Notes under the pieces: generated by a model
Seen by the model: the letters and a program-made list of their open reading frames with translations, nothing else
What the model was told of the DNA's origin: nothing
Databases searched by the model: none
NCBI GenBank assembly: GCA_024137785.1
Contig: JAHRHZ010000004.1
Location: 33,398,344 to 33,462,343 of the forward strand
Direction: 5' to 3'
From: Ginglymostoma cirratum
Lineage: Eukaryota
DNA: 64,000 bases
Part shown: in pieces, positions 1 to 64,000 of the stretch
How positions within the stretch are numbered: position 1 is the first letter of the stretch
Layout of the letters: each line of letters begins with the position of its first letter
Made by a program: the position numbers and the translations under genes

Positions 1-1537
1 ACCCTATGAAGTGCACATGCCCTTTTCATGATACCCATAATGGCAGCAATGCTCAGAGATGGTTTCACTGAGAGTTCAGAGATCTCTGGGTCACATAGTA
101 TGTTCTGTATGGATGATGTATTTGGTCTCTGAAGACGTACTCTAGGCATTAAAATAGATTATTTTTAATAAAGTGCCATAGTGCTTCCATATCTGAAGTA
201 TAATATAAAGCAGGAGAATGGTGTGAATTAAGAATTTGGATCTTTCTGTACAGTGATTTGAAATTTGTCCACACTTTACAACATTTGATGTTGGTGGGCT
301 CATGAAACTTTGATCTCATTTTGATTTGATTGGGAGATGAAATCAATGATGAGAAAAGAATTGAGATCTAATTCATACCGTCAATCTGCTATCAGTGGTT
401 GTATTCAATCGCACAAAGCCAAAATACCCCTGTGCAGCTGATTTGGTACTTAACCATTGCCACATCAGTGTGTGGGTTTGCAAGAGTGATTCACGATATC
501 ATTGAGGCAATAAGGAGTTTGTGAATTGCTCAATGCGGAGGAGACTTCCCACCATATTTCAGCTAATGAATAGCTCTGATTTGACATGCTATCCTCGATG
601 AAACTTGCTTTGGATGGAGTGCTGTCTTGAGTTATGAATGCTACAGAGAAGATTATCATCTATTTTTCTGTTTCTAAATGGCCCCAAAACTGATGTCATT
701 AAAGTTGCTTTTGAAAAGAAGATACAAATGTTTTTTACAGATCTAAATCATTAAAGTGGTTTTGTAATTGATGAAGCAGGAATGTTATTTATACTGCGTT
801 TCTACTGAAGGTACCTGTCCCCTTTTGTATTGAGGGAAGTAATCACCAAACAGGGTTGGTAGGCCTTAAGAGCATTAATCAGAATGTTTAAAAGCTTGCA
901 GTCTGATAGTTCCTCAGATGTGATAGGGATCTCGGTCATGTAGGATGTTCTCGGTTGGTGATGTATTTGGTCTGGGAAGTAGGATGACCCTACTGTGGGC
1001 AGTAGAACTGATTATTTTTAATAAAGTGCCAAATAACTGCAGTAATTGTGATAATATTATACCATAGGAGACTGGTGTGAATTAAGAAGCTACCCCATTT
1101 TCAGACCTTTTATCAGGGCTGCGGTTCATTGAAGATCAATATCAATGTATCAGTTTTGAGAATTGATTAACTACTACGATTGATATTGATTTAAGCCACA
1201 TTAGATTTTCACTTTCAATCTGCCATCCTATAACGTGTCTTGTATTACAATATCGAATCTGCTGTTGGTCAGCATTAGGGTAAGGCATCAGTGGAAATTA
1301 GCATCCTGTTTCAAAACCCAGTTGAAATCTTGATACATTTTCCCTTGTCTTATACAGATAGTTTTGTGTTGAGGAAGAGTGCATTTGCAAATTGCCATTT
1401 GTTTGGGAATCCATGCTGTCCTATGTTGCGCGCATTGTCTGAATTGTCACAGATTTTTATTTTCTTTTGCATTTTGTGCTGTGACCCTGGATGTTAGCAG
1501 CTGAAATTTAACCTTCCTTTCTCTTATGTGACTACAG

Positions 1538-1665
1538 AAGTGCCAACACAACACCAAGGGCCTCCGGTGTGAGCGATGTGAGTCCGGTTTCTATGGCGAT
1601 GCCAGAGGTGGAACTCCAAATGACTGTAAGCCTTGTCCTTGTCCAGGAACCACTCCCTCAAATCG
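1538..1665 (+). CDS. HSPG2: Perlecan exon, domain III laminin-EGF ([42 protein letters not shown])
   Basis: cag| acceptor, |gtgag donor, phase 0/2; resembles human perlecan GCQHHTEGPRCEQCQPGYYGDAQRGTPQDCQLCPC (recalled). Confidence 0.95.
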
Positions 1666-1818
1666 GTGAGTTTCCTCTTTTTGTTTTGAAAACTAAAACT
1701 TACTTTGCTGCAATTTGCATTGTAAGAAGAATGCCATTTATTAAGAAAAACACTTGGTCCCTTTCCCTTTCAGAGATTTTATTAGAAGTCCACTATTGGT
1801 TAATGTAAATGAAGCTGT

Positions 1819-2126
1819 TCATAGAATTATAGAATCCCAAAAGGTCATTCGGCCCGTCAAACCCACACCAACCCTCTGAAGAGCATCCCACCAAGACCTA
1901 ACCCCTATCACAGCATTTCCCACCCTAGACACTGCGGGCAATTTAGCATAACCAATCCACCTCACCCGCACATCTTTGGACTGTGGGAGGAGACTGGAGC
2001 ATCCGGGGAAACCTAAATACATGGGGAGAACATTCAGACTCCACACAGTCGCCTGAGGCTGGAATTGAACTCGGGTCTGTGGTGCTTTGAGGCATCATTG
2101 CTAGCCACTGAGCCAACGTGTCACCC
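1819..2126 (-). mobile_element. HE1-like tRNA-derived SINE
   Basis: Minus strand has a tRNA A-box (TGGCTCAGTGG) and B-box (GTTCAATTCC), a CTCCCACAGTCCAAAGATGTG core and a short-repeat tail. Confidence 0.85.
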
Positions 2127-2549
2127 CAGTTTGCAAAAAATAAATGCTGCAATAATTCGATATTCAACCTTCGTAAGCAATTGTTAATCATTAACTATGC
2201 AATTTGGGAGAACAGCTTAAGAAGCTGCCTCTTCTTTGTGTCTTGGAATGATTTTTATGAATGTGGGGCACACTCCTGTTCTGGTATCATTACTCGTTAT
2301 TCTCCCATTGCTGGTAACCATTCTGTTCCTTCAAGCCAAGCTCCCCAAGAATGCATCAGTTGCTTTTTATTTCAGAAGATGAAATGATTTGTATTATGTT
2401 GAAGATGATCATTAATGCCAAACGTTCCGCTTTCTTCCACCCACAATGAAAAAGCAGCGTTCCACGCGAGTTTTTTGATTGGGTTGCATAGACTACATTG
2501 ACATGTCAGTTTAAAATTTGATTTTTAAGAAAAGATCACAGGGAGAGAA

Positions 2550-2950
2550 AGAAAAATTAGGTCTTCTCTGTAAAAACAAATGCCTAGCAGGCAACCTAAT
2601 CAAAGCCTTTAAGAAAATGAAAGGCCTTGACAAGGTAAGAATAGCAAAGATGCTTCCATATGTAGAGGCGTTGAAACCCAGTCTAAGAGGAAGAAATCCA
2701 GTCTAGAATTGAGGAGAAATGAGTTTAACTGTAGAGTGATTAGAATGTAGACTTCACGACTCAAACAAGGAATAGTTGAGGCGACAGACGTAGATACAGA
2801 GGGGATGCGAGGTAAGCACATGAGGGAGAAATGAGTAGAAGGAGATGCTGATGGTGTTTGATGAAGAGAAATGGGAGGCGTCTCAAATGAAGCACAAACA
2901 CTGACATTGACCAGTTAGACTGAAAGGTCTGTTTCTGTGGTGTGCTCTCT
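2550..2950 (+). mobile_element. Degenerate CR1-type LINE 3' fragment
   Basis: Residual GNLIKAFKKMKGLDKV, resembling the CR1 ORF2 C-terminus. Confidence 0.65.
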
Positions 2951-3078
2951 ATGGTGGAGCACCGGAGGCAGCATCTCTTATTGTACAACAAACTCTGCCA
3001 TGTATCCTGAGTAGGAAGGAATGTTGCTAGAACCATAAATATAATATTTTGCAGGAACCAGGCAGTGTTTTACAATGC

Positions 3079-3180
3079 TAGAGATAACAAGGTGTAGAGC
3101 TGGATGAACACAGCAGGCCAAGCAGCATCAGAGGAGCAGGAAAGCTGACATTTCGGGTCGAGACCCTTCTTCAGAAATGG
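3079..3180 (-). mobile_element. Penelope-like terminal fragment with hammerhead core
   Basis: Near-identical to the end of the 54338 element; flanked by direct repeat GTGTTTTACAATGC (3065-3078 and 3200-3213). Confidence 0.75.
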
Positions 3181-3574
3181 TTTTACCATGTTTTTAAAGG
3201 TGTTTTACAATGCGATTGTTTATTTTTTCCATCCAGTCCTTAAACAAAAAGCCTCACAGATGTATATGGTGACATAGTGCAGTTTTACTAACAGCAGTAT
3301 TTTTAGTAGGTGTGTTGAGTCCACCTGTGAATAACACCCAGTATGCTGCTTTCAATCCAAAACAAAAATTACTCCAACCTCAGTCATTGAGCTGCAATAT
3401 GTTTACCATAAACTGAATTGCAAGTTATTGTTAACTCATGATAAACCAATGATCTTGCTGCTGGGACAGACTAACAGTTAAATGAGTTGTGACAAATCTT
3501 AGTAAAAGAGCACAGAAGAAAAATAGTGGCATGTTTAAATTGTAGTTTTTCAACTGCGGTAGGGAGGTCCAAAA

Positions 3575-3852
3575 CTGGAAGGCATATGTTTAAGGTGAGA
3601 GCAGAAAGATTTAAAAGGGACCTGAGGAGCAACTTTTTCACACAGAGGGTGGTGCATATATGAAACAAGCTGCCAGAGGAAGTGGTAGAGGTGAGTACAA
3701 TTACAACATTTAAAAGATGTTTGGACAGGTACATGGATAGGACAGATTTAGAGGGATATGGGCCAAATGCAGGCAGGTGGGACTGGTTCACTTTAGGAAA
3801 CCTAGTCAGCATGGACGAGTTGGACTGAAGAGCCTGTTTCTGTGCAGTATGG
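3575..3852 (+). mobile_element. CR1/HER1-like LINE 3' end
   Basis: Typical shark CR1 3' sequence (AGGAGCAACTTTTTCACACAGAGGGTGG...GGACGAGTTGGACTGAAG); similar copies elsewhere in the window. Confidence 0.8.
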
Positions 3853-3974
3853 GTGTGTGATTTGTCACTTGTATCACCAAGCTTAAGTAGCTGGTGCAGA
3901 AATTACTTTCAAGAATCTAGAAAGGGTCGGTGGTTGGCTTATGTCTATTTTCAATGCTTTAATTGTTCACTCAG

Positions 3975-4061
3975 ATTCTCCTCGACTTGTTTCCTGGATG
4001 TAGATGGACAGGCAACTTGTGATCGTTGCCCTAGCGGTTATGAAGGCAGGAACTGCGAAAG
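3975..4061 (+). CDS. HSPG2: Perlecan exon, laminin-EGF (RFSSTCFLDVDGQATCDRCPSGYEGRNCER)
   Basis: tcag| ... |gtatag, phase 2/2; perlecan-type TCFLDxDG motif. Confidence 0.95.
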
Positions 4062-6749
4062 GTATAGTTCACCAAGACACTCCTGTGCCTTAGTTTATCA
4101 TGGCCATTTTTACTGTATGTTATTACTTCCTGTGTGGGTACTCCAATTAATTAACCCAAAGGCCCACTTACTTAATCCAGACAGAGTTGCTTCAGTGTGG
4201 TGTCATTTCCAAGAAACAACATCGATTCAGATATCCTGATCCCTTCATCGGACCATTTGTACCAAGATATGTTTCTATTTAATTCGTGTTGTTTACTAAA
4301 TGCCGCAAGTAAAATACCTAAACCTGAACTAACGTATATAATCCAGTTACTGTCCAGAGAAATCTCAAGCTCCGGTGAAAGAGTTTGATTTAACTGAGTC
4401 GATAGCAGCCTCCTTGCATTTTCACCAGCAATTCTCTGACTACAAGGAGCTAGCTGAATATGGGATTTAATTTGAAAAGCAAAGAGCTACTTTCGGATTT
4501 TCAATAGAAACCTGCTTTCTTTGTTATGAATATCAGCATCAAAATCATAAAATGGCTTTTCGAAGAGTCGATCAGTGTCAATTCAACACACTGTAAGACC
4601 TGGTTTGTCCAACTCCGATAGAGAAGGGATGGCGGTCTCTTTTGCCTGAATGTGCAGCCCAGTGAGCATGAGATTGGTTCATTTCATGGTGGGTACAGGT
4701 ACTCAAGATGAGTTCACAGTGAAGCCCCTTAGTGCAGTGTGTCACTGCTGCCACTGATAGCTTCCTGCAAAGAAAGCAAAGTAACATTGAAAATCTTTCC
4801 AAGGCAGCATTCCATTCTTTGTCAGGATAATGACACCACACACCTCTGTTGAAAGCAGATAACTCACATGTAGCTTCTCCCAAACTCTATACGCTAGACT
4901 GAGCATGCAGGAGAATAACTTAAAGAAGTTATCAACTGTCGTGAAATGAGCTGAAAGCACAATGGTTTATTGTTTGCACAAAATTACAGTCATACAAAAT
5001 ATCCTTAATATAGCCGTTTAAAATTGCCTGTGTTCTTCAGTTGTCACTGCTCTTGGATTATTCTGAGTGTCGTTGACATGAAGCATATGATCACTGACTG
5101 GTAATGTAGCGCAGTATATCAAAACCAATTTTTTACAGAAATAAACCCCCACCAAGACAGGATCTTCTGCATGCTATATGTCTGGAGTCTAGGGAGAAGC
5201 CAAGGTTTAAATCGTAAACATTATTGGACTGATCACTCAATAACTACCTCACTGTTTGAGGCAGAAGCTGCAAGGTAGAATGGCTGGCTGTTGAGCTGAC
5301 TTTAACGGCCATTAGGATATTCCCTGTTGTTGTCCATTTTCACCATTGGACATATTTTGGGTTCATTGCCAAATCTGTTTGGTTTTTAGAAGGAAAACGG
5401 AATTCCTTTGGGCCACTATGGAAGCCAGAGTCTGATCATTAACAGATTCTTTGTCAGCCACTGAAGGCTGCCACTTTTTGACCAACAGACTTTCAGCTTC
5501 TGTAATAGGGGCTAATAGTAACAAGATATGTTGAGCCTTACTTACTGTGGAAAAGCCTTAGAGCTTTGCATGACTCAGTTGGAAGTTGGTGCTTTCTGTT
5601 ATGGGGTTCCTATGTAGTTGCAGGTTGATGATCTTAAGGTGCTTCTTGGTGGCTTGATCTCTCTATGTCTGTACTGACGGCTGACTGTAGCGATGGTGAC
5701 TGCTGTACATTTTTGTCTGTTATGGTCCTTTCACAATGTCAAACATTGATTCATGGGAAGTAAGATATGTATCTGCTACTTGGTTTGACACTATTTCAAG
5801 AGTATAGCTTTTATTCTTCAGGCTGGGTATGAATTAAATTTAATTGTAAGCAAGAAATTTGTCAACTAATGTGAGTTGTTGACTTGTACTGAAGTATCTG
5901 ATCATTGGTAGGATAATGCAATAAAACAAAGCTTTAATGGCCTTCCAAATGATGGTTCATCATCTACTGAGTTGAAAGCAACAGTTGAGTGTCTGATGAG
6001 ATTTGTCTTTATGGTTGAATATATCCCTCCCACGCTGTCTCTTGCAATGCCACAGTCTGCCCCAGTCCCGCAATCCAGTTAGTCTGCATCTGTCTCCATA
6101 ACAGTAGGTGCTAATTATGAGAGTTTGAAATGAGAGTTTGGAAGAATTCCACTTACCTGTTTAATCACTCATTTTTGGTAAGATGTTTTGCTGGGATGTC
6201 AAAGATTTTGATGTCTGATTATCCCCATGTTGCAGCTGACCAGATTGACTTGGGGCCACCCTCAGCTGTTGCCTTCCACTGTGGAACTTCCATGTTTACC
6301 ACAGCAATTCACATGACAATTAAGAGCAACTCAATTTACTGATGTGTTTTATAAACATATTTATATTCTGGGACTGTATGTTTGTTGGATCGGAAGTATT
6401 TTTCCTCAAGTTCATGCTCAGCCCAAAGTGGCGAGTGGAATTTCCCCAGCTCTGCCAAAAGGAATCCTTTATCAAGTAGTTTGGTACAGTGTCAGTTAGC
6501 TTGCACATAGGGAGGGACCTGTTTTTAAAAAAAAAAAGGGGGTGTGGAACTGGTAGTCTCACTGAGAACAACCAGAAGATAACTGAAGAAGGAAGTAGAG
6601 CATTTGCGTTGGCTGTAGAGATTCTGAAGTTGGAGTTGAGTTGCCAAATAGATATGCAACAATTTGGAGATGATCGTCATTCATCCTAATGTTATGGCAT
6701 ATTCACTTCCTCAAATTAGATTCCTCAACTTAATAAGAACTTCTAGATT

Positions 6750-7260
6750 TAGAATCATAGAATCATATGGTACACAAATGGACCATTCAGCCCATCATGA
6801 AAGAGCCATCTGCTTGATTCCATTCCTCTGTAATAGGTCTGCAATTCTTTTCCCTTTCAAGTATTTTTCTATTTTGAGTTATGATTGAATTCTACTTCCA
6901 CCACTCTTTCAGACAATGTATTCCAGGTCATAATATTGACAGTGTTAAAGAAAAACATTTCTTCATCTTCTTCCTCTGGTTCTTTTTAATACTTCTGTTG
7001 TGTCTATCTGGTTACCAGTCCTCCTGCCAATGTAAGAAGTTTCTCTTTATTTACTCTATCGAATCCTTTGTGAATTTCAACACCTCTACCTTCTTTTAGG
7101 AGAACAACATAAGTTGATATTGTTTATTCACATAATTGCTATTCCAGTAAATCTCCTCCTTTCACCCCCTCTAAGATCTTTGCATTCATCCTACAGTATG
7201 GTGCTCAGATTTAGATGCAGTAATGTAATTGGGGATTACTTTTACAGAGGTTTTGTGTGC
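6750..7260 (-). mobile_element. Degenerate CR1-type LINE 3' fragment
   Basis: agaatcatagaatc tail and CR1-like body on the minus strand. Confidence 0.55.
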
Positions 7261-8266
7261 CTGTTCTAATTTTCTACTGCACTGTAGAATTGTTCTTTGC
7301 AGCTATGCAATTTTGTAGGTGCAGAAATGACTTTTGATCTGCTGAGCTTAAAAGCTTCAATACCCTGGAATTCTCTCAATTTAATTGTCCTCTGTAAACA
7401 GGTGGTGCTGAGTTGTTACTGTGTAACTGGACGTGTTTGCAGGATTAACTAATGAAGGATTTTCGTCTTCCAGCTTTGACTTGGTAGATGTCAACCTGAG
7501 GAGTTGGGCACGGCCTCGGGTTAATGCCTCACCTGATTGATGGCATATCTGATCCTGCGGAACTCCCGCAATACTGCACTAAAATTGTCAGCCATGATTA
7601 AGTGCTCAAGACTGCAGAGTTAGACTTGAACCCCTGAATTACTGCTTGCAGGACAGAGTGCCCCCCCCCCCCCCCCCGCCGAGTTATGCTTATTGTGCTT
7701 ATTCTATGCATATAGCTGTGGCACCTCACTAGGCAAAGTGGAGACATCTGTGAGCAAAAGAAAGTAACATTGTCGCTATTGAAATCAACCCTACATCTCA
7801 ATGTGGAAACAGAGTTTGAGAATTCGATAGAACAAGTTGTTTTTAAAAAGGTGTAGGAAAGATTTGAGGGAAGTTTCCTCAAAAAATCAAAAATGACAAA
7901 CCTGAAATGAACTTGAATTTTTTGCTTGGGTAATCATTTTCCTGCAGATGTTTAACCTTCACGTCATTGTCTCCAGGCTGTCCTGTTCGGCTGGCCTGCT
8001 GCATAGCTAAGTGGAAAGATCCCACAGTGGCTCCATTTCAGTTACTCAATTACAGAATAATTATCCTGTTGGGCCACTTTGAAATTGTGCCCCTGCAACC
8101 CCAAATCGTCCAGTCCTCAAGTCAACCTACTGCAGGACACCCTTCCTATAATATGTGTCAGTGGAGTGGCTCAGCAAGAATTGAGCTCCTACTGTAGGTT
8201 CCGACTTATTCTGATATATCTGCTGACACGAGGTACATAGGGTTCCTTTGTCTTACCATCTGGAAA

Positions 8267-8566
8267 TCATAGAATCCCTACAGTGTGGAAACAGGCCCTT
8301 CGGCCCAACAAGTCCACACCGACCCATCCCCCTGTTATCCACCTAATCTGGACATCCCTGAGCACTATGGGCAATTTAGCAAGGCCAATCCACATAGCCC
8401 ACACATCTTTGGACTGTGGGAAGAAACCGGAGTACCCCGGAGGAAACCCGCGCAGACACAGGCAGAATATGCAAGCTCCACACAGACAGTCGCCCGAGAG
8501 TGGATTTGAACCTGGGTCGCTGGTGCTGTGAGGTAGCAGTGCTAACCACTGAGCCACCATGCCCCC
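8267..8566 (-). mobile_element. HE1-like tRNA-derived SINE
   Basis: Same family as 1819-2126; A/B boxes and GGGATTCTATGA tail. Confidence 0.85.
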
Positions 8567-8814
8567 TTCTGTTGGCATCTTCCCATTTTTCCACAATAAT
8601 TGGCACACTTCATTGGGTAATGGAAGAAGTTTCATTTTTCTTCATACCAAGTTTCATTTTTCAAAAAAATGATTTCATCGTTTCATTTGCTGATCTGAGT
8701 GAAGTGTTCCCACAAATTGCTGTAAAAGTCATTTGTGAAATTCAGGAATTTCTTTTCTGATACGCACAAGTCCAGGGGTGAAAAATTTCAGTTACAAATA
8801 AGGATTGGAGAAGT

Positions 8815-9195
8815 TCAAAGGAAAAAGGCTAAGAGGAGATCTAACAGAACTCTTCAAAAGCACAGGGGGGCTGGATAGAATAGACATGAGAAACTGTTGT
8901 CTCTCATAAAAGAATCAAAAGTGAGAGGATTCAGATAGAATAATTTTCAAAAGTAGCAGAGGTAAAGCATTTTCGTGCAACGAGTAGTTAGAGTCTGGAA
9001 CACTGTGGAAATGGGGTAGAATCAGGTTCAGCTGACATTAAAGTGGGCACTAGATAATTATTTAATTAGAAATAATATACAGTGTGTTGTGGGGGGGGGA
9101 AGGTCAGGAGAATGGCACTGAGCTGTAATGCTTATTCAGAGAGTCAGTGCAGGCCAAACAGCCACCATCTGCTGTGTAACAGTTCTATGATTCTG
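8815..9195 (+). mobile_element. Degenerate CR1-type LINE 3' fragment
   Basis: AGGCTAAGAGGAGATCTAA (RLRGDL) through TTCTATGATTCT tail. Confidence 0.65.
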
Positions 9196-10707
9196 TGGGG
9201 TCAAATAATAAAAAGATGAATTCCATTGATTGTAACTCATCATTTGAATACTCTAGCTCTCCCATTATTGCATCCAGCTGTGTAATGTATGTTTCTGATT
9301 TGGTTTTACTGCTGTGCCTGGGGTGTTTGCTCAGAGGTTTTTACACTGTGTGAAATGAAAATGTACTTTGCAGCTGTCCTGCACCGAGGAGATAATTTGA
9401 ACCACTGAACAGAACTCGACTTGTTTGCACTATTAACCCTTGGAGCAGACTCATTTTGTTCTTGATCCTTTGTTGTCGGTTTAATCCTTGCCACAGCTGG
9501 CATCTCCAATTTGTTGATTTAGGTGAAGCTAAATCATCTAGAAAATGGGCTGTGTCTTGAAGACCTCACTTATTATGCAGCAGGTAACGGGAAAATGTTC
9601 AGGCAGTTTCCATTAGACCATGTAAACTGATCATATCCATTGAATTGCTTAAGCTCACTGCATATTATTCACTTTGAAGTAATTTCCATTCAAATTGGAT
9701 GGCCAGCTCCACTGTCGGTGGCATAGTGGTAATATCATTGAACTGGTAATCCTGTGGCCCAGGCTAATGCTGGGGAACAAGTTCACATCCCCTCATGGCA
9801 GTGGGTGGAATTCAAATTCAGTTAAATAAACCTGGAATTGGAAACTAAACATAATTTTATCATTGCTTATCACAAAAACTAGGGGTCTCTACATGTTCCT
9901 TAATGGAGGAAAATCTGCCGTCCCTACCAGGTTTTCTTTGCACATGACTCAGCAATGGAGCTGTCATTTACTGCCATCCAAAATGGCCCAGCAAGTCACT
10001 CAGTTCAATGTTGAATGTTGGGAAACCTTGAGGCCCCCGTTCTGTCAATGTTAGGATGGTACTTCCTTTTCATTCCGGGTCATGAGTGCATAATTTGTGC
10101 TGCTTGACCTGGTTTGCCACCTTTTAAGTGTTGCACTTCCTGACAAAGAGCTCAGTTTGCTTTCCAGCTTACGACATCTACAGTAAAGTTCAGGGTGAGA
10201 ATTTGCTTCTGGACTGGGAGTTGTTTTCCTTTTTGAGGATTGTACTGAGATGAGGTGCAGGTGAATACAGACTTTGGTGCAAGGATAATAATTGACCTTC
10301 ATGTACAGACTAGACTTGGGACCTTTGCTTTAATCACTGCCTAATCTAGCTCTTCTGCTACGCTTCTGCTGCTGACTAACCTGTGCACTAATGTGGGGGT
10401 ACCATGTTGGCTATTTGTTGGTCAGGGCTTGCAAACCTTGCAGTGTGTTGCATAAAGCCTTTCCACACTGATACACAAGTACTGAACATACATGAGAAAA
10501 TCTACTAGGCTGAAATAAGCCTATTGTTGTGAGCAATAGAGCCTTCAGCACACAGTCTTTGTGCTTCAGTAAAATAGTCCAAAACAAAAAGTCTAAAGTG
10601 AAACCAATCTAAACTAACCAACTAGCTGTCAATCTGAGGCCAAATGATCGTATTCAATGTAAATATTTCTTTAAAGAAGGAAAAGGTGTTTTTGTTTGCT
10701 GACCAAG

Positions 10708-12637
10708 ACCTTTTAATCCTTTAAGAAGAAATCTAACAGAATTCTGCAAAGTTGGGATTCAGACGGTAAAGCTGGAGTCCCAGATGCTGATTCCAATTGA
10801 ATGTGAGAAGAATGGCTTCAGAAATTTCACTGGCAATGTTACAGAACCTGGTCCGAGCAGAAAACACATGGCCAGTAACACTACTGCTTTAGCAGAAACA
10901 TCAGGCAATGCTTCCAGCCCAGCTGCAGTTACTGTGCCAACAATTCTGCCAGCCAAGACCACCACAAAACGGAGGATATATAATCTCAGGCACCTGATGA
11001 AAACATCTCTGATTGGCTTCAACAGAAGGCTAACCATGTTAGAGGACACAGGTTTGGACCTTAAAGATGGCTTGAAACATTTACAGAAAAGGCAAGACAA
11101 CTTAAGCTTGCAGTTGAAGAACCTCACCCGTATGTTGTCAGCCCCTCCTAAAGACAAACTGATCTCCGACTTGCAATGGAAGTATACAGATGTCGATAAC
11201 AAGTTGACGGCTTTGCAAGTAAGGCTGGAAATTCTTATTGATGGTTTTGCAGCATTGGCTGAGGAGATCTCCGAGCTAAAGAAAAGGAGGATTTCGCTCA
11301 CCAACAGTGATCAAGCAGATCTCACTGTAGTCACCACTAGTTCTCCTGCAAAGCCATTGACAAAACACACCAGAACTAACTTAAAAGTGAAGCTAACATC
11401 TGACGGAAACCACAACAAAACCTCAAGTTTTGTTTCCAAAAGACCTTCGGTTAAAAAACCCAGTCTCCCCACACCAAGCAGAATGAAGAGCAAAATGTCT
11501 CGCTTTCACAGAAAAGCAGCTACCACCGTCGTCTCTGCGACAACTGTACAAAGACATGTCAGATCCACAGCTGCTCCTCTGCAATCTACAAGCAAAGTCC
11601 AGGTGAAGAAGAAAGTTAAAGTGTCTATTAAAAATAATGGGCATAAAAACTCAGCTGTGTTTGGTAAAGGCCAAGCTGTTGTTAAACAGATCCCCACAAC
11701 AGCGATATCTGCAGTAACAATTACGCCTGCAGTAACCCTTGAACTAGTCTCATCTACCACACTGTATTCCAACATAACTGTGGTCACCATAGAGCCCAAG
11801 ACATTGACAACCCAGCCCATTCCCACAGCTGTGGTAGAGAAACCCACAAAATCACACTTACCAGCATTGAGGACAAAAGTAAAACCTAGTTACATAGACA
11901 TGGTAAATAATGCAACGATCCCAGTTAGGATTAAGGGTAAAATAAACTCCGGTAATAAAACCGTTACAAAGTCTAAAAGTAAAACCAAACCTGGTAAAAA
12001 TGGAACTGGGCACTCTGAGCATAAATCGAAACCTGGTACAAAAACATCAACACAGTCTCAAGTTAAAGCAAAACATGGTAGAGAAGGAACAACAAAACTC
12101 CTTACTACAACCGTAAAACCCTCAGTGACAGCAACACGGAATAGAGTTAGATCTCAAAAGCATAAAATCAAAAGCCCGTCGTCAGCAGATAGTACTAATA
12201 CATCCATCCACTGGACAGAAAAGACATTGATTAAATCAGGGGCTGCTGCGTTGTCTGCAGTGACAGCACAGCCTAAACCTGTGGGCAAAGTGAGAGAACG
12301 GCCAAAATTGGTGTTTGCCAGGAAGATTCCTGAAAAGGCAGAGACCCTGTTGACACTTAGCACGCCACTCCCAGCAACTGCGTCCGCCCAGAAAAGATCT
12401 GAAAGTCGAGCAATGAGTGGACCACAGACTCAAAACTGTGATGACAATAACCGTCCCAGAAAGAAACTAGCAGAGGGTAGAAGGAGAAAGACAAAGAAGG
12501 CAACTGCTCTAGACATCCTGCGAGTACTGCGAGGAGAGCAACGACACTCTTCCAACTCACATCGCAAAAACAAGGACCTGCCACTCTATATTACTCTGGG
12601 TCGCCTAGCCATACCAATAAAAATTATCCCAGATTGA
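10708..12637 (+). CDS. Candidate alternative last exon of HSPG2 (about 642 aa: coiled coil, basic mucin-like stalk, hydrophobic C-terminus); alternatively a nested gene exon
   Basis: 1.9-kb stop-free frame (open from 10703; 617-aa ORF from ATG 10784); pyrimidine tract tgtttttgtttgctgacc-aag| gives a phase-2 acceptor matching the 4061 donor; not transposon-like. Confidence 0.75.
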
Positions 12638-13480
12638 TGATCTTCTCTGCTGGCTTTTAGAGTTCACTCAACATAAAAGGCATGAAGACATTTCCATCTA
12701 ATAGCTGGTTTTGTGCATGAGAATCCTATTTGTTTAAATGTAAGATGGAAATTCACTTAGAGGTTTTCAAGATTCTTTTGCACTTACTGTATAAAACAGT
12801 GTACAAATGTTTATCAGAAGTTTTGAAGGTATTATGCAATGTAGTTTGCAAAAGTAAATGTAACTCATTTCAAACATCAATGAGGTGCAAGTAACTACCT
12901 CGATACAAGTGATACACTTGGTTTCCTTTCGTTTGTTCTGCAATATCTGTACAGAAACCTATCTGCTGTAGTAATTTATTGAATTCCACAAACTAGTCTC
13001 TTTTTGGTTCAAATATTGATTGACAGTGCCCAAAGAAAATGGGCATCAGATTTTACCTCCACATGTACTTAGATTGTTTTCAGTAGATTGCTTGTGATTT
13101 ACCTGCTGAAGGATTATAGGTCATTTCATTTTTGAGTGTTTGTCTTGTTGCATTGCATACTCTATGTCCCTTAGACCAACTAAATCCAGTAGTCAATTAG
13201 CTGCATTTATGTGATCAGACAATGTGTGCAAGTAAGAACCTCCAAGGTGAAAATCCTAAGGTGTAAAAAGATCTGAAGTTCAAATCTGTTAACTGTTCTG
13301 ATTCTGGATGAGTCTGGACTCAACAACTGGCTCAATTTATTTCACTTAATAACAGTCGCTTCCATACATCATCAGTGCCATTTTGACAAATGTTTGCATT
13401 GCCAACAAGGAAATGAAACCTAATAATACTACATATTGCTGTGTGTAATGTTTGAAATAAAATCTTGAATGCAGCACTGA
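12638..13480 (+). other. Putative 3'UTR of the 10708-12637 exon, with polyadenylation signal AATAAA at 13456-13461
   Basis: AT-rich, no recognisable repeats, follows a TGATGA stop; first AATAAA I found after the stop. Confidence 0.55.
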
Positions 13481-13911
13481 ATGCAGACTATTAAGCAAAT
13501 ATATTTTGGATTAATGATTTTTCTGAAATTATCACCCCAAAGAAACAATTTTTTAACTTTCCTTATCCTCCCTGTATCAGTTTCCGTACTGCATGACTTT
13601 ATATTCATACAAAGAGGGGGAAAGGTGAATAATGCAAATCTCTTCAGGTTCCATGCCACTTAATCCTGTGGTAACACATCAACCAGATGCTCTTCCCAAT
13701 GCCCACAATACTGCACATCCTGCAAATCTGAAATGGATACAGAAAAAGCTGAAAATAGTCCGTCTGTCTGGCAGTATCTGTGGAGAGAGTAGGAAAGCAA
13801 ACGTTTCTGGTTTGAGACCTTCGACTAGAACCCGTTTTGGAGAAGGCAATCTTCTGGGGCTTCACAACTGTTTATTTCTTATCTGTCACTTATCTACGAG
13901 AAGAGCAGGAT

Positions 13912-14120
13912 GTTGGTTAGTTTAGTTGGCTAGCTGGCTGGTTTGCAATGAAGTGTGTCACCAACAGTGTGGGTTCGATTCCTGCGCCAGCTGAGGTTAC
14001 CATGAAAGATTGTCCTTCTCAACCTCTCCCTTGTCTGAGGTGTGGTTACCCTCAGGTTAAACCACTACCTCTCTCTCTGATGAGAGATTAGCCATATAAT
14101 TTGGTAAGACTATAGTGACT
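13912..14120 (+). mobile_element. tRNA-derived SINE (older copy at about 51005-51260)
   Basis: A-box-like tagtttagttgg and B-box GGTTCGATTCC followed by a non-tRNA body. Confidence 0.6.
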
Positions 14121-14289
14121 TAACAGTTTTTTTAATAAGGGAAGCATTGCCTATGTCATTTTAAATAGATTCATACTGTTAGGTTAAATAGGGGTATATT
14201 TCCCTGCATCTCTGACCTTAGAGATGAAAAACTGACCAGAATAAAGTGGAGAATAGCAGGTTATATTTACATCCAAGCATACTAATCCG

Positions 14290-15250
14290 AAGCAGTGATA
14301 GGCCATTCAGTCTTCGAGCCTGTTCTGCCCTGCAATAAGATCACGGCTGAATTTATGTGGCCTCGACCCCATTTCCTGCTTACCCTGATACTTATCAACT
14401 CCCTTCTTAGAATCTATCTCTGTGTCTGCGTTGAAACTATTCAATGACCCAGCCTCCACTGATCCCTGAGGAAGAGAATTTCAAAGACATATGACTCTCC
14501 ATAAGAAGATATTGCTCCTCATCTCCATCTTAAAGGGGGCACCACCTCATTATATCCTCTATGTCCTCTAGTTCCAGTTCCAGTTCCTCCTAGAAAAGGA
14601 AACATCCTCTCAGGATCACTCCAGTTCCCCTCATGTTGTTTATATTTCAATAAGGTCTTCTAAACCCCAATGAATACAGAACAAGCTGTAGAGTCCAATC
14701 TTTCCACATTATTCCAGGAATCAGTCAAATGAACCTTCCCTGAATTGTTCAAAACTGTAATTATGCTCTTTTCCTAAATATGGAGATTAAAATTGTACTT
14801 ACAGACTTGGTCTATGCAACTATGGTAAAAGAATCCATTTTTATGTTTCATTCACCTTGCAAGCAATGCCAATATTCTGTTGACCTTCCTGATTACCTGT
14901 ATGTTAACTTATTGTGATTCATGTACCTGGGCATCCAAATCCCGCTATACCTTAATGTGTCTCCATTTAAACAGTAAGGCCTCTTTCTGTTCTTCTTGCC
15001 AAAGTGCGCAAGTTTATATTTTCTCATCTTATAGTCCATCTACCAAGGAACTGCCTCCTCACTTCACCCATTCATACACTTTTTGGTGTCGCCTTTATAA
15101 ATTACTTCCTTACTTCCCTATGTAGCATCAGCAAATTGAGCACCTGTACATTGGATCCCTTTGTCCATGTTATTGATGGTGATCGTAAATCATTGAAACC
15201 TCAACGCTGATGGTAGTGGCACTCCACTTCTTAGATCTTGCCTAACTGGT
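14290..15250 (-). mobile_element. Degenerate CR1-type LINE fragment
   Basis: Minus-strand CR1 3' end (taggccattcag...) and decayed RT remnants. Confidence 0.6.
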
Positions 15251-16089
15251 CTGTCAGTTCCTGCTTTCTTTCCCTTTCTTTTGTGAATAGAAAGAATTCG
15301 TTATTTTCCCATCTGATTTCCAGGCTTCCTAGAATCTAAAGAATTAAAACCACATTAATTTCACGTAAACCAAAAACAAAGAACTGCAGATGCTGGAAAT
15401 CTGAAATGAAAGTGTAGTCCTGAATTAGGATCAGTGGACTGGAAACGTTGACTCTGCTTTCTCTTCACAGATACTGAAAGACCTGCTGAGTTTCTCTGGC
15501 ATTTTCTGTTTTTTTAATTAAATTCACATACTCACTCAGCAGCCATGTATTTTAAGATGCTAGGATGAAGCCAAACTGCATCTCTTTGAATCAACTCTGC
15601 TAAAATTAGCAAAGGAAAGAAAATATGCCCCACTCTTGCTGCTTACTAAAACTCTGTGGAGTTTTATTTGCTTTTAGCAAGTTTTGATCTCCTATGTCTT
15701 CAATCCAGCTCATTTTCTTTCTAACTTTCAATTGATTGAAGTCGAATATTGTGTAGTTCTTATTACTCCCAAATGGTGGCGATCTTGCATTTAAGGTCCT
15801 CATGTAATCATTGCTTCCATAGCTTATGGACCACAACCTACTTCTAGAAGTGGTAATAAAAACAGAAGGTACTAGAGAAACTCAGTAGGTCTGGCAGCAT
15901 CGGTGGAGAGAAGAACAGAATGAAGGTTTCAAGTACACTCTGACTTCAGAATAAATTCACATCTTCCCACATTATACTTGTGATGAATCCTTTCTTTTGT
16001 ATGAATTCTTTGAGCTGCAGAAGCCAGCACTCTGAGATAAAAAATACTTGGGCACACTTATTTCTTTTGGCAACATCTTGAAACTAGGA

Positions 16090-16460
16090 GCAGTCAAGCC
16101 TGCTCCACCATTTAACAAAATAATGGTTGACCTTTTCATGGACTGAGCTCCCCTTACCCACCTGCTCACCATAACCCTTACTTACTTTGCTGTTCAAAAA
16201 TCTATCTATTTGTCTTAAAAACATTGTGAGGTAGCCTCAACTGCTTCACTGGGCAGGGAATGCCACAGATTCACAACCCTTTGGAAGAAGAACTTCCTCA
16301 TCAACTCGGTCCTAAATCTGCTCCCCTTATTTTGAGGCTATGTCCCCCAGTTCTAGTTTCACCCACCAGTTAAAACAACTTCCCTGCTTCTTTCTTATAT
16401 ATTCTTATACTCCTGTCATAATTTTGCGTGTTTCTATAAGATTCCCCCCTCATTCTTTTA
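16090..16460 (-). mobile_element. CR1-type LINE 3' fragment
   Basis: Antisense similarity to 17030-17300 and 45850-46150. Confidence 0.65.
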
Positions 16461-17029
16461 AAAATAATATCATTTTATGTCATATTTAACTGTTCCAAGA
16501 CATTAGTTGTATGCAATTGTACCTAGAAATAGGAGCAGGGTTAGTTGCAAGCCTCTCAGTAAGTCATTCAGAATAGTAAAAGAGTCATTCTTCACGACTT
16601 CCTTCCCTAGCATGTCATGTTATCAGCAACTTGAGCACCAAGACAGGTATATTGGTCTCAGAAGGTTTAACTCTGTTTCTCTCTACACAGACACTGCCAG
16701 ACCTACTGAGTTTCTCCAGCACTTTGTTTTTATTTTAGATTTCCACCATCTACAGTACTTCATTTTTGTTCTAGAAGTGGTAGTTTTACTCAAGACTGTC
16801 AATTCAGAATGGCTCAACAGAGGACCAGGCAAGAACAATCACACTCAATTTTCCAGCCAAAGAAATCTCAAGGTTGCAACTGCTCTGAGAAGCTTACTCT
16901 TGCCTCCTGATTAGAACAGGGACCAAGGATTACTATTAAAAATGATCCAGCAGAATTTGACAAAACTATATTGCAGAGCTCCAAATCCGTTAACGTTACG
17001 GAACTTGTTCTGGTGACATTTGTTCAGTC

Positions 17030-17300
17030 TGGCACCTGAGGATATAAACTCAGAATCAGGGGCCCCACTTTTTAGACAGAAATGAGAAAGAATTTCTTCT
17101 CTGAGGGGAGTGAATCTTTACTGCTGAGGGCTATAGGGGCCGGGTTGAAAAGTATATTCAAGGCTGCCATAGACATTTTTAAACAATCCGGGAATGAAGG
17201 ATTATGGGGAGAAGCAGGAAAGTGGAATTGAGGATTATCAGATTAGCTGTGGTTTCATTGGAACAGAGAGGATAGGCTGAATGCACCTAACTTTTATGGA
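17030..17300 (+). mobile_element. CR1-type LINE 3' fragment
   Basis: GAAATGAGAAAGAATTTCTTCTCT...GAGGATTATCAGATTAGC. Confidence 0.65.
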
Positions 17301-20300
17301 CTTGAGCGGCCCCTGAATTTTTTTTGAATTAGTGACTAGGATTTACAGAAATCGTGGCAACGCAATTTGAAGACACTTTCTTATCAACCTGTTCAGAAAA
17401 TGTTATTCAACATCTCTGGAGTAGGTGGGACTTGAACCTGGACCTCTTGATTAGAGGTAATGACATTACCGCTGCACCACAAGAGCCCACTGTAAAATCA
17501 TTTAAAAGCTCCAATCAATCGATCTAGCAGCTTATCGATCGATCAAACATTGATCGATGTGCACTCTTGTTTCAGATCTTGGAGCAAACCACCTGCGACC
17601 GAGTGAGCGAGCTCCCAATCTTGATCATTGCAGATTCCAAAGTGGACAAAGCTCTTATTTGTTGATTTGACCGGAATTGAGTAGGTTGGTGGAGGAGTCG
17701 TGATAAATTTCCTGTAAACCAAACGTCTCTGCCCTTGTTCTACCAAATGAACTGTTTCGAATTTACACCCTGGTAAATTTCTCTGAGTTAATGGTAGATT
17801 TGGTATGCTAAAATCCAGCCTAATATGAGCAGCCTGGTTAAATAAGCTCACTCTCCAACAAACTAAGCTAATTGATGAAGGCTTTTATACATGGAGCCCT
17901 TTCCTCAAAATGTTATATCAATGGATCATTTGTAACATGTTCGGAAAATTTAAGTATGAGAAGCTCCAATAGAGTGAAATGCCTCTGGTCAACAATTAGT
18001 AAAAAGGTAAACCACACTTGTATGACATGTGATTGAGGAAGTGGAATCCGTTGAACAATGTAACCCAGATCCGTAATGTGAAGTGTGGTCCAGCGAGACT
18101 TGCATTTTGCTTTGACACAGATGAATCATGCCCATGGTCCCTGGAAGAGCAGGATGAAAACATGATGGCAAATTGATGATGAACGAAAATGACCTTTTTA
18201 AAATGAAATGTTACACATTTTTACTCAAAAACTGGCAATATCTCAAATCAAGAAATTACTTTATCAATTAGCATCACCCTTGAAATGTAGCTGTATATGT
18301 CATAACTTATATTCTTAATGTAGAGAGTTCTCTCTTGGTTCTTTATCAAATCCAGAAGTCCTTAAGTCTTCCCTGCTCCAGTTTGCCTTGAATTAATTAG
18401 TTGAGGTGTTTGAGTGTGAGACCATTTTTATGCAGGAAGTTGGGGGAAGAGCATCTGACCACAGTTTTTAGCGATGAATTATACTGACTTAAATAACTCC
18501 TTTATATTTAATGGTGGACTTTCTTCTGATGCAGCAGGAAGTACAATGCTCACTGCTATTGGTAGGTATTTGCCACTTCATTCTGACAGAGTTTCTATCC
18601 CAAGTGGGACATTAAAATGTGGAGCCAAGTCAAATTAGCTAAAGGAAATCAATCTTGTTAAACTTCCTTGGGGAGTGAAAGCCCTTTTAGAATAGCTTGC
18701 TTAAAGTTAATGTATTTGCACACATTAACTGGACAAATGAGACAGAATTTGACAGATGGAACCAAAACTATAGCAATTGATGATTTCTCAGTCCTAGTTA
18801 TGATCTCTAGTTGAAGGATAGAATCAAAATAAGTTGCAAACAACTGTCTTGAAATATTGGACTAAAATATATCATTCAGATACCAATTTAAAAAGTTTAT
18901 TCTTTCCTTTTTTTTTGGAGCGTTGTTGGCTCTACATGTGTTCACTATCAACAGGTCTAAAGCATCATTGATTGTTTACTGTGGAGATTGAGAGGTTATT
19001 AAAAGTTTCCAGGCAATTGTATTCCTCCATTAAGCTGGAAGAGCAACAAAGATAAACCATCCTGTTATTACTGGACACGAAATGTCCTGTTTCTGGTCGT
19101 ACACATTTCACTTCCTTTTCAGCTATTGTACTTTTGGGAAAATGATTACAGAGCTTAAAAAAGCTTGTATTTTTAAATCATGTTGAACTCATAATTGCCA
19201 TTTAATTAATTGTTTCTGTATTGTGTTTACATTGATGTTTTGAAAAAAAACATTTAGTTTTTTCCCTTTGATAATAAAAATTTTGTGACAATTTAAATCG
19301 GCATTTTCATAACCTGCTTTGTTGAGGATTTTTTTTCTCTACAGCTAAGCATCATTATTCTAACTTTGATCTTTAACTTGACAGTCACAGTATGTTGTCA
19401 GTTGAGCTATCATTTTCTATGTTGCTTCAAGATGCACGAACTTCCAGAACTGAACTTCACTTGGCTGGATGATGAGTCACAAAATTAGCCCTGTATTTAA
19501 TTTATGTTCCTATCTGGAATGACTATACACTGGGAATGATGTTTAGTGGAATGCAGCTCTATGTCAGATGTCCAAACTTTTTCTTTTTTTTTTGTGGGCT
19601 ACATAGGTGTATATCATGGAGCTTTGTAGGCCACATGTGAAGAATAAATTCAGGCCCCACTAATTTTTATCTGTCTTGCATTGCTAGTCTGATCTAATAT
19701 TTGTCAACTGGGCTATAAACAGCCATTTGTGAATCTTGAGGCCCACAGCATTGAAACCAGCAAAATAAAGCTTAGGTAGCTGGGCTTCTTGATCTGGACA
19801 TTTTGGTATCTGCATTCTCCAGTTTAGCTTTTCAATTATATATGGGAGTTAAAAAAAACAAAGCAAGTCCCAGCCATTTAGTTCTTCAACTCTACCTGAT
19901 AGCCTCAGGATCCAATGGTATTGGAACTGCTGACTAATCACAGTGATCTCAGCATGTTGGTGTGCAATAGACCCAGTCATGAAGGAAAGGAAAATCCCAG
20001 CAATGAACAGCTTTGCAAACAGTAAAGCCCAATAGTTGCTTGATCCACTCAAGCATGCTACCCTAAACCACATGTCCTAGTGCAGAATGCTCCGATACTG
20101 GGCTGGATTTAACACAGCTGAGAAGGTTTTGCCTACCAATTTGAGAGCTCCCGGGAGCTCTACGTCACTTCCTTTCAGGTAGGCCCATCGCATGAATGCC
20201 TCTTGAACATTTAGTGGCCAGCAGCTGACTGTCACCAGGATGAGAAAATCCCCTGGGGCTAAAATTTGCCCCCCGAGAACTGCCAGCTAATCAAAGTCTG

Positions 20301-22395
20301 GCTTCTGTACGTTGTAAGCTGCATTGACCGCAAGTTCTAGCACTGTATCCACCACGGAGACAACTCAAAAGTGATGCAGGGCTTTTGTTTACCATTTGAA
20401 GTGTGATGCATCAAAACCAACTATAACCTTGAATGAAAAGCATGGTTGTCAGTCTGAGACTTTTGGCTGATTTGCAGAGGTCTGCATTACTTAAGCACAG
20501 TGCTCTGTCATGGTTCTGGGTTCCTGCATTGCCTGAGGTACCACACAAGTAAAGATCTTGTTGTGTCACTGATATTTTTTCCAGCCTTTAACAACCTCTA
20601 TCCTCCTGCATGATAAAGTGGTATTCTGTTCTGTAAAATTACACATTGAGATTGATATGAAAGTTTTTGCATTGAACAGTTGTGATATTACACTTGCCCA
20701 AAGCAAGCCATGTAATTGTTTGTCCACAGCTCTATAATGCTGCCTGCGCACATACAGTTTGAGTGTTTTCAGTGTTGGAGTTCTAAGAACACAAATGACA
20801 TTTTCTTCAGAGGATAGAGAAGCCATACTTTATTGTCTTCAATTCAGATCACCACCTGAATATGTACAAGTTTCAGTAAATGTACCAAGGAGAACAACAA
20901 TGCTAAAGATTAAGGCTTTGCCATAAGGCATGCTTATCGTTGCAGATATTCATAACTAACCCTACAGTCATGGCGTTTTCCCTCCTCCCACAACAGTCTT
21001 TAAACTGTTGTATCTATGAGATGGTAGACCATGAATCACCTGTTTATCAACCACGCAGCTTGTCCTGCCCTCAATACCAGTGCGCGCACACAGCCTGAAC
21101 TGTCCCACTTGCAGCAGTAAATTCTGACATCTTCAATCTTACATGTGACTTTGAGCTTTTTACCCATTTTGCATTTGGCATTGTGATGGGAACCTCAGGC
21201 TTTTGTTCAAACTCAGAGGATGTTACAGGCCATGCACCTAAACGTGTGATATTCCTAGCCACAGCCGTTAACTTTTTTTCCCACTGGTGGGATGTGGGTG
21301 TCATTGGATGGACTGGCATTTATTGCCCGTCTCTAATTGCCCTTGAGAAGGTGGTGGTAAGCTCCCTTCTTGAACTACTCAAAATCGATGCATTGTGCGG
21401 TTGTTGTATTTTTCTGTAGCTTTGGGGTACACTGGTCTTGTGAGCACCTCTGGGGCAGTCAACTATGCTATCAGTCAAAGCTTTAATATTCTCAGGGTAC
21501 AGTATGCTTGGACATTCTCACCAGCCCCCATTCATTATTTCCCTCTATGTGAAGCTATTGATACTCTAATTGTTCAGCAGTTGGTTGACTCTGATCATCA
21601 ACGAGATGAATGCCTGGTCACAAACAGTATCCAGTAAATCATAAGTGTCCCGGAAATAATCTCCCTTCTTTCTGCAGCAGATACAAATAAATAATTTGTT
21701 AAAGTATTACTATTTTGTTAAGTGTAGTATGAATATTTGTGACATTTTTCTGAAGACCTCACTGTTTTGGGTGTTTAACACCATTGATGTAATAAAGTGT
21801 TTATAGGTTCTGGCCTTTTGTTTGGTGCAAGAATTGTTCTGGTTGGCCATGCAGAAATAGCTACGGTAGGCCGCACACATGCAAGGTAAGATTCGCATGA
21901 CACCCAGGTCAGCTGGTGGCACTTGCGATTCTATCTCCACAATCTTTTTGGGAAGAAGTGCTTTGCTGGGTTCAGTGGATTCCAAGCTATTCCCATTACC
22001 TTTGGGTGCAGGTGGCTTTAAATGTGGACAAAGCTTTCACTGTCTCTGTGTGCCTTTGTATCTTCCAAAAAAAAAATAACCGTAGTTCAGCAGAAGCTGT
22101 GAGAGCTTGCACATTGCTTGCCCTTTCCTCTAGTATGTCCTTGTCTTGTCTTCCTTGTTTTGATTGTCGCCATCCTGAACTGGCTCCAATATTTGCTCTG
22201 TTATGCAAATATTGGACTATTGTTCTTTCAACGTATTTAATTGTAAATTATTCGTGGTAATCGGGTTAACTTCGAGAATGGACATTCACCAACTAAGTGT
22301 TTGTACACTCCATGCATTAGAGCTAATGCCCCAATTTTCCAACTTCCTAGTATTGTAGGTGTCTTATAGACACTAGCAGTAAGCCAGTTAAATGC

Positions 22396-22597
22396 TTTGC
22401 CAGTGATAGCAAGAACTACAGATGCTGGAGTCTGAGATAACACAGTGTGGCGCGGGAAGAACACAGCAGGCCAGGCAGCATCAGAAGAGCAGGAAAGTTG
22501 GCATTTCAGGTCGGGACCCTTTTCTGAAGAAGAGTCCTGACCCGAATTGTCAACTTTCCTGCTCCTTTGATGCTGCCTGGCCTGCTGTGTTCTTTCA
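22396..22597. mobile_element. Palindromic non-autonomous Penelope-end element
   Basis: Two inverted copies of the Penelope terminal sequence; imperfect flanking direct repeat aaatgcttt(gc/at)cag. Confidence 0.7.
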
Positions 22598-23202
22598 AAT
22601 GCTTTATCAGGGTTATTCTAGTCAACTCAAATTAAGCATAATGAGATGACTCTGGAAGTTTACAGACTAGTCCTTGTTCTGGACTGTGTTATACTGGAAC
22701 AGAGTATTATTATATTTTTGAAACGTGATTATGGCCAGCATAGTTTCTTGACAAACATGATTCCTATTTTGATTTATGGCTTTGCAAACTTGATACTTTT
22801 TTTGTGTTCCCAGTGTCCATGAATGGAGCTGTCTAGATAATTTGGTGGAGGAGGTTGGGGGTAGAGGGGGATGTGAAATTAAACAAAAAATACACCTAAT
22901 TTAATGGAGAAATTTGTATCTTTAAGATGCTCAGAGTGCATCACAGCCAATTAATGCCTCTGAAATACAAACACTATTAATTGGGTAAATACTGTGACTG
23001 ACTGGTTGATCATAATAAGTGCCTTGCCATAGACAGCCGGAAGTGACTTATTAATCAGATTGGTTGATATTAACCAGGACAACTGGAGAATTCTCTGCTT
23101 CTTGTCAAAGAAGGCTTTTGAGTCCACATGATCAAGGCCTTAATTCACCACATCATTGAAGGGTGTCACCTTTGACTTCTCCACTGAAGTACTAAGCTAG
23201 AT

Positions 23203-23830
23203 GATGTTGGTTAAGAAGGTGTTTAACATGCTTGTCTTCATTACTCAAACCTTTGAGTAAAGGAGTTGAAGTGTCATGTTGATGTTGTTCAGGATGTTGG
23301 TGAAGCCTCGCCTGGAGTTCTGGTGTCTCTGTTATGGGAAGGATATTATTAAACTAAAGAGGATTCAGAATAGATTTACCAGGGTGTTACTGGCATTGGA
23401 GGTCATGAGTTATAAGGAGAGGTTGGATAGGCTGGAACTTTTCTCACTGGAATGTTATGGGGTGACCTTAGAGAGGTTTATAAAATCATGAGAGGTTTAG
23501 ACAAGGTGAATGTTAGGTGCCTTTTCCCTAGGCCAGGGGAGGGAATTTCAAGACTAGGGGGCATATATTTAAGGTGAGAAGAGAAAGATTTTAAAAAAAG
23601 ACATGAGGGGCAACGTTAACATGGAATAGTTCACGCGTGGAATGAAGTTCCAGAGGAAGTGGTGGGTGTGGTTACAATGTTTAAAAGACATTTGGATAAC
23701 TACATGAATAATAAGTGTTTGGAGGGATATGGGCCAAGTGCAGGCAAGAGGGACTAGTTTAGTCTGGGATTATGGATGGCATGGACTGGTGGTCCGAAAG
23801 GTCTGTTTACATGCTGTATGACTTTATGAT
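23203..23830 (+). mobile_element. CR1/HER1-like LINE 3' fragment
   Basis: ORF remnant LVKPRLEFW...KDIIKLKRIQNRFTRVL...SYKERLDRLELFSLE. Confidence 0.9.
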
Positions 23831-26016
23831 GAGTGTGTGATTTGAATGCCACCTTTTTAGGCTGATGGGTCAGAGTGCTACCATTGAGCTTCTGCTGAAA
23901 GTTGAGTGTATTGTCAGTGGTCTTGTGCTTGGGAATGAGGGGGTGTGCGGGGGCGGGGGACGGCTTTCAACCCTTCGCGCTGCTGACTGAGGCTTTATGA
24001 ATGTGCAACCCTAAGCTGTTTTTAATCATAAGGAAGCTGGTTTTATGTTAATAACGGATGTAATAAAGTATGATGTGATGGTGACAGGTTTAGAAAAGTT
24101 CAGTTTCAGCTGAAAATCAGTGATGCAGAAAGAACCTATTTGTAAACTCTCAGTACTGAAAGCACTTCTGTTTTCCGGAGTCAACAGATCCATCCTGTCT
24201 GGCCACCTTGCAGCTATACAACTTCCCCAGTCTCTGATCAGATATGGAGGGGCCATTACAGGAAGGCAGTATTCTCTTTGTGTCACAACTAGCTGTGAGT
24301 TAGAATCCTAACAACATATCTAAGGCATTTTGGGTAACCTCAAGTAAAACTAGACACATAACAACAATAACAATTTGGCTTTTAATAGTGCCTGAGTGGT
24401 AAATGACCCAAGGTTTTCAGAGGAACTTGTTCAGACAATATGAAGCAAAGATCAAGGACTGTGCAACAGATGTGAAATTGCAGAGAAAATCCCAAATCAA
24501 ATATTTTGCTTAAAGTGAGAGGTTATTCAATATAGAATTTTGTACTCCTGCAGCAAGAACTCATTCAAGAACTAGTTCAAATTTTGTTCTCACCTTGCAG
24601 CGAAGACTAGATCCTAGAGGTAGAATGTAAAACTCCAGTTTGACCATTAGCACTTTAAAACCTCTGGATTTTGACAACTGGTAAAGTTCTGGTGTGGCTG
24701 TGAATGAGAAGTTGCAGAGCGTTTGCTGATCTGCGTGTGCTTATGTTTTAGTGACAGAACAGGATTAAATTCTATCGTATTAAAAATCAATTAGAGATAA
24801 AAGTTACATTTTGGTTAAAGATTGTATACTATATGTAATGGTTGCAGGGTAGATGATGCTTCTGACATGATGCCAGTCTAAAGAAGACTTTCAAAAGGAT
24901 GTCCTAGAGTGATGTTGTTCATCACATTAATCTTCAGGTGTTTCTAGATGGATTACTGTGCTTAAATGATGACGTTAGCGTCTCAGCTGATTATGTGGGG
25001 AGATCCTGGCCACAATGGCCTATGAGAGCCGAAGGGAGAATTTCGTATTTCTGCTGAATGACAGTGCCCTTTTTGGTTTCTAAGCGAGCTGCACAGTGAT
25101 CTTATCTATTCTTGACCTCTACTGGCAGCAATTCTGATCTGCCAGTTAATTATTTTCTGTGACTTCTTGCGATGAATAACTGTCTGATTTGCTGTCTTTT
25201 TGTCTTTGTTGACTTTAGTTAGTGTTGGTGCAGGTTTGCTGATGCTTCAGTTTCCTTCAGCTCTTGTGTGTATTTGCACGCGCTTGTGTGTATGTTTGTT
25301 TCTACGTCATTGTTCATATGTAATACCTTTGAGGCAGATGATCTTTCTCTGACTCCTTATTACTGTGTATAACCAGTAAGCAGTTAGATTGTTGAATGTT
25401 TAACAATATCCAGTATGTTTTTTTTTTGTGGGAGTATGGGAAAGCAGTAGCTGGATTAGTTAGTACAGCAGTATTGGAATTTTCCTCCTGGTCTGCGGTC
25501 TGGGAAGAACTATTCGAAAGTTAATTTTACGTTAATGATCTTTCACCAGTAATGGATAACTGTGGTTTCTGTAATTGATCCATGTATACCTAAAAGTACA
25601 TCAGCAAGTAGAATCTAAAATCCAAATACTGCTGGTGGAACAGTTCTTGCACAACAAGAGGTAAGCTCAACAAGAACTCGGCCAACTTTAATAATGACAA
25701 CCAGGAACTCCCTGCTAAAGCACATGTCTGTTAGATTACATCAAACCACACAATACTGGAAGAGGCTGTTCTCCCCACTGTGCCTGTGGCGGCTCTTTGG
25801 AACACCAAAGCCCTACTGTTTTATTTTCCTTTCAAATATAGATCAATTTCCATTTTTTAAAGTTGCTGTTGCATCTGCTTCCCAGCAACACAGATCACAG
25901 TAATTCATTGTGTTTAAAAAAAAGACACTTGCCTGTGTTCTTTTGCCAATTATCTGTGTTCCCTGGTTACCAACCATCCAGGTAATGGGAATAGTGTAAA
26001 ATATGGCAAAACTATC

Positions 26017-26251
26017 TGCAGTGATTGTAACAAGGTCAGCCAGGTGGACCTCATAGAATATGAGTTCTTGATTGGGTCTGTTAATCCGGTCCACTCAGGG
26101 AGCTGTAGCTGACAGATAAGAACAGGAGTGTCAGACATCCTGTTTACACTGAGAGCTGCCTCAAAGGAAGCTGGATCAGTGTCAAGGACTCTCCACATGT
26201 AAATAAAGGGTGATTTGGTGATGGGATACTGGCCTCTGTTCAGCTATTTCA
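26017..26251 (+). mobile_element. Solo LTR (235 bp)
   Basis: TG...CA ends, 5-bp TSD CTATC (26012-26016 and 26252-26256), internal AATAAA. Confidence 0.65.
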
Positions 26252-27093
26252 CTATCTGGGCTTTTCATTATTTTGAACACCTCCTAAATCTGCCCCTAAT
26301 CTCAGCTGTCAAGAGAGTAAACACAGCTTCCCAAAACTCTCCACAAAATTAGAAGCTTTGTAGTCACGGCCTTTCATGTGCATTGCTTGATCCCTGGAAC
26401 TGAAATAAATGCTTTGCTTCTTAACCTGTGCTTACTGCAACATCACTGTAATCATGTTTTAGGAAACAATATTTGTACTGGTAGATAGAGAAACCAATCA
26501 TCGTAACAAATGTGCTGATCACCATTGAGGGCTTCAGGCAACAAGGGAGACGTGTAAAGGCAAATCATCTTTCCTTCGTGTTCAAAATCTGCTTTTACCA
26601 CAACCATAGTTTCCTGTAGCCAGTTTGTAAATTTGTGCCACTGCTTTGTTATTTTTTTTAAATCATCCTGTTTTGAACAAGTCATGGCACCCCTCCATGG
26701 CCATCACCCCCTAAGGTGGGGCTTGAACCCAGACCTTTTGACTCAGAGGCAGGGACATTACTGCTACCGCTCAACACCCTTCTCTGGGTGCAGGTTTTTA
26801 CAGAATTGCAAAAAGGTGGAACCCTTTTGAGCTGCTGTCGCCATTTCATTGATGTATCATTATTTTGCTGGCAAATGGAAGCTGGGTCACACCTTCGTCC
26901 ATTTTACCTAGAAATGAGGTGTCAGTTGAACTGTGAGCCGAGTGAATAAATAGTTACCTTGCAGACAACACATTAGCATTGAGGTCTAGTCTAAATTTGA
27001 AGTTTTTCAGTGGTCCAAGAAAGATGTGTGTATAAATGATTTTGAATACTGTTAAGAACTAGTTCTCATTTCCTCTACAATTCTTGTTTACAG

Positions 27094-27143
27094 ATGTGCT
27101 TCAGGTTACACTGGAAATCCAACATATGGACAAAGTTGTACTA
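27094..27143 (+). CDS. HSPG2: Perlecan exon (RCASGYTGNPTYGQSCT)
   Basis: ttacag| ... |gtgagt, phase 2/1; cf. human RCAPGYYGNPSQGQPC. Confidence 0.93.
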
Positions 27144-28042
27144 GTGAGTATCTGAACTTAATGACAATTAATGCTGATTTTTAATTCTGCATTCTCTACC
27201 TGATGGAATGAAATGAAACTTGAGAATAAGTCACTGGATCCAGATGGATTGTATCCATTGATGCTCCAGCTATGGTCTCCCCATTGTCCTGTACAGTTGT
27301 AGCAAGTCTGCCTTACCCTTGTACACAGTACTTCAGGTGCAGTCTCACCAATGTACTGTACTTTTGCACTCCAAACCTCTTGCAATAAAGGCCTTCTTAC
27401 TTACTTGAAAATTAAGTTTAATTCCTCAGCTGCCATGATGGGATTTAAACTCAAGTCTCTGGAGCTGTGGACCCGGTCTTTGGATTACTAAAATTTGGAA
27501 TACTTTTCCGCTACCTCTGTGTTACTCGATTAAGTGTCACATAAGTGACTTGGACCAAAGATCAGAAAACACAGAATCAAGGGTCAGGTAGCAGAATGGG
27601 TTTGGAAGGTGGCTTGAAATGGAGCAGAGAGGAGGGAAATAAGGGACATTTCTTGGACCAGCAGAAAGTGAGAAGTGCTGTCCCACAGGTCGTCATGCTC
27701 AGACGACTGTTGTTGGAACTGTAAAAGTACGGTGTTGAAATTTGAAGATGATGCCATCTTGCTGTTATCGTTAATGTAAAAGAATGTCTCACACTACAAG
27801 AAAAGATAAGTTGGTGGATAAATAATTTACATTCAATATATTGATGTGTTCGGTGGGTTTTTTTGATGTGATTGATGTAAGAGGCCATTTTTATTCATTA
27901 GAAAGTAAGAAATTAGATGACGTGGTGGTGGGGAAAGACATGGGTACATAGATGCATAAATAACTCAAAAGCTTGGGTGCAACTATTAGAAAAGGTTGTG
28001 AATTCGTTAGGCGGGAAAAAATACTGTAAGAGGAAAACTAAT

Positions 28043-28645
28043 AGAGTCACATACAACACAGAAACAGACCCTTCAGTCAAACTCGTCCATGCTTGTTCCC
28101 TACACACACCACTCTGTGCGTGGAAAAGTTGCACCTTAGATCTCTCTTAACTCTTTCCACTCTCATCTAACACACTAAGCTCTAGTTTTGGACTCCTCTA
28201 CCCTGGGGAAAAGACCTGGCCTATTTATCCTATCCATGCCCCTCATGATTTTATAAATCTCTATAAAGTCACCCCTCAGCCTCCGACGCTCCAGGGAAAA
28301 TAGCCCCAGTCAATTCAGCCTCTCCCTATAGCTCAAATCCTCCAACCCTGGCAAAATCCTTGTAGATCTTTTCTGAACCCTTTCAAGTTTCACAACATCT
28401 TTCCTATAGCAGGGAGACCAGAATTGCATGCAGTATTCTAACAGTGGCCTAACAAATGTCCTGTAAAGCTGCAACATGACCTCCCAACTCCTATACTCAA
28501 TGCACTGACCCATAAAGGCAAGCAAATGAAACACTGCCTTCACTATCCTATCTACCTACGACTCCACTTTCAAGAAACTATGAACCTGCACTCCAAGATC
28601 TTTGTTCAGCAACACTCCCAAGACCTTACCATTAAATGTACTAGT
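28043..28645 (-). mobile_element. CR1/HER1-like LINE 3' fragment
   Basis: ORF 28310-28543: LYRTFVRPLLEYCMQFWSPCYRKDVVKLERVQKRSTRILPGLEDLSYRERL. Confidence 0.92.
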
Positions 28646-28939
28646 CTGAAAGATTATGTCGTGGTTTGGCACTGTGCATGTGGAGAACAGTTCTATTTGT
28701 GAGCGAATTCAAAACATTGACAATATATGGAAGTGACTAACAGATTAAATAAAGAATTTCTCACACTGATAATGATGAGAATATGGAACGTGCTGTCTCT
28801 TGAAGTGGTTGAAGTACAGAGCATCGATGCATTTAATGGGAAGCTTGCCACATCTATATGACGAATCAAGGAAAAGGGTGATAGGAGTACAAAATGGGCG
28901 GAGGCTCATTTGAAGAATGAACACTGACATAGTCCAGAA

Positions 28940-29225
28940 CTTGCATTTGTATAGAGACCTTTTCACAACCGACCGGATGTCTCAAATCGCTTTACGGTCA
29001 ATGAAATACTGTATCGACATCAGCAACCGATTGGTTATCAACAAAGACCCAAAAACTGAATGAGATAAATTATAGATTTTATTGATATTGCTGAAAGATA
29101 GCATCCCCCACAGTACTCCCTTGGTACTCTCCAAAAGCCAAGGTTATTGTCCTCAATTATTGTGTGGTACTTGAACCCATAATGACCCAGAGGTGAAAGT
29201 GCACCTTTTGAACCAAGGGCAAACA
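28940..29225 (-). mobile_element. Old SINE, probably Deu-domain (SacSINE1/AmnSINE-like); related pieces at about 7480-7660 and 23060-23200
   Basis: CTGAAAGATAGCATC...CAGTACTCCCT...ACTTGAACCCA pattern; antisense tRNA B-box. Confidence 0.5.
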
Positions 29226-29805
29226 TAACTTAAATATTCCTTTTCGTGTGTTTGAATCTGGTCGTTTATCTGGTGAATTTCTCTTGAGTGCCTATCATTC
29301 CCTGAGTAAAGAATAATTTCGCATCAATTTTCAATATCTTTTTAACTGATCTTGTTCACTGGTTGGCCTTATATTGAAGGGATTTGAGATTTTCTCTCCA
29401 GACAGCAGAGCTTATCTTTCTCTGAACCTTGCTCATAATTCTTCCAATTTAAACCTGAAATTAATTGCATTGTGCTTCTCCACACCTTCTCCAAGACCTT
29501 TCTTAAATGAGGCAAGCAAGTTCCTGCTCAGTACTCTGGTTGTCTCAAACACCACTGGAACTCTGAGTTTTCCAGGCAAAGCCAGAGAGCTCCAGGTGGC
29601 CAACACAGTGACACCAACTCAGCAATGACACCATGTTCCACATTAGCAAAAGTCTAATCCCATTGAGCTATGCATCATCATAAGTCCTGAGGAATTTATT
29701 ATCACTTTCTTTGAACAGACTTATGATTTTTTTTTGTCTGATGAACCTTTTTGATTTTCCTAAAGTAATGAATGAAACTGTAATGTTTGATTCGTTGTTT
29801 TGCAG

Positions 29806-29876
29806 CTGGCTGTACATGTGACTGGAGAGGGAGTGCTGGAGGCCAATGTGATGCCAATGGGCAATGCCAATGCAAG
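29806..29876 (+). CDS. HSPG2: Perlecan exon (GCTCDWRGSAGGQCDANGQCQCK)
   Basis: tttgcag| ... |gtacta, phase 1/0; cf. human GCNCDPQGSVSSQCDAAGQCQCK. Confidence 0.94.
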
Positions 29877-31090
29877 GTACTACCTTGGAGGTCAACCATT
29901 GATTTTTCTGAACAAGTATCCACCAGACCAGTTTGGCTGAATGTCATCGAATTATTTTGCAGATCGCAAATTTTAATTTTTTAAATGTGGGTATAGGAAT
30001 GAGAAGGATCATATTTCAGAAGACATTTCCATTGGGTATAGTCGAACATATTCTGAAAGTTTCTGGTCACACAGTTGTTTGAATGCCATTTTAAAGGAAA
30101 TCCTCTTAGTCGCAACAGTGCAGAGTGGGGTGTTGTGGGATAGTAGACTGCCATATTTCATGAGATGCAGCTTGGGGGCTGATATTTTGGTGGGTGCTTC
30201 ATTTCTGGGTCAATGGCTTGGGTGCTAACATTGAATGTTGAGACTAGAAGGCAGAGGTGAACCAACCAGAGTTCATGTTCCTGCTCTCCAGGATCCATCT
30301 GGGAGCAGTTGTCACATGCAAATGAGACTGAGCTTGCTCGTGCTTCCTGTTTTCATTCCATATTACAGCTTGTACATGAACCGAAACTGCTTGGAAAGGC
30401 ATCACATGTGCCTGTAAAACCTGGCAATTAGTCAGTAGTGTCAAGAGAGAAAGTTAGGTTGGTGGTCAGTACGGAATCAATGCGAATTTTCTCATTTTAA
30501 ACACTAAATTTGAGTCTTTGCTGCCACCTATCAGTACACCTCACTGCAACAATTATGATAGATTATGTCAGTGTTGTACATGTCTCCTGCAACACAGTAC
30601 CAAGTGGATCGTGAAAGTGGCATTTGGAAATGGAAGAAAATCATGTGGCATGCACGCAAGAATATTTAATCATCATGGAGTCATTTATGGCACAAAAGGA
30701 GACAATTCGGCCATTCAGGACATTACTAGCTCACTGTGGATAGCATTCCAGTCAGTCCTGTTCGGTTGAATTTATCTCCTCTGAGTGTTGGTACTGTAAA
30801 GAGCTTCTTAATGAAAATTTAGTGCTGCAATCCTTTAGATTGCCATTGAGATTTATACTTGTTCCTTCCTCAAACTTCCGTCGATCACATCTGGACTATC
30901 CATAATATATAGGCAAATTACTCCTTCTGAGAACACATTGCACCAAGAACCTAGTTTAATTAAGAAGCCTGATGCTTTGTCACCTCAATCAGCACCCTAA
31001 AAGTCTATCTTTAGAGAGCTGGCTAAATCCAGTTTCAGTTTGTATTATTTTTACCACAGAATGATGTGACCTGCTGTGTTTTCATTATAG

Positions 31091-31231
31091 CCTAATGTGC
31101 AAGGCCGGACCTGTGACACTTGCAAAGCTGGTTACTTCTACCTGAGTGCAGAGAACAGAGAGGGCTGCCTGCCCTGTTTCTGTATGGGTGTGACACAGCA
31201 ATGCAGCAGCTCCACATACTACCGGAATGTG
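31091..31231 (+). CDS. HSPG2: Perlecan exon (PNVQGRTCDTCKAGYFYLSAENREGCLPCFCMGVTQQCSSSTYYRNV)
   Basis: tatag| ... |gtacgt, phase 0/0; GCLPCFCMGxTQQC motif. Confidence 0.95.
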
Positions 31232-31552
31232 GTACGTTTTACATTAACTTTTCAGTCTTTGCTAACATGTGTATGTGGTAGTAACTTGAATCATTGTCGA
31301 GGGGAACTCCCTGGGAATGCCAGCCTTTCAAGATACCCACATCGTGTGCAACTTAAATTCATTAAGACCTTGTGAGCAGTTCTTAGGCTCTCCTCATTGA
31401 CACTGTCTCCCTCAAGGAGCATATAATTGGTTTGTAAAGGATGCAACCTAATATCATTTTGTATATAAGGATCTTACTTCGTTTTATAATGCCCTTGTGA
31501 AGCAGCTTTGGACTTGTAATTGTGTTAAAGGTGCTAAATATCAAGAATTGAG

Positions 31553-31900
31553 GGGAGACAATGGCCTAGTGGTATTATCACTGGATTGTTAATCCAGAGA
31601 CCCAGCTAATATTCTGGGTACCCAGGTTCAGATTCCTCCATGGCAGACTGTGGAATTTGAATTGAATAAAAAAAATCTGGAATTAAGAGGCTAATGATGA
31701 CCATGACCCCATTGTCAGAATAAAACAATCTGGTTCACTAATGTCCTTTTAGGGAAGGGAACTGCCATCCTTACCTGGTCTGGCCTACATGTGACTCCAG
31801 ACCCACAGTAGTGTGGTTGACTTATAACTGTCCTCTGAGCGGTTACGGATGGGCAGTAACTGCTAGCCTAACTAGTGATGCCCTCATCCTTGAATGAATA
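31553..31900 (+). mobile_element. tRNA-derived SINE, second family
   Basis: TGGCCTAGTGG A-box and B-box; highly similar to 49563-49920; older copy at about 9715-9990. Confidence 0.8.
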
Positions 31901-32397
31901 TAAAAAAATTGTTGTAGTTGGCAGATATAAGCTAAAATGTGTAAAGGGCATAGGGCAAAATGGATACTATTACTTTCGCTACGCTGTAACTTCATTTGTT
32001 CCACTGCTAAGTTTAAAACTTTCATCTGGTAAATCATTCACACACAGTGCCCAACTCCAGCAGTACTGACTCTGCATTAGCAGATTAGGAATGGTAGATA
32101 GAGAATATCTCTGCATTAACGCTATAGATGCATACGTCGGTCCATCAAGCTGATCCTGGGCTCGTTCAGACAACAGGTTTGGAGGATACTGTACAGATAT
32201 AGCTGCAGTACAGTGTACATCCTGGAGCTCAGGTTGACTTTATGCCTGTCTGAAATTGTATTCAATTAGATTCCATCACATCACAGTGGGGAAGGTTGAA
32301 GTACATTTTTTATTGTCAAATGTCTATTTACTGAAACAGGAGCCAGTGTGTCTTCCATAAATGTTTATTTGCAATCGTAGGTAGTTATTGTGTTTCC

Positions 32398-32680
32398 AGT
32401 CATAGAGGCATACAGCACAGAAACAGACTCTTTGGTCCAACTCATCCATGCCAACCAAGTTTCCCAAAGTAAACTAGCCCCACTTGCATGCATTGGGCAC
32501 ATATCCCTCAAAACCTTTCCTATTCATGTACCTGCGCAAATGTTTTTAAAATTTTGTCACTCTACCTGCATCTACCACTTCCTCTGGCAGTTCATTCTAC
32601 ACACGAGCCACCCTCTGTGTGAAAAATTTGCCCCTCAAGTCCCTTTGAAATCTGTCTCCTCTCATCTTAAAATTATGCCC
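32398..32680 (-). mobile_element. CR1/HER1-like LINE 3' end
   Basis: Antisense similarity to 3575-3852. Confidence 0.8.
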
Positions 32681-32876
32681 ACCCATTCAGAGAGTTCAGA
32701 TCAGAGTGGAAGGACTGGGGACAGAAGGATACAGATTTAAACTAATTGGCCAAAAAAAGCAATGTATCCATGAGACAGGCAGTGATAATCTGAAATGTGC
32801 TGCCTGAGTGATTTATTAGCAATATTTGAGAAGGATTTGGATTATTAACTGAAAAACAAGAATATATGGGATTTGG

Positions 32877-32877
<1 letters not shown>

Positions 32878-32910
<33 letters not shown>
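32878..32910. repeat. Poly-G homopolymer (about 32 nt)
   Basis: Directly visible. Confidence 0.9.
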
Positions 32911-32911
<1 letters not shown>

Positions 32912-33133
32912 AGCTGGGAGAGTGGTACTGGGAAAATTGCTCCTTAACAGGATCAGCTCATATACAGCAGGCTGAATACCTCCTTCTGTGCTATAACTAT
33001 CTTGTTATTCTGTTGGTGACATTTGTATATCGTAGTTACTGTGTAGGTTGCCTGGTTTCAATGATTCTTCAAGGCCTTAATGATCGGCTATTGTTTTGCA
33101 TGCTTTTCAGTAAATGACCTTTTTTCCCTGTAG

Positions 33134-33328
33134 GTTTCAAGTCCATTTGTTCCACCAAACGACTTTCAGAACTTCTCCCTGGTGAATCGTCAGCGCACCA
33201 CACGCATCACCTCGGGATTTACAGTGACAGTGAGAGACAGGCAGCCACAGCTGTCGTTTGGACGGTTTGGGCAGTACACACAGGAATCCTACTACTGGCA
33301 GCTTCCAGAGGTGTTTCAGGGTGACAAG
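33134..33328 (+). CDS. HSPG2: Perlecan exon, start of laminin IV (L4) domain 3 (VSSPFVPPNDFQNFSLVNRQR...ESYYWQLPEVFQGDK)
   Basis: ctgtag| ... AAG|gtacag, phase 0/0; YWQLPExxQGDK motif. Confidence 0.95.
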
Positions 33329-35070
33329 GTACAGCTCCAGACTCTCCATCTAAATACTTTGGACCTCGAACTTCATAAGTTTAAGAATACTCTGAGGTGA
33401 ACCAAGCAGGGCTTGGTGATATGTGAGATGATCAAAATTGTTGAACAAATGTTTAAGGTTTACATATTTGGGATTACATTTTATGCTATTAGTCTACCAC
33501 AATCATTTTTTGAGTATTTATAGTTCGCAGACTTTGGTGTTTGTTAATTCTGTCACGTAACATTCTTCAATGATATCAAACACACTGAGCAGCAAATGGT
33601 GTGACTATGGCAGAGCAAGGACCTAGTGTGAAGTTATGGAGGAGGTCCTATCACCATGAACATTTTGGGGGCTCATGAACGTCCTGATGTTCTGCCCTCT
33701 ACCTGACTGGCAGGTCAGGGGGTGGGAGGAGTCACTAATCAGAGGAGTCTGGAGACAGGGTTTCTTTGCACTGCCCTGTCAATTGGTCAAGGTATTTGTC
33801 AGTAGTTGGCTCAGAGGCTATTGATCAGGCTGATGAGCCCATTGGTTTCGTTGAGCAGCCAAGCTGAGCACTCCAGCTTGGTATGCTGGAAAAGGCACTT
33901 AACATGTCACCTTTCACATCCCAATCACTGCCAAGTCTCCTGATTCTGGGGAAACTGGTCTAGCGGGAGCTCATTGCCGCATTAGGCAAACCCCAGCTAA
34001 TTAAGTTCATTACATTATTCACAATATCCGTGCTGTGAAAATTGTTATTTGTTCGTCTCATGATCCCACATTTCAGTTTTAACTTCCCCACAATGGGTGG
34101 GTATTTCTGCTAATGTTGAGGCTAATGTTACAGCGTTAACATTGGGATGCTATTTTTGCATGTTGGTATGAACTTAATGACCACTATATGCGTCTGATGA
34201 GTTTTTAGTCTTTATTACATGTTACAGCGTGGACTGTAGAGATGGATAACACTGTTCAATTTCATTTAAATTCTATAGTTTAGTGTAACCATGGATTAGA
34301 AAGTCTATGCATGTGTTCTAACACATTTTTAGTGCAATGTGCAATTCTCTCAGTTTCATTATGTTCACGGCACTGTTGTGGATTAACCATTCCTCCAGAA
34401 ATTCTGACATAAGAGTGCATGCTAAGATGTAGACTTGTATTCTCAGATGTAGCTTTTGAAAGCTAAAAAAGCTTTGATCTATTTTCAATTTTGAAAAATG
34501 TCAAATTCCAAAGGATAAAGATTAAATTCTCCCTTTCTCTCTGCAAAACTGATCTAACTCAGATGCCATTTAACAGATGTTGATATGCATGGAGCTGACG
34601 GAGACTGAAGATTAATCGGGGACTATATCAAATGTAGAATGAACATTAATCAAGTTTTACACATGTATGTGGAAAGTGTGATATTGTCTTTCAAAGCAGA
34701 GAAATTGGTGATTGTAGACTGACTGCCGAGACTGGTACCAAAGACCTGTGGCAGATGTGTTTTGAGCCAAGGTCATAAATCACTTGGATAAAATTAGAAA
34801 GGGCCAACTCACCCTGGTTAAAAAAAAAACAAACTCCCCCAGAGAAGCAATGCAAAATTATATGGTGTCATTGCCTGAACACACAGATCTTACAGTCAAA
34901 TTCCATTACCTCTTCAACTGTGAACTATATTTCCTATAGTTCATTTCTACTTTATGCAGCCAAGATAGCTACTGCGCTTGGGTCTGCTGTTTCAGACTCT
35001 TCCTGTCTAACATACTGTTCACTGCTCAGTACTGGATTGTCTCTGACCATTATTTATTCCCTTTCTTCAG

Positions 35071-35109
35071 AGGGAGCAGTTCTTTGCTCGTATTAGACGA
35101 GGACACAAG
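35071..35109 (+). CDS. HSPG2: Candidate cassette micro-exon c1 (REQFFARIRRGHK)
   Basis: ctgac branch site, strong pyrimidine tract, cag|; AAG|gtagtg; 39 nt, phase 0/0. Confidence 0.6.
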
Positions 35110-36519
35110 GTAGTGTTTGCATTCAGCCTGTTGTGGCTCTCTCTCTGGGTTGGAGCACTGTGTTCGTCTGCTTTGGCTTGGCTTTGAATTGTTGGCTTGC
35201 AGCAGTAATAATATGCCTTGTTTTTTGCCAGTTGAAACTGTATTTTGGGATTAGATGGTGGGGTGATATCTAAGTCCTGGGATGAAGTTGTCTTTGCTGG
35301 GTTTAGATGGCTGGGTAATGAAAATAGGATTCATGTCGTTCCAGCTGACTTACCAAACATTCCAAAAGCAGTAAGACAGGGGCCACATTGTCTGCTTCTC
35401 CTCTCACCTCTGAGTGGCTCTCAACAGAAGACAGGAAAGATGGAAAAATGCCACTGTCTTTAAAAGGAAAAGCACCCTGCAACAAGTGCATATTTCCTCC
35501 AAAGAGAAAGTTCAGAATTTCACAATCAGGGTAGTAACTAAACAAGAGCTGAGAAATATAGTTAGATGTCTGTTGTCAAGACTGAAAAGAAGAGTGTGTG
35601 AAGATTTAATGTAGAATCTCCCTCTGATATCCTCCAGCCATTGATGAATCTGGAACCATCACCAGGTAAACTCCTTGGCACTTCAGCCTTATCTGTTTAA
35701 TTTGCATTCAACTCCGGTGTTGTGACTTTGAAATAACAATTTATAAAATCCTTAACATAAACACAAAAACCTGCGTGTGCTGGACTTCTGAAACAAGAAT
35801 GAAGTGCTGGAGAGAAGCAGCTGGTTTGGCTGCATCTGTAGAGAGAAAACAGTAATATTTCGAGTGTAGTCACCCGTCATCAGGACTGACAATAGCTGGG
35901 AAAGGGTGGCACTTATGCTAATGACTGGGTGGAGGGTCTGAGTAGAGTGCAAAGTGCTTTCTCCATGTACTCTGTTCACTCCCCTGACTCCCACCCAGTG
36001 CCCTGGTGAGCTGCCACCTTGAACTGTTGCAGTGGTTGCAGCGTAGTTCTTCCACAATGATGTTAGGGAGTGAGCCCCAGGACTTTGATCCAGCAACACT
36101 GAAGGAATGCAATACGATTCCAAATCAGGATAGTATGTGGCTTCAACGGGAACTTGAAGATGTTCCCATGTATCTGCCCTGGTCCTTCTGGATGATAGTG
36201 GTTGTGGATTTGGAAAGTGCTATTGAGGGAGGCTTGGAGCGACATTACAGCTTGAAGAATTTTCCCAGAATATCAGAAGCTTAGGTTTAAATATTGACAT
36301 GGATATGACCATACTAATCTTTGTCTTGAAAGTCAAATTCAAACAGGGATGTGTTACCTCCAGTGTGCTATTGAAGAGTCAGCCCACAATTCTCAGAAGA
36401 ATGCATTGTGCACAGTTTCAAAATCTGATTTTCATCCTTTTCCCGGCAAACCTTTTACATTCAGGAACAGGATCCTGGTCTCGTGGCTGATATTTATTCA
36501 TCCACTATCATCATCAAAT

Positions 36520-37110
36520 AGCAACATTTATATAGCACTTTTAGTATAGAACATCTCAGTAATTATGACCAGGCAAAATCTGACAGCCAGCCAGTGATGA
36601 GTGATCAAAAACATGGTTAATGAGGAAAGATTTAAGAAATATCTTGAAGAAGTGAGTTGTTGGGATTTACGGAGAGAATTCCAGACTTCTGTTGGCCTGG
36701 GCCACTGGCAGATGCAAAAGAAATGGAAAATGCTCAATATGTCAGAGATATGGGAATGCTGAGATCTTGGTTGGTCTCAAGACTGATGAAAGGTCTAGTG
36801 AAAAGGAAGAGTGAGGATTAAGCACAAGGATTAGAACTTTAAATTTGAGGCACTATGAGGACAGAAGGCATTGCACTAATTGAACTATAAGGCAAATGGT
36901 TGACTTGGACTTGGTGCGAGTTAGAAGATGGGAAACTGAGCTCACGTGTCTGAAGTGGAAAATGGGAATGTGTCTGGAAGGGATTGGAATTGTCAAGCCG
37001 GAGGATAATAAAGACAGGAATGAGAGTTTTAACAGCAGGTGAGCTGAGAAAGAGGTGAAGGCATTGTTTTTGGAGAGATTGAATTACTGAGCTGTCAAAT
37101 TCAGCCAAAG
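36520..37110 (-). mobile_element. Degenerate L2-type LINE 3' fragment
   Basis: Minus-strand remnant FLSSPAVKTLIPVFIILRLDNSN, resembling the L2 RT C-terminus; related piece at about 53050-53400. Confidence 0.6.
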
Positions 37111-38785
37111 GTCAAGACTCATACTATAACCAGGGAACAGGGATAAAATGCATGGCTGGAGAACACAGATTGTCCCATGGGCCATTACAGTTGTTGTAGT
37201 CTTTCAGGTATTTAATTTAGTTTGTGCTCATGTAGTACTGCATGCATCGTAACAGCATGACAAATCATAGACTGTGGGAATTGAGTGTGGCGTGGTGCAG
37301 TTCTGCTGATGACAATCTAGTCATTATATTATTGCTGTTTGTGAGAGTTTTCTGTGCGCTCATTGGCTGTCACATTCCCTTCATTACAACAGTGGCTACA
37401 ATTCATTGGATATGAAGCATCTTGAAGCATCCTAAGGCCATGACAAGTGATAAATAAATGAAAATTTTTCTTCAATTTTCCCACAACTTCACCATCCAAG
37501 TCTTTTCTATTGGTAGGGATCTTAAGAGAGGGGATGTTTTTCAAGTGATTCTGGAAAACTTGAGCATTTCTTTCTCCATCTCTGTTCATTTTTTGCGTTG
37601 CCTCAGGCATTTCAAATTCTCCCCTCTAGAATCATTTCCTAATAAAAATTTGAAAATGGCTGTTTTGTTTCTAAGTTGCTGTCTTCCCTTCCCCTTTCCC
37701 ATTCTTAAAAGTCTTAAAAGAACGATATTAACCATTCACTGCAAAGATAACATATATTTGCAGAACATGAAGTCTTTACATTCTAAATTTACAACATGAA
37801 TGGGCTTCACGATGTTTACCAGCATCTCTTACGTTTTGTTTCATTTCATAACTGGCTTAACATGAGATTAATGCCAGCATAGCCAAGCTTGAGCCAAAGA
37901 TGGAACTCCGAAAGGTTGTGGACGCTGGATTAATTGAAACTTTCAGAACTGTAATAGATTTGTTTTTTATTGATGTAAAGGCATTAGGCAATTTGGAGAA
38001 AAGCATGTTCAATGGCTTGAGGTTCGAATCAGCCATAAGAGGCTGAATGGCTTCCACTTGTTGCTAAGTACAGCTTGAAGCCCCTGAACTGTGATTTTGG
38101 TTACTATTCCAGTCGAAGCTTGGAAGATTAATTTGAAGTCAAAGTCAGAGTAAGCTGATTCTTCTTCAGTTATTAAATATAAATTGGCAGGCAGCATGGC
38201 CAAGGGGCCTGAGGTGCTGGAGGATTAAGGCTCTAGCCTTTCTGGAAAAAAAAAGGTCTTGTGGTACAGTGATAGTATCCCTATCTCTGAGCCAGGAGGC
38301 CTGGGTTCAAGTCCCACCTACTCCAGAAATGTGTAATAACCTGTCTGTACAGGTTGATTAATATAAATTGGCATCTGTTGTGCAGCTGGGATAGTTTCTG
38401 TGTTTTGTGCAGATAATGATAATCCCTGTTTGGCTTTGCTGTTGTCAATCATCAGAAAATTCTATTAACTATTCTTGCACCTGCAGATCCTGAAATTGAA
38501 AAAGCATAAAAGCAATTTTCTGGTTCTTTATTAAGTTTCAGCAAGCTTTCAAACTGTTTGGTGGACCATGTTTCACATTCAATCAACTTTGACTGGAAAT
38601 GATTTGGTCTACTTACCTTAGCTGAACTCAACAAAATAGCCAGACCATTTTCAAAACTGTCAGAATTTGTGTCCGCCATAGTTATTTTGTTTTTGTTTGC
38701 ATTGATGCTGGGTCGAGTGGAGCTGTGTGCTCAGCAGTAGGAAGAATTTGTAATCCTAAATAACATGCAAAATTGCATTAATCAG

Positions 38786-38887
38786 AAAGACCCATCTTTG
38801 ACTGAGGACCAGCTGAGGAAAGATGCAGCCATCTGGGAACTCTTGAGCACCTCTTCATCGTTTCCTAGGGTTAAGCGATCCTCAAAG
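38786..38887 (+). CDS. HSPG2: Candidate cassette exon c2 (KDPSLTEDQLRKDAAIWELLSTSSSFPRVKRSSK)
   Basis: atcag| (weak pyrimidine tract) ... AAG|gtagca; 102 nt, phase 0/0; peptide similar to c3; TGCATG at 38901. Confidence 0.6.
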
Positions 38888-39354
38888 GTAGCAGTGAAGC
38901 TGCATGACACAGTGTGGAGCATGAATTTTACCATGACTGTTGCAAGCTATATGTAGAGTAGATTTGAACTTGTTCACTCAATTAGTCTAATACACAGGTT
39001 TATCTCAGTTTATGTAATTTGCATTTTCATAACTCATTTATTCCCCCACCCACCTTGAAAGAGTATGGTAAAAGTAATAAGTCAAAGCACAACCAATTGT
39101 TTACCTTGTATTTAATTACTTTGCATGTGTACTGTACTGTAAAGCATGGGAATTATTTAGCTAAATTGTTACTGGCCCAAATCAATTTTATATTTAATTT
39201 TAAAGGTCCATGCATCAATGACGCAAGTGGGATTCAACTCCCATACATAATACATAAGTACCTATATCATTTTTGCATGGAGCAAAGTGGTTTCAATTCC
39301 AGTATCAATCGTTCAAGAAACCTCCCAAAGAGTTTAAGTAGTCAGGTGTTGTGA

Positions 39355-39795
39355 AAGCAAACAGTACAGAAGGAGACCATTCCATCCATTGTACCTGTAT
39401 CAGTTCTGTGAACAAGTAGCCTCTTAGTCCCACTCCCATTATTTCTCCTGCAACTCTGTGGATTTTTCTTTTCCAAAGTGAATATCGAACTTGCTTTTGA
39501 AAATTATCAATGAACATACTCTAACACAGCATATTCCAGATCCTTATAACTCAGTATTTGGAAAGAAAAATTCTCCCCCTGTCTGTAATGGTTTTCCTGT
39601 CATCATTCAAACCTGAATCCCATGGTTGCAGCCTCTTCTGTCAGTGGGAATGGTTTCACCCGATTTGCTCTGTGCAACCTCCTCATAATTTTGGCCACTC
39701 TGTAAATTCTCCGTGGGACCTCCCTTGCTCTAAGGCTGATAATCCCAGTCTCTCCACGTGAAGTGCGCTCCCCCACTTCTGGTACCATTCTGGTG
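39355..39795 (-). mobile_element. Degenerate CR1-type LINE 3' fragment
   Basis: Minus-strand remnant TRMVPEV...IYRVAKIMRRLHRANRVKPFPL. Confidence 0.6.
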
Positions 39796-40392
39796 ACTGG
39801 TTGTGTTGTTTGTGAATGGTAATGATCTGCAGTGATAATGGTGAAGACACTACAGGCGTCCTTCAAACAAAGGGTGAGCTGGGTCAAAATAGAGCCATGG
39901 TATTGCATCAGTCTGTCAAGATTGGATCTCAGAGTGATGCAGGGAAGGGGTGCATTAGCACGCCAGTAGCCCCCAGTGATGGTTTCTCCAGAGATAGTAG
40001 GAACTGCGGATGCTGGAGAATCTGAGATATTTCTCCAGCATGATTTAGTCTTTGTTTGGATAATATTTTGATCTTAATACTATGATTTAATTCTTGGAGT
40101 AAGTTGAACATTTAACAGCAGATTGAAATCCTTCTAAGGACAGCAATGAATATTGGGTATTTCTGTGGGCTGCAGAGAGTTAGATAAATGCATGAAGCAG
40201 TTCAAAACAGGAAAAAAAAATATAGAACTGTTTTGAAAACAAAATGCACAGTTAATCATCCTTGTCTGTGCTGCGATTTTATGTGCATTTATTGTTCATT
40301 GAGTGGTGAGCTTACTTTGCAAGTAATTGCATTCAAGTTTTTATTTAATGTAAACACTATTATAGACAACTTGTTCCTTCACTCCTTTGTAG

Positions 40393-40695
40393 TCTGTGCC
40401 TGATATGGAAGAGCAGAAGCGTATAGATGATGAAATATGGGCAATTATATCTGGCTTTACTGCTGAGCAGTCGCACAAACCACGTGTTCGTGGCCCACCG
40501 GGTGGCAGCGATCTGTCCAATGCTTCCCGTCCATTATCTCGACTGGCCTCAGCAAGGCCTGCTGGGCCACCTGCTCCCTCTTCCTCCCGCAATCCATCAT
40601 CTCATTCCATACGCTCACCTTCCTCTTCAAGACCCGCTATTTCCCGTTCTTCTCGTCCCTCATCTCTACTTTCTCGTCCTGGCGACCACAAAAAG
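40393..40695 (+). CDS. HSPG2: Candidate cassette exon c3, 101 aa Ser/Arg/Pro-rich (SVPDMEEQKRIDDEIWAIISG...SRPGDHKK)
   Basis: ttgttccttcactcctttgtag| strong acceptor; AAG|gtatgg donor; 303 nt, phase 0/0, stop-free, GC/CpG richer than its flanks. Confidence 0.75.
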
Positions 40696-42631
40696 GTATG
40701 GAAATCTCACAGCAATGGGAATAAGATCATTCGCTTAAGTCCTTGAGTTTCTTTTTAGGTTTAGGGTTCACAAAAGGTCAACACAGCATTTTCCATCTGG
40801 TTAAATGCCCAGAAGCGTGCATTGAGTGATGTCTGTTTGACTGGAGAATAGTAAACTTGTCTATTTGCAAGCTATTTTCAAGTACAGCATAGAATGTTCC
40901 ATTGACAACTTGTCCTAGTAGCTGAATAGTTGATGCCGGCAATAGTCCTGCGTGCCTGGAGGTTCATTGGTTTTGAAGTGGCCTAGTGGCAAAATAGTGG
41001 TGGTAGGTTATGTAGGGCCCCCCCTCCTCCCCCCAATGGTTGCATGTACCGTTGTGTCTATTCCTCAGCCTCTAGGTCACAAGGAAATGGATTTAAGGCA
41101 CTTCCTCTGGAAACAAAATGGGAAGGTGGTCAACTGGAATAAAGATTGATGGAAACACCCAGCAAGTCAGGCAGCATTTGTGGAGGAACAGAGTTAACAT
41201 TACAGATTGGTGGCCATTCGATGGATAGGGATAGGGATCAGTTTGTAAACTAATGTTGAGCCTCAGTGGCAGGGTGGTGGGGCGGGGGAGCAGAGGGTAA
41301 CGGTGAAGGAAGGAACAAAGTGCGAGGTCCACAATAGGCGGGTGAGAAGAATTGATATAAGGATGATGATGCAAGGCATATAAGGGTTTGGTAATGGGAC
41401 ATCCAAAGAAATATAAGATGGATGTAGAGAAGCTAGTGCCAATAATGGAATTATCAGTGGCTTATTCCTCTTGGGTCTTACAGTAGAGGTTTTATTCATA
41501 TTAATATTGCAGTTAGTTACGCAGAACATACATTGAGGAGTTTTGATCAAGTTAAGTGGGACACACTGTTTTCATTAAGATGCTAGTCAGTATCATGATT
41601 GCTAGGCAGTGTGGAAGGATAGACAAAAGAAACAAAGCACCAGAGAGAGATGGGAATTTATGCCAGGAGTTTTCGTGATTGGCAATGTGCTGTCTGATTG
41701 AATCTGGTTTCTAAGATCATGTACGAAAAGGAATTCGGGAATAATATAGGATTTTGGAGAAAGAACAAGAAAGTGGGACTGTAATCAGATAGCAAGCAGG
41801 GCCAAAAACTGGCTTTGCCAATAGTTGGCAGTGATTTGCTCAGCTAGTACATGTTCTCAGCCTCTAGTGTTCTGCAGCTTCAACTGAGACTTTGTGCACA
41901 ACAGAGGAGAGGAAAGTTGCATGACTTGCCCGTGCCATGATGTTCCTTAGCTGACTGCCTCCTGTTGGGCTGCTGAGATCCAAGACTTGTGTAAACCAGC
42001 TGAATGAATCAGGGAAGGCTGTTTTCCACCTAGGGACTGCAGTCACGTCAGAGATATTTTCATCCCTTTCCTTGGAGATGGATTTGATACATAGAAGGAA
42101 AGTTGGTATAAACACTCGGGTAGAAAACCACCAGCATGTGCAGTCTGAACAGATTATGTAATCGGGATTCTGCAAGAGCTCAAAGATGAGAAAATTTGAA
42201 TTGAATTTTCTAGTCATCAGCTTTGGGTGTGAGAAGCGTTATTGAGTGAAGCATGATGCAGGACAGGAAGCCTCTGGGCTTAACTGCTTTGCCTTTTTAT
42301 TATCTGCTGTCATCTTCAAGAGCAACATCTGGTTGGGAAGGAGGAAGTGGGTGTGCAGTTTTCTCATCCTCCTGGAAAACGTACACTGGTTTGGAGAGTT
42401 AGGTTTCCGTTAGAATTTCTTTGTATGATCACTTGGCAAGGCGACCTACTGGAAGGGCTAATGTAAACATTCTCCTACCTGAGGCAGGGAAGGGGAGAAA
42501 GATGGGAGTTCAAAGAAAATGTTAGTGTTATTCTTCATTTGTATGTGTGAAATTGAATTTGTTTCTAACTGAACCAGTTCCATTATGAATCAATTAAATT
42601 GAGTGTTGAATTTCTCTGCGTGCACCAACAG

Positions 42632-42730
42632 ATGAGAAACATTCCTCAGACCCCTTCACTGCAAACTCAGGAATCGTCAAACCTAATTTCTTCACCCATG
42701 TCGGGCCTAAGGTCTGGAGGTTTTGAGAAG
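42632..42730 (+). CDS. HSPG2: Candidate cassette exon c4 (MRNIPQTPSLQTQESSNLISSPMSGLRSGGFEK)
   Basis: ctaac branch-like site upstream, caacag| ... AAG|gtagcc; 99 nt, phase 0/0; TGCATG at 42749. Confidence 0.5.
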
Positions 42731-45063
42731 GTAGCCACAGTTAGCTCATGCATGGAATGTTCTGGCATCCTTGTGACCGCATGCACGTCTAAGGTGTGAA
42801 TGTTTTCAGAAAGCAGCCTGTGGGACCACAAATTCAAGGCCGTTGGGAGGAGAAAAGTCAGCCCAAGGAGCAGCTCAGAATGCCAGAGTTTGTGGATGTT
42901 GTTGGTATTCACCATGCAAATTGGCTCAAGGTGGATTTAAAAAAGCAACAAAATGACAGCATATTTGTGTTCAAAGTAAAATTATGTAGAAAATAGTTGA
43001 AACACTGCCAAGTTTATGCTATCCTGCATGATTTTTAACATGGTCATGAACCTCCGCTGGCTATTGCCATCTTTATTTAACGTCTGTTGAGTGTTAATTG
43101 GAACTAGCATGTGCACAGCTTTGATGTAATTGGTTCAAAGTTGTATGTGTGGACAAGAGCTCTCCTGATATCCAGTGGTGTTTGTGAATTATTATACGTG
43201 GAACCATTGAGTTGAGGCAGTGTCTTTTGAGAGTGGCCTCACGTGTCCCTTACACATAAACAAACAAAGAATTTGTTAAATGTTCTGAGATGGAAGGTTT
43301 CTCTGCTGGTAGCTATCTCTCCCTGAATTGCCATCAGAGATACTTTACCATCAGCTTTTAGGCATTTTTGCCATAATGTGTCAAGCATCTTCAAGTTTCC
43401 TGTTAAAAACAGTTTGATGTCTGGCATCACACTTTCTGTTAGTTGCCACATCAACATTGGATGAAAGAAAGGTTAGTAGGTGTAACTGGAAACCAGCTTT
43501 AGTTTAGCATGTCAAAGCATATTTACATTTCATTGGTTCCCTGCGGTGTTTTCAGAAAGTTTTCTTTTCAGCAAGGAAGTGAAACAGAGCCAAGAAACTA
43601 AACAGGATTTCCCTAACTCTCTTTTGAAAAATAAAACTTCATAAAAACAAATTAACTTCCCATTCAGAAGCCTCTCAAGACTTGCAATAGCCACTCCTGT
43701 CATCACAGCTCACGTTCCAAAGGAACTCTCCATGAGTGGAGCTCTGTTGGATACCAGCCAAACCCAAAAAGAAATGATGTTGACCCAGAACATTTACCAG
43801 ATTTATGTCGGGTTTCTGCAAAAGGAAAATCCCAGTTAAGGTTCCAGTCTCTAATGCCAAAACTGATGGGGAACTCTGTTATAATTCATCTTTAATAGTT
43901 CTTGTAGATTGACCATACCTTTTGATTTCCAAGAACCTCAGTAAGTGCAGGAATACTCTCTCTTGTTAATTTTTACCGTACCTTCAAACAACAAGTGGCT
44001 TGGATTTCAGAAGACAGGGAAATTGCATGTTGATTGAAAGTTTTCTCAAATGGAAAAATTGAAGAAATAAGGTAATTTTTTTTAGGTTTCTTTTATCTTT
44101 TGACCTCCCCACTGCCACACAATAGGCTCGTGGGCCCTGTATTCCCAGAGAGAGAGAGAGAAAATGAAAAGCTAATAACACTTGGAAATGGACATACTTG
44201 TCATACAGGAGCTGCATTCTGAAGTATACCAGTCAGACCAATATGTGTCATTTGTCAATTCTGTTGGATCTGCCTTCTGGGAATTTTTATAAGTTGTCTT
44301 GTATTGCTTAAAGCCATCAGTTGAATTAGCCCTCATGCTGGAAGAATGAAACCTTCCTGTGCAGATTCAGATGGCCCACCATCTCCTGGAAGAACAAGCA
44401 GAAGACAATTTTCCAAGACTCTCAAGTGAAAATTTTGTAAACTTGTGCCTGGCTAACATTCCAGTACTCCCACTCTGGGATTTTCTCCATTTTGGACATG
44501 GCAACCCTCTGCTTCTGTAGGTGGGGAGGGCTTTGCATGTTGGCCACGTAGAAACCCTATGGCTCTGTTTGTGAACTTTGGAGTGACCTTGAGCTTGTTG
44601 CCAGGTTATAGTGCAAGTCCGATGCTCAGCTGACCCAAGTAGCAAATAAATCCTGTAATTAAAACAAAAAGTGCTGGCAATAATTAGCTAATCAAGCAGA
44701 GGTGGGTGAAACAATTAGCATTTCAGGGTGATGACCTTTCAGCAAAAGTGCATGTCCTGCCATTGAGTTAACTTCTGATGTGTTCATTTTGCTCATTCGT
44801 GTGGGTTTTTCCTGAAAATACTATAAATCTGATGTGCTGTAAAAATTTGGTTGCTTCAGAAAGACTCAGAATTTTCAAATAATTCCATAAAAGTGCCTTG
44901 TCAAAACAAATCTCTCTGCATTTTGTCAGTGAGGAATGGTTGGTCTCTGCTCCCTGAAACAAGCCTGGAGAAGGAATTCCAGTGCATGTCCTTGAATGTG
45001 TTTGCCTGCGGCTCTGTATCTACTTTCTCTATTCATCTTGTGTCTGCCTCTTTCATATCCTAG

Positions 45064-45147
45064 CACTCTCTGCTTTACAAGGGCTTCAGCCTCCTTCCTG
45101 AAAGCAATTACTATTGGCGTCTACCTCACCAGTACCTGGGGAACAAG
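45064..45147 (+). CDS. HSPG2: Candidate cassette exon c5: duplicated L4 segment (HSLLYKGFSLLPESNYYWRLPHQYLGNK)
   Basis: tgcctctttcatatcctag| ... AAG|gtaacc; 84 nt, phase 0/0; paralogous to the end of exon 33134-33328. Confidence 0.85.
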
Positions 45148-45849
45148 GTAACCAGCATTTCCAGTAGTGGTTAGAATCTACAGTTTTGCACAGCTGTACT
45201 TTGGAAAATATTTCCAAATGGTAAGAGTTATATGTGCATTACTGATTTAACATGACAAAGTCTTTGTGTATGTTTTTCAAGAGAGATCCACTGGTGAGTC
45301 ATGATCGGTGGCTTGGCAGAGAAAATGTTTAAAGTCTCTGGATCTCGCTTCAGATTCTCTGTTACCAGTCAAAGTACTCTGAGTTCAGCTGTTGGATTCC
45401 TGCATTCAAAATTGATTGAATAACCAAGATTTCTAGATGTTGGTTTTGCAAAAGAGTATCGTTAATCACCAACAAGACAAGAATGAAGTGTTGACCAGAA
45501 AGTCTTCATTAAAAAGTACTGGTCCTCGTGTTGCCTGGTACAGAGGAGAGTGGCCAGCCAAGAAAACTGATGAAAGATGCTTTGTTGGTGATGGATGGAA
45601 CGGCACAGGAGCAATGAAGTCATTCCATTTTAGAAGGTTAAATGTGGGGAATCCAGTGAGATAATGACTCATTTTTTGAATAGAAAGCCTTTTCTTCTCC
45701 AGTGTATTGATATTTAATAAATCACATTAAGGTTTGTTACTTTCTTTATTGATGTTGAGAAAAATGTTGGTAGCTATTACTTAGATTAGAACACATTTTA
45801 ATAGGGAGCAGCTGTAAAACTGAGTAAGTCGACAAACTGTTCCTACTTG

Positions 45850-46150
45850 AGGGAGAGTCTGGGACTACAGTCATAATCTCAGGATTACGGATTGAGATGA
45901 GGAAGAATTTCTTCTCCAAGAGGATAATGAATCTGTGGAATTCTTTACCACAGAGGGCTGTCAAGGCTAGGTCATTAAATATATTCAAGGTGAAGTAGAC
46001 AAATTTTCATTCAGCAAGAGAATCAAGGATTATGCAGAAAAGGTAGCAAAGTAGAGTTGATGATTATCAGATCAGCCATAATCTAATTGAATGGTAGAGC
46101 AGACTCAATGGGCTGGATGGCCTTTTTCTGCTCATACATCTTCTGGCCTT
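45850..46150 (+). mobile_element. CR1-type LINE 3' fragment
   Basis: GAGATGAGGAAGAATTTCTTCTC...TTGAATGGTAGAGCAGACTCAATGGGC. Confidence 0.7.
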
Positions 46151-48749
46151 GTGGTCAGTGAAAAGCTTTCTGTCTCACCAGCCAGCTCAGAATCTATTAA
46201 CCGTGTGTGTGGTATTTTATCTTCCTCAACCAAAAGAGTTGGTTCAAAATTAACATTGCAACTCGTTGTCTGGCCAACTCTGAATGCCTAATTAATAGGG
46301 TTGTAATCAATATCAACTCACTCCATTGCTGATTTCCAAGACCCCTCTGCTTGAGAAAGGGGAGGGATTCCTTTCCTACAGAAGTGTGTTAGTTCAGTTT
46401 ATACTCATTATATCAGTTGAGGAAACTTGAGCGCACACTTAGTAGATCAAGTAGTTCTACTTAGTAGACTACATATTAGCAACAAGTCATAAGTATGGTA
46501 CGTACATGATCGTACAATGTAATTGACAGTTGTCTGAATCAGAACAGTGTAGCCAGATTAACTTGTCTTTATTTACCAATCAATGCATAAAGAAATGCTT
46601 AAAGAAATGAGTGGTTGCCCTCAAACAATAAATATTTCTGGCTAATCCCAGATTCTGCTAATATCTAACACAATTTGTAGAAATTTTAGTGGAAAGGTCT
46701 GATGTCTGTAATTATACTTGAGTGATGGGCCACATTTATGCAAATAGTCTTCAATTAGCAAGACTGCACCATAACTGATTTTTTGCTTGACTACATGTCA
46801 TTCCAATTATGCATGCCCGATTCCGGAAAACTTGGTTTTTAACTGACCCAAAGTGGTGCAGTGGAATAAAAACGCCCTGAAACTCAGTATTTCTGGGTAG
46901 GCTTCAGTTCATTCGGCTCATTTATGTCTTTGCCTGACTCAGTTAAGGCTGGATAAGTTTCTAAACACTGTGCTCAAGGCTGCTCCAGCATCCAAAGCAG
47001 CAGAGGAGCAATGTGACGATTCCCAATCTTGAACTTCCAAAATTGTACATGAGTTGGATGAAGATCCACAGGCTTTCACTTTCAGATGAGCAATCTTGCA
47101 TACAAGGCGAGAAACATTTTCATGTCACTTTTCGTGTTTTGTGTTAACTTTTTGCTTGTAATCTGTACTTGTTTGACATTCTGAGGACGTAAATCACAGC
47201 CTTATGTGGGTTTTTGTAGGAATATATTTCAAATAGCATGGTTTCAGTTAACACAGCTATTTGATTTTCAGGAATGTAACTATTACTTTAATCAAGGACA
47301 ACCTGTAAAGGAAATAATGGAAGAAAAGTAACAAATGTCGTCTTTTACTTTGTTCAGTAATGTCTAAAAGGATACAACAACCAGGGAAGACTGAGTCGGC
47401 TGGGGTTTACGGTCAGCAACAGACAAGACTTGGGCACTGCTACAGGCCTTTAAAATTGTAAAGGGTTACATAGGAACAGTAGTAGCACATTTAGCTTCTC
47501 AAGCTTGCTCTACCATTCAATTAGATTATGATTGTTGTGTATCTCAACTCCATTTAAGTGCTTAGCTTCATATTCCTCAATAAACTAAAATCAATAGATA
47601 GCAGTTTTTAAATTTTACATTGTTTTCTCTGCAGCCTCAAGAGTTTTTTGGGGAGGAAGCAAATTCCACATTTTTACTAGGGTGAAGAAGTGGTTTTTGA
47701 TGTCGACACCCTACCCCTCGTTTTCTCTGTTTTATCTGGGTAAATTACCAGTTGTCCGTCACAGATTGCTTGATGGGCTAGAATAACATGTTTCATCACA
47801 AGCCAGCCTTGGGTTTGTAGGTGGATATTTTGTTTCCTTATGGTCGATGTTCACAGTTGAAAGTAATTACCTTGCCCTAGGGACTAGTTGGGATATATGG
47901 TGGTGAAGCACTTTTATGAAAGCTAACAGCACAATCTGCACTGAGATATTTACATAAATTAGTCACTGTCTATTCATTTCACAGCTGTTTATGTTGTCAG
48001 CTCTGTCACAGTGGCACTATGATTATTTAACACTGACACAGCCAGTGGTTTCTGGTTCCAGCCTTGAGTGAAACCCAATAAACATGTCCCTGTCAATAAG
48101 CATTACTACGTGCTTTGAATATGGCTGTTTGCATTTAGCCACGTTGATGTGAGATGTCAGGACATCTTAATAAATGTCCCCTAATTAGCATCAGTCCATC
48201 ATTCTTCTAGTTCCTAGCCTCAGGCCAGAATGTGTCTGTTCTATAGTCTCTGTCCCAATGGCAGCAATTGCTAATTGATGGATGAAGTGAAACTCGCCCA
48301 GCTCCATTAACTGTGCCGTTCCTGCCTTGTTACATTTCACTTCACTCAGTGGCTCCATTCCATAGCCCTAGTGTTCTACTCCCTGCTTTACGTGATCCTG
48401 GCCCATCTCCTGGACTTCCACTGTGAGCAATACCACAAGAGGATCAATGCATTAATAATTGAGTCTTTAACTGAAGCACTGGAACATTGCGTCTTTTAAT
48501 AAGTATACACTATAATCTGTAAATTGATAACTTTGGCAATTTTCTAATTGTACAGTTTGTCAGCAACTTTGTAAAACTGATCATTATATTTCTGCAGATA
48601 CCAACTTTGCTGTATTATCTGACTTTGTTAAATCCAAGATGTGCTGGTGATATTGGTTCTCTATCTCTGCTCCTGGTTAAAATGTGGTGCTAATCCAAGT
48701 GTTGTATGTGTTTAAAGCATTCTTGTAATTTCTTTCTCATTTTGCACAG

Positions 48750-48842
48750 GTGACTTCCTACGGTGGACTCCTACGGTATACACTGTCCTACGATGCAGGG
48801 TACCGGGGTTCCTCAGTACCAGATGCTGATGTACAGATCATT
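48750..48842 (+). CDS. HSPG2: Perlecan exon, L4 domain (VTSYGGLLRYTLSYDAGYRGSSVPDADVQII)
   Basis: gcacag| ... |gtaagt, phase 0/0; YGGxLRYTLSY motif. Confidence 0.96.
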
Positions 48843-49562
48843 GTAAGTGACTGCAGTTGCTCGACCGGCACACTTCACTTAAGCTATAGAATTGAGCACA
48901 CCCTCAGTGAAATGTTTGGATTCCCACCACGTCTCTTCATGGGAAGGCCAAGTTTTGGGTCTAACGTTCTATTAAGAGAAAACCATCCCAACATTAGATG
49001 CACAAACGTTTGAATCCAAAGACTTTCGCTTCCTTTGTAGATAACATGGTGCTTTTTTTTTTTGCTAGGATCTCTACAGGTGCCCTTTGATGGAGGATGC
49101 ACTCATGTTTAAGTCCAATTGTTTAAATGTACGTGGCTCATGATTTATGAGCCATCACCAGGGAAGTACCCATGCAGCTCTGCAGAACCCTACAAAATAG
49201 TTGCCATTATGGTCACTTTCGGTCCTTTGAGTTGTATTGGGTAGACTTCGTTTATTTTGTTCCTAAATTGTTGATGTTTTCCTTGTTTTCTTTGTTTGTT
49301 TTCACAATTTGACAGTGAAGGATTTTGAGAGAGAGATGTTGGTAGCTGCATTTTCATCCGGAAGCATAGGTGCATTACAGTGATTTGCCCTGAGTTGTAA
49401 GGTCAGGCTTTTAAATATCACTGAATGTGAGCCCGACTGTGATATGGGGTGCCATGAAAGAACTCACTTGAGAGATGAGGGACTAATCTGGAATAGATTT
49501 ACAGGTAACACTGCACAATGCAAGATCTTCAGCCATCTTTCGGAAGTTCAGCCACGTTAAGG

Positions 49563-49920
49563 GAAGGTGATGGCCTAGCGGCATTATCACTGGGATGTTA
49601 ATCCAGAGACCAGACAACATTCCAGGGACCCGGTTCGAATCCCACCATGGCAGATGGTGTAATTTGAATTCAATAAATATCTGAAATTAAGAATGTAATG
49701 ATCGCCATGAATCCATTGTTGACTGTCAGGAGAAACCCATCTGATTCACTAATGTCCTTTAGGGAAGGAAACTGCCATCCTTACCTGGTTTGGCCTACAT
49801 GTGACTCCAGACTTACACCAATGTGGTTGACTCTGAACTGCCCTCTGGACAATTAGGGGTGGGCAATAAATGCTGCCTACCCAGCAATGCCCTCATTCCG
49901 TGAATGGATAAAGAAAAAAA
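49563..49920 (+). mobile_element. tRNA-derived SINE (same family as 31553-31900)
   Basis: A-box TGGCCTAGCGG, B-box GGTTCGAATCCC, A-rich tail. Confidence 0.8.
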
Positions 49921-50409
49921 ATTACTGTTACGGAAGGAGTTCCAGGATTTTGAACCAGCAACATTGAATGAACAGAGATATGTTTCCAAGCGAGGGTGGT
50001 GAATACTTGTATGGGAGCTTGTAGCCAATGGCGTTCCCATGTGTCTGATAGATGATGTTGATATAGAGCCTTGATGAGTTGCTGCAGTATGTCCTGTAGA
50101 TAGTACGTACTGTCACTTTGTTGGTGGAGGGAATGAAAGGTGAATTTGAAGGCACATTGTTGGTACATATTTTATTTGTGTGCAGCTCTTTGAAGAGTCC
50201 ACACTAAGACCTCGGCAAAATTTGTTGTTTGGCCTTTTGAAGGAGGCTGCCACTTCAATAAGGATATTCTCTGCCAAAGACAAAAGTCTCTTGAATCAAC
50301 ATTGATGGTTTTATCATAAATGTAAGAGAATCATAGTGCAGTGCTTTTAACAGAACTGTATTGGATTGTACTCTATTATTTATCTGAAAATGCTTATGTG
50401 ATATTTCAG

Positions 50410-50493
50410 GGCAATGACATTACTTTGGTGACCTACCATCATCACCCTCTTCAACCGAGAGAGATACAGTCCTTTGAGATCATGTTCAAGGAG
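50410..50493 (+). CDS. HSPG2: Perlecan exon, L4 domain (GNDITLVTYHHHPLQPREIQSFEIMFKE)
   Basis: tttcag| ... |gtaaat, phase 0/0. Confidence 0.95.
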
Positions 50494-52762
50494 GTAAATT
50501 TTGAGAATTCTGCTTCATCATTCTTCCTCTTAAATATACAAGTTTATTTGTGCAATGGAGGCAAACGGCAGCTTAGGACTTAAAAATGAAACATCTGAGC
50601 CTACATTGGGTAGGGAGGAGTGTACTGTAATAGAAAGCAAAAGACTCAGCCACATCAATCCTGTCTCTTTCTGATGGATCAAGGCACCTATTAACCCTCC
50701 CGTTGTGTCTTTGCATCCTCAACTCTCTAGTTGACTCCCAATCCCATTGCTACTGCTGCTATTGGTGCCATTCCTGGCATGTTGCTCCACAGGGCTCAAA
50801 ATAAAACCCGTAAGTGCTGCAGAAACTCAGCAAGCCTGGCAGCATCTGTGGAGAGAGAACAGTATTAATATTTCGAGTATAATGACAGTTAATTCAGAAC
50901 AGACACCATAGGGCTGCTGATCCTGGGTTGAAGGATTTTGCCTGATTTCCATTGTACTCGCAACTTCTTAATTTTGGACTTGGAACCATGGGTGAAGGTC
51001 AATGACACAGTTAGCTAGCTGGCTAGAGTGTGGTGTAGAGTTATATTGAAGATACCATTCCAAGCCCTATACCAGCTCTATGCTTGACGTGGAGTAGTGT
51101 CCCTCAAGTTATATAACCACTTGTTTCTCTTTCTCACTTTTTTTTTCTCCCTCCCTCTCTCACACCCATCCTCCCTCTCTCGTTCGCGCCCACCTGCTCG
51201 CGCCCTCCCACTCATGCTCTAACAGAGAGAAGTGAGTATGGTACCCTCAAGGACTATGGCTAATTACCAATACCTTAAATATTTTAACCCTCTACCATGC
51301 CGAGCAAGGTTGTGGAGTATTTAATATCATAAATAAGTATAATATTTGCCCTTTCAAGATTTCAGGATTGTCTGATTTAAAGATATTATTGGTTAAGGGG
51401 AATTTAACAGCACCCCCTTTTCACTGGGGGGTAAATGCAAAATTTTTAGATGGCTAATCCACCACCTTCCTGCCCACCCTCCAAACTTTTCTCCATAATT
51501 CACTCGGCTGCCCACCCTTATACCTATTAAACATTTAACTACCTAATGAAGGGCTTGAATTCTCCTCCACTGCCACAAACTGTTTGGCAGGGGATGGGAA
51601 GGCTGATTTTCCACAAAAGTTGGTGGTAAGTTGTGAAGAAAGAGAGGTGCCTCGTGTGCATTGAGGCATCCCATCATAAGATTGCAACCCCACCTGTGTG
51701 TCTCCCTGCCAGGCTTTGAAAACACACACTGCCACCAATTCCAATAACCTCTCCCCAAAAACGTAAGGTGGAGGATTTTCACCCCCTACCCCATAATCTC
51801 CCAGAACCCTTGGCCGATTGTGTTATGTTAGAATGAGAAAATGTCCATAAATAACCTCTGTACATTTCAACAATCAGGACACTGCGTTAAACAAATGATG
51901 TATTTTTACTCATGATGAGTCTAGTAATGAAAATAGGGATCACTACAGTGAGTAGAGTATTTGAATGATATGCTTGTTGTTTAAGGAACATGCAGAAGAT
52001 TCTTGTTTATTCTGCAGGATCTTTTGTATGTATTTAAATGTATAAAGTCTCATTGGAAAGACCGCATTTCTAACAGGGCAGGACACCCTCATTACTGCTG
52101 CCTCCATGATGTACTGTGATGCTGAAAATGAAGCTTGAACTTTCTAATTGCGAAGTGAGTTATACAAGCCAATGTATGTGCCACTGAGAGACACTGACAT
52201 GTGGTTCATGTTTACCTCTGTACCAAAAAAGATTCATAGACCATGAAGAGGAATGATCCTCTGCTGATTCTTGTTTGAGTGCAAACTTGTGCCTTTCCTT
52301 CAAAGTTCTACATAGTCCAGTGGAGGAAAGACCAGAAGTATCTTTAAGACAAGCTAGATGAAATCTGGTTGCAACTTCTTGTGTGTTTTTGAATGTTAAA
52401 GGAGATTTTCAGTTTTTCAGTCAACCGACAAGATGTCGTGGGTATAATTTGTATTTGTCGCTCAATTTAATTCTAAAAAATAGCCCAATTATATTTATAC
52501 AGCATGCAAAAGACCCCTTGGTCCAACAATTAATGTAAGGGTTGTCCCACACCATTTCTTCTGAACCACTTAAAACAGCTGGTGCCGATTTTCAGATCAC
52601 CTTTTAATTTTGACTTCAGTTTGAAGTTTGGATTTAGATACTGAAAATGCTTGATGTGAGCTGGGTTTTAATTTTAGTTGACAGGTGGTGAGGGATTCTA
52701 GCACAAGACCATTCAGGAGTCAAAGTTGGCAAATTGTGAATCTGGTGCCTGTCTCTTTACAG

Positions 52763-52993
52763 CAATTTTGGAAGCGCCCAGATGGTCAGCAAGCTACCCG
52801 GGAGCATCTCCTGATGGTCCTTGCTGACTTGGACGAGGTCCTCATCCGAGCTACCTACTCGACCGACATGATCTCTGCCAGCCTCTCTGATGTGAGCATG
52901 GAGGTCGCAGTGCCATATTACACCAACTTGGCACAGGCTCTGCAAGTGGAAGAGTGTCGTTGTCCTCCAGCATACCATGGATTGTCCTGCCAG
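52763..52993 (+). CDS. HSPG2: Perlecan exon, end of L4 domain (QFWKRPDGQQATREHLLMVLADLDEVLIRATYS...EECRCPPAYHGLSCQ)
   Basis: ttacag| ... |gtgacc, phase 0/0; close to human FWRRPDGQPATREHLLMALADLDELLIRAT. Confidence 0.97.
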
Positions 52994-54337
52994 GTGACCA
53001 CATCAGTGTTTCTCTGATCTTCTCTCCAAATGCTACTTAATGCAAAGTCAATGACAATAAGCTTCCTTTGTAGTTTGCCTTAAACATATTGCTGCTGTGA
53101 AGCACTTTGAAGTTTTATCAGACATAACCTAAGACTGAAGGACGTGAGGTGTTAGAGAAGGTATGACCGAAAGCTTGGTCAAGGAGGAAGCTTTTAAAAT
53201 GTGTCGCAAAGGAAGAAAGTAGGTTGGAGAGGTTTAGGAAGAAATTTCAGAGCTTCAGCAGCTTAAGGCACAGAGACCAAGAGAGGAGCAATTAAACTCA
53301 GGCTTCTGCAAAAGTCTGGAATTAGAAGACTGCAGATATCTTGAGGATCAGGGGACATTACAAGGATAGAGGGTAGCAAAGAAAGGGATTTGAACAGGAG
53401 GGTCAGGTCCATACATTATTTTTCCTTAGTATTTTCCTTCCATTTTACCTATGTTGAGTTGCCTGTAATCAGGTAAAACAATGTACCATCCATTTTGTAA
53501 CTGAAGCAGTGGGCAATCTGGCCATCCACAGGAGTAAGTTATCTGGGTATCCCAAGTTTTAGGAAGTAGGATTCGGTCACAAAGATCAAAGCTGATGGTC
53601 CCATCCATACTCATCACTAGCATGCTGGCTACTCGGCAGGCAGAGGACGCTCTCACCTCTTCACTGTTCACTGTGACCAATCCTTGGCAATGAACATCCA
53701 CCAGTTATTCAGCCATGAAGTTTGTTGTAGCCAGACCTCACCCAGGCGGCATACACACCCCTGTACCTTCTAACAGGGGTTTTCCGTAGGCCCTTCTATT
53801 GTGAAGGCTGTGTTAATATGAATAAACGTGATACAATAACCAGGCCACTTGCAGGTATTGGTGTATGAGGCAACCTTTGACACCTTAAAATTCCTCCAGA
53901 ATTGGGGGTCAAGTTATATGCTGAGTATTAAAGTGATCCACTGGCGTCTGTGTGGGTTCACTACATGGGATCTGTTCTGTGTCACCATGCCTTAAACTAC
54001 CTTTGAAACATCACCTGTAGCTGCCGCTTCATCCTGTGCCTTCACGTAGAAGACACTGGGAAGTAAAACATTCATTTGTGGAACGACAAATTGAGACTGA
54101 CTGTTAATGTGAGCATTGTTTGAGAGCGGGACGGGTGATGGAATTGACTTATATCCTGAATACGTGCAGAAAACATGATTTTTGACGCTGAGAAAATAGG
54201 GTTGCCTTACACATTAGATTGCATCTTACAAGTCAACATATAGTATTTATTTTAAGCATAGTTCTTTCCCCCAAGTGTGAAGTAGCTTAAAGGCAAAAAA
54301 TGAAAATAAGTAAGAAAGGTAATAATGAATGAAGAGG

Positions 54338-56124
54338 GATAAAACGTTGTGGAGCTGGATGAACACAGCAGGCCGAGCAGCATCACAGGAGCAGGAAAGT
54401 TGACGTTTCGGGTCGAGACCCTTCTTCAGAAATGGGGGAGGGGAAGGGGATTCTGAAATAAATAGGGAGAGAGGGGGAGGTGGATAGAAGATGGATAAAG
54501 GAGAAGATAGGTTGAGAGGAGACAGACAGGTCAAAGAGGCGGGGTTAGAACCAGTGAAGCTGAATGTAGGTGGGGGATAGGTCAGTCCAGGGAGGACGGA
54601 CAGGTCAAGGAGGCGGGTTGAGGTTAGTATGTAGGAGATGGGGGTGGGGCTTGAGGTGGGAGGAATGGTTAGGGAGGTGGGGACCAGCTGGGCTGGTTTT
54701 GGGATGTCCTTGGGGGAGGGGAGATTTTGAAGCTTGTGAAGTCCACATTGATACCCTTGGGTTGCAGGGTTCCCGAGCAAAATATGAGTTGCTGTTCCTG
54801 CAGCTTTCGGGTGGCATCATTGTGGCAATGCAGGAGGCCCAGGATGGACATGTCGTCCGAGGAGTGGGGGGAGGGGGGAGGTATGCGAGTCGAAATGGTT
54901 CGCGACTGGGAGGTGTAGTTGTTTGTTGCGAACTGAGCGTAGTTGTTCCACAAAGCAGTCCCCAAGCCTCCGCTTGGTTTGCCTGATGTAGAGGAGGCCA
55001 CGACGGGTACAGCGGATGCAGTATACCACATTAGCAGATGTGCAGGTGGACATCTGTTTGATGTGGAAGGTCTTCTTGGGGCCTGGGATGGGGGTAAGAG
55101 GGGAGGTGTAGGGGCAGGTGTAGCATTTGCTTTGGTTGCAGGGAAAAGTGCAGGGGTGGTAGGGCTGGAGCGGAGTGTGGAGCGGACAAGGGAGTCAGAG
55201 AGAGTGGTCCCTCCGGAAAGCAGACAAGGGTGGGGAGGGAAAAATGTCTTTAGTAGTGGGGTCAGATTGCAGATGGCGGAAATGTCGGAGGATGATGTGT
55301 TGGATTCGGAGATTGGTGGGGTGGTACATGAGGACGAGAGGGCTTCTGTTTTGGTTATTATAGTGGGTAGGGGGTGTGGGGGATGAGCTGTGGGAAATGC
55401 GGGAGACATAGTCAAGGGCATTTTCGATCACTGTGGAGGGGAAGTTGTGATCCTTGAAAAACAAGGACACCTGGGATGTTCGGGAGTGGAATGCCTCATC
55501 TTGGGCGCAGATGCGGCGGAGGCGAAGGAATTGGGAATAGGGGATGGCCTTTTTACAGGAAGGTGGGTGGGAGGAGATGTATTCTAGGTAGTTGTGGGAT
55601 TCAGTAGGCTTAAAATGGATATCGGGTTCCAGGTGGAGGCCAGAGATGGAGACAGAGGGGTCCAGGAAGGAGAGAGAGGTATTAGAGATGGTCCAGGTGA
55701 ACTTAGAGTTGGGGTGGAAGGTGTTGGTGAGGTGGATGAACTGTTCGAGCTCCTCGTGGGAGCACGAGGCAGTGCCGAAACAGTCATCAATGTAACGGAG
55801 GAAGAGATGGGGGATAGGACCAGCGTAGTTCTGGAAGAGGGATTGTTCCACGTATCCTACAAAGAGGCAGGCATAGCTTGGGCCCATGCGGGTATCCATG
55901 GCCACCACCTTTGTCTGTAGGAAGTGGGAGGAATTGAAAGAGAAGTTGTTGAGTTCAGCTAAGCGGATGAGGGTGTCAGTGGAGGGGGACTGGTCGGGCC
56001 TGCGGGACAGGAAGAAGCGGAGGGCCTTTAGGTCATCAGCATGGGCGGGACAGGAAGAAGCAGAGGGCCTTTAGGTCATCAGCATGGGAATGGGACAGGA
56101 AGAAGCGGAGGGCCTTCAGCCATC
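54338..56124 (-). mobile_element. 5'-truncated Penelope-like retroelement (RT C-terminus, GIY-YIG endonuclease, terminal region), frameshifted
   Basis: ORF 55195-55908 has MGPSYACLF...RYIDD; ORF 54817-55053 has NVVYCIRC...LLYIRQTKRRLGDCFVEQ (GIY-YIG); 15-bp TSD TAATGAATGAAGAGG (54323-54337 and 56125-56139). Confidence 0.92.
54401..54430 (-). ncRNA. Minimal hammerhead ribozyme motif in the Penelope terminal repeat
   Basis: Minus strand reads CUGAAGA-A-GGG-UCUCGA-CCC-GAAAC-GUC-A. Confidence 0.65.
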
Positions 56125-56617
56125 TAATGAATGAAGAGGATTTTTTTTCCTGTCACAAGTTATGATGATCAGGGAGGCACGGTCTGGGAAGATACTGGAA
56201 GCAGATTCAGCAGTAACTTTCGAAGGAGAAGGGGTGAATACTAGAATCGGAACAATTCGCAGGGCCATAAGGGACAAAGGATGAAAGTGGAGTCATTTGT
56301 ATATTTCCTCCAAAGAGTCAGTGGGATGAATGACCATCTCCTGTGGTATAAGATTCTGTAAACCATTTAAAGACTTCTGCACATCAGCACCTAACAGACC
56401 ATTGGTTTGTGAATGTTGGATCCAGGATTGTTACTATTGTGAATCTGACCAAGGTGTTTGAGGAGACCGGGAAGCCATGTGCATCCCTCCTGTCAGAATC
56501 AGAATTTTTGGTTTTTGCTTAGTTAGCAAAACACAAGCTCCAGAGCAATGAAGAAGACAATTGAATAAATGACTATTGTACTGAATCTCTCTTCCTGCTG
56601 TCCTGTTTCTCTCCTAG

Positions 56618-56731
56618 GACTGTGCTCCTGGTTACACCAGGACTGGAGGAGGTCTCTATCTCGGAGATTGCAAATTATGTGAATGTAATGGACACTCTGA
56701 CTCCTGCCACCCAGAGAATGGTGTTTGCTCG
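56618..56731 (+). CDS. HSPG2: Perlecan exon (DCAPGYTRTGGGLYLGDCKLCECNGHSDSCHPENGVCS)
   Basis: cctag| ... |gtattg, phase 0/0. Confidence 0.96.
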
Positions 56732-58409
56732 GTATTGGTTTCATTATTCATTTCAATGTATTAATAATTTAGCGCAAAGTAAGCTGCATCAAAACCTCTC
56801 CCTTCAATAATGTCCTTGGATATCTCAGCCCACTGTTTACTGAAAATGTCAACAAGTCTTTATTCAACAAACGGGTAATTTACTGCTGCTGTGAAAAAGT
56901 GTGTAGAACATAAAAGGCGGCTGTTCTCTCAGTGAAAATTTTGATGCCTGCGCCACATTCACTGTAAAGTATTGATGTTTCAAAGTGTTCTCTCAATCAT
57001 AGGAGTCTTGACACTCCTCTGCAGTTCAGCTTATTTCAGACAGTAAGTTGTTATGCGTGCGAGACCAAGATAGCTCTGAGTTTGATCCCCACTGTGTGCT
57101 GATCAGTACTGGTAAGGAGCCCTGCTAGAAAGGGAATGTTTCCATTCCTGAAATACACTGCCCAATTAACTGGATTAGTGAAGAGCACCTGTTGTCAGTA
57201 TGTAGTAATATTGTCATAATAATAATGTGTGAAATTATGGAAGGTTTGCTACATTAAACGAGGAACAACGGTTTCCGCTGGAAAGAGGGTCAGTAAACAA
57301 AAGCACAGATTTAAGATAATTAGGATCAGAGAGGAAATTTCCTTTTGCTTTTAAAGATAGTGAGTTATTATAATCTTTAAACTGCTGGAAGCAGGTTCAG
57401 TAATAGTTTTCAAAAATGAATTGGATAAATACTTGAAAAGGGAAAAAAATTTAAAGGCTACAGGGAAAGACCAGGGAGAAGAAGAGCCAGGTAGCTATCA
57501 TGGCTCTCGTGCAGAACTGGCAGAAACACAGAGTCCGATGTGTGTGCTGTGTGATTTATTAAACTGTACCAGTGAAACACGTCACTGTAAAAGTAAAGGG
57601 GATGAAGAAAGATGCTGAAGGGTTTGTGACTATAATGTTAGAGACAAATTCCTAGCTACCATCTATGTTTGTGTGCCACACGCTCAGTGAGCTGAAGCCC
57701 AGCGTATTTGAGGTGAATCTAATGCAGCTGCTTCACTTACTCTGCAACATCACGCGATTCGCTTCTATAGCATAGCTTTCCCAGCCCATCCCAGGTCTCT
57801 GCCTTCTTCCCATGAACGTAACAGCTGTAGAGATTAAATCCAGCACTTTTCCCTGGGGAAATGGGATTATATTCACTGATGCAGGAAGCAAATATATTGG
57901 CAGTACTTGGTGTTAGTGAAGAAACAGAACTATATCAAAATCTCTATTTCAGTTGGAAAAGTGCATTGAATCTCTAAAGTAGAGACAATACAAATGAAGT
58001 ATGATCTTGATTATCTTCAGGCGAATCTTCCTTCTGCATGTTTTGTAAACATAGAAGTTAAATGTTGAAATTGTTTGATCGTTTCCAACTCATTTCTTTT
58101 TTGCTGTTTTTAATATTGATGTGTGAGAACCTGCATTTTTGAAGAAAGCTGTTTTATATATTCTTTTTATTTGTTTACCCTGGAAGGCAGAGTCAAAGCA
58201 CAAATTACTTTGGCAAAGAGGCCCACCCAGTAATGGGCTATGTGTGCAGGGCCCCAGCAACAGGGGCTGCCATCCACTTCACATCAGGCAGGGTATGTCA
58301 ACTGTGGAGAAACTCCCAAACGTACAGCTGCAGATTTGTCTTACCCAATGCAGGACACTTCCATCGGAAAACTTCCTTGAGGCTAAAAATACTGTGGCGA
58401 ATAACTCAC

Positions 58410-58955
58410 CAACTCCCCAAAGTTTATCCACCATCTACAAGACACAAGTCAGGAGTGTGATGGAATATTCCCCACTTGCCTGGATGAGTGCAGCCCCAAC
58501 AGCATTCAGGAAACTTGACGCCATCCAGGACAAAGCAGCCGCTTGATTGGCACCACATCCACAAACACTCACTCCCTCCGTCACCGATGCTCAGTAGCAG
58601 CAGTGTGTACTATCTACAAGATGCACTGCGGACATTCATCAAAGATCCCTAGACAGCAACTTCCAACTCCTTGACCACTTCTATCTAGAAGGTCAAGGGC
58701 AGCAGATACATGGGAACACCACCACCTATAAGTTCCCCTCCAAACCACTTGGAAATATATCACCATTCCTCCACTGCCACTCGGCCAAAATCCTGGAATT
58801 CCCTTCGTAACAGCATTGTAGATCAATCCACAACAGGTGGACTGCAGTGGCTCAAGAAGGCAGCTCACCACTACGTTTTCAAGGGTAACTAGGGATTGGC
58901 GATAAATGCTGGCCAGCTAACAATGCCCACATCCCACGAATAAATAAGAAAAAAC
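58410..58955 (+). mobile_element. LINE 3' fragment (CR1/L2-group RT C-terminus and 3'UTR); antisense copies at about 36010-36240, 49930-50140 and 62360-62560
   Basis: PQSLSTIYKTQVRSVMEYSPLAWMSAAPTAFRKLDAIQDKAAA; A-rich 3' end. Confidence 0.8.
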
Positions 58956-59214
58956 ATTTGGAACTACATTACCAAAGCAGAACAGCAGACCTTGATGCCA
59001 ACAATAAGGCTAACACTCGGAGACGTTATTGGGGCTGAGTGAAAGCAGAATTTATTTATACTATATTTGAATTTATTTTCCTGTAACTTCAAGTGGTTAA
59101 TAATGCACTATCCCTTGTTCTGAATTTCTTCTACAGCCGTGGGATTGGGCATCACTGGTGACACCATATTTACCAACCATTCCTAATTGAGAAAGTGGTG
59201 GTGAACTGCCTTAG

Positions 59215-59740
59215 CACATAAGAAATAGGAGCAGGAGAAGGCCATTCAGTCTTTCAAACCTGGTCAGTCGTTCTCGAAAATCATGCTGATTGTCAACTCC
59301 AGTGTCATTTTCCTGCATTATCCCTGTATTCCTTGATGGTTTTAATATGTACAAACCTAGCATTTCTGTCTTACACATGCTCAACGACTAAGTCTCCCAG
59401 GCCCGTGGGGCAGAGAATTCCAAAACATCAGTACCCCACACGTGAAGAAATTCCTCTTCACTTCAATACTAACAGACTTGTTCCTTAATAAGAGACTCTG
59501 TCCCTGGTTCTAGACGGGGGGGGCGCCCCGGGCGGCCCCCGGCGGAGGTCTCTGGGGGAAAAGTCAGATATAACATTGAGTCCTGTAAGAATTCTGTATG
59601 CTGCAATGAAATTTCCTCTCGCTTTTAAACTTGAGCAAATATGCACCCAGTCTCCTCCTAGGACAATCCTAGCAACCTAAAGATTAGCTCAGTGACCTTC
59701 ATACCCTTCCCTATGGTAAATGTATATTTCTGCTAAAAGA
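59215..59740 (-). mobile_element. Degenerate CR1-type LINE 3' fragment
   Basis: cataagaaataggagcaggagaaggccattcag tail on the minus strand. Confidence 0.6.
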
Positions 59741-59991
59741 TCCTTATTGATAACGCTGGTAGTTTGTTATTGCCTCAGAATCAATTTACAACTGGTGGTG
59801 GGAAGAAGCTGAGATGATGAGTTAAGTGCAGCACCTACGAAGTATGTAGCTACATGAAGTGAGTTAAGCGGAGATTTTCTTTCATATGGATCTTGATATT
59901 AATATATTAACACTCATCACAAACCCTAGTGCAGAAAGTCTTGAACTGCAGCAAGTTTTTTTTTCTAAAATATATGAAATCTCTTAAACAG

Positions 59992-60119
59992 AACTGTTTA
60001 CATAACACTGCTGGGGAGTTCTGTGATCAGTGCGCCCCTGGATATTACGGAGATGCCACTGTGGGTACACCAGAGGACTGCCAACCTTGTGCCTGTCCAC
60101 TGACAAACCAAGAGAACCA
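59992..60119 (+). CDS. HSPG2: Perlecan exon ([42 protein letters not shown])
   Basis: aaacag| ... |gtaagt, phase 0/2. Confidence 0.96.
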
Positions 60120-60771
60120 GTAAGTTGCCAACTTCGTAAAACTATTGATGCATTGTGTTGCTGTCAGAAATTTAGAGCTCCAAATTTATGTGCTATATAT
60201 AACAATGTTCATGGGGCTTTTTGTGAAATTTTGAGTGTTAAGTTGGAGCTGTTTTAATTGTATCTCAGTGATTGCCACAGGGTCCTGAATTTCTGACCTC
60301 AGCTCTGTCATTGTGATGAGATTTGTAGGGCTTGGAAGAGAGCTGCAGTATTAAATAACGGTTCCTGTTTTCCTGCAAATGTTCTGCACCTGTTGACTGT
60401 TGGCAGATTTCTGTCAATATGGATACAGCAGCTGTAGAAACGTTTGAGGGTCACTAGTGGACAATGTTGGAGGAACGGGGGTGGGGCTGCATGATGGTTG
60501 CTGGGGTAGGTGCCTGGGTAGGGCACTGTGGTGGGCAATGGCAATGGGTCAACGCTGAAGGATGGTGCCCAAGGGTCACTGGGCTGGCAAGCAATGTGCA
60601 GTCACCCTCTTAGCTGCTGGTTATTAATGCTTACAATAACACTGTTAAGCACATACAGCTGTACCCATATGGATTGTTAGTTATAAGTTGTTTTTACATC
60701 TGATTGTGTGTGTCATGGACATTGTAACTCGAAACCTTTCATGTTGTGCTCCACTTTCTGTCTTCTACAAG

Positions 60772-60858
60772 GTTTTCTCCCATCTGTGAAAGTAGCGGAG
60801 TTGGTGGGTACAGGTGTACAGCATGCCTCCCTGGCTACACAGGCCAGTACTGTGAGCG
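60772..60858 (+). CDS. HSPG2: Perlecan exon (QFSPICESSGVGGYRCTACLPGYTGQYCER)
   Basis: tacaag| (AAG acceptor) ... |gtaagt, phase 2/2. Confidence 0.95.
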
Positions 60859-61463
60859 GTAAGTGGATCTGATCAATTACTATTTGAGGAACCCTAGTAA
60901 TGAAGTAGAAATTAGCACAACATTTCTATAAAATCATCTGTCTACCTCCTGGATCAAAAGGGCTGATATTCTTCATCTTTGTCTCGAAGAAGTGTTAGCT
61001 CCTGAGTGAAGACGTGCACCCTATTCTCGCCCCAAGTCTCTGACCACTTCATGTTGTCCTAGGAAATCATTACCCCGTACACATTTCTTCATTCCCCTGG
61101 CCTGGGGTGTGGAGGGGTGGGGGTGTCAAGGAGGAGGAACCAAGGTGCAAGCCCAGAAATGGTATGCTGATGAGCTGGGCTGGGCTGGGCTATGTTATCA
61201 GTCTGTATGCCTCAGCTTGTAATCATTTGCCTGTGGGGTGTCCAGGCTCTGGGCACAAGTCACCGAACCAGCTGTCCTCCAGTTGAAGGATTTCAGAAAG
61301 ATGAATTAAGAGGTGCATTGACACTTACGGATGTTTAACTCTGAAGTTAACTGTGCCTGAGTTTGGTGTAATATATCCTACTGGATGATGCACCACCCAG
61401 TGAACATTGGCACTCAACTTGTTATTTTCTGTCTGATGGTAACCTTATTGACTTTGTTTTCAG

Positions 61464-61522
61464 CTGTGCCCCAGGGTATTCTGGCAATCCAAGAATTGCA
61501 GGACAGAAGTGTCATCCAGTAG
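61464..61522 (+). CDS. HSPG2: Perlecan exon, end of domain III (RCAPGYSGNPRIAGQKCHPV)
   Basis: tttcag| ... |gtatgt, phase 2/1. Confidence 0.94.
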
Positions 61523-62125
61523 GTATGTCGGCAGTAAGCCCTAGGAGATGAAGGGGTTGAGTTGTCTGTTTTCATGCTATCTATATGAAATTGTTGGGCA
61601 CAGTGAATATACAGGGGATCTGTAGACTGACCCTTTGCTTTCAGAATCTTTTTTGCAAACCAAACCCTACAAAGGATGTAGACTTATATTTATCAAAGTC
61701 AGTCACAAGTTGAGGGTGTGCCTCCTAAACCACTTGGAAGTCTTCACATTCAAATTCACCATTTACACCTGGCCCACCCTGGACCAACTTCCACTTCAGA
61801 TTTCTCTCTGCAACTCCAGAATCTCCATATTAGGAAAACATCTTGTTCCTTCACTCGCTGTGAAGAATGCACCCACAATTAATTAATTGTCGGCCCCTTG
61901 GAAATAGGAAGCCCACCTGCTCATTTTATTCTCGTTTTTTAGCCAGACTGCAGGTCCTTGCTTCTGACTTTCCCATTCTCATACACCCAGCGTACAGGTC
62001 CTGGCAGTTATCACCATTTCCAAGCAGTAAAATGCAATAACTCTTGCCATTCTGGCTATATTCTACTATCCAACATGTCCCAACAGCTTGATGGACATTT
62101 TAACATTCACATCACACAATCATGC

Positions 62126-62222
62126 ATTTCTGATGAAGGGTCTAGGCCCGAAATGTCAAGCTTTCCTGCTCCTATGATGCTGCTTGGCCTGCTGTGTTCA
62201 TCCAGCTCCACACCTTGTTATC
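62126..62222 (+). mobile_element. Penelope terminal fragment with hammerhead core (CTGATGA...GAAA-T-GTC, 62130-62157)
   Basis: Sense copy of the 54338 element end. Confidence 0.7.
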
Positions 62223-62837
62223 CATGATTCCTTTTGGTTTTCTTTAATCCCTTAGTGTGTCTGAGTTCCATCGCTGTGTAGAGCTGCATCGTTCCCCATC
62301 CTTCCTACCATTCATCATGAATTAATACACTGACCATCTACCTACCTGTCCATACATTCATCTCCCCACATCCCTAGGTGATAACTGTCCTGGGTTTTGG
62401 AGGGTGCTGTTTAATAAACCTTGCTGAGTTGTTGCTGTGCATCTCGAAAGTGATACATCCTGCTGCCATTGTGCACTGGTGATGGATAGAGTGAATTTTG
62501 AAGCAAACATGCAGGATTCTTTGTCCTGGATGCTGTTAAGCTTGTTAAATATCCTTACTGATGGAGTTAAGCTGGGAGCTTCCATTAACTCATGATGGGT
62601 CACAAGTTGAGATCCAGCAATTTGAACTCTCCTGCTCTCCCTGGGGATTCAGCAGCAGTGTGTGGGTGTGAAGATGGAACATGATGTGGTAAGAAACCTT
62701 TAGGTAGTTCACTACACTTCTCTCTGCTGCACGTTGGGCACTCCTGTCTTTCACATTTGGATCGTGTGGTCCAATTGTTAATCATAGTGTGTAACAAAAA
62801 TATTAGTAGATTCAGCACAATGCTTTTAAAAAGCAGT

Positions 62838-63069
62838 GATAGTAAGAACTATTGATGCTGGAATCAGAGATATCACCATGTGGAGCTGGAAGAGCACAGC
62901 AGGCCAGACAGCATCAGAGGAGCGGGAAAGGTGACGTTTTGGGTCGGCACCCTTCTTCAGAAAAGAAACACCTGGAGAAGGGTTCTGACCCGAAACGTCA
63001 ACTTTCCTACTCCTCTGATGCTGGCAGACCTGCTGTGTTCATCCAGCTCCACACTGAGTTATCTATTAT
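62838..63069. mobile_element. Palindromic non-autonomous Penelope-end element
   Basis: Inverted arms at about 62867-62960 and 62973-63064; 14-bp TSD TTTTAAAAAGCAGT (62824-62837 and 63070-63083). Confidence 0.75.
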
Positions 63070-63319
63070 TTTTAAAAAGCAGTATGTTATAGGAGAATGA
63101 CTGAGTACAATCAAAATATCATCAGGGCTTGAGTGGAATTTCCTTGGATTAACTGCCAAGCTATGGGTTAAGTAAAGGCAACGGAAGTATATTGGGAAAA
63201 AAAATGCATGCTTACATCAGTTGGATTTGACCCTGGTCTTGTTTTAGGTGGATAAAGCATATATCCTGTGAGATAAAGTTCAATATTATGAATGTAACTA
63301 AATTTACTGTCTTCCTTAG

Positions 63320-63484
63320 ATCGCAATCCCTTTTTGGTTACTGTTATCCCTCAGAGAGCAACGGTGGAACAAGGCAGCACTGTGATACTGAAATGCCAGG
63401 TTATTGGTCAGGCTCCATTTTACCACTACTGGAGCAGAGCTGATGGTCAACCCTTATCCAACCGTGTTCAGCAGAGGCAACAAG
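63320..63484 (+). CDS. HSPG2: Perlecan exon, first half of the first domain-IV Ig repeat (DRNPFLVTVIPQRATVEQGSTVILKCQVIGQAPFYHYWSRADGQPLSNRVQQRQQG)
   Basis: ccttag| ... |gtacca, phase 1/1; Ig C...W pattern; cf. human LRCQVSGSPPHYFYWSREDG. Confidence 0.95.
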
Positions 63485-63717
63485 GTACCAATGCATTGAG
63501 AATAATCCTGCAACTTGCTCACTGTTTAAAACTGGGTTTGCTGTCTATACTTGCATTGAAAGTACATTTTCTGTTCTCAATTCTTTTTGTTGAATTACCC
63601 GGCAGTGCATGTATGGGGGTCTTCGCTGCTCTGTGGAAGGTCAGTAATTAGTTAACATTTTATACTGTGTCTAAAGGCACTCCGAATTCACCATCATTAT
63701 CATGCTGTATCCTGATT

Positions 63718-64000
63718 CAAAGAACAGAGAACAGTACAGAACAGGAACAGGCCCTTCGGCCCACTAAGCTTGCGCCGACACATTTTGCCCTTCCATACTA
63801 AAACTGTCACTTACAGGATCCGTATCCCTCTATTCCCTTTCTATTCATGGATTTTTCCAGGTGTTTCTTGAATGCTGCTATTGCATCTGCTTTGAGCACC
63901 TCCTCTAGCAGTGTGTTTCAGGCACTCACCACCCTTTGTGTGAAAAATTTGCCTTGCACGTCTCTTTTAAACACCTCTCTTTCAGAAATTTGACACTCTG
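63718..64000 (-). mobile_element. CR1-type LINE 3' end, running off the window
   Basis: agaacagtacagaacaggaacaggcccttcggccc tail and CR1 body. Confidence 0.7.

Follow-up and report, generated by a model that had tools for sequence, protein, structure and literature searches.

An alternative last exon in a domain III intron very probably gives the perlecan gene of jawed fish a second end

An intron of the perlecan gene (HSPG2) of the nurse shark, Ginglymostoma cirratum, contains a long open reading frame. This raises the question of whether the frame belongs to perlecan, to a gene of its own or to a transposon. We analyzed a window of 64,000 nucleotides (assembly GCA_024137785.1, contig JAHRHZ010000004.1, positions 33,398,344 to 33,462,343), and positions below are those of this window unless another contig or locus is named. 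Taken as a whole, the best explanation is very probably that the perlecan gene of jawed fish has two ends, one of which lies in this intron.

The host intron and the probable splice into it

The plus strand is free of stops from 10703 to 12637, and the list of open reading frames gives 644 amino acids from stop to stop, whereas the longest frame in 30 shuffles of the window has 205. The original prediction had described a 1.9-kb stop-free frame on the gene strand, of non-transposon origin and set in a 23-kb intron, and this description holds. The intron spans 4062-27093 (23,032 nt), the frame is single-copy in its own genome (one match each for DNA, coil and C-terminal queries), and a Pfam scan of the frame at E≤1 gave no match. 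A transposon-derived frame was rejected on the single genomic copy and on the lack of any transposon or Pfam domain. An Rfam scan of the intron gave 0 matches. Elsewhere in the window, overlapping long frames on the minus strand (54247-56070) resemble, on visual inspection, a broken retroelement of the reverse transcriptase plus GIY-YIG kind, and GC content and skew spike over the same stretch.

Many exons across the window encode domain III of perlecan. On contig C4, 60-125 kb upstream, the plus strand carries four domain I/SEA exons, in the same orientation as the frame. Taking these together with the domain III exons and with the domains of orthologous models, we found domain I/SEA, four LDL-A repeats, Ig and laminin-B/laminin-EGF (LE) exons in HSPG2 order on one strand. 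The features around the frame are as follows.

1537..1665, plus strand: LE exon of perlecan domain III-2, 80% match to residues 1136-1183 of the bamboo shark model P0001, common to both proposed isoforms
3975..4061, plus strand: last shared exon, which stops after Cys6 of an LE module and has a phase-2 donor
10699..10728, plus strand: 3' splice site of the alternative exon, with branch-point candidates at 10699 and 10713 and a short pyrimidine tract
10729..12637, plus strand: coding part of the very likely alternative last exon, 635 amino acids plus stop, placed by contig geometry and homologues
12638..15400, plus strand: unspliced 3' UTR, seen to 14500 (X3 contigs 14-16) and extrapolated to about 15400
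27094..27143, plus strand: canonical next exon, which encodes Cys7 and Cys8 of the LE module and competes with the alternative exon, donor at 27144

The exon at 27094-27143 was the sole candidate in a scan of 4062-29900 for a phase-2 AG followed by Cys-x-x-Gly-Tyr. The exon at 60772, previously taken for the canonical competitor, is a later, paralogous LE exon.

Four public runs (X1, X3, X11 and X12) were aligned to positions 1300-14500. Run X3 is not recorded as RNA, and we treat it as such because it contains a GT..AG spliced joint and empty intron bins: exon 1537-1665 is spliced to 3975 over a GT..AG intron in both X3 and X1, and X3 has zero depth in four intron bins (4387-6150) and a depth of 29 over the alternative exon. 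Contig 9 of X3 (4007 nt) carries perlecan exons 1537-1665 and 3975-4061 and ends one letter past 4061, as expected if the path splits there into two possible next exons with A as their first letter. Competition for the donor at 4061 is indicated by the exon at 27094-27143 and by this contig end.

This geometry locates the acceptor. Since both next exons begin with A, the branch contig should open with 29 exon letters plus A. The last three letters of the exon equal the three before each possible acceptor, so the first window match should fall at 10705, 10723 or 10726 for acceptors at 10708, 10726 or 10729, respectively. Contig 14 (3026 nt) matches the window from 10726, beginning at contig letter 27, indicating that the acceptor is 10729; of the three sites, only 10729 predicts both contig numbers. 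Contigs 14/15 and 15/16 overlap by 30 letters, and X3 depth in the acceptor bin is 18.1, against 18.15 expected from contig 14 alone. The splice was read from this geometry, the 4061-10729 joint itself being absent among the joints listed (15 of 193). Together with four of four gene models that make the same junction (see below), these data strongly indicate an in-frame splice from 4061 to 10729, and the frame is very likely an alternative last exon of perlecan.

The original prediction of an in-frame last exon that truncates perlecan and adds a coiled coil is therefore supported by RNA-derived contigs and by all four models, with corrections. It had placed the acceptor at a caag at 10707/10708; contig geometry and the bamboo shark model place it 21 nt further on, and the tail has 635 amino acids, not 642. 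As main sites, 10708 and 10726 are ruled out by contig geometry. Minor use of 10708 is possible, as contigs drop rare forms. By sequence, geometry and motif scan the site is a tandem AAG-AAG acceptor of which the second AG is used. At this tandem (10723-10728) the first AG would add one Arg, and the contig shows the second only.

Use of the exon is supported by one of the four runs, X3. In X1 the exon has a depth of 2-6, not above intron background, and the upstream junction is present at 11.4; X11 and X12 hold almost no perlecan reads and are uninformative on exon use. Mean depth in X3 is 48.7 for the upstream contig 9 and 29 for the tail contig, a hint that the alternative exon is a major form in this run, although contig depth is a poor measure of level. 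The same contigs bear on whether transcription starts at a promoter inside perlecan, yielding a product in which the tail is preceded by no more than a part of domain III. In favour of this, short contigs do not tie the tail to exon 1; yet the upstream contig is unbranched over 4007 nt and deeper than the tail contig, depth being a rough guide, and we consider an internal promoter very unlikely.

The X3 contigs pass the stop codon and run without a splice to at least 14500, beyond the 3' end previously placed near 13480. Poly(A)-type hexamers occur at 13456, 14240, 14786, 15343, 15517, 15855 and 15950. The last X3 contig would end near 15400, at a repeat, and the contig breaks coincide with repeats at 13710 and 15383. 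Two 50-nt arms of an inverted repeat (13739-13788 and 15460-15509, 72% complementary), parts of dispersed repeats, lie within or at the edge of this long 3' UTR, which also holds the three differences between X3 and the window.

Anatomy and conservation of the tail

The tail has four parts.

10745..10804, plus strand: conserved Cys pair, tail residues 6 and 25, followed by a sequon
10982..11284, plus strand: coiled coil, tail residues 85-185, two heptad segments and a Pro-Pro break, then basic residues
11285..12499, plus strand: basic, low-complexity linker rich in Ser, Thr and Pro, tail residues 186-590
12500..12637, plus strand: C-terminal motif, tail residues 591-635, a short amphipathic stretch and then a hydrophobic end up to the stop

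As predicted, two Cys open the new exon. Both are found in 20 of the 20 database rows that reach that far, and a sequon follows the second in 16 of the 21 rows scored. Their spacing is 19 residues here and 13-19 elsewhere; that of the canonical Cys7 and Cys8 is 14. The coil has a conserved heptad repeat: the hydrophobic fraction at a/d positions is 0.78 vs 0.19 in one segment (p=0.005) and 0.91 vs 0.09 in the other (0 of 5000 shuffles). The linker (405 residues) contains 81 Lys plus Arg, 18 Asp plus Glu and 103 Ser plus Thr. One X1 contig reads C for A at 11849, which changes linker residue 374 of the tail from Lys to Gln.

We counted 13 sequons in the tail, the number first reported, against 6.3 expected (p=0.0055), and 13 against 5.7 in the bamboo shark. 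The excess is absent in most bony-fish tails (2 against 3.9 in P0003, for example), and as a sign of secretion, the use made of it in the original prediction, it is limited to the two sharks. No signal peptide is evident on the frame, as had been noted: no strong hydrophobic stretch lies near its start, and the strongest hydrophobic 15-mers are at tail residues 326 and 619. Pfam scans of 18 tail members gave only generic coil families, at E≥0.003 and in at most 3 of the 18; the best hit of a PDB profile search was a designed coil at E=0.27. The ESM Atlas gave no usable match for shark residues 1-200 or for a teleost-like tail, which is not in itself evidence of novelty. With no match in Pfam, PDB or the Atlas, the tail would belong to no known family.

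A HMMER scan of 1.84 billion representatives found 18 relatives of the tail, with no nematode-like match among them. The closest named relative, at 81%, is the bamboo shark Chiloscyllium punctatum, whose 1837-residue model P0001 reads CER and then NLTEFC, the 10729 junction. The other named relatives are Acipenser sinensis (P0004 and P0021, both flagged UNVERIFIED_CONTAM), Goodea atripinnis (P0008) and, partially, Astyanax mexicanus (P0014). All four models with a perlecan part (P0001, P0004, P0021 and P0008) join the tail after the same LE exon; they are predicted gene models from three distant lineages. Pfam assigns four Ldl_recept_a, Ig, two Laminin_B and EGF_laminin domains to P0001 and P0004. 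P0001 seems to lack part of the first laminin-B module and the signal peptide, and P0021 has duplicated exons in domains I and III, probably artefacts of assembly or prediction.

These homologues also bear on whether the frame is a separate gene nested in the intron, with its own promoter or first exon, the fused models being prediction errors. Gene predictors can fuse neighbouring frames, most homologues were found as stand-alone ORFs, and in-frame ATGs occur at 10784, 10868 and 10997. We nevertheless regard a nested gene as extremely unlikely: the contigs agree letter for letter with a branch at exon 3975-4061, models from three distant lineages predict the same junction, and the homologues share no start codon, the conserved first Cys preceding the first in-frame ATG. 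Three Met-started versions of the frame are absent from the protein collection.

Conservation of the tail is patchy. Identity to the window over the coil is 97/101 for P0001, 69/83 for P0002, 52/101 for sturgeon and 37-45/101 for full-length teleost-like rows, and over the C-terminal motif 43/45 for P0001 and 18-23 of 40-43 for bony fish. The last 17 residues hold seven invariant columns among 18 rows and are conserved up to the stop. Identity of the linker is 318/400 (80%) for P0001 and about 10-20% for bony fish. Between the two sharks, then, the coil matches at 97/101, the neighbouring LE exon at 25/28 and the linker at 318/400. That coil, Cys pair and C-terminal end are kept and the linker drifts suggests that the tail is translated and functional. 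Teleost-like tails have a short mid-linker motif in common (consensus TKFQLEPPSH, alignment A1), which some rows repeat and which aligns weakly to shark tail residues 350-358.

In a tree of coil and C-terminal motif the window groups with P0001 and P0002 (support 100/100), sturgeon has its own branch (97/94), and 19 teleost-like rows lie beyond (100/96). Four of the 28 rows (P0008, P0019, P0020 and P0023) were left out for missing segments, and P0014 and P0018 are long branches. No named tetrapod occurs among the homologue rows; as perlecan clusters may conceal fused isoforms, this suggests loss of the exon in tetrapods only weakly. A search for fused annotated isoforms with the 18-row profile returned only P0001 of 7998 candidates; it failed to recover the known sturgeon models of such length and is therefore uninformative on RefSeq or tetrapod isoforms. 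A metagenome scan gave one locus among 216 pattern matches, L003, whose positions 2-1036 cover the 3' portion of a teleost-like tail with 47% identity to P0003. This contig is probably host DNA, and the absence of a perlecan exon in its 4 kb downstream is uninformative on synteny.

The proposed short perlecan

We propose that acceptor choice at a single donor decides between two products. Splicing of 3975-4061 to 27094 would lead to full-length perlecan; splicing to 10729 would add the 635-residue terminal exon, and the mRNA would end in the intron. The short form would have about 1,850-1,900 residues and stop after the second laminin-B/LE block. By the models it would keep domain I, the four LDL-A repeats, the first Ig and two laminin-B/LE blocks, and lack III-3, the Ig domain IV and domain V/endorepellin. 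The models thus bear out the original view that domains I, II and part of III (two thirds) are kept and domain IV and endorepellin lost.

LE modules pair their cysteines 1-3, 2-4, 5-6 and 7-8, and the last LE module of the short form would keep the first three disulfides. The new Cys pair would more likely than not close a replacement fourth loop, and otherwise would link chains. On the basis of its heptad repeat, the coil would assemble chains and likely bundles two or three of them into a multivalent N-terminal bouquet. There is about an even chance that the linker, probably O-glycosylated, serves as a flexible polyanion-binding spacer and that the C-terminal motif docks on a partner or on itself.

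Proprotein convertases could modify this arrangement by cutting at the basic residues that directly follow the coil; the N-terminal perlecan would stay oligomeric, and the linker with the C-terminal motif would be released as a separate peptide. The furin consensus is R-X-K/R-R. Read by eye, the window and 25 of the 26 listed database rows, all except P0014, have a K-R or K-K pair on the C-terminal side of the coil; however, most of these sites do not fit the strict consensus, and basic residues often cap helices. We regard such cleavage as a live variant, though rather unlikely.

The short form would be secreted by perlecan's own signal peptide. Human perlecans truncated by disease mutations, including truncations in domain III, stay in the cell (PMC6266596), so secretion of the short form is not guaranteed. 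Retention of this kind, together with use of the exon in one of four runs, would fit a splice that mainly throttles full-length perlecan, its truncated product being retained or degraded and its tail having no extracellular role. We judge this highly improbable, since the coil, the Cys pair and the final 17 residues before the stop are strongly, if patchily, conserved across sharks and bony fish, and since up to 14500 there is no downstream splice that would trigger decay.

Among the known ligands of perlecan, nidogen and fibronectin bind to domain IV, integrin, nidogen and fibulin-2 to domain V, and FGF18 to domain III (PMC6266596). The short form would therefore lose the main basement-membrane and receptor anchors. 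Its LDL-A repeats and the retained part of the growth-factor-binding region would be present in several copies, and the polycationic linker with its conserved tip would provide a new tether. The switch would trade the domain IV-V anchors for self-assembly, producing a ligand-presenting perlecan oligomer.

Laminin chains carry laminin-B and LE domains and then a coiled coil of about 600 residues, with Cys near the coil start. The short perlecan resembles them in domain order and in the Cys near the coil start; it differs in its coil of about 100 residues and in having no LN domain, and no laminin coiled-coil Pfam family was found in 18 tail members at E≤0.1. The laminin-chain-like architecture first suggested thus stands as domain order only, and membership among laminin chains was rejected on the coil length, the lack of a laminin coil family and the absence of a PDB hit below E=0.27. 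Several matrix proteins are oligomerised by short coils, namely thrombospondin/COMP, matrilins, tenascins and EMILIN/multimerin. As in these, a short coil with Cys close by could confer multivalency on a modular protein; no sequence link to them emerged (PDB best E=0.27, Pfam generic E≥0.003).

The short isoforms of C. elegans unc-52 end after domain III, and we know of no coiled-coil tail in them. Like the form proposed here, they are short perlecans arising by alternative splicing, and they are functional (PMC6266596). Human short HSPG2 transcripts also exist. The 'miniperl' (AF479675) and mast-cell forms are described as domain I or domain V pieces of unknown function, with no mention of a new conserved domain, in contrast to the short fish form (PMC6266596). 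Full-length vertebrate perlecan, described there as monomeric (PMC6266596), shares the gene and domains I, II and part of III with the short form, which lacks III-3, IV and V and gains a 635-residue tail without a known family.

We found no published description of such an isoform in full-text literature searches, in which subscription journals were mostly absent. GenBank entries of the tail carry the name 'hypothetical protein', and RefSeq or Ensembl isoform lists may contain the exon unnamed. The exon is very likely a real and old alternative last exon of perlecan, apparently undescribed. Vertebrate perlecan is treated as one monomeric protein of five domains with few, poorly understood variants (PMC6266596). 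A conserved isoform without domains IV-V and with an assembly domain would change this picture for fish, and probes, antibodies and knockdowns directed at domain V would miss it. As the exon can be deleted in a model fish with full-length perlecan untouched, its role is directly testable.

Ser-Gly sites and heparan sulfate

We found no Ser-Gly before the SEA module in domain I, here or in the bamboo shark model, and none of the 14 candidate exons in the 4-kb intron of domain I supplies one. The stretch before SEA (G000:C4:33273090-33277329; L005, L006 and L009) has Gly-Ser-Ala and Gly-Ser-Thr, and retained heparan sulfate chains thus cannot be assumed. Likewise, zebrafish perlecan lacks the domain I SGD triplets, is heparitinase-sensitive by its authors' unpublished data, and has a heparan sulfate attachment site that was not located (PMC2315682). 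Given this parallel, mammals may have gained their SGD triplets later, or the triplets may have been lost twice. In zebrafish, knockdown gave one and the same phenotype whether domain I, III or V was targeted (PMC2315682), so no separate early role is seen for the short form, if zebrafish has one.

The tail bears on the open question of the zebrafish site (PMC2315682). The window tail has one Ser-Gly in its first 120 residues, with one acidic neighbour, which is absent in P0001, and an acidic Ser-Gly is found in 16 of 19 non-shark tail rows, some of them near-duplicates. As a hypothesis drawn from these sequences, the acidic Ser-Gly found in most ray-finned tails could be where heparan sulfate attaches in fish perlecan, a position not so far located, with the limits that a site in the tail cannot explain chains on the full-length form and that three rows lack the motif.

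A broader history is possible, if doubtful. The terminal exon would be at least as old as the split of sharks and bony fish and ancestral in jawed vertebrates. It would make disulfide-stabilised, oligomeric half-perlecans, provide a heparan sulfate site in ray-finned fish whose domain I lacks SGD triplets, and have been lost toward land vertebrates. Within the tree, P0013, P0015 and P0025 form a well-supported teleost-like branch that is without both the acidic Ser-Gly and the sequon after the second Cys.

Follow-up and report, generated by a model that had tools for sequence, protein, structure and literature searches.

The HSPG2 locus and an open frame within a domain III intron

The window analyzed here, a stretch of 64,000 nucleotides of eukaryotic (Ginglymostoma cirratum) DNA with a GC content of about 40%, carries perlecan (HSPG2) exons on the + strand. 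These exons start in the laminin-EGF repeats of domain III and reach the first Ig repeat of domain IV. Perlecan is a core basement-membrane protein that is generally viewed as a single five-domain chain. The constitutive HSPG2 exons include a laminin-EGF repeat of domain III (1538..1665, +), located by tblastn with the perlecan model of Chiloscyllium punctatum, an exon ending in a phase-2 donor (3975..4061, +), and the next constitutive exon, which has a phase-2 acceptor and serves full-length perlecan (27094..27143, +). The 23-kb domain III intron between the latter two (4062-27093) harbors a hidden stop-free frame of 1.9 kb and 644 codons (10703-12637), so that the downstream partner of the 3975 exon could be either the exon containing this frame or the exon at 27094. 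The frame is the longest among 6,726 six-frame segments of the window, and a geometric model gives about 5e-12 expected frames of this length. An Rfam search gave no matches across 4000-27200, and no tRNA genes were found. A 183-codon antisense frame (10759-11310, -) overlaps the region and is probably a shadow of the coding strand.

Splice-site features precede the frame at 10699..10728 (+), comprising a CTGAC about 23 bases upstream of the acceptors (a candidate branch point by consensus), a pyrimidine tract and tandem AG acceptors that place the exon start at 10726 or 10729. Both acceptors are phase 2 and in frame from the donor at 4062, the equivalent of 10729 being the one used in the C. 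punctatum model, and their pyrimidine content of 0.71 compares with 0.47-0.88 for the other acceptors of the window. The intron contains 1,512 AGs, of which 51 are followed by at least 100 open codons in phase 2; 41 of these 51 lie in the hidden frame, and none of the remaining 10 opens more than 128 codons. The AG at 10740 was rejected as an acceptor, as a stop is reached after 19 codons. Met 10784, from which the earlier note numbered the encoded residues, was rejected as the start, as it sits between two conserved cysteines and aligns with a glutamate in the C. punctatum record. As read from the sequence, the coding frame begins at acceptor 10726/10729 and not at Met 10784.

Among the 88 GT sites inside the frame, the best phase-2 donor-like score was 3.5 versus 4.4-10.3 for the 13 donors of the window, on a matrix built on only these 13 donors. 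Because this score lies below those of all 13 donors, re-entry into perlecan is unlikely, and with a good phase-2 donor absent the frame behaves as a last exon; an internal cassette exon was ruled out on the same matrix for want of a good phase-2 exit donor. The first AATAAA past the stop (13456..13461, +) is a candidate polyadenylation signal, weak in that the hexamer is frequent in the intron. Having an in-phase acceptor within an HSPG2 intron, its own stop and no in-phase exit donor, the region at 10729..12637 (+), with about 635 codons plus the stop and relatives in 19 other proteins, is probably the coding part of an alternative last exon of perlecan, apparently an undescribed variant of a known protein.

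Relatives of the exon and their pattern of conservation

A search with the coiled coil encoded early in the frame identified one named protein among 273 candidates, the C. punctatum gene model chiPu_0009953 (P0002), a record from a shark closely related to that of the window, which is 1,837 residues long, is annotated as "hypothetical protein" and shows 94% identity across the query. No further named short perlecan emerged when searching by length (one match in 273 candidates). A phmmer search of 1.84 billion representatives identified 18 proteins at E ≤0.001 (P0003-P0020) that were 37-75% identical, which with P0002, the only named one, makes 19 relatives. On the basis of divergence, the 18 relatives other than P0002 would belong to rays, sharks and bony fishes.

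Perlecan sequence is present in three of the 19 relatives (P0002, P0004 and P0006), and all three join the hidden exon directly after the orthologue of the 3975 exon. The 30 residues before the junction scored 146, 122 and 94 in P0002, P0004 and P0006, respectively, against the 3975 exon, versus 56, 48 and 78 against its paralogue at 60764, and P0002 and P0004 share only 66% identity over the perlecan part. Some perlecan stretches are missing from P0004 and P0006, a common trait of gene models. The three joined records are probably gene models, and they therefore show a conserved position and phase rather than expression.

Between the window and C. punctatum, identity is 96% in the coil, 79% in the stalk that follows it and 100% in the last 20 residues, and the two neighboring constitutive exons are 88% and 89% identical. 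The coil is 38-54% identical in the 17 distant relatives, and for 16 of these 17 identity amounts to 12-28% in the stalk and 65-75% in the terminal motif. This constraint on a conserved exon, seen with 19 relatives, supports the real coding function that the earlier note had proposed. A tree of 16 coil sequences had support for only 3 of its 13 inner branches, and no dates were drawn from it.

The exon opens with a conserved pair of cysteines (10745..10804, +; codons 10745 and 10802 in the alignment) in every relative that has this part in full. The pair lies where the last two cysteines of the interrupted laminin-EGF module, which has an eight-cysteine pattern, would be expected. After the coil, a basic, Ser/Thr/Pro-rich low-complexity stalk (11291..12505, +) has a Ser plus Thr fraction of 0.26 and a Lys plus Arg fraction of 0.20, and its composition is kept while its sequence is not: across relatives, the Ser plus Thr fraction is 0.22-0.30 and the net charge +0.14 to +0.22 per residue. 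In many relatives the stalk, although unalignable elsewhere, has the recurring short motifs FQLEPPSH and RSDAP, neither of which occurs in the window. The stalk is followed by a short conserved amphipathic helix, LDILRVL (12506..12529, +), and by a conserved C-terminal motif predicted to form a beta-hairpin, LYITLGRLAIPIKIIPD (12584..12634, +), which ends 19 of 20 sequences including the window and is missing only in P0006, which stops early. The C-terminal 56 residues modeled alone gave the same hairpin with pLDDT of 80-87.

Two further proposals of the earlier note were not supported. The KRR and KKRR flanks of the coil had been suggested as protease sites, but in the window no R-x-x-R flanks the coil on either side, and distant relatives lack the N-terminal KRR. 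An R-x-x-R occurs just after the coil in 4 of 19 relatives and before it in one, and a basic patch after the coil is general; conserved furin sites flanking the coil were rejected, as R-x-x-R is not kept there. The N-terminal half of the protein had also been called heparan-sulfate-bearing, yet domain I of the C. punctatum model, which may lack exons, contains no acidic Ser-Gly. For zebrafish perlecan, the text available from PMC2315682 reports that the SGD triplets of domain I are absent and that the attachment site is unknown, and the SG sites tabulated in its supplementary tables S1-S2 may bear on this site. The heparan sulfate premise for domain I is doubtful in fish. At the start of the hidden exon, an acidic Ser-Gly is found in 11 of the 14 distant relatives covering it and is absent in the window and P0002. 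Residues 30-33 of P0002 are RRRR, just before an acidic domain I stretch without Ser-Gly, and possibly form a propeptide cut site.

The coiled coil and its predicted self-association

The coiled coil is real and conserved. The heptad residues listed in the earlier note, numbered from Met 10784, match the translation at all 25 positions with a strict 3-4 spacing and a nine-residue step across SAPPK, and its placement at 10976-11290 is exactly the span of residues 65-169. Segment 1 (10976..11137, +) has its core at L76-L118 with a lead-in from I65, and segment 2 (11162..11278, +) covers I127-L165. The linker between them, SAPPKDKL (11138..11161, +), breaks the register; its length is conserved, whereas the proline break is not general, with 12 of 20 rows having no linker proline. 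The difference in hydropathy between a/d and the remaining positions is 4.83 in segment 1 and 4.73 in segment 2, values reached by none and two of 20,000 shuffles, respectively. Of 15,299 stop-free stretches of 42 residues taken elsewhere in the window or in its other frames, none attained either value (best 4.2), in agreement with the note's view that such periodicity is unlikely in random intron sequence. Conservation of the a/d positions, a check that the note itself had named, was likewise found: with the window and P0002 left out, relatives are hydrophobic at 379 of 430 a/d cells versus 124 of 980 at other positions, and registers slid along the alignment have hydrophobic fractions of 0.10-0.54 versus 0.88 in the true register. 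When the two segments were compared pairwise for an internal repeat, just a 16-residue local match emerged, so a segment duplication is not claimed.

AlphaFold2, run with a 20-row alignment, predicted two long helices at residues 61-119 and 123-174 (Met 10784 numbering) broken at APP, followed in order by an unstructured stalk, the short helix and the terminal hairpin. In the whole-exon model, pLDDT was 63-90 per 10-residue block in the helices and below 50 over most of the tail. With an overall pLDDT of 48.9 and pTM of 0.25, only the local elements of this model are usable.

Each segment carries a trimer motif of the form R(g)-h(a)-x-x-h(d)-E(e), as defined in the available text of PMC3653964. 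The motif of segment 1, RLTMLE (11027..11044, +), is present in 15 of the 16 rows spanning its position, that is, in the window and 14 of the 15 others. The second motif, in segment 2 (11201..11218, +), is degenerate in the window (KLTALQ) and canonical in 17 of 20 rows, the exceptions being the window and its two closest relatives, P0002 and P0003.

A three-copy ESMFold2 model of the coil scored 0.64, and the best of three controls 0.00. The runs agreed in at least 96% of contacts with pLDDT of at least 81, and all 25 a/d residues of one copy lie in the interface. These residues make like-to-like contacts in both segments, which makes the modeled assembly parallel and in register. In calibration, 21 of 30 solved homo-pairs but none of 23 single chains reached the mark applied to such models, as did 17 of 29 homo-pairs and none of 30 single chains among eukaryotic proteins; this calibration is for two copies only, and eukaryotic pairs without an older solved relative passed in one of seven cases. 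The complex model was made without an alignment, a pass may reflect memory of coiled coils, and three copies is the sole copy number modeled. The model thus supports self-association without choosing three copies over two. We infer a trimer rather than a dimer, the coil most likely joining three chains. The earlier suggestion that the coil could oligomerize the N-terminal half of perlecan gains support from the a/d conservation and from this prediction.

A probable short perlecan and rival explanations

We consider it fairly probable that the coil is part of an ancient HSPG2 alternative last exon encoding a short oligomerizing perlecan without domains IV-V, probably a trimer. The heptads, the constraint, the in-phase acceptor and the shared junction come from the sequence, and the parallel, in-register self-association from modeling. 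We infer that splicing in vivo would join donor 4062 to 10726/10729 rather than to 27094, giving an mRNA that ends in the hidden exon. Use of the proximal acceptor with an intronic poly(A) site would yield a perlecan of roughly 1,900 residues, presumably secreted, that retains domains I and II and about two-thirds of domain III and loses the third L4 unit, the Ig array of domain IV and domain V/endorepellin. The product would gain the cysteine pair, the two-segment parallel coiled coil, a basic stalk of O-glycosylation type and the small conserved hairpin. The coil would bundle copies of short perlecan, most likely three, so that domains I-III are displayed in a multivalent array that carries a polycationic tail. 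The two new cysteines may close the cut laminin-EGF module or link chains. The basic stalk may interact with polyanions such as glycosaminoglycans, and the invariant hairpin may serve in binding or nucleation. Against this explanation, a gene finder is prone to choose any long in-phase frame. In addition, the available text of PMC2315682 reports that zebrafish morpholinos directed at domain V, domain III or domain I all gave one phenotype, which provides no sign in zebrafish of an early role specific to a short form.

In the same exon, the coil might instead assemble as a dimer or tetramer, fold back on itself as an intramolecular hairpin of its two segments or partner another matrix protein. 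Leucine dominates both a and d and is a poor specifier of oligomer state (PMC3653964, available text), the register is broken by the nine-residue step between two segments of similar length, and the coil was modeled as three copies only. Nevertheless, most relatives retain Arg at g and Glu at e at two sites 58 residues apart, and the chains of the three-copy model run parallel and in register through both segments; we regard these other arrangements as unlikely. A different reading is that an independent gene, with an upstream first exon or promoter of its own, is nested in the HSPG2 intron and has the frame as its main exon, the perlecan joins being artefacts of gene models. It would account for the 16 of 19 relatives that are stand-alone ORFs without perlecan sequence, and the 6.6-kb upstream intron could hide a small first exon. 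However, the stand-alone ORFs begin at scattered internal methionines, and P0008, P0013 and P0014 extend upstream through a variable stretch to an arginine at the place where the joined records have their junction arginine, as expected of a phase-2 AG. The cysteine pair at the exon start would also complete the cut laminin-EGF module on its eight-cysteine pattern, and a nested gene appears improbable.

The coil could also derive from the exapted or decayed ORF of a mobile element, for example LINE-1 ORF1, a reading we consider very improbable. In LINE-1 ORF1p, a trimeric coil that also has the trimer motif is followed by an RRM and a CTD. An ORF1 origin was rejected: the window protein and the eight relatives with a complete Pfam listing match no ORF1 family, and the coil is followed by a stalk modeled as unstructured at low confidence. 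The available text of PMC5940361 describes homotrimerization of ORF1p via its coiled coil, and repeats are present in the intron. Against a mobile element, Pfam at E up to 10 gives the window protein no family, the listings of those eight relatives contain no transposase either, tblastn finds a single copy in the window and the constraint is greater than in the neighboring perlecan exons. That the frame arose by chance in intron DNA is hardly credible, being refuted by 644 open codons, periodicity beyond that of shuffles and 19 relatives with position-specific constraint.

Returning to the short perlecan ending in the hidden exon, we compared its predicted architecture with known systems. It shares the SEA, LDL-receptor A, first Ig, two L4 and laminin-EGF domains of full-length perlecan/HSPG2 (Pfam matches in P0002, P0004 and P0006), and differs in stopping within domain III, with the coil, stalk and hairpin in place of the third L4 unit and domains IV-V. 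In laminin chains, a cysteine pair and then a three-chain coiled coil come after the L4 and laminin-EGF repeats, an order that the predicted isoform resembles, whereas it has no LN domain and its coil spans about 100 residues rather than about 600. No Laminin_I or Laminin_II match in Pfam exceeded the cut-off, and among eight relatives only P0008 gave a sub-threshold Laminin_II match (E 0.1). Short parallel trimeric coils of the coronin-1 type share the R-h-x-x-h-E motif, here present twice in the correct g-a-d-e register, a likeness in motif and not in family. The short UNC-52 forms end after domain III. Section 4 of PMC6266596 describes short perlecan-gene products formed by alternative processing, namely human "miniperl", mast-cell fragments and short C. 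elegans UNC-52 isoforms, and for none of them does this section describe a new 600-residue exon or an oligomerization domain; miniperl, unlike the hidden-exon form, arises in domain I.

Searches of Pfam, the PDB and the ESM Atlas yielded no family, relative or cluster that covers the exon. A sequence profile searched against the PDB returned seven matches, all at E ≥0.13 (best: Coil-Ser peptides and the SK2 channel coil), and the C-terminal 56 residues returned none. Foldseek with the low-confidence whole-exon model found nothing at E 0.001, and VIA-align of the C-terminal model found none of 48,161 chains at Z ≥2, which is no proof of a new fold. In Pfam, the window protein matched no family at E up to 10, and in the relatives the exon gave only sub-threshold coiled-coil matches among the 25 of 49 families listed, eight relatives being complete. 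The ESM Atlas held no usable match for the coil of P0002 or P0004. The term "coiled coil" is absent from the main text of the perlecan papers PMC6266596 and PMC4398486. In literature on perlecan splicing, coiled coils and fish or shark HSPG2, in which subscription journals were thinly covered, no title or opening of an abstract describes the exon. In their available text, PMC6266596, PMC9010944 and PMC4859157 mention other perlecan splice forms and not the hidden exon, PMC4398486 has no occurrence of the search terms, and PMC5887144 and bioRxiv 2023.02.05.527217 contain nothing on short isoforms. A coiled-coil last exon of perlecan is apparently undescribed in the literature and databases covered and may be annotated somewhere, genome-browser annotation being outside this scope.

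More tentatively, jawed fishes may possess a second, overlooked perlecan, a laminin-like homotrimer of domains I-III that is joined by a new coiled coil and ends in a polycationic stalk and a hairpin module that is likewise new. Outside sharks, the exon would in addition provide the acidic Ser-Gly glycosaminoglycan site missing from fish domain I. The choice of last exon would then decide whether perlecan is a long monomeric scaffold with endorepellin or a clustered form that binds growth factors and lacks endorepellin. If a deeply conserved isoform without domains IV-V and with its own oligomerization domain is made, fish perlecan mutants and morphants would have to be reread, as lesions before the junction would affect both forms and those after it the long form only, and the exon would be a candidate for the heparan sulfate site of zebrafish perlecan that is left unplaced in the available text of PMC2315682. 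The conserved exon also raises the question of when it was lost or retained in tetrapods.

Finally, repetitive and repeat-like sequences were observed elsewhere in the window. Broken reverse-transcriptase-like frames at 54669-56070 (-), with no Pfam match at E 0.01, presumably resemble a Penelope-type retroelement. An inverted-repeat hairpin at 22457-22594 has 65-nt arms that are 89% complementary and an 8-nt loop, and two inverted pairs with 55-71-nt arms at 15459-15912 and 15854-16737 are probably oppositely oriented short interspersed repeats. By eye, the stretches at about 1830-2130 and 8270-8570, in two introns, are alike and SINE-like.

Follow-up and report, generated by a model that had tools for sequence, protein, structure and literature searches.

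The window analysed here, a 64,000-nucleotide stretch of the Ginglymostoma cirratum genome, carries exons of the gene for perlecan, a core protein of the basement membrane. An exon map, Pfam Laminin_B matches and the structures PDB 9I5A and 9I5B identify the host gene and place five putative cassette segments within its third L4 domain (L4-3; Table 1). This L4 interrupts a split LE module, with Cys3 before it and Cys4 after it; LE repeats and the first Ig domain of domain IV come next, as judged from the Stegostoma perlecan exon map, motifs and Pfam. The exon carrying Cys1-Cys3 is joined to position 33134 in the spliced RNA run X1, with a loose end. An Rfam scan returned no element save a weak tRNA-like match at 38255-38325, inside a high-copy repeat, and no direct or inverted repeats were informative.

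Table 1. Perlecan exons, host intron and cassette segments around L4-3 (window coordinates)
Feature	Position	Strand	Description
Constitutive exon	31091..31234	+	Cys1-Cys3 of the split LE module; Cys2 at ~31181-31183 (hand-counted from the translation)
Constitutive exon	33134..33328	+	L4-3 N-terminal third; ends in the original YYWQLP..GDK (...QGDK)
Host intron	33329..48749	+	15.4 kb; 19 sense-strand TGCATG (RBFOX-type) elements
Cassette exon 1	35071..35109	+	39 nt, 13 aa; convertase site 1, RIRR, at 35089-35100
Cassette exon 2	38786..38887	+	102 nt, 34 aa; predicted helix, then convertase site 2, RVKR, at 38867-38878
Cassette exon 3	40393..40695	+	303 nt, 101 aa; conserved D-x-E-I-W helix, then disordered S/P/R-rich linker, poorly conserved
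Cassette exon 4	42632..42730	+	99 nt, 33 aa; Q-[ED]-S-x-N motif; TGCATG at +19
Cassette exon 5	45064..45147	+	84 nt, 28 aa; second L4 YYWxLP..GxK copy, predicted in the core slot
Constitutive exon	48750..48842	+	begins VTSYGG
Constitutive exon	52760..52993	+	L4-3 end and Cys4-Cys6 of the split LE; Cys4 at ~52955-52957 (hand-counted)

Each of the five segments follows CAG or TAG, ends AAG/gta, spans a multiple of three nucleotides and reads through in frame 0 without stops; all are phase 0, and together they add 627 nt, or 209 residues. This confirms the preliminary description, which had reported five AG/GT-bounded, frame-preserving, stop-free segments between ...QGDK and VTSYGG. The contents it listed were also all found: RIRR, RVKR, a repeated helix (identical at 7 of 15 positions once the Trp residues are superimposed), an S/R/P-rich linker (29% S, 17% P, 14% R) and a second YYWxLP..GxK. 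The insert contains no cysteine. A GAG-attachment role was set aside, the three Ser-Gly pairs lying, by eye, outside any acidic context. Although loosely defined AG..GT candidates are frequent (174 in the host intron), the five segments exceed chance expectation, because a profile derived from 43 non-shark inserts, run against them and against background candidates drawn from the flanking 108 kb, scores all five (E-values of 1e-4, 1e-9, 5e-13, 0.03 and 2e-15 for exons 1-5, that of exon 4 being weak). The background comprised five candidates, with a single profile match, at the place of a mapped constitutive perlecan exon. Searches with exon 3 alone, which covered the ESM Atlas and proteins 178-2000 aa long and could not reach full-length perlecan, gave no match, and no second copy of exon 5 was found in the genome.

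The same 209-residue insert is present at the identical junction in the RefSeq models of Stegostoma and Chiloscyllium, the nurse shark copy matching that of Stegostoma at 197 of 209 positions. Homologous inserts occupy the equal junction in models from coelacanth, bichir, paddlefish, teleosts, amphibians, reptiles, ostrich, goat, cow, dog and Kogia. Altogether 108 gene models join the insert in frame to perlecan, for example XP_072442898.1 (Chiloscyllium), XP_069802948.1 (Dendropsophus), XP_064423963.1 (Latimeria), XP_070633298.1 (Bos) and XP_038319266.1 (Canis); such models are predictions, and the support for inclusion that they give is indirect. Both forms occur among the Dendropsophus models, with the insert included in 10 of 15 isoforms and absent from five. 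The cassette is skipped in 73 of 76 non-ostrich bird models, exon 4 is missing from the mammal models seen, and nine non-vertebrate-like models that were aligned read straight through the L4-3 junction. Partial combinations also occur (exon 5 alone, 1+5 and 1+2+5, the regular expressions for exons 1-4 being rough), and these rule out strict all-or-none splicing as a general rule. The comparison with predicted isoforms of other vertebrates that had been proposed at the outset thus finds the segments conserved and the inserts at the same junction, and supports the view that they are genuine, conserved, optional exons, kept in part or in whole from sharks to mammals. The five-exon module originally proposed holds as a set of such exons; it does not hold as strictly five-or-none, and mammals lack exon 4 and a strict site 2. 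As had been anticipated, the exons are already present in automated annotation, including full 209-aa inserts in shark RefSeq models, and the literature searched yielded no description of them, functional or otherwise.

The cassette almost always ends in exon 5 (106 of 108 insert models), and the exon-5 copies cluster as one group (92 of 93). In a 28-column tree, exon 5 is equally alike to the L4-3 segment that it would replace (39% identical) and to that of L4-2 (40%), and so does not single out the adjacent L4-3 segment as its source. The AlphaFold model of the skipped form (pLDDT 90.9) forms a strand from the original YYW and superposes on 9I5A with Z 34.1 and rmsd 1.5 over 263 aligned residues. 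With the insert, the original YYWQLP block has a pLDDT of 35 and no strand, the exon-5 block has a pLDDT of 83 and forms the strand, and the match to 9I5A has Z 24.1 and rmsd 1.9 over 177 residues, in a model that is weak overall (mean pLDDT 54, pTM 0.44; five models 44.6-54.3; LE modules not resolved). The L4 beta-sandwich fold is kept in the predicted models both with and without the insert. The L4-3 sandwich is accordingly predicted to retain its original N-terminal strands and to draw the YYWxLP strand and the next short helix from exon 5, in line with the rebuilt L4 core suggested beforehand: in the insert model it is the exon-5 strand, instead of its original counterpart, that AlphaFold builds into an intact L4 fold.

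Strict R-X-[KR]-R motifs are concentrated in the insert, with 80 per 8,565 insert residues compared with 13 per 197,716 residues elsewhere in the 48 proteins covering both regions, a set whose species rows share kinship and include 19 amphibians. None occurs in 4,264 residues of the linker, which is 8% Arg. A strict site 1 is present in 45 of 48 rows, a strict site 2 in 35, and either in 46; the dog and Kogia models contain no strict motif, though they keep the cassette. The 13 rows without a strict site 2 are all four teleosts, four reptiles, the ostrich and all four mammals. Strict convertase sites are eroded in mammals. The X residue of site 2 is free (V/S/A/F/T/Y), and site 1 of teleosts varies among RLKR, RMKR, RAKR and RPRR. 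Since two motifs arise in 4% of 209-aa shuffles of equal composition, the argument rests on conservation; on that basis the convertase motifs appear to be selected.

The cassette could be real and regulated but mostly uncleaved, supplying binding helices and a swapped L4-3 surface, with the basic motifs forming a structural or heparan-sulfate-binding patch. Site 1 is predicted at the end of a helix (residues 117-128 of the AlphaFold insert model, pLDDT about 60-67), and its flanks, F-A and A-H, are conserved to the same degree as its arginines, so this site may be structural. Retention of the cassette in dog and Kogia, the 39% identity of exon 5 to the segment replaced and the exon-5-only isoforms (8 of 108 models), which carry no site at all, point the same way. 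Against this, the motifs are limited to two places, at which X varies freely, are lacking from the Arg-rich linker and are few elsewhere in perlecan, and site 2 falls within a predicted disordered loop (pLDDT below 50). We regard a mostly uncleaved cassette as unlikely, though it is the strongest competitor. Given that dog and Kogia lack a strict site, and mammals lack exon 4 and a strict site 2, processing cannot be the sole role of the cassette.

No sequencing run containing the sequence was registered as RNA. Four runs were examined: X1, which turned out to be spliced; X2 and X3, which resemble DNA from a related organism in giving long contigs without splicing, about 95% alike; and X4, which is off the locus. 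The skip junction, 33328>48750, is seen in X1 (one contig, depth 9.09). No inclusion junction is listed in X1, the sole RNA run covering the locus, and one run is not evidence of absence. TGCATG is the RBFOX motif, and such sites characteristically lie near, and downstream of, weak exons. It is the highest-ranked enriched hexamer of the host intron, with 19 copies in 15.4 kb compared with 30 in 108.6 kb (p 2.8e-6, in this genome alone); its reverse complement occurs six times. Copies lie close downstream of exon 2 (+14), which has a weak pyrimidine tract (0.45), and of exon 4 (+19); the 300 nt that follow exons 1, 3 and 5 contain none. Counts of NOVA-, MBNL- and QKI-type motifs gave no clear pattern. 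Cassette inclusion is thus likely to be under RBFOX-type control, in which case it would be likely in muscle or nerve.

The interpretation towards which we lean, and which we consider somewhat more probable than not, is that conserved cassette exons, likely RBFOX-driven, add a loop to L4-3, that exon 5 rebuilds the fold, and that two convertase cuts would likely produce a nicked perlecan that stays joined. When included, the five exons would place a 209-residue loop in the third L4. In the secretory pathway, a furin-type convertase would then likely cut behind insert residues 10 and 44, with loss of the 34-residue peptide between the two cuts. The N-chain would run from domain I through III-2 into the beginning of L4-3; the C-chain would hold the remainder of III-3 along with IV and V. 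The LE Cys2-Cys4 bond, together with strands that both chains contribute to L4-3, would keep the two joined. Published LE bonds are C1-C3 and C2-C4, with L4 sitting between C3 and C4 (PMC3544776), a pattern with which the Cys2-Cys4 bond assumed to span L4 agrees; Cys2 and Cys4 flank the insert, in a part of the insert model where LE is not resolved. According to PMC6744579, L4 is peripheral to a continuous LE array, the disulfide pattern of which is left intact by L4 inserts. With a continuous LE rod running alongside L4, cutting would probably reshape L4-3 and leave perlecan undivided. The gain is likely to be local: a new free N-terminus that bears the conserved D-x-E-I-W helix, is mounted on some 110 residues of flexible linker and serves as a binding arm, along with an altered L4-3 surface. 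Splicing would likely toggle perlecan between a single chain and this nicked, tethered form.

The tether, however, is one bond, and cleavage could instead split perlecan fully, freeing the heparan-sulfate N-half from domains IV-V in the manner of ApoER2 exon 6B, possibly after disulfide reshuffling as in laminin gamma2. Splice-added furin sites of ApoER2 do free a fragment (PMC7410921), and laminin gamma2 fragments are freed by cleavage in a disulfide loop followed by reshuffling (PMC3544776). This outcome is nevertheless improbable, given the undisturbed LE disulfide pattern, a predicted L4-3 sandwich that takes strands from either side of the cut, and an insert without a free Cys to drive reshuffling. 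Least credible, with very little probability, is a reading of the segments as vestigial or seldom-used exons, or else as an independent small gene lying within the intron: X1 shows skipping only, a stand-alone 171-aa cheetah model (XP_053064618.1) is made of cassette segments and most bird models lack the cassette, but exons 1 and 5 are conserved (mean column identity 0.82 and 0.79) like the flanking constitutive exons (0.75-0.83), 108 models fuse the all-phase-0 segments in frame to perlecan, and exon 5 is meaningful solely as part of an L4.

Vertebrate perlecan is seen as a single chain with few meaningful splice forms in section 4 of PMC6266596, and the L4 domains as having no known function in PMC6744579. 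A cassette retained since the shark-bony fish split, with convertase motifs that appear selected and a spare structural segment, bears directly on both views, and illustrates how duplicating the interrupted strand can make room for a long loop within a folded domain. A more ambitious proposal, which we put forward only tentatively, is that jawed vertebrates have a tissue-specific, convertase-activated perlecan, in which an RBFOX-driven, propeptide-like module with a spare strand, once cut, exposes a conserved helical arm that would bind a basement-membrane partner in muscle or nerve. If true, this would provide a first handle on L4 function and, should humans retain the exons, coding exons may have been missed by standard HSPG2 variant screens.

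The closest counterparts are the RefSeq isoforms of perlecan/HSPG2 III-3 (L4, PF00052), which share gene, junction and exons and are themselves unannotated predictions. The vertebrate variants covered in section 4 of PMC6266596 are miniperl and domain I/V forms, and that section mentions no domain III insert, motif or function. The same section describes functional perlecan isoforms produced by regulated splicing of C. elegans unc-52. Human exon 6B (mouse 7B) of ApoER2/LRP8 is a 13-residue cassette through which an extracellular protein gains a furin site (PMC7410921), and perlecan cassette exon 1 likewise encodes 13 residues; no homology between the two is claimed. The ApoER2 exon is single, lies between modules and frees a soluble fragment, whereas the perlecan cassette consists of five exons that break a folded domain and bring two sites and a spare core segment, with the pieces predicted to stay linked. 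Glypicans are heparan sulfate proteoglycans that are cut by a convertase into two disulfide-linked subunits (PMC4859157), an arrangement that a two-chain perlecan would resemble. In laminin gamma2 L4-LEb1, an L4 module is the place of cleavage, which falls inside a disulfide loop (PMC3544776). The glypican and gamma2 sites differ from those of the cassette in being constitutive rather than added by splicing, and gamma2 is cut by BMP-1/mTLD.

In Ginglymostoma cirratum (genome size 4.36 Gb), the perlecan (HSPG2) exons of the window correspond by tblastn to Stegostoma residues ~1224-1977, mostly at 80-100% identity; they run from the end of domain III-2 through the whole of III-3 into the first Ig module. 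Protein identity would place the animal close to the carpet sharks. Within the intron dividing the third L4 domain (L4-3), the five frame-preserving cassette segments of a preliminary description were recovered with exact ends and lengths, AAG/gta donors and open phase-0 frames totalling 209 aa, free of Cys. As loose splice-bounded candidates are common (174 in this intron), the segments were checked by homology, using a profile built from 43 non-shark inserts. The profile scores all five segments; of five background candidates from 108 kb of flanking DNA it matches only one, which lies at a mapped constitutive perlecan exon.

Features of the perlecan region, with profile E-values for the cassette exons
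Feature	Position	Strand	Remarks
Open frame	10703-12634	+	in 23-kb perlecan intron 4062-27093; acceptors at 10708 and 10726
G run	32877-32909		~33 G, shortly before exon 33134
Host intron	33329-48749	+	between exons 33134-33328 and 48750-48842
Cassette exon 1	35071-35109	+	E 1e-4; site 1, RIRR
Repeat fragment	38255-38325		high-copy; scores tRNA-like
Cassette exon 2	38786-38887	+	E 1e-9; site 2, RVKR; TGCATG at +14
Repeat fragment	39989-40029		high-copy
Cassette exon 3	40393-40695	+	E 5e-13
Cassette exon 4	42632-42730	+	E 0.03; TGCATG at +19
Cassette exon 5	45064-45147	+	E 2e-15; YYWRLP
Repeat fragment	45928-46094		high-copy
Retroelement frames	54250-56070	-	in intron after exon 52760-52993

The single-copy open frame of 644 codons encodes 21% Ser+Thr and 18% Lys+Arg, with 13 N-glycosylation motifs and a coiled-coil-like stretch. 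It has no Pfam or Atlas match, is absent from all stored perlecan models and accounts for four of five negative exact look-ups. Since weak, phase-compatible AAG acceptors lie right at its start, the frame could either close a truncated perlecan as an alternative last exon or supply a nested gene with its final exon. The retroelement frames are broken and, by eye, reverse-transcriptase-like; the repeat fragments have read depths in the thousands or more, the first being probably a SINE head.

Automated gene models already include the cassette exons, as had been suspected, with inserts at the same junction in shark, amphibian and other vertebrate models. A search with exon 5 plus eight intron-encoded residues returned 28 representatives, including a frog RefSeq perlecan with the complete insert at the identical GDK/V-x-SYGG junction, and region searches gave 29 matches from 332 candidates and 131 from 1,554 (120 listed). 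Of the 213 long proteins in which the upstream anchor is present, 108 carry an insert, 100 have none and five lack the downstream anchor; these counts give no frequency, because the queries bore the insert and many species contribute several isoforms. Stegostoma and Chiloscyllium models contain a 209-aa insert of the same five parts, the former identical to that of Ginglymostoma at 197 of 209 residues. Comparison with predicted HSPG2 isoforms, proposed earlier, extends homologous inserts from sharks to mammals: Latimeria, Polypterus, Polyodon, teleosts, 19 amphibians, turtles, squamates, ostrich, and goat, cow, dog and Kogia, the mammalian models being without exon 4. Other bird models skip the cassette in 73 of 76 cases, two having no anchor and one a three-residue artefact. 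Nine non-vertebrate-like perlecan models are uninterrupted at the junction, and no lamprey, hagfish, mouse or human model is among the matches to these insert-bearing queries. In cheetah, the insert is annotated as a separate 171-aa 'putative uncharacterized protein DDB_G0277255' (XP_053064618.1), apparently a mis-split of perlecan exons. The starts of exons 2 and 4 vary by one Gln between other species' models, as from tandem acceptors, and an N-glycosylation motif at the exon 2 start, a few residues past site 1, occurs in 56 of 91 long inserts and is missing in this shark.

In the single spliced RNA run X1, one contig joins 33328 to 48750 (GT..AG, depth 9.09) and no inclusion joints are listed. 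Dendropsophus models show both forms in one species, ten of 15 isoforms with the insert and five without. Partial combinations are also modelled (exon 5 alone, in eight models; 1+5; 1+2+5), and exon 5 closes 106 of 108 inserts; the other two are 34 and 3 aa long. TGCATG, the RBFOX element, is the top-ranked hexamer, with 19 copies in the 15.4-kb intron versus 30 across the 108.6 kb of perlecan DNA flanking it (p 2.8e-6 uncorrected, ~0.01 corrected for 4,096 hexamers); its reverse complement occurs six times. Copies follow exons 2 and 4, whose pyrimidine tracts (0.45 and 0.6) are weaker than those of the other three cassette exons. From the motifs of this one genome, we infer RBFOX control of the cassette, in a muscle or nerve pattern.

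Local remodelling of L4-3 by cleavage is, on balance, the likely purpose of the insert. Of 48 hand-picked, non-independent rows, in which each species is represented once, 45 carry the strict R-X-[KR]-R motif at site 1 and 35 carry it at site 2. A script gave 34 for site 2, as it took the Pogona site 2 for a site-1 match, with the same total of 80. The inserts hold these 80 motifs in 8,565 residues; the sequence outside them holds 13 in 197,716, and the Arg-rich linker has none in 4,264. The X position varies at site 2, and teleosts keep the site 1 motif in diverged surroundings. Several points weigh against the motifs: strict site 2 is missing from all four teleosts, four reptiles, ostrich and all four mammals, dog and Kogia have neither strict site, the rows are related, and shuffling the window's insert yields two motifs in 4% of cases. 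An alternative scenario, which we consider rather unlikely, is that the insert is an uncleaved binding module.

Structure prediction with and without the insert agrees with the rebuilt core envisaged earlier, the L4 fold being modelled in both forms and exon 5 YYWRLP replacing the original as a strand. The skip model (Chiloscyllium-cluster sequence, 269 aa, 29-row alignment) reaches pLDDT 90.9, has the original YYW as a strand and matches 9I5A, a crystal structure of perlecan, with Z 34.1. The insert model (Stegostoma, 483 aa, 39 rows) has low overall confidence (pLDDT 54.3, pTM 0.44), with the L4 part mostly at 70-90 and the LE modules not resolved. Its original strands are kept to residue 95, the original YYWQLP drops to ~35 with loss of its strand, and YYWRLP is a strand at ~83, the first half of exon 5 being below 50. 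It aligns with 9I5A over 177 residues (Z 24.1, rmsd 1.9) and with laminin alpha2 L4b over 172 of 185. Helices are predicted in exons 1, 2 and the start of 3 (pLDDT ~60-68), with site 2 in a loop and site 1 at a helix end. The copies of exon 5 group together (92/93, 28-column tree); exon 5 is only 39% identical to the segment replaced, and inclusion would therefore also change the L4-3 surface.

LE modules pair C1-C3 and C2-C4 with L4 between C3 and C4 (PMC3544776), and L4, which has no known function, sits at the periphery of a continuous LE array (PMC6744579). Given this C2-C4 pairing, the peripheral L4 and the Cys-free insert, cleavage after residues 10 and 44 of the insert would release 34 residues and leave two chains joined through one disulfide plus shared strands, whilst the conserved exon-3 helix would become a new N-terminus on a ~110-residue linker. 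That cleavage truly releases the perlecan halves is improbable. Least probable is that the segments are vestigial or a separate gene; column conservation is 0.82 in exon 1 and 0.79 in exon 5, versus 0.75-0.83 in flanking constitutive exons, far above the linker's 0.32.

The earlier interpretation, a splicing-regulated, convertase-processed two-chain perlecan, is upheld in part: the exons are real, conserved and already in automated models. The cassette is apparently uncharacterised all the same; no published description of the insert was found in the mostly open-access main texts searched, and splicing catalogues may list the exons. HSPG2 is mentioned in PMC4028971 and PMC9031064. Splice-added convertase sites are of a known kind, and the cassette adds putative sites of this kind to perlecan; similarly, disulfide-linked two-chain proteoglycans are known, and the cleaved insert form is proposed to be one of them.

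Follow-up and report, generated by a model that had tools for sequence, protein, structure and literature searches.

The 84-nt exon at 45064-45147 (+) of the DNA analyzed here, a window of 64,000 nucleotides from Ginglymostoma cirratum (GCA_024137785.1, contig JAHRHZ010000004.1, positions 33,398,344 to 33,462,343), is almost certainly functional. It closes a five-exon cassette in the perlecan gene (HSPG2), and encodes a second version of a short segment of the gene's third L4 domain. In our best explanation, to which we assign a probability of roughly 0.7, the cassette is optional, the closing duplicate would act as a spare part for the L4 fold, and the loop thereby expelled would likely be cut by furin-type proteases.

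The window covers part of a cartilaginous fish HSPG2 gene on the + strand; in tblastn, residues 1224-1977 of the Stegostoma perlecan (XP_059511617.1) match it exon by exon at 80-100% identity. Pfam Laminin_B detects two L4 domains upstream and a third (L4-3) inside the window. Within L4-3, a 15.4-kb intron separates an exon that ends in GDK from one that starts with VTSYGG, and it is this intron that hosts the 84-nt exon. The exon is the last of five cassette exons, all of which have AG/GT splice sites and phase 0-0, and which together encode 209 amino acids, 197 of them identical in the insert of the Stegostoma protein. The features are as follows.

33134..33328 (+): constitutive HSPG2 exon for the N-terminal part of L4-3, with three strands and the original YYWxLP..GDK segment (copy 1); 98% identical to Stegostoma XP_059511617.1 residues 1383-1447, similar to PDB 9I5A, and included in the fold models.
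33329..48749 (+): cassette-bearing intron, with 19 sense-strand TGCATG (RBFOX-type) elements.
35071..35109 (+): cassette exon e1, 13 aa, a predicted helix with the furin-type motif RIRR; consensus fraction 0.78 in 44 rows, helix at 85-99 of the model.
38786..38887 (+): cassette exon e2, 34 aa, a predicted helix followed by the furin-type motif RVKR; among rows having e2, R is found at P4 in 37/39 and at P1 in 39/39; TGCATG lies 14 nt downstream.
40393..40695 (+): cassette exon e3, 101 aa, a conserved D-x-E-I-W helix and then a Ser/Pro-rich spacer; helix at 137-159 of the model, followed by pLDDT <50.
42632..42730 (+): cassette exon e4, 33 aa of poorly conserved spacer, absent from the mammalian inserts seen; TGCATG lies 19 nt downstream.
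45064..45147 (+): cassette exon e5, the duplicate L4 segment that closes every parsed insert, analyzed by alignment null, tblastn, conservation, tree, fold model and isoform parse.
48750..48842 (+): constitutive exon starting with VTSYGG, the continuation of L4-3; Pfam PF00052 positions 13-43, and tblastn.

Small shifts are seen at two of the acceptors: Chiloscyllium models start e4 3 bases upstream of 42632, which adds one Gln, and frog isoforms show one-residue shifts at the e2 acceptor. Elsewhere in the gene, a 23-kb HSPG2 intron (about 4071 to 27092) contains a 643-aa open frame at 10703-12634 (+) that ends in a stop, and that has a coiled-coil-like start followed by Thr/Ser/Lys-rich sequence. 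This frame had no match in Pfam, the Atlas or the collected perlecans, and no second genome copy was found for its first part. It could represent the final exon of a gene nested in the intron, or an alternative terminal exon of perlecan.

Across its junctions the 84-nt exon reads ...tctttcatatcctag/CACTCT...AACAAG/gtaaccag, and it translates into the 28 residues HSLLYKGFSLLPESNYYWRLPHQYLGNK. A preliminary description, made from the letters alone, had proposed that these residues align with the end of the exon at 33134-33328 and that the two exons share a donor phase. Both proposals hold: 9 of 28 residues are identical to the last 28 of that exon (BLOSUM62 score 52), and the phases match. The splice sites had also been called strong; AG and GT are present, with ranks from a crude in-house weight matrix that are good rather than exceptional (acceptor 98 of 4,391 AGs, donor 75 of 3,859 GTs).

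As a null for the segment match, we scored 2,627 stop-free 28-codon stretches that end at a GT, taken from both strands of the window and 40 kb upstream of it (104 kb). The duplicate ranks third with its score of 52, behind the self match (158) and the true end of the L4-2 exon (72), while the true L4-1 exon end scores 28 and the best unrelated stretch 15. Like the three true L4 domains, the duplicate has the motif W-x-L-P-x4-G-x-K at a phase-0 donor, and its W, L, P and G are invariant in 44 of 44 insert-bearing rows, which were chosen for spread. Identity to copy 1 is low in the DNA (37/84) and lowest at third codon positions (7/28, as against 15/28 at each of positions 1 and 2), so the likeness is one at the protein level. 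Pfam Laminin_B aligns the duplicate to profile positions 1-12 with an E-value of 0.19 and 12 bits, under the cut-off of 22.4; the segment is too short. A search of the organism's own genome found no second copy of the exon.

It might be supposed that the exon is a dead duplicate, or splicing noise taken up by annotation; taken alone it falls under the Pfam cut-off, and 57 of 240 parsed isoforms do without it. However, its conservation argues otherwise. In the 44 insert-bearing rows the duplicate has a mean consensus fraction of 0.74, as against 0.76 in copy 1 and 0.78 in both the next exon and e1; the same rows give about 0.5 for e2 plus the start of e3 (gaps counted against) and 0.30-0.31 for the spacer. 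As far as these alignments can tell, the duplicate is conserved about as strongly as constitutive exons, from chimaera to mammals, with identities of 28/28 in Stegostoma and Chiloscyllium, 26/28 in Mustelus, 24/28 in Amblyraja, and 22/28 in Callorhinchus and Hemitrygon. Third positions have diverged while the motif was kept. In DNA contigs of a related species (two runs from one study), none of 24 listed substitutions in 701 nt falls within the exon (p 0.044), which would be weak evidence of selection on its own. We regard the dead-exon reading as largely refuted and give it almost no credence. The preliminary suggestion of a functional exon cluster is supported, in that the exon is conserved, under selection and the last exon of every parsed insert. 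That description made no mention of the furin-type motifs, of the excess of RBFOX elements or of conservation reaching mammals.

A tree of the segments in 14 species, based on 28 columns and with the L4-1 segments and Microtus left out, places the duplicates in one group (support 97/86), the L4-3 segments in another (97/92) and the L4-2 segments in a third (94/81). The grouping of the duplicates implies a single origin, before the split between cartilaginous and bony fish. The source of the copy had been taken to be the exon at 33134-33328, and for this we find no backing: mean identity is 18.7/28 within the duplicates, 11.0/28 from duplicates to L4-3 and 11.6/28 to L4-2. The duplicate is as distant from one of these domains as from the other, and the identities do not single out a donor. 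Among the intron's open reading frames, none is similar to the initial 37 aa of the exon at 33134.

The same cassette is found in database isoforms across jawed vertebrates. Among 240 parsed vertebrate perlecans, which are isoforms, many per species and not independent, the insert and the duplicate occur together in 177, the duplicate occurs by itself in 6, and both are missing from 57; no protein has the insert without the duplicate. These isoforms are automatic gene models; NCBI 'X' isoform models as a rule rest on RNA-seq. The parse began with 258 vertebrate proteins of at least 2,000 aa, of which 18 stayed unparsed, and excluded six invertebrate proteins. The proteins came from the best 120 of 479 matches in a region search, together with their cluster members (at most 15 each) and a second search (38 matches); the ranking of the 479 used a region containing the insert, and this favours insert-bearing forms. 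Fifteen of the 18 unparsed proteins were re-read: 11 have an insert that ends in the duplicate, one further protein does likewise, and two have no insert. Of the remaining three, a turtle and a Hymenochirus model continue into sequence unrelated to perlecan's, and a whale-shark protein is without the region. Two draft models break the rule, a 1,300-aa bullfrog protein (P0083) with e2 and no duplicate, and a Hymenochirus protein (P0006) in which e2 is followed by unrelated sequence.

The insert is present in chimaera, sharks, rays, coelacanth, gar, bichir, paddlefish and teleosts, and in frogs, salamander, caecilians, turtles, lizards, snake, ostrich, opossum and placental mammals including rat and loris. 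In models from sturgeon and capuchin, the duplicate stands either by itself or next to a portion of the insert. Its optional nature is seen in frog isoforms, 10 of 15 with the insert and 5 without, and in sharks, which also have both forms; among the isoforms listed, four from one shark and five from one skate are without it. Assembled contigs placed on the window include none that joins cassette splice sites among the joints listed (in one set, 15 of about 1,450), a result that has no bearing on expression. A frog RefSeq isoform, retrieved in a search of 50% representatives, has 190 aa between GDK and VTSYGG that end in the duplicate. The matches listed include no human, mouse, lamprey or hagfish perlecan, and the insert is absent from the one amphioxus isoform seen. 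A first homologue search, limited to proteins of 115-2,000 aa, gave 2 matches, a metagenome scan found no relative, and an Atlas search with e3 returned no usable match.

Two further observations concern these models. In six (P0136, P0157, P0159, P0171, P0180 and P0326) the duplicate directly follows copy 1, with no other insert exon, and these are either real minor forms or incomplete annotation. Certain cyprinid perlecans (P0176, P0288-P0292, P0295, P0296 and P0298) have EDK for GDK in copy 1, and insert-free EDK models also exist.

The preliminary description raised the idea that the exon might serve a transcript starting inside the intron, that is, a shorter perlecan from a promoter within it. 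A hydrophobic, signal-peptide-like run does lie in frame upstream of e2 (38660-38737, +). However, we rejected it as a signal peptide, since it is closed by TAG and has no in-frame ATG; it is probably a chance occurrence. An in-frame stop also lies immediately before the acceptor of the 84-nt exon, and no parsed isoform starts in the cassette (best 120 of 479 matches, at most 15 members per cluster). Three strands from the upstream exon remain in the predicted domain, and the product of an internal promoter would be missing these strands, together with Cys1-3 of the laminin-EGF module. Among the isoforms covered, the idea is not supported, and we consider it very improbable.

When the cassette is spliced in, the duplicate's 28 residues would replace the original segment in the beta-sandwich and the insert would be expelled as a loop; L4-3 would stay folded because the duplicate takes the original segment's place. 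We compared AlphaFold models with and without the insert. The insert model, of the Stegostoma laminin-EGF/L4-3 stretch (450 aa, 44 rows, mean pLDDT 63, pTM 0.50), keeps the three strands of the upstream exon (16-22, 35-38 and 49-53) and leaves copy 1 (58-85) without secondary structure, with pLDDT <50 at 57-72. The duplicate lies inside the sandwich, as strand 267-271, helix 273-276 and strand 282-285 (pLDDT blocks 68-93). Helices are predicted in e1, in e2 and where e3 begins, and the spacer is modelled as disordered. With low-confidence stretches trimmed, the model aligns with the perlecan crystal structure 9I5A at Z 26.1 and rmsd 2.0 over 199 residues; its Z against laminin alpha-2 L4b (4YEP) is 21.8. 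In the insert-free control (Chiloscyllium, 241 aa, 28 rows, mean pLDDT 72), copy 1 takes the duplicate's places, as strand 57-62, strand 74-76 and helix 79-82 (pLDDT blocks 69-89). In performing this comparison, it should be considered that AlphaFold might pick the copy that adjoins the domain core by mere proximity. With this caveat, the models lead us to consider it very probable that the duplicate replaces copy 1. They also agree with the earlier suggestion that the exon restores the start of the L4 domain after an insert, in that the predicted folds rebuild L4 with the duplicate.

It is also conceivable that copy 1 stays in the fold, and that the duplicate is free or pairs with another molecule, as a domain swap or a second binding surface. 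The same core residues are retained in both copies, and the six isoforms in which the copies adjoin mean that one copy must lie outside the fold. However, the best insert model puts the duplicate into the fold, and a fold that kept copy 1 would require the loop to emerge between GDK and VTSYGG, which directly adjoin each other in the control model. Moreover, nine cyprinid proteins have lost the conserved Gly in copy 1, and the seven of them with an insert retain it in the duplicate. We judge this arrangement quite improbable.

The sequence R-x-[RK]-R is the consensus for furin. It occurs in 84 of 96 distinct inserts, compared with 0.22 occurrences per 4,400 aa over the remaining sequence of these proteins. 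The first site is in e1; the second is at the end of e2, where mammals mostly have only R-x-x-R. A convertase could cut the expelled loop at these motifs, and, judging from the motifs, we give cleavage of the insert in vivo an even chance. As for the fate of the halves, three cysteines precede L4-3 and five follow it. Passages of PMC6744579 give the laminin-EGF disulfides as 1-3, 2-4, 5-6 and 7-8, a pattern that in laminin alpha-2 is not disturbed by the insertion of an L4. Given this pattern and the 3/5 split of the cysteines, the two halves produced by a cut would still be linked through the 2-4 bond; the cysteine spacing fits such a bond across L4-3, with these laminin-EGF cysteines at low confidence in both AlphaFold models. 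The outcome would be a nicked, two-chain perlecan, held together by the Cys2-Cys4 bond of the host laminin-EGF module.

Cleavage at a strict motif cannot be universal, because 12 of the 96 distinct inserts are without one, including those of dog, otter, loris, marmot, pygmy sperm whale, medaka and carp. In addition, the helix predicted around the first motif may hinder cleavage. Both points would also fit a strand swap without cutting, in which the insert is a display loop of three basic or amphipathic helices and a Ser/Pro spacer that binds a partner or heparan sulfate or carries glycans, its arginines being conserved for binding. Positions unrelated to furin are equally conserved (A 40, A 36 and H 39, and D 43, E 39 and W 43, of 44 rows), and 44 of 75 inserts have an N-glycosylation sequon at the start of e2. 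However, in the second motif nothing but the two arginines is kept (37/39 and 39/39 rows), within a variable, low-confidence stretch, as expected of a convertase site, and the motif is almost missing from the rest of perlecan. We consider an uncut loop possible, if on the whole unlikely.

RBFOX sites downstream of an exon favour its inclusion, and RBFOX acts mainly in muscle and neurons. RBFOX2 is described as binding (U)GCAUG in passages of PMC10607600. The sense strand of the 15.4-kb cassette intron has 19 copies of TGCATG, compared with 23 in the other 88.6 kb (p 2.5e-6), which makes it the most enriched hexamer of 4,096 in this intron; the reverse strand of the intron has no excess (6, p 0.25). 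Copies lie just downstream of e2 and e4, as listed above, and another is 76 nt before the duplicate. These elements make RBFOX control of the cassette probable, in which case RBFOX proteins would switch it on in some tissues.

The cassette exons are not new as sequence, because they are already in gene models. Perlecan isoform models from Stegostoma (XP_059511617.1), Chiloscyllium (XP_072442898.1), Dendropsophus (XP_069802948.1) and rat (XP_038967229.1) have the same exons in the same order, with the duplicate last. Unlike the present analysis, these models attach no function to them, and the duplication, the motifs and the regulation are absent from the record names. The function of L4 is called unknown in passages of PMC6744579. 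Structures of L4, or laminin IV type A (PF00052), share the segment motif and the fold, namely 9I5A (perlecan region 3) and 4YEP (laminin alpha-2 L4b); these chains differ in that they match our model only outside the insert.

Where duplicated exons are mutually exclusive, a transcript includes just one of the two. The perlecan cassette resembles tandem exons of this kind in that a homologous exon segment can substitute for another in one fold. However, perlecan mRNA keeps both copies, and the choice between them is predicted to fall at the stage of protein folding and not of splicing: copy 1 is present in 183 of 183 parsed duplicate-bearing proteins (the parser requires copy 1, so that any form without it would be among the 18 unparsed) and in all 15 of the re-read unparsed proteins. 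The lengths also differ, at 84 nt and 195 nt, while the phases match. A second likeness is to glypicans, in which, according to passages of PMC4859157, furin-type cleavage yields two disulfide-linked subunits. Perlecan, too, is a heparan sulfate proteoglycan; its insert has a convertase motif, and a putative disulfide would keep the two parts together. Unlike in glypicans, the perlecan site is optional and added by splicing within a domain, and its cleavage is a prediction.

Regulated alternative splicing of the same gene has been described in rat smooth muscle, where passages of PMC6613909 and PMC10570038 concern a single 51-nt Hspg2 exon regulated by RBPMS, RBFOX2 and MBNL. Two rat isoforms (P0270 and P0265) differ by a 17-aa Pro-rich stretch at residue 192, which fits this published exon. 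We considered whether the cassette could be the RBPMS-activated exon and rejected this, since that exon fits rat residue 192, far N-terminal of the cassette. Lord et al. (2014) reportedly dealt with HSPG2 transcript complexity. A 2018 review (PMC6266596), in the passages concerned, contrasts few HSPG2 splice variants, involving domain I or terminal fragments, with many functional isoforms of worm unc-52. In the open literature we found no paper describing the cassette, and no description of its architecture, i.e., the closing duplicate, predicted strand swap, convertase motifs and RBFOX elements; most subscription journals, full splicing tables, and figure and bioRxiv supplements were outside the scope of this search.

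Taken to its furthest extent, the proposal is that jawed vertebrates make a tissue-regulated two-chain perlecan, in which an RBFOX-controlled cassette opens L4-3, the spare strands re-close it and a convertase cuts the loop. We put this forward tentatively, at somewhat under even odds. If it is true, a single disulfide would tether the heparan-sulfate-bearing N-terminal half to the Ig/LG half, new helical ends would be free for partners, and the basement-membrane scaffold would have a break point encoded by splicing. If humans keep the cassette, as rat, loris and capuchin do, variants in it would be counted as deep intronic against an insert-free reference, a point that concerns work on Schwartz-Jampel syndrome and dyssegmental dysplasia. 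The case would also be a clean one of a duplicated exon making a large insertion into a beta-sandwich tolerable. A cassette that predates the split of sharks and mammals, and that lies inside an L4 domain with its own refolding exon, would represent a regulated isoform of vertebrate perlecan.
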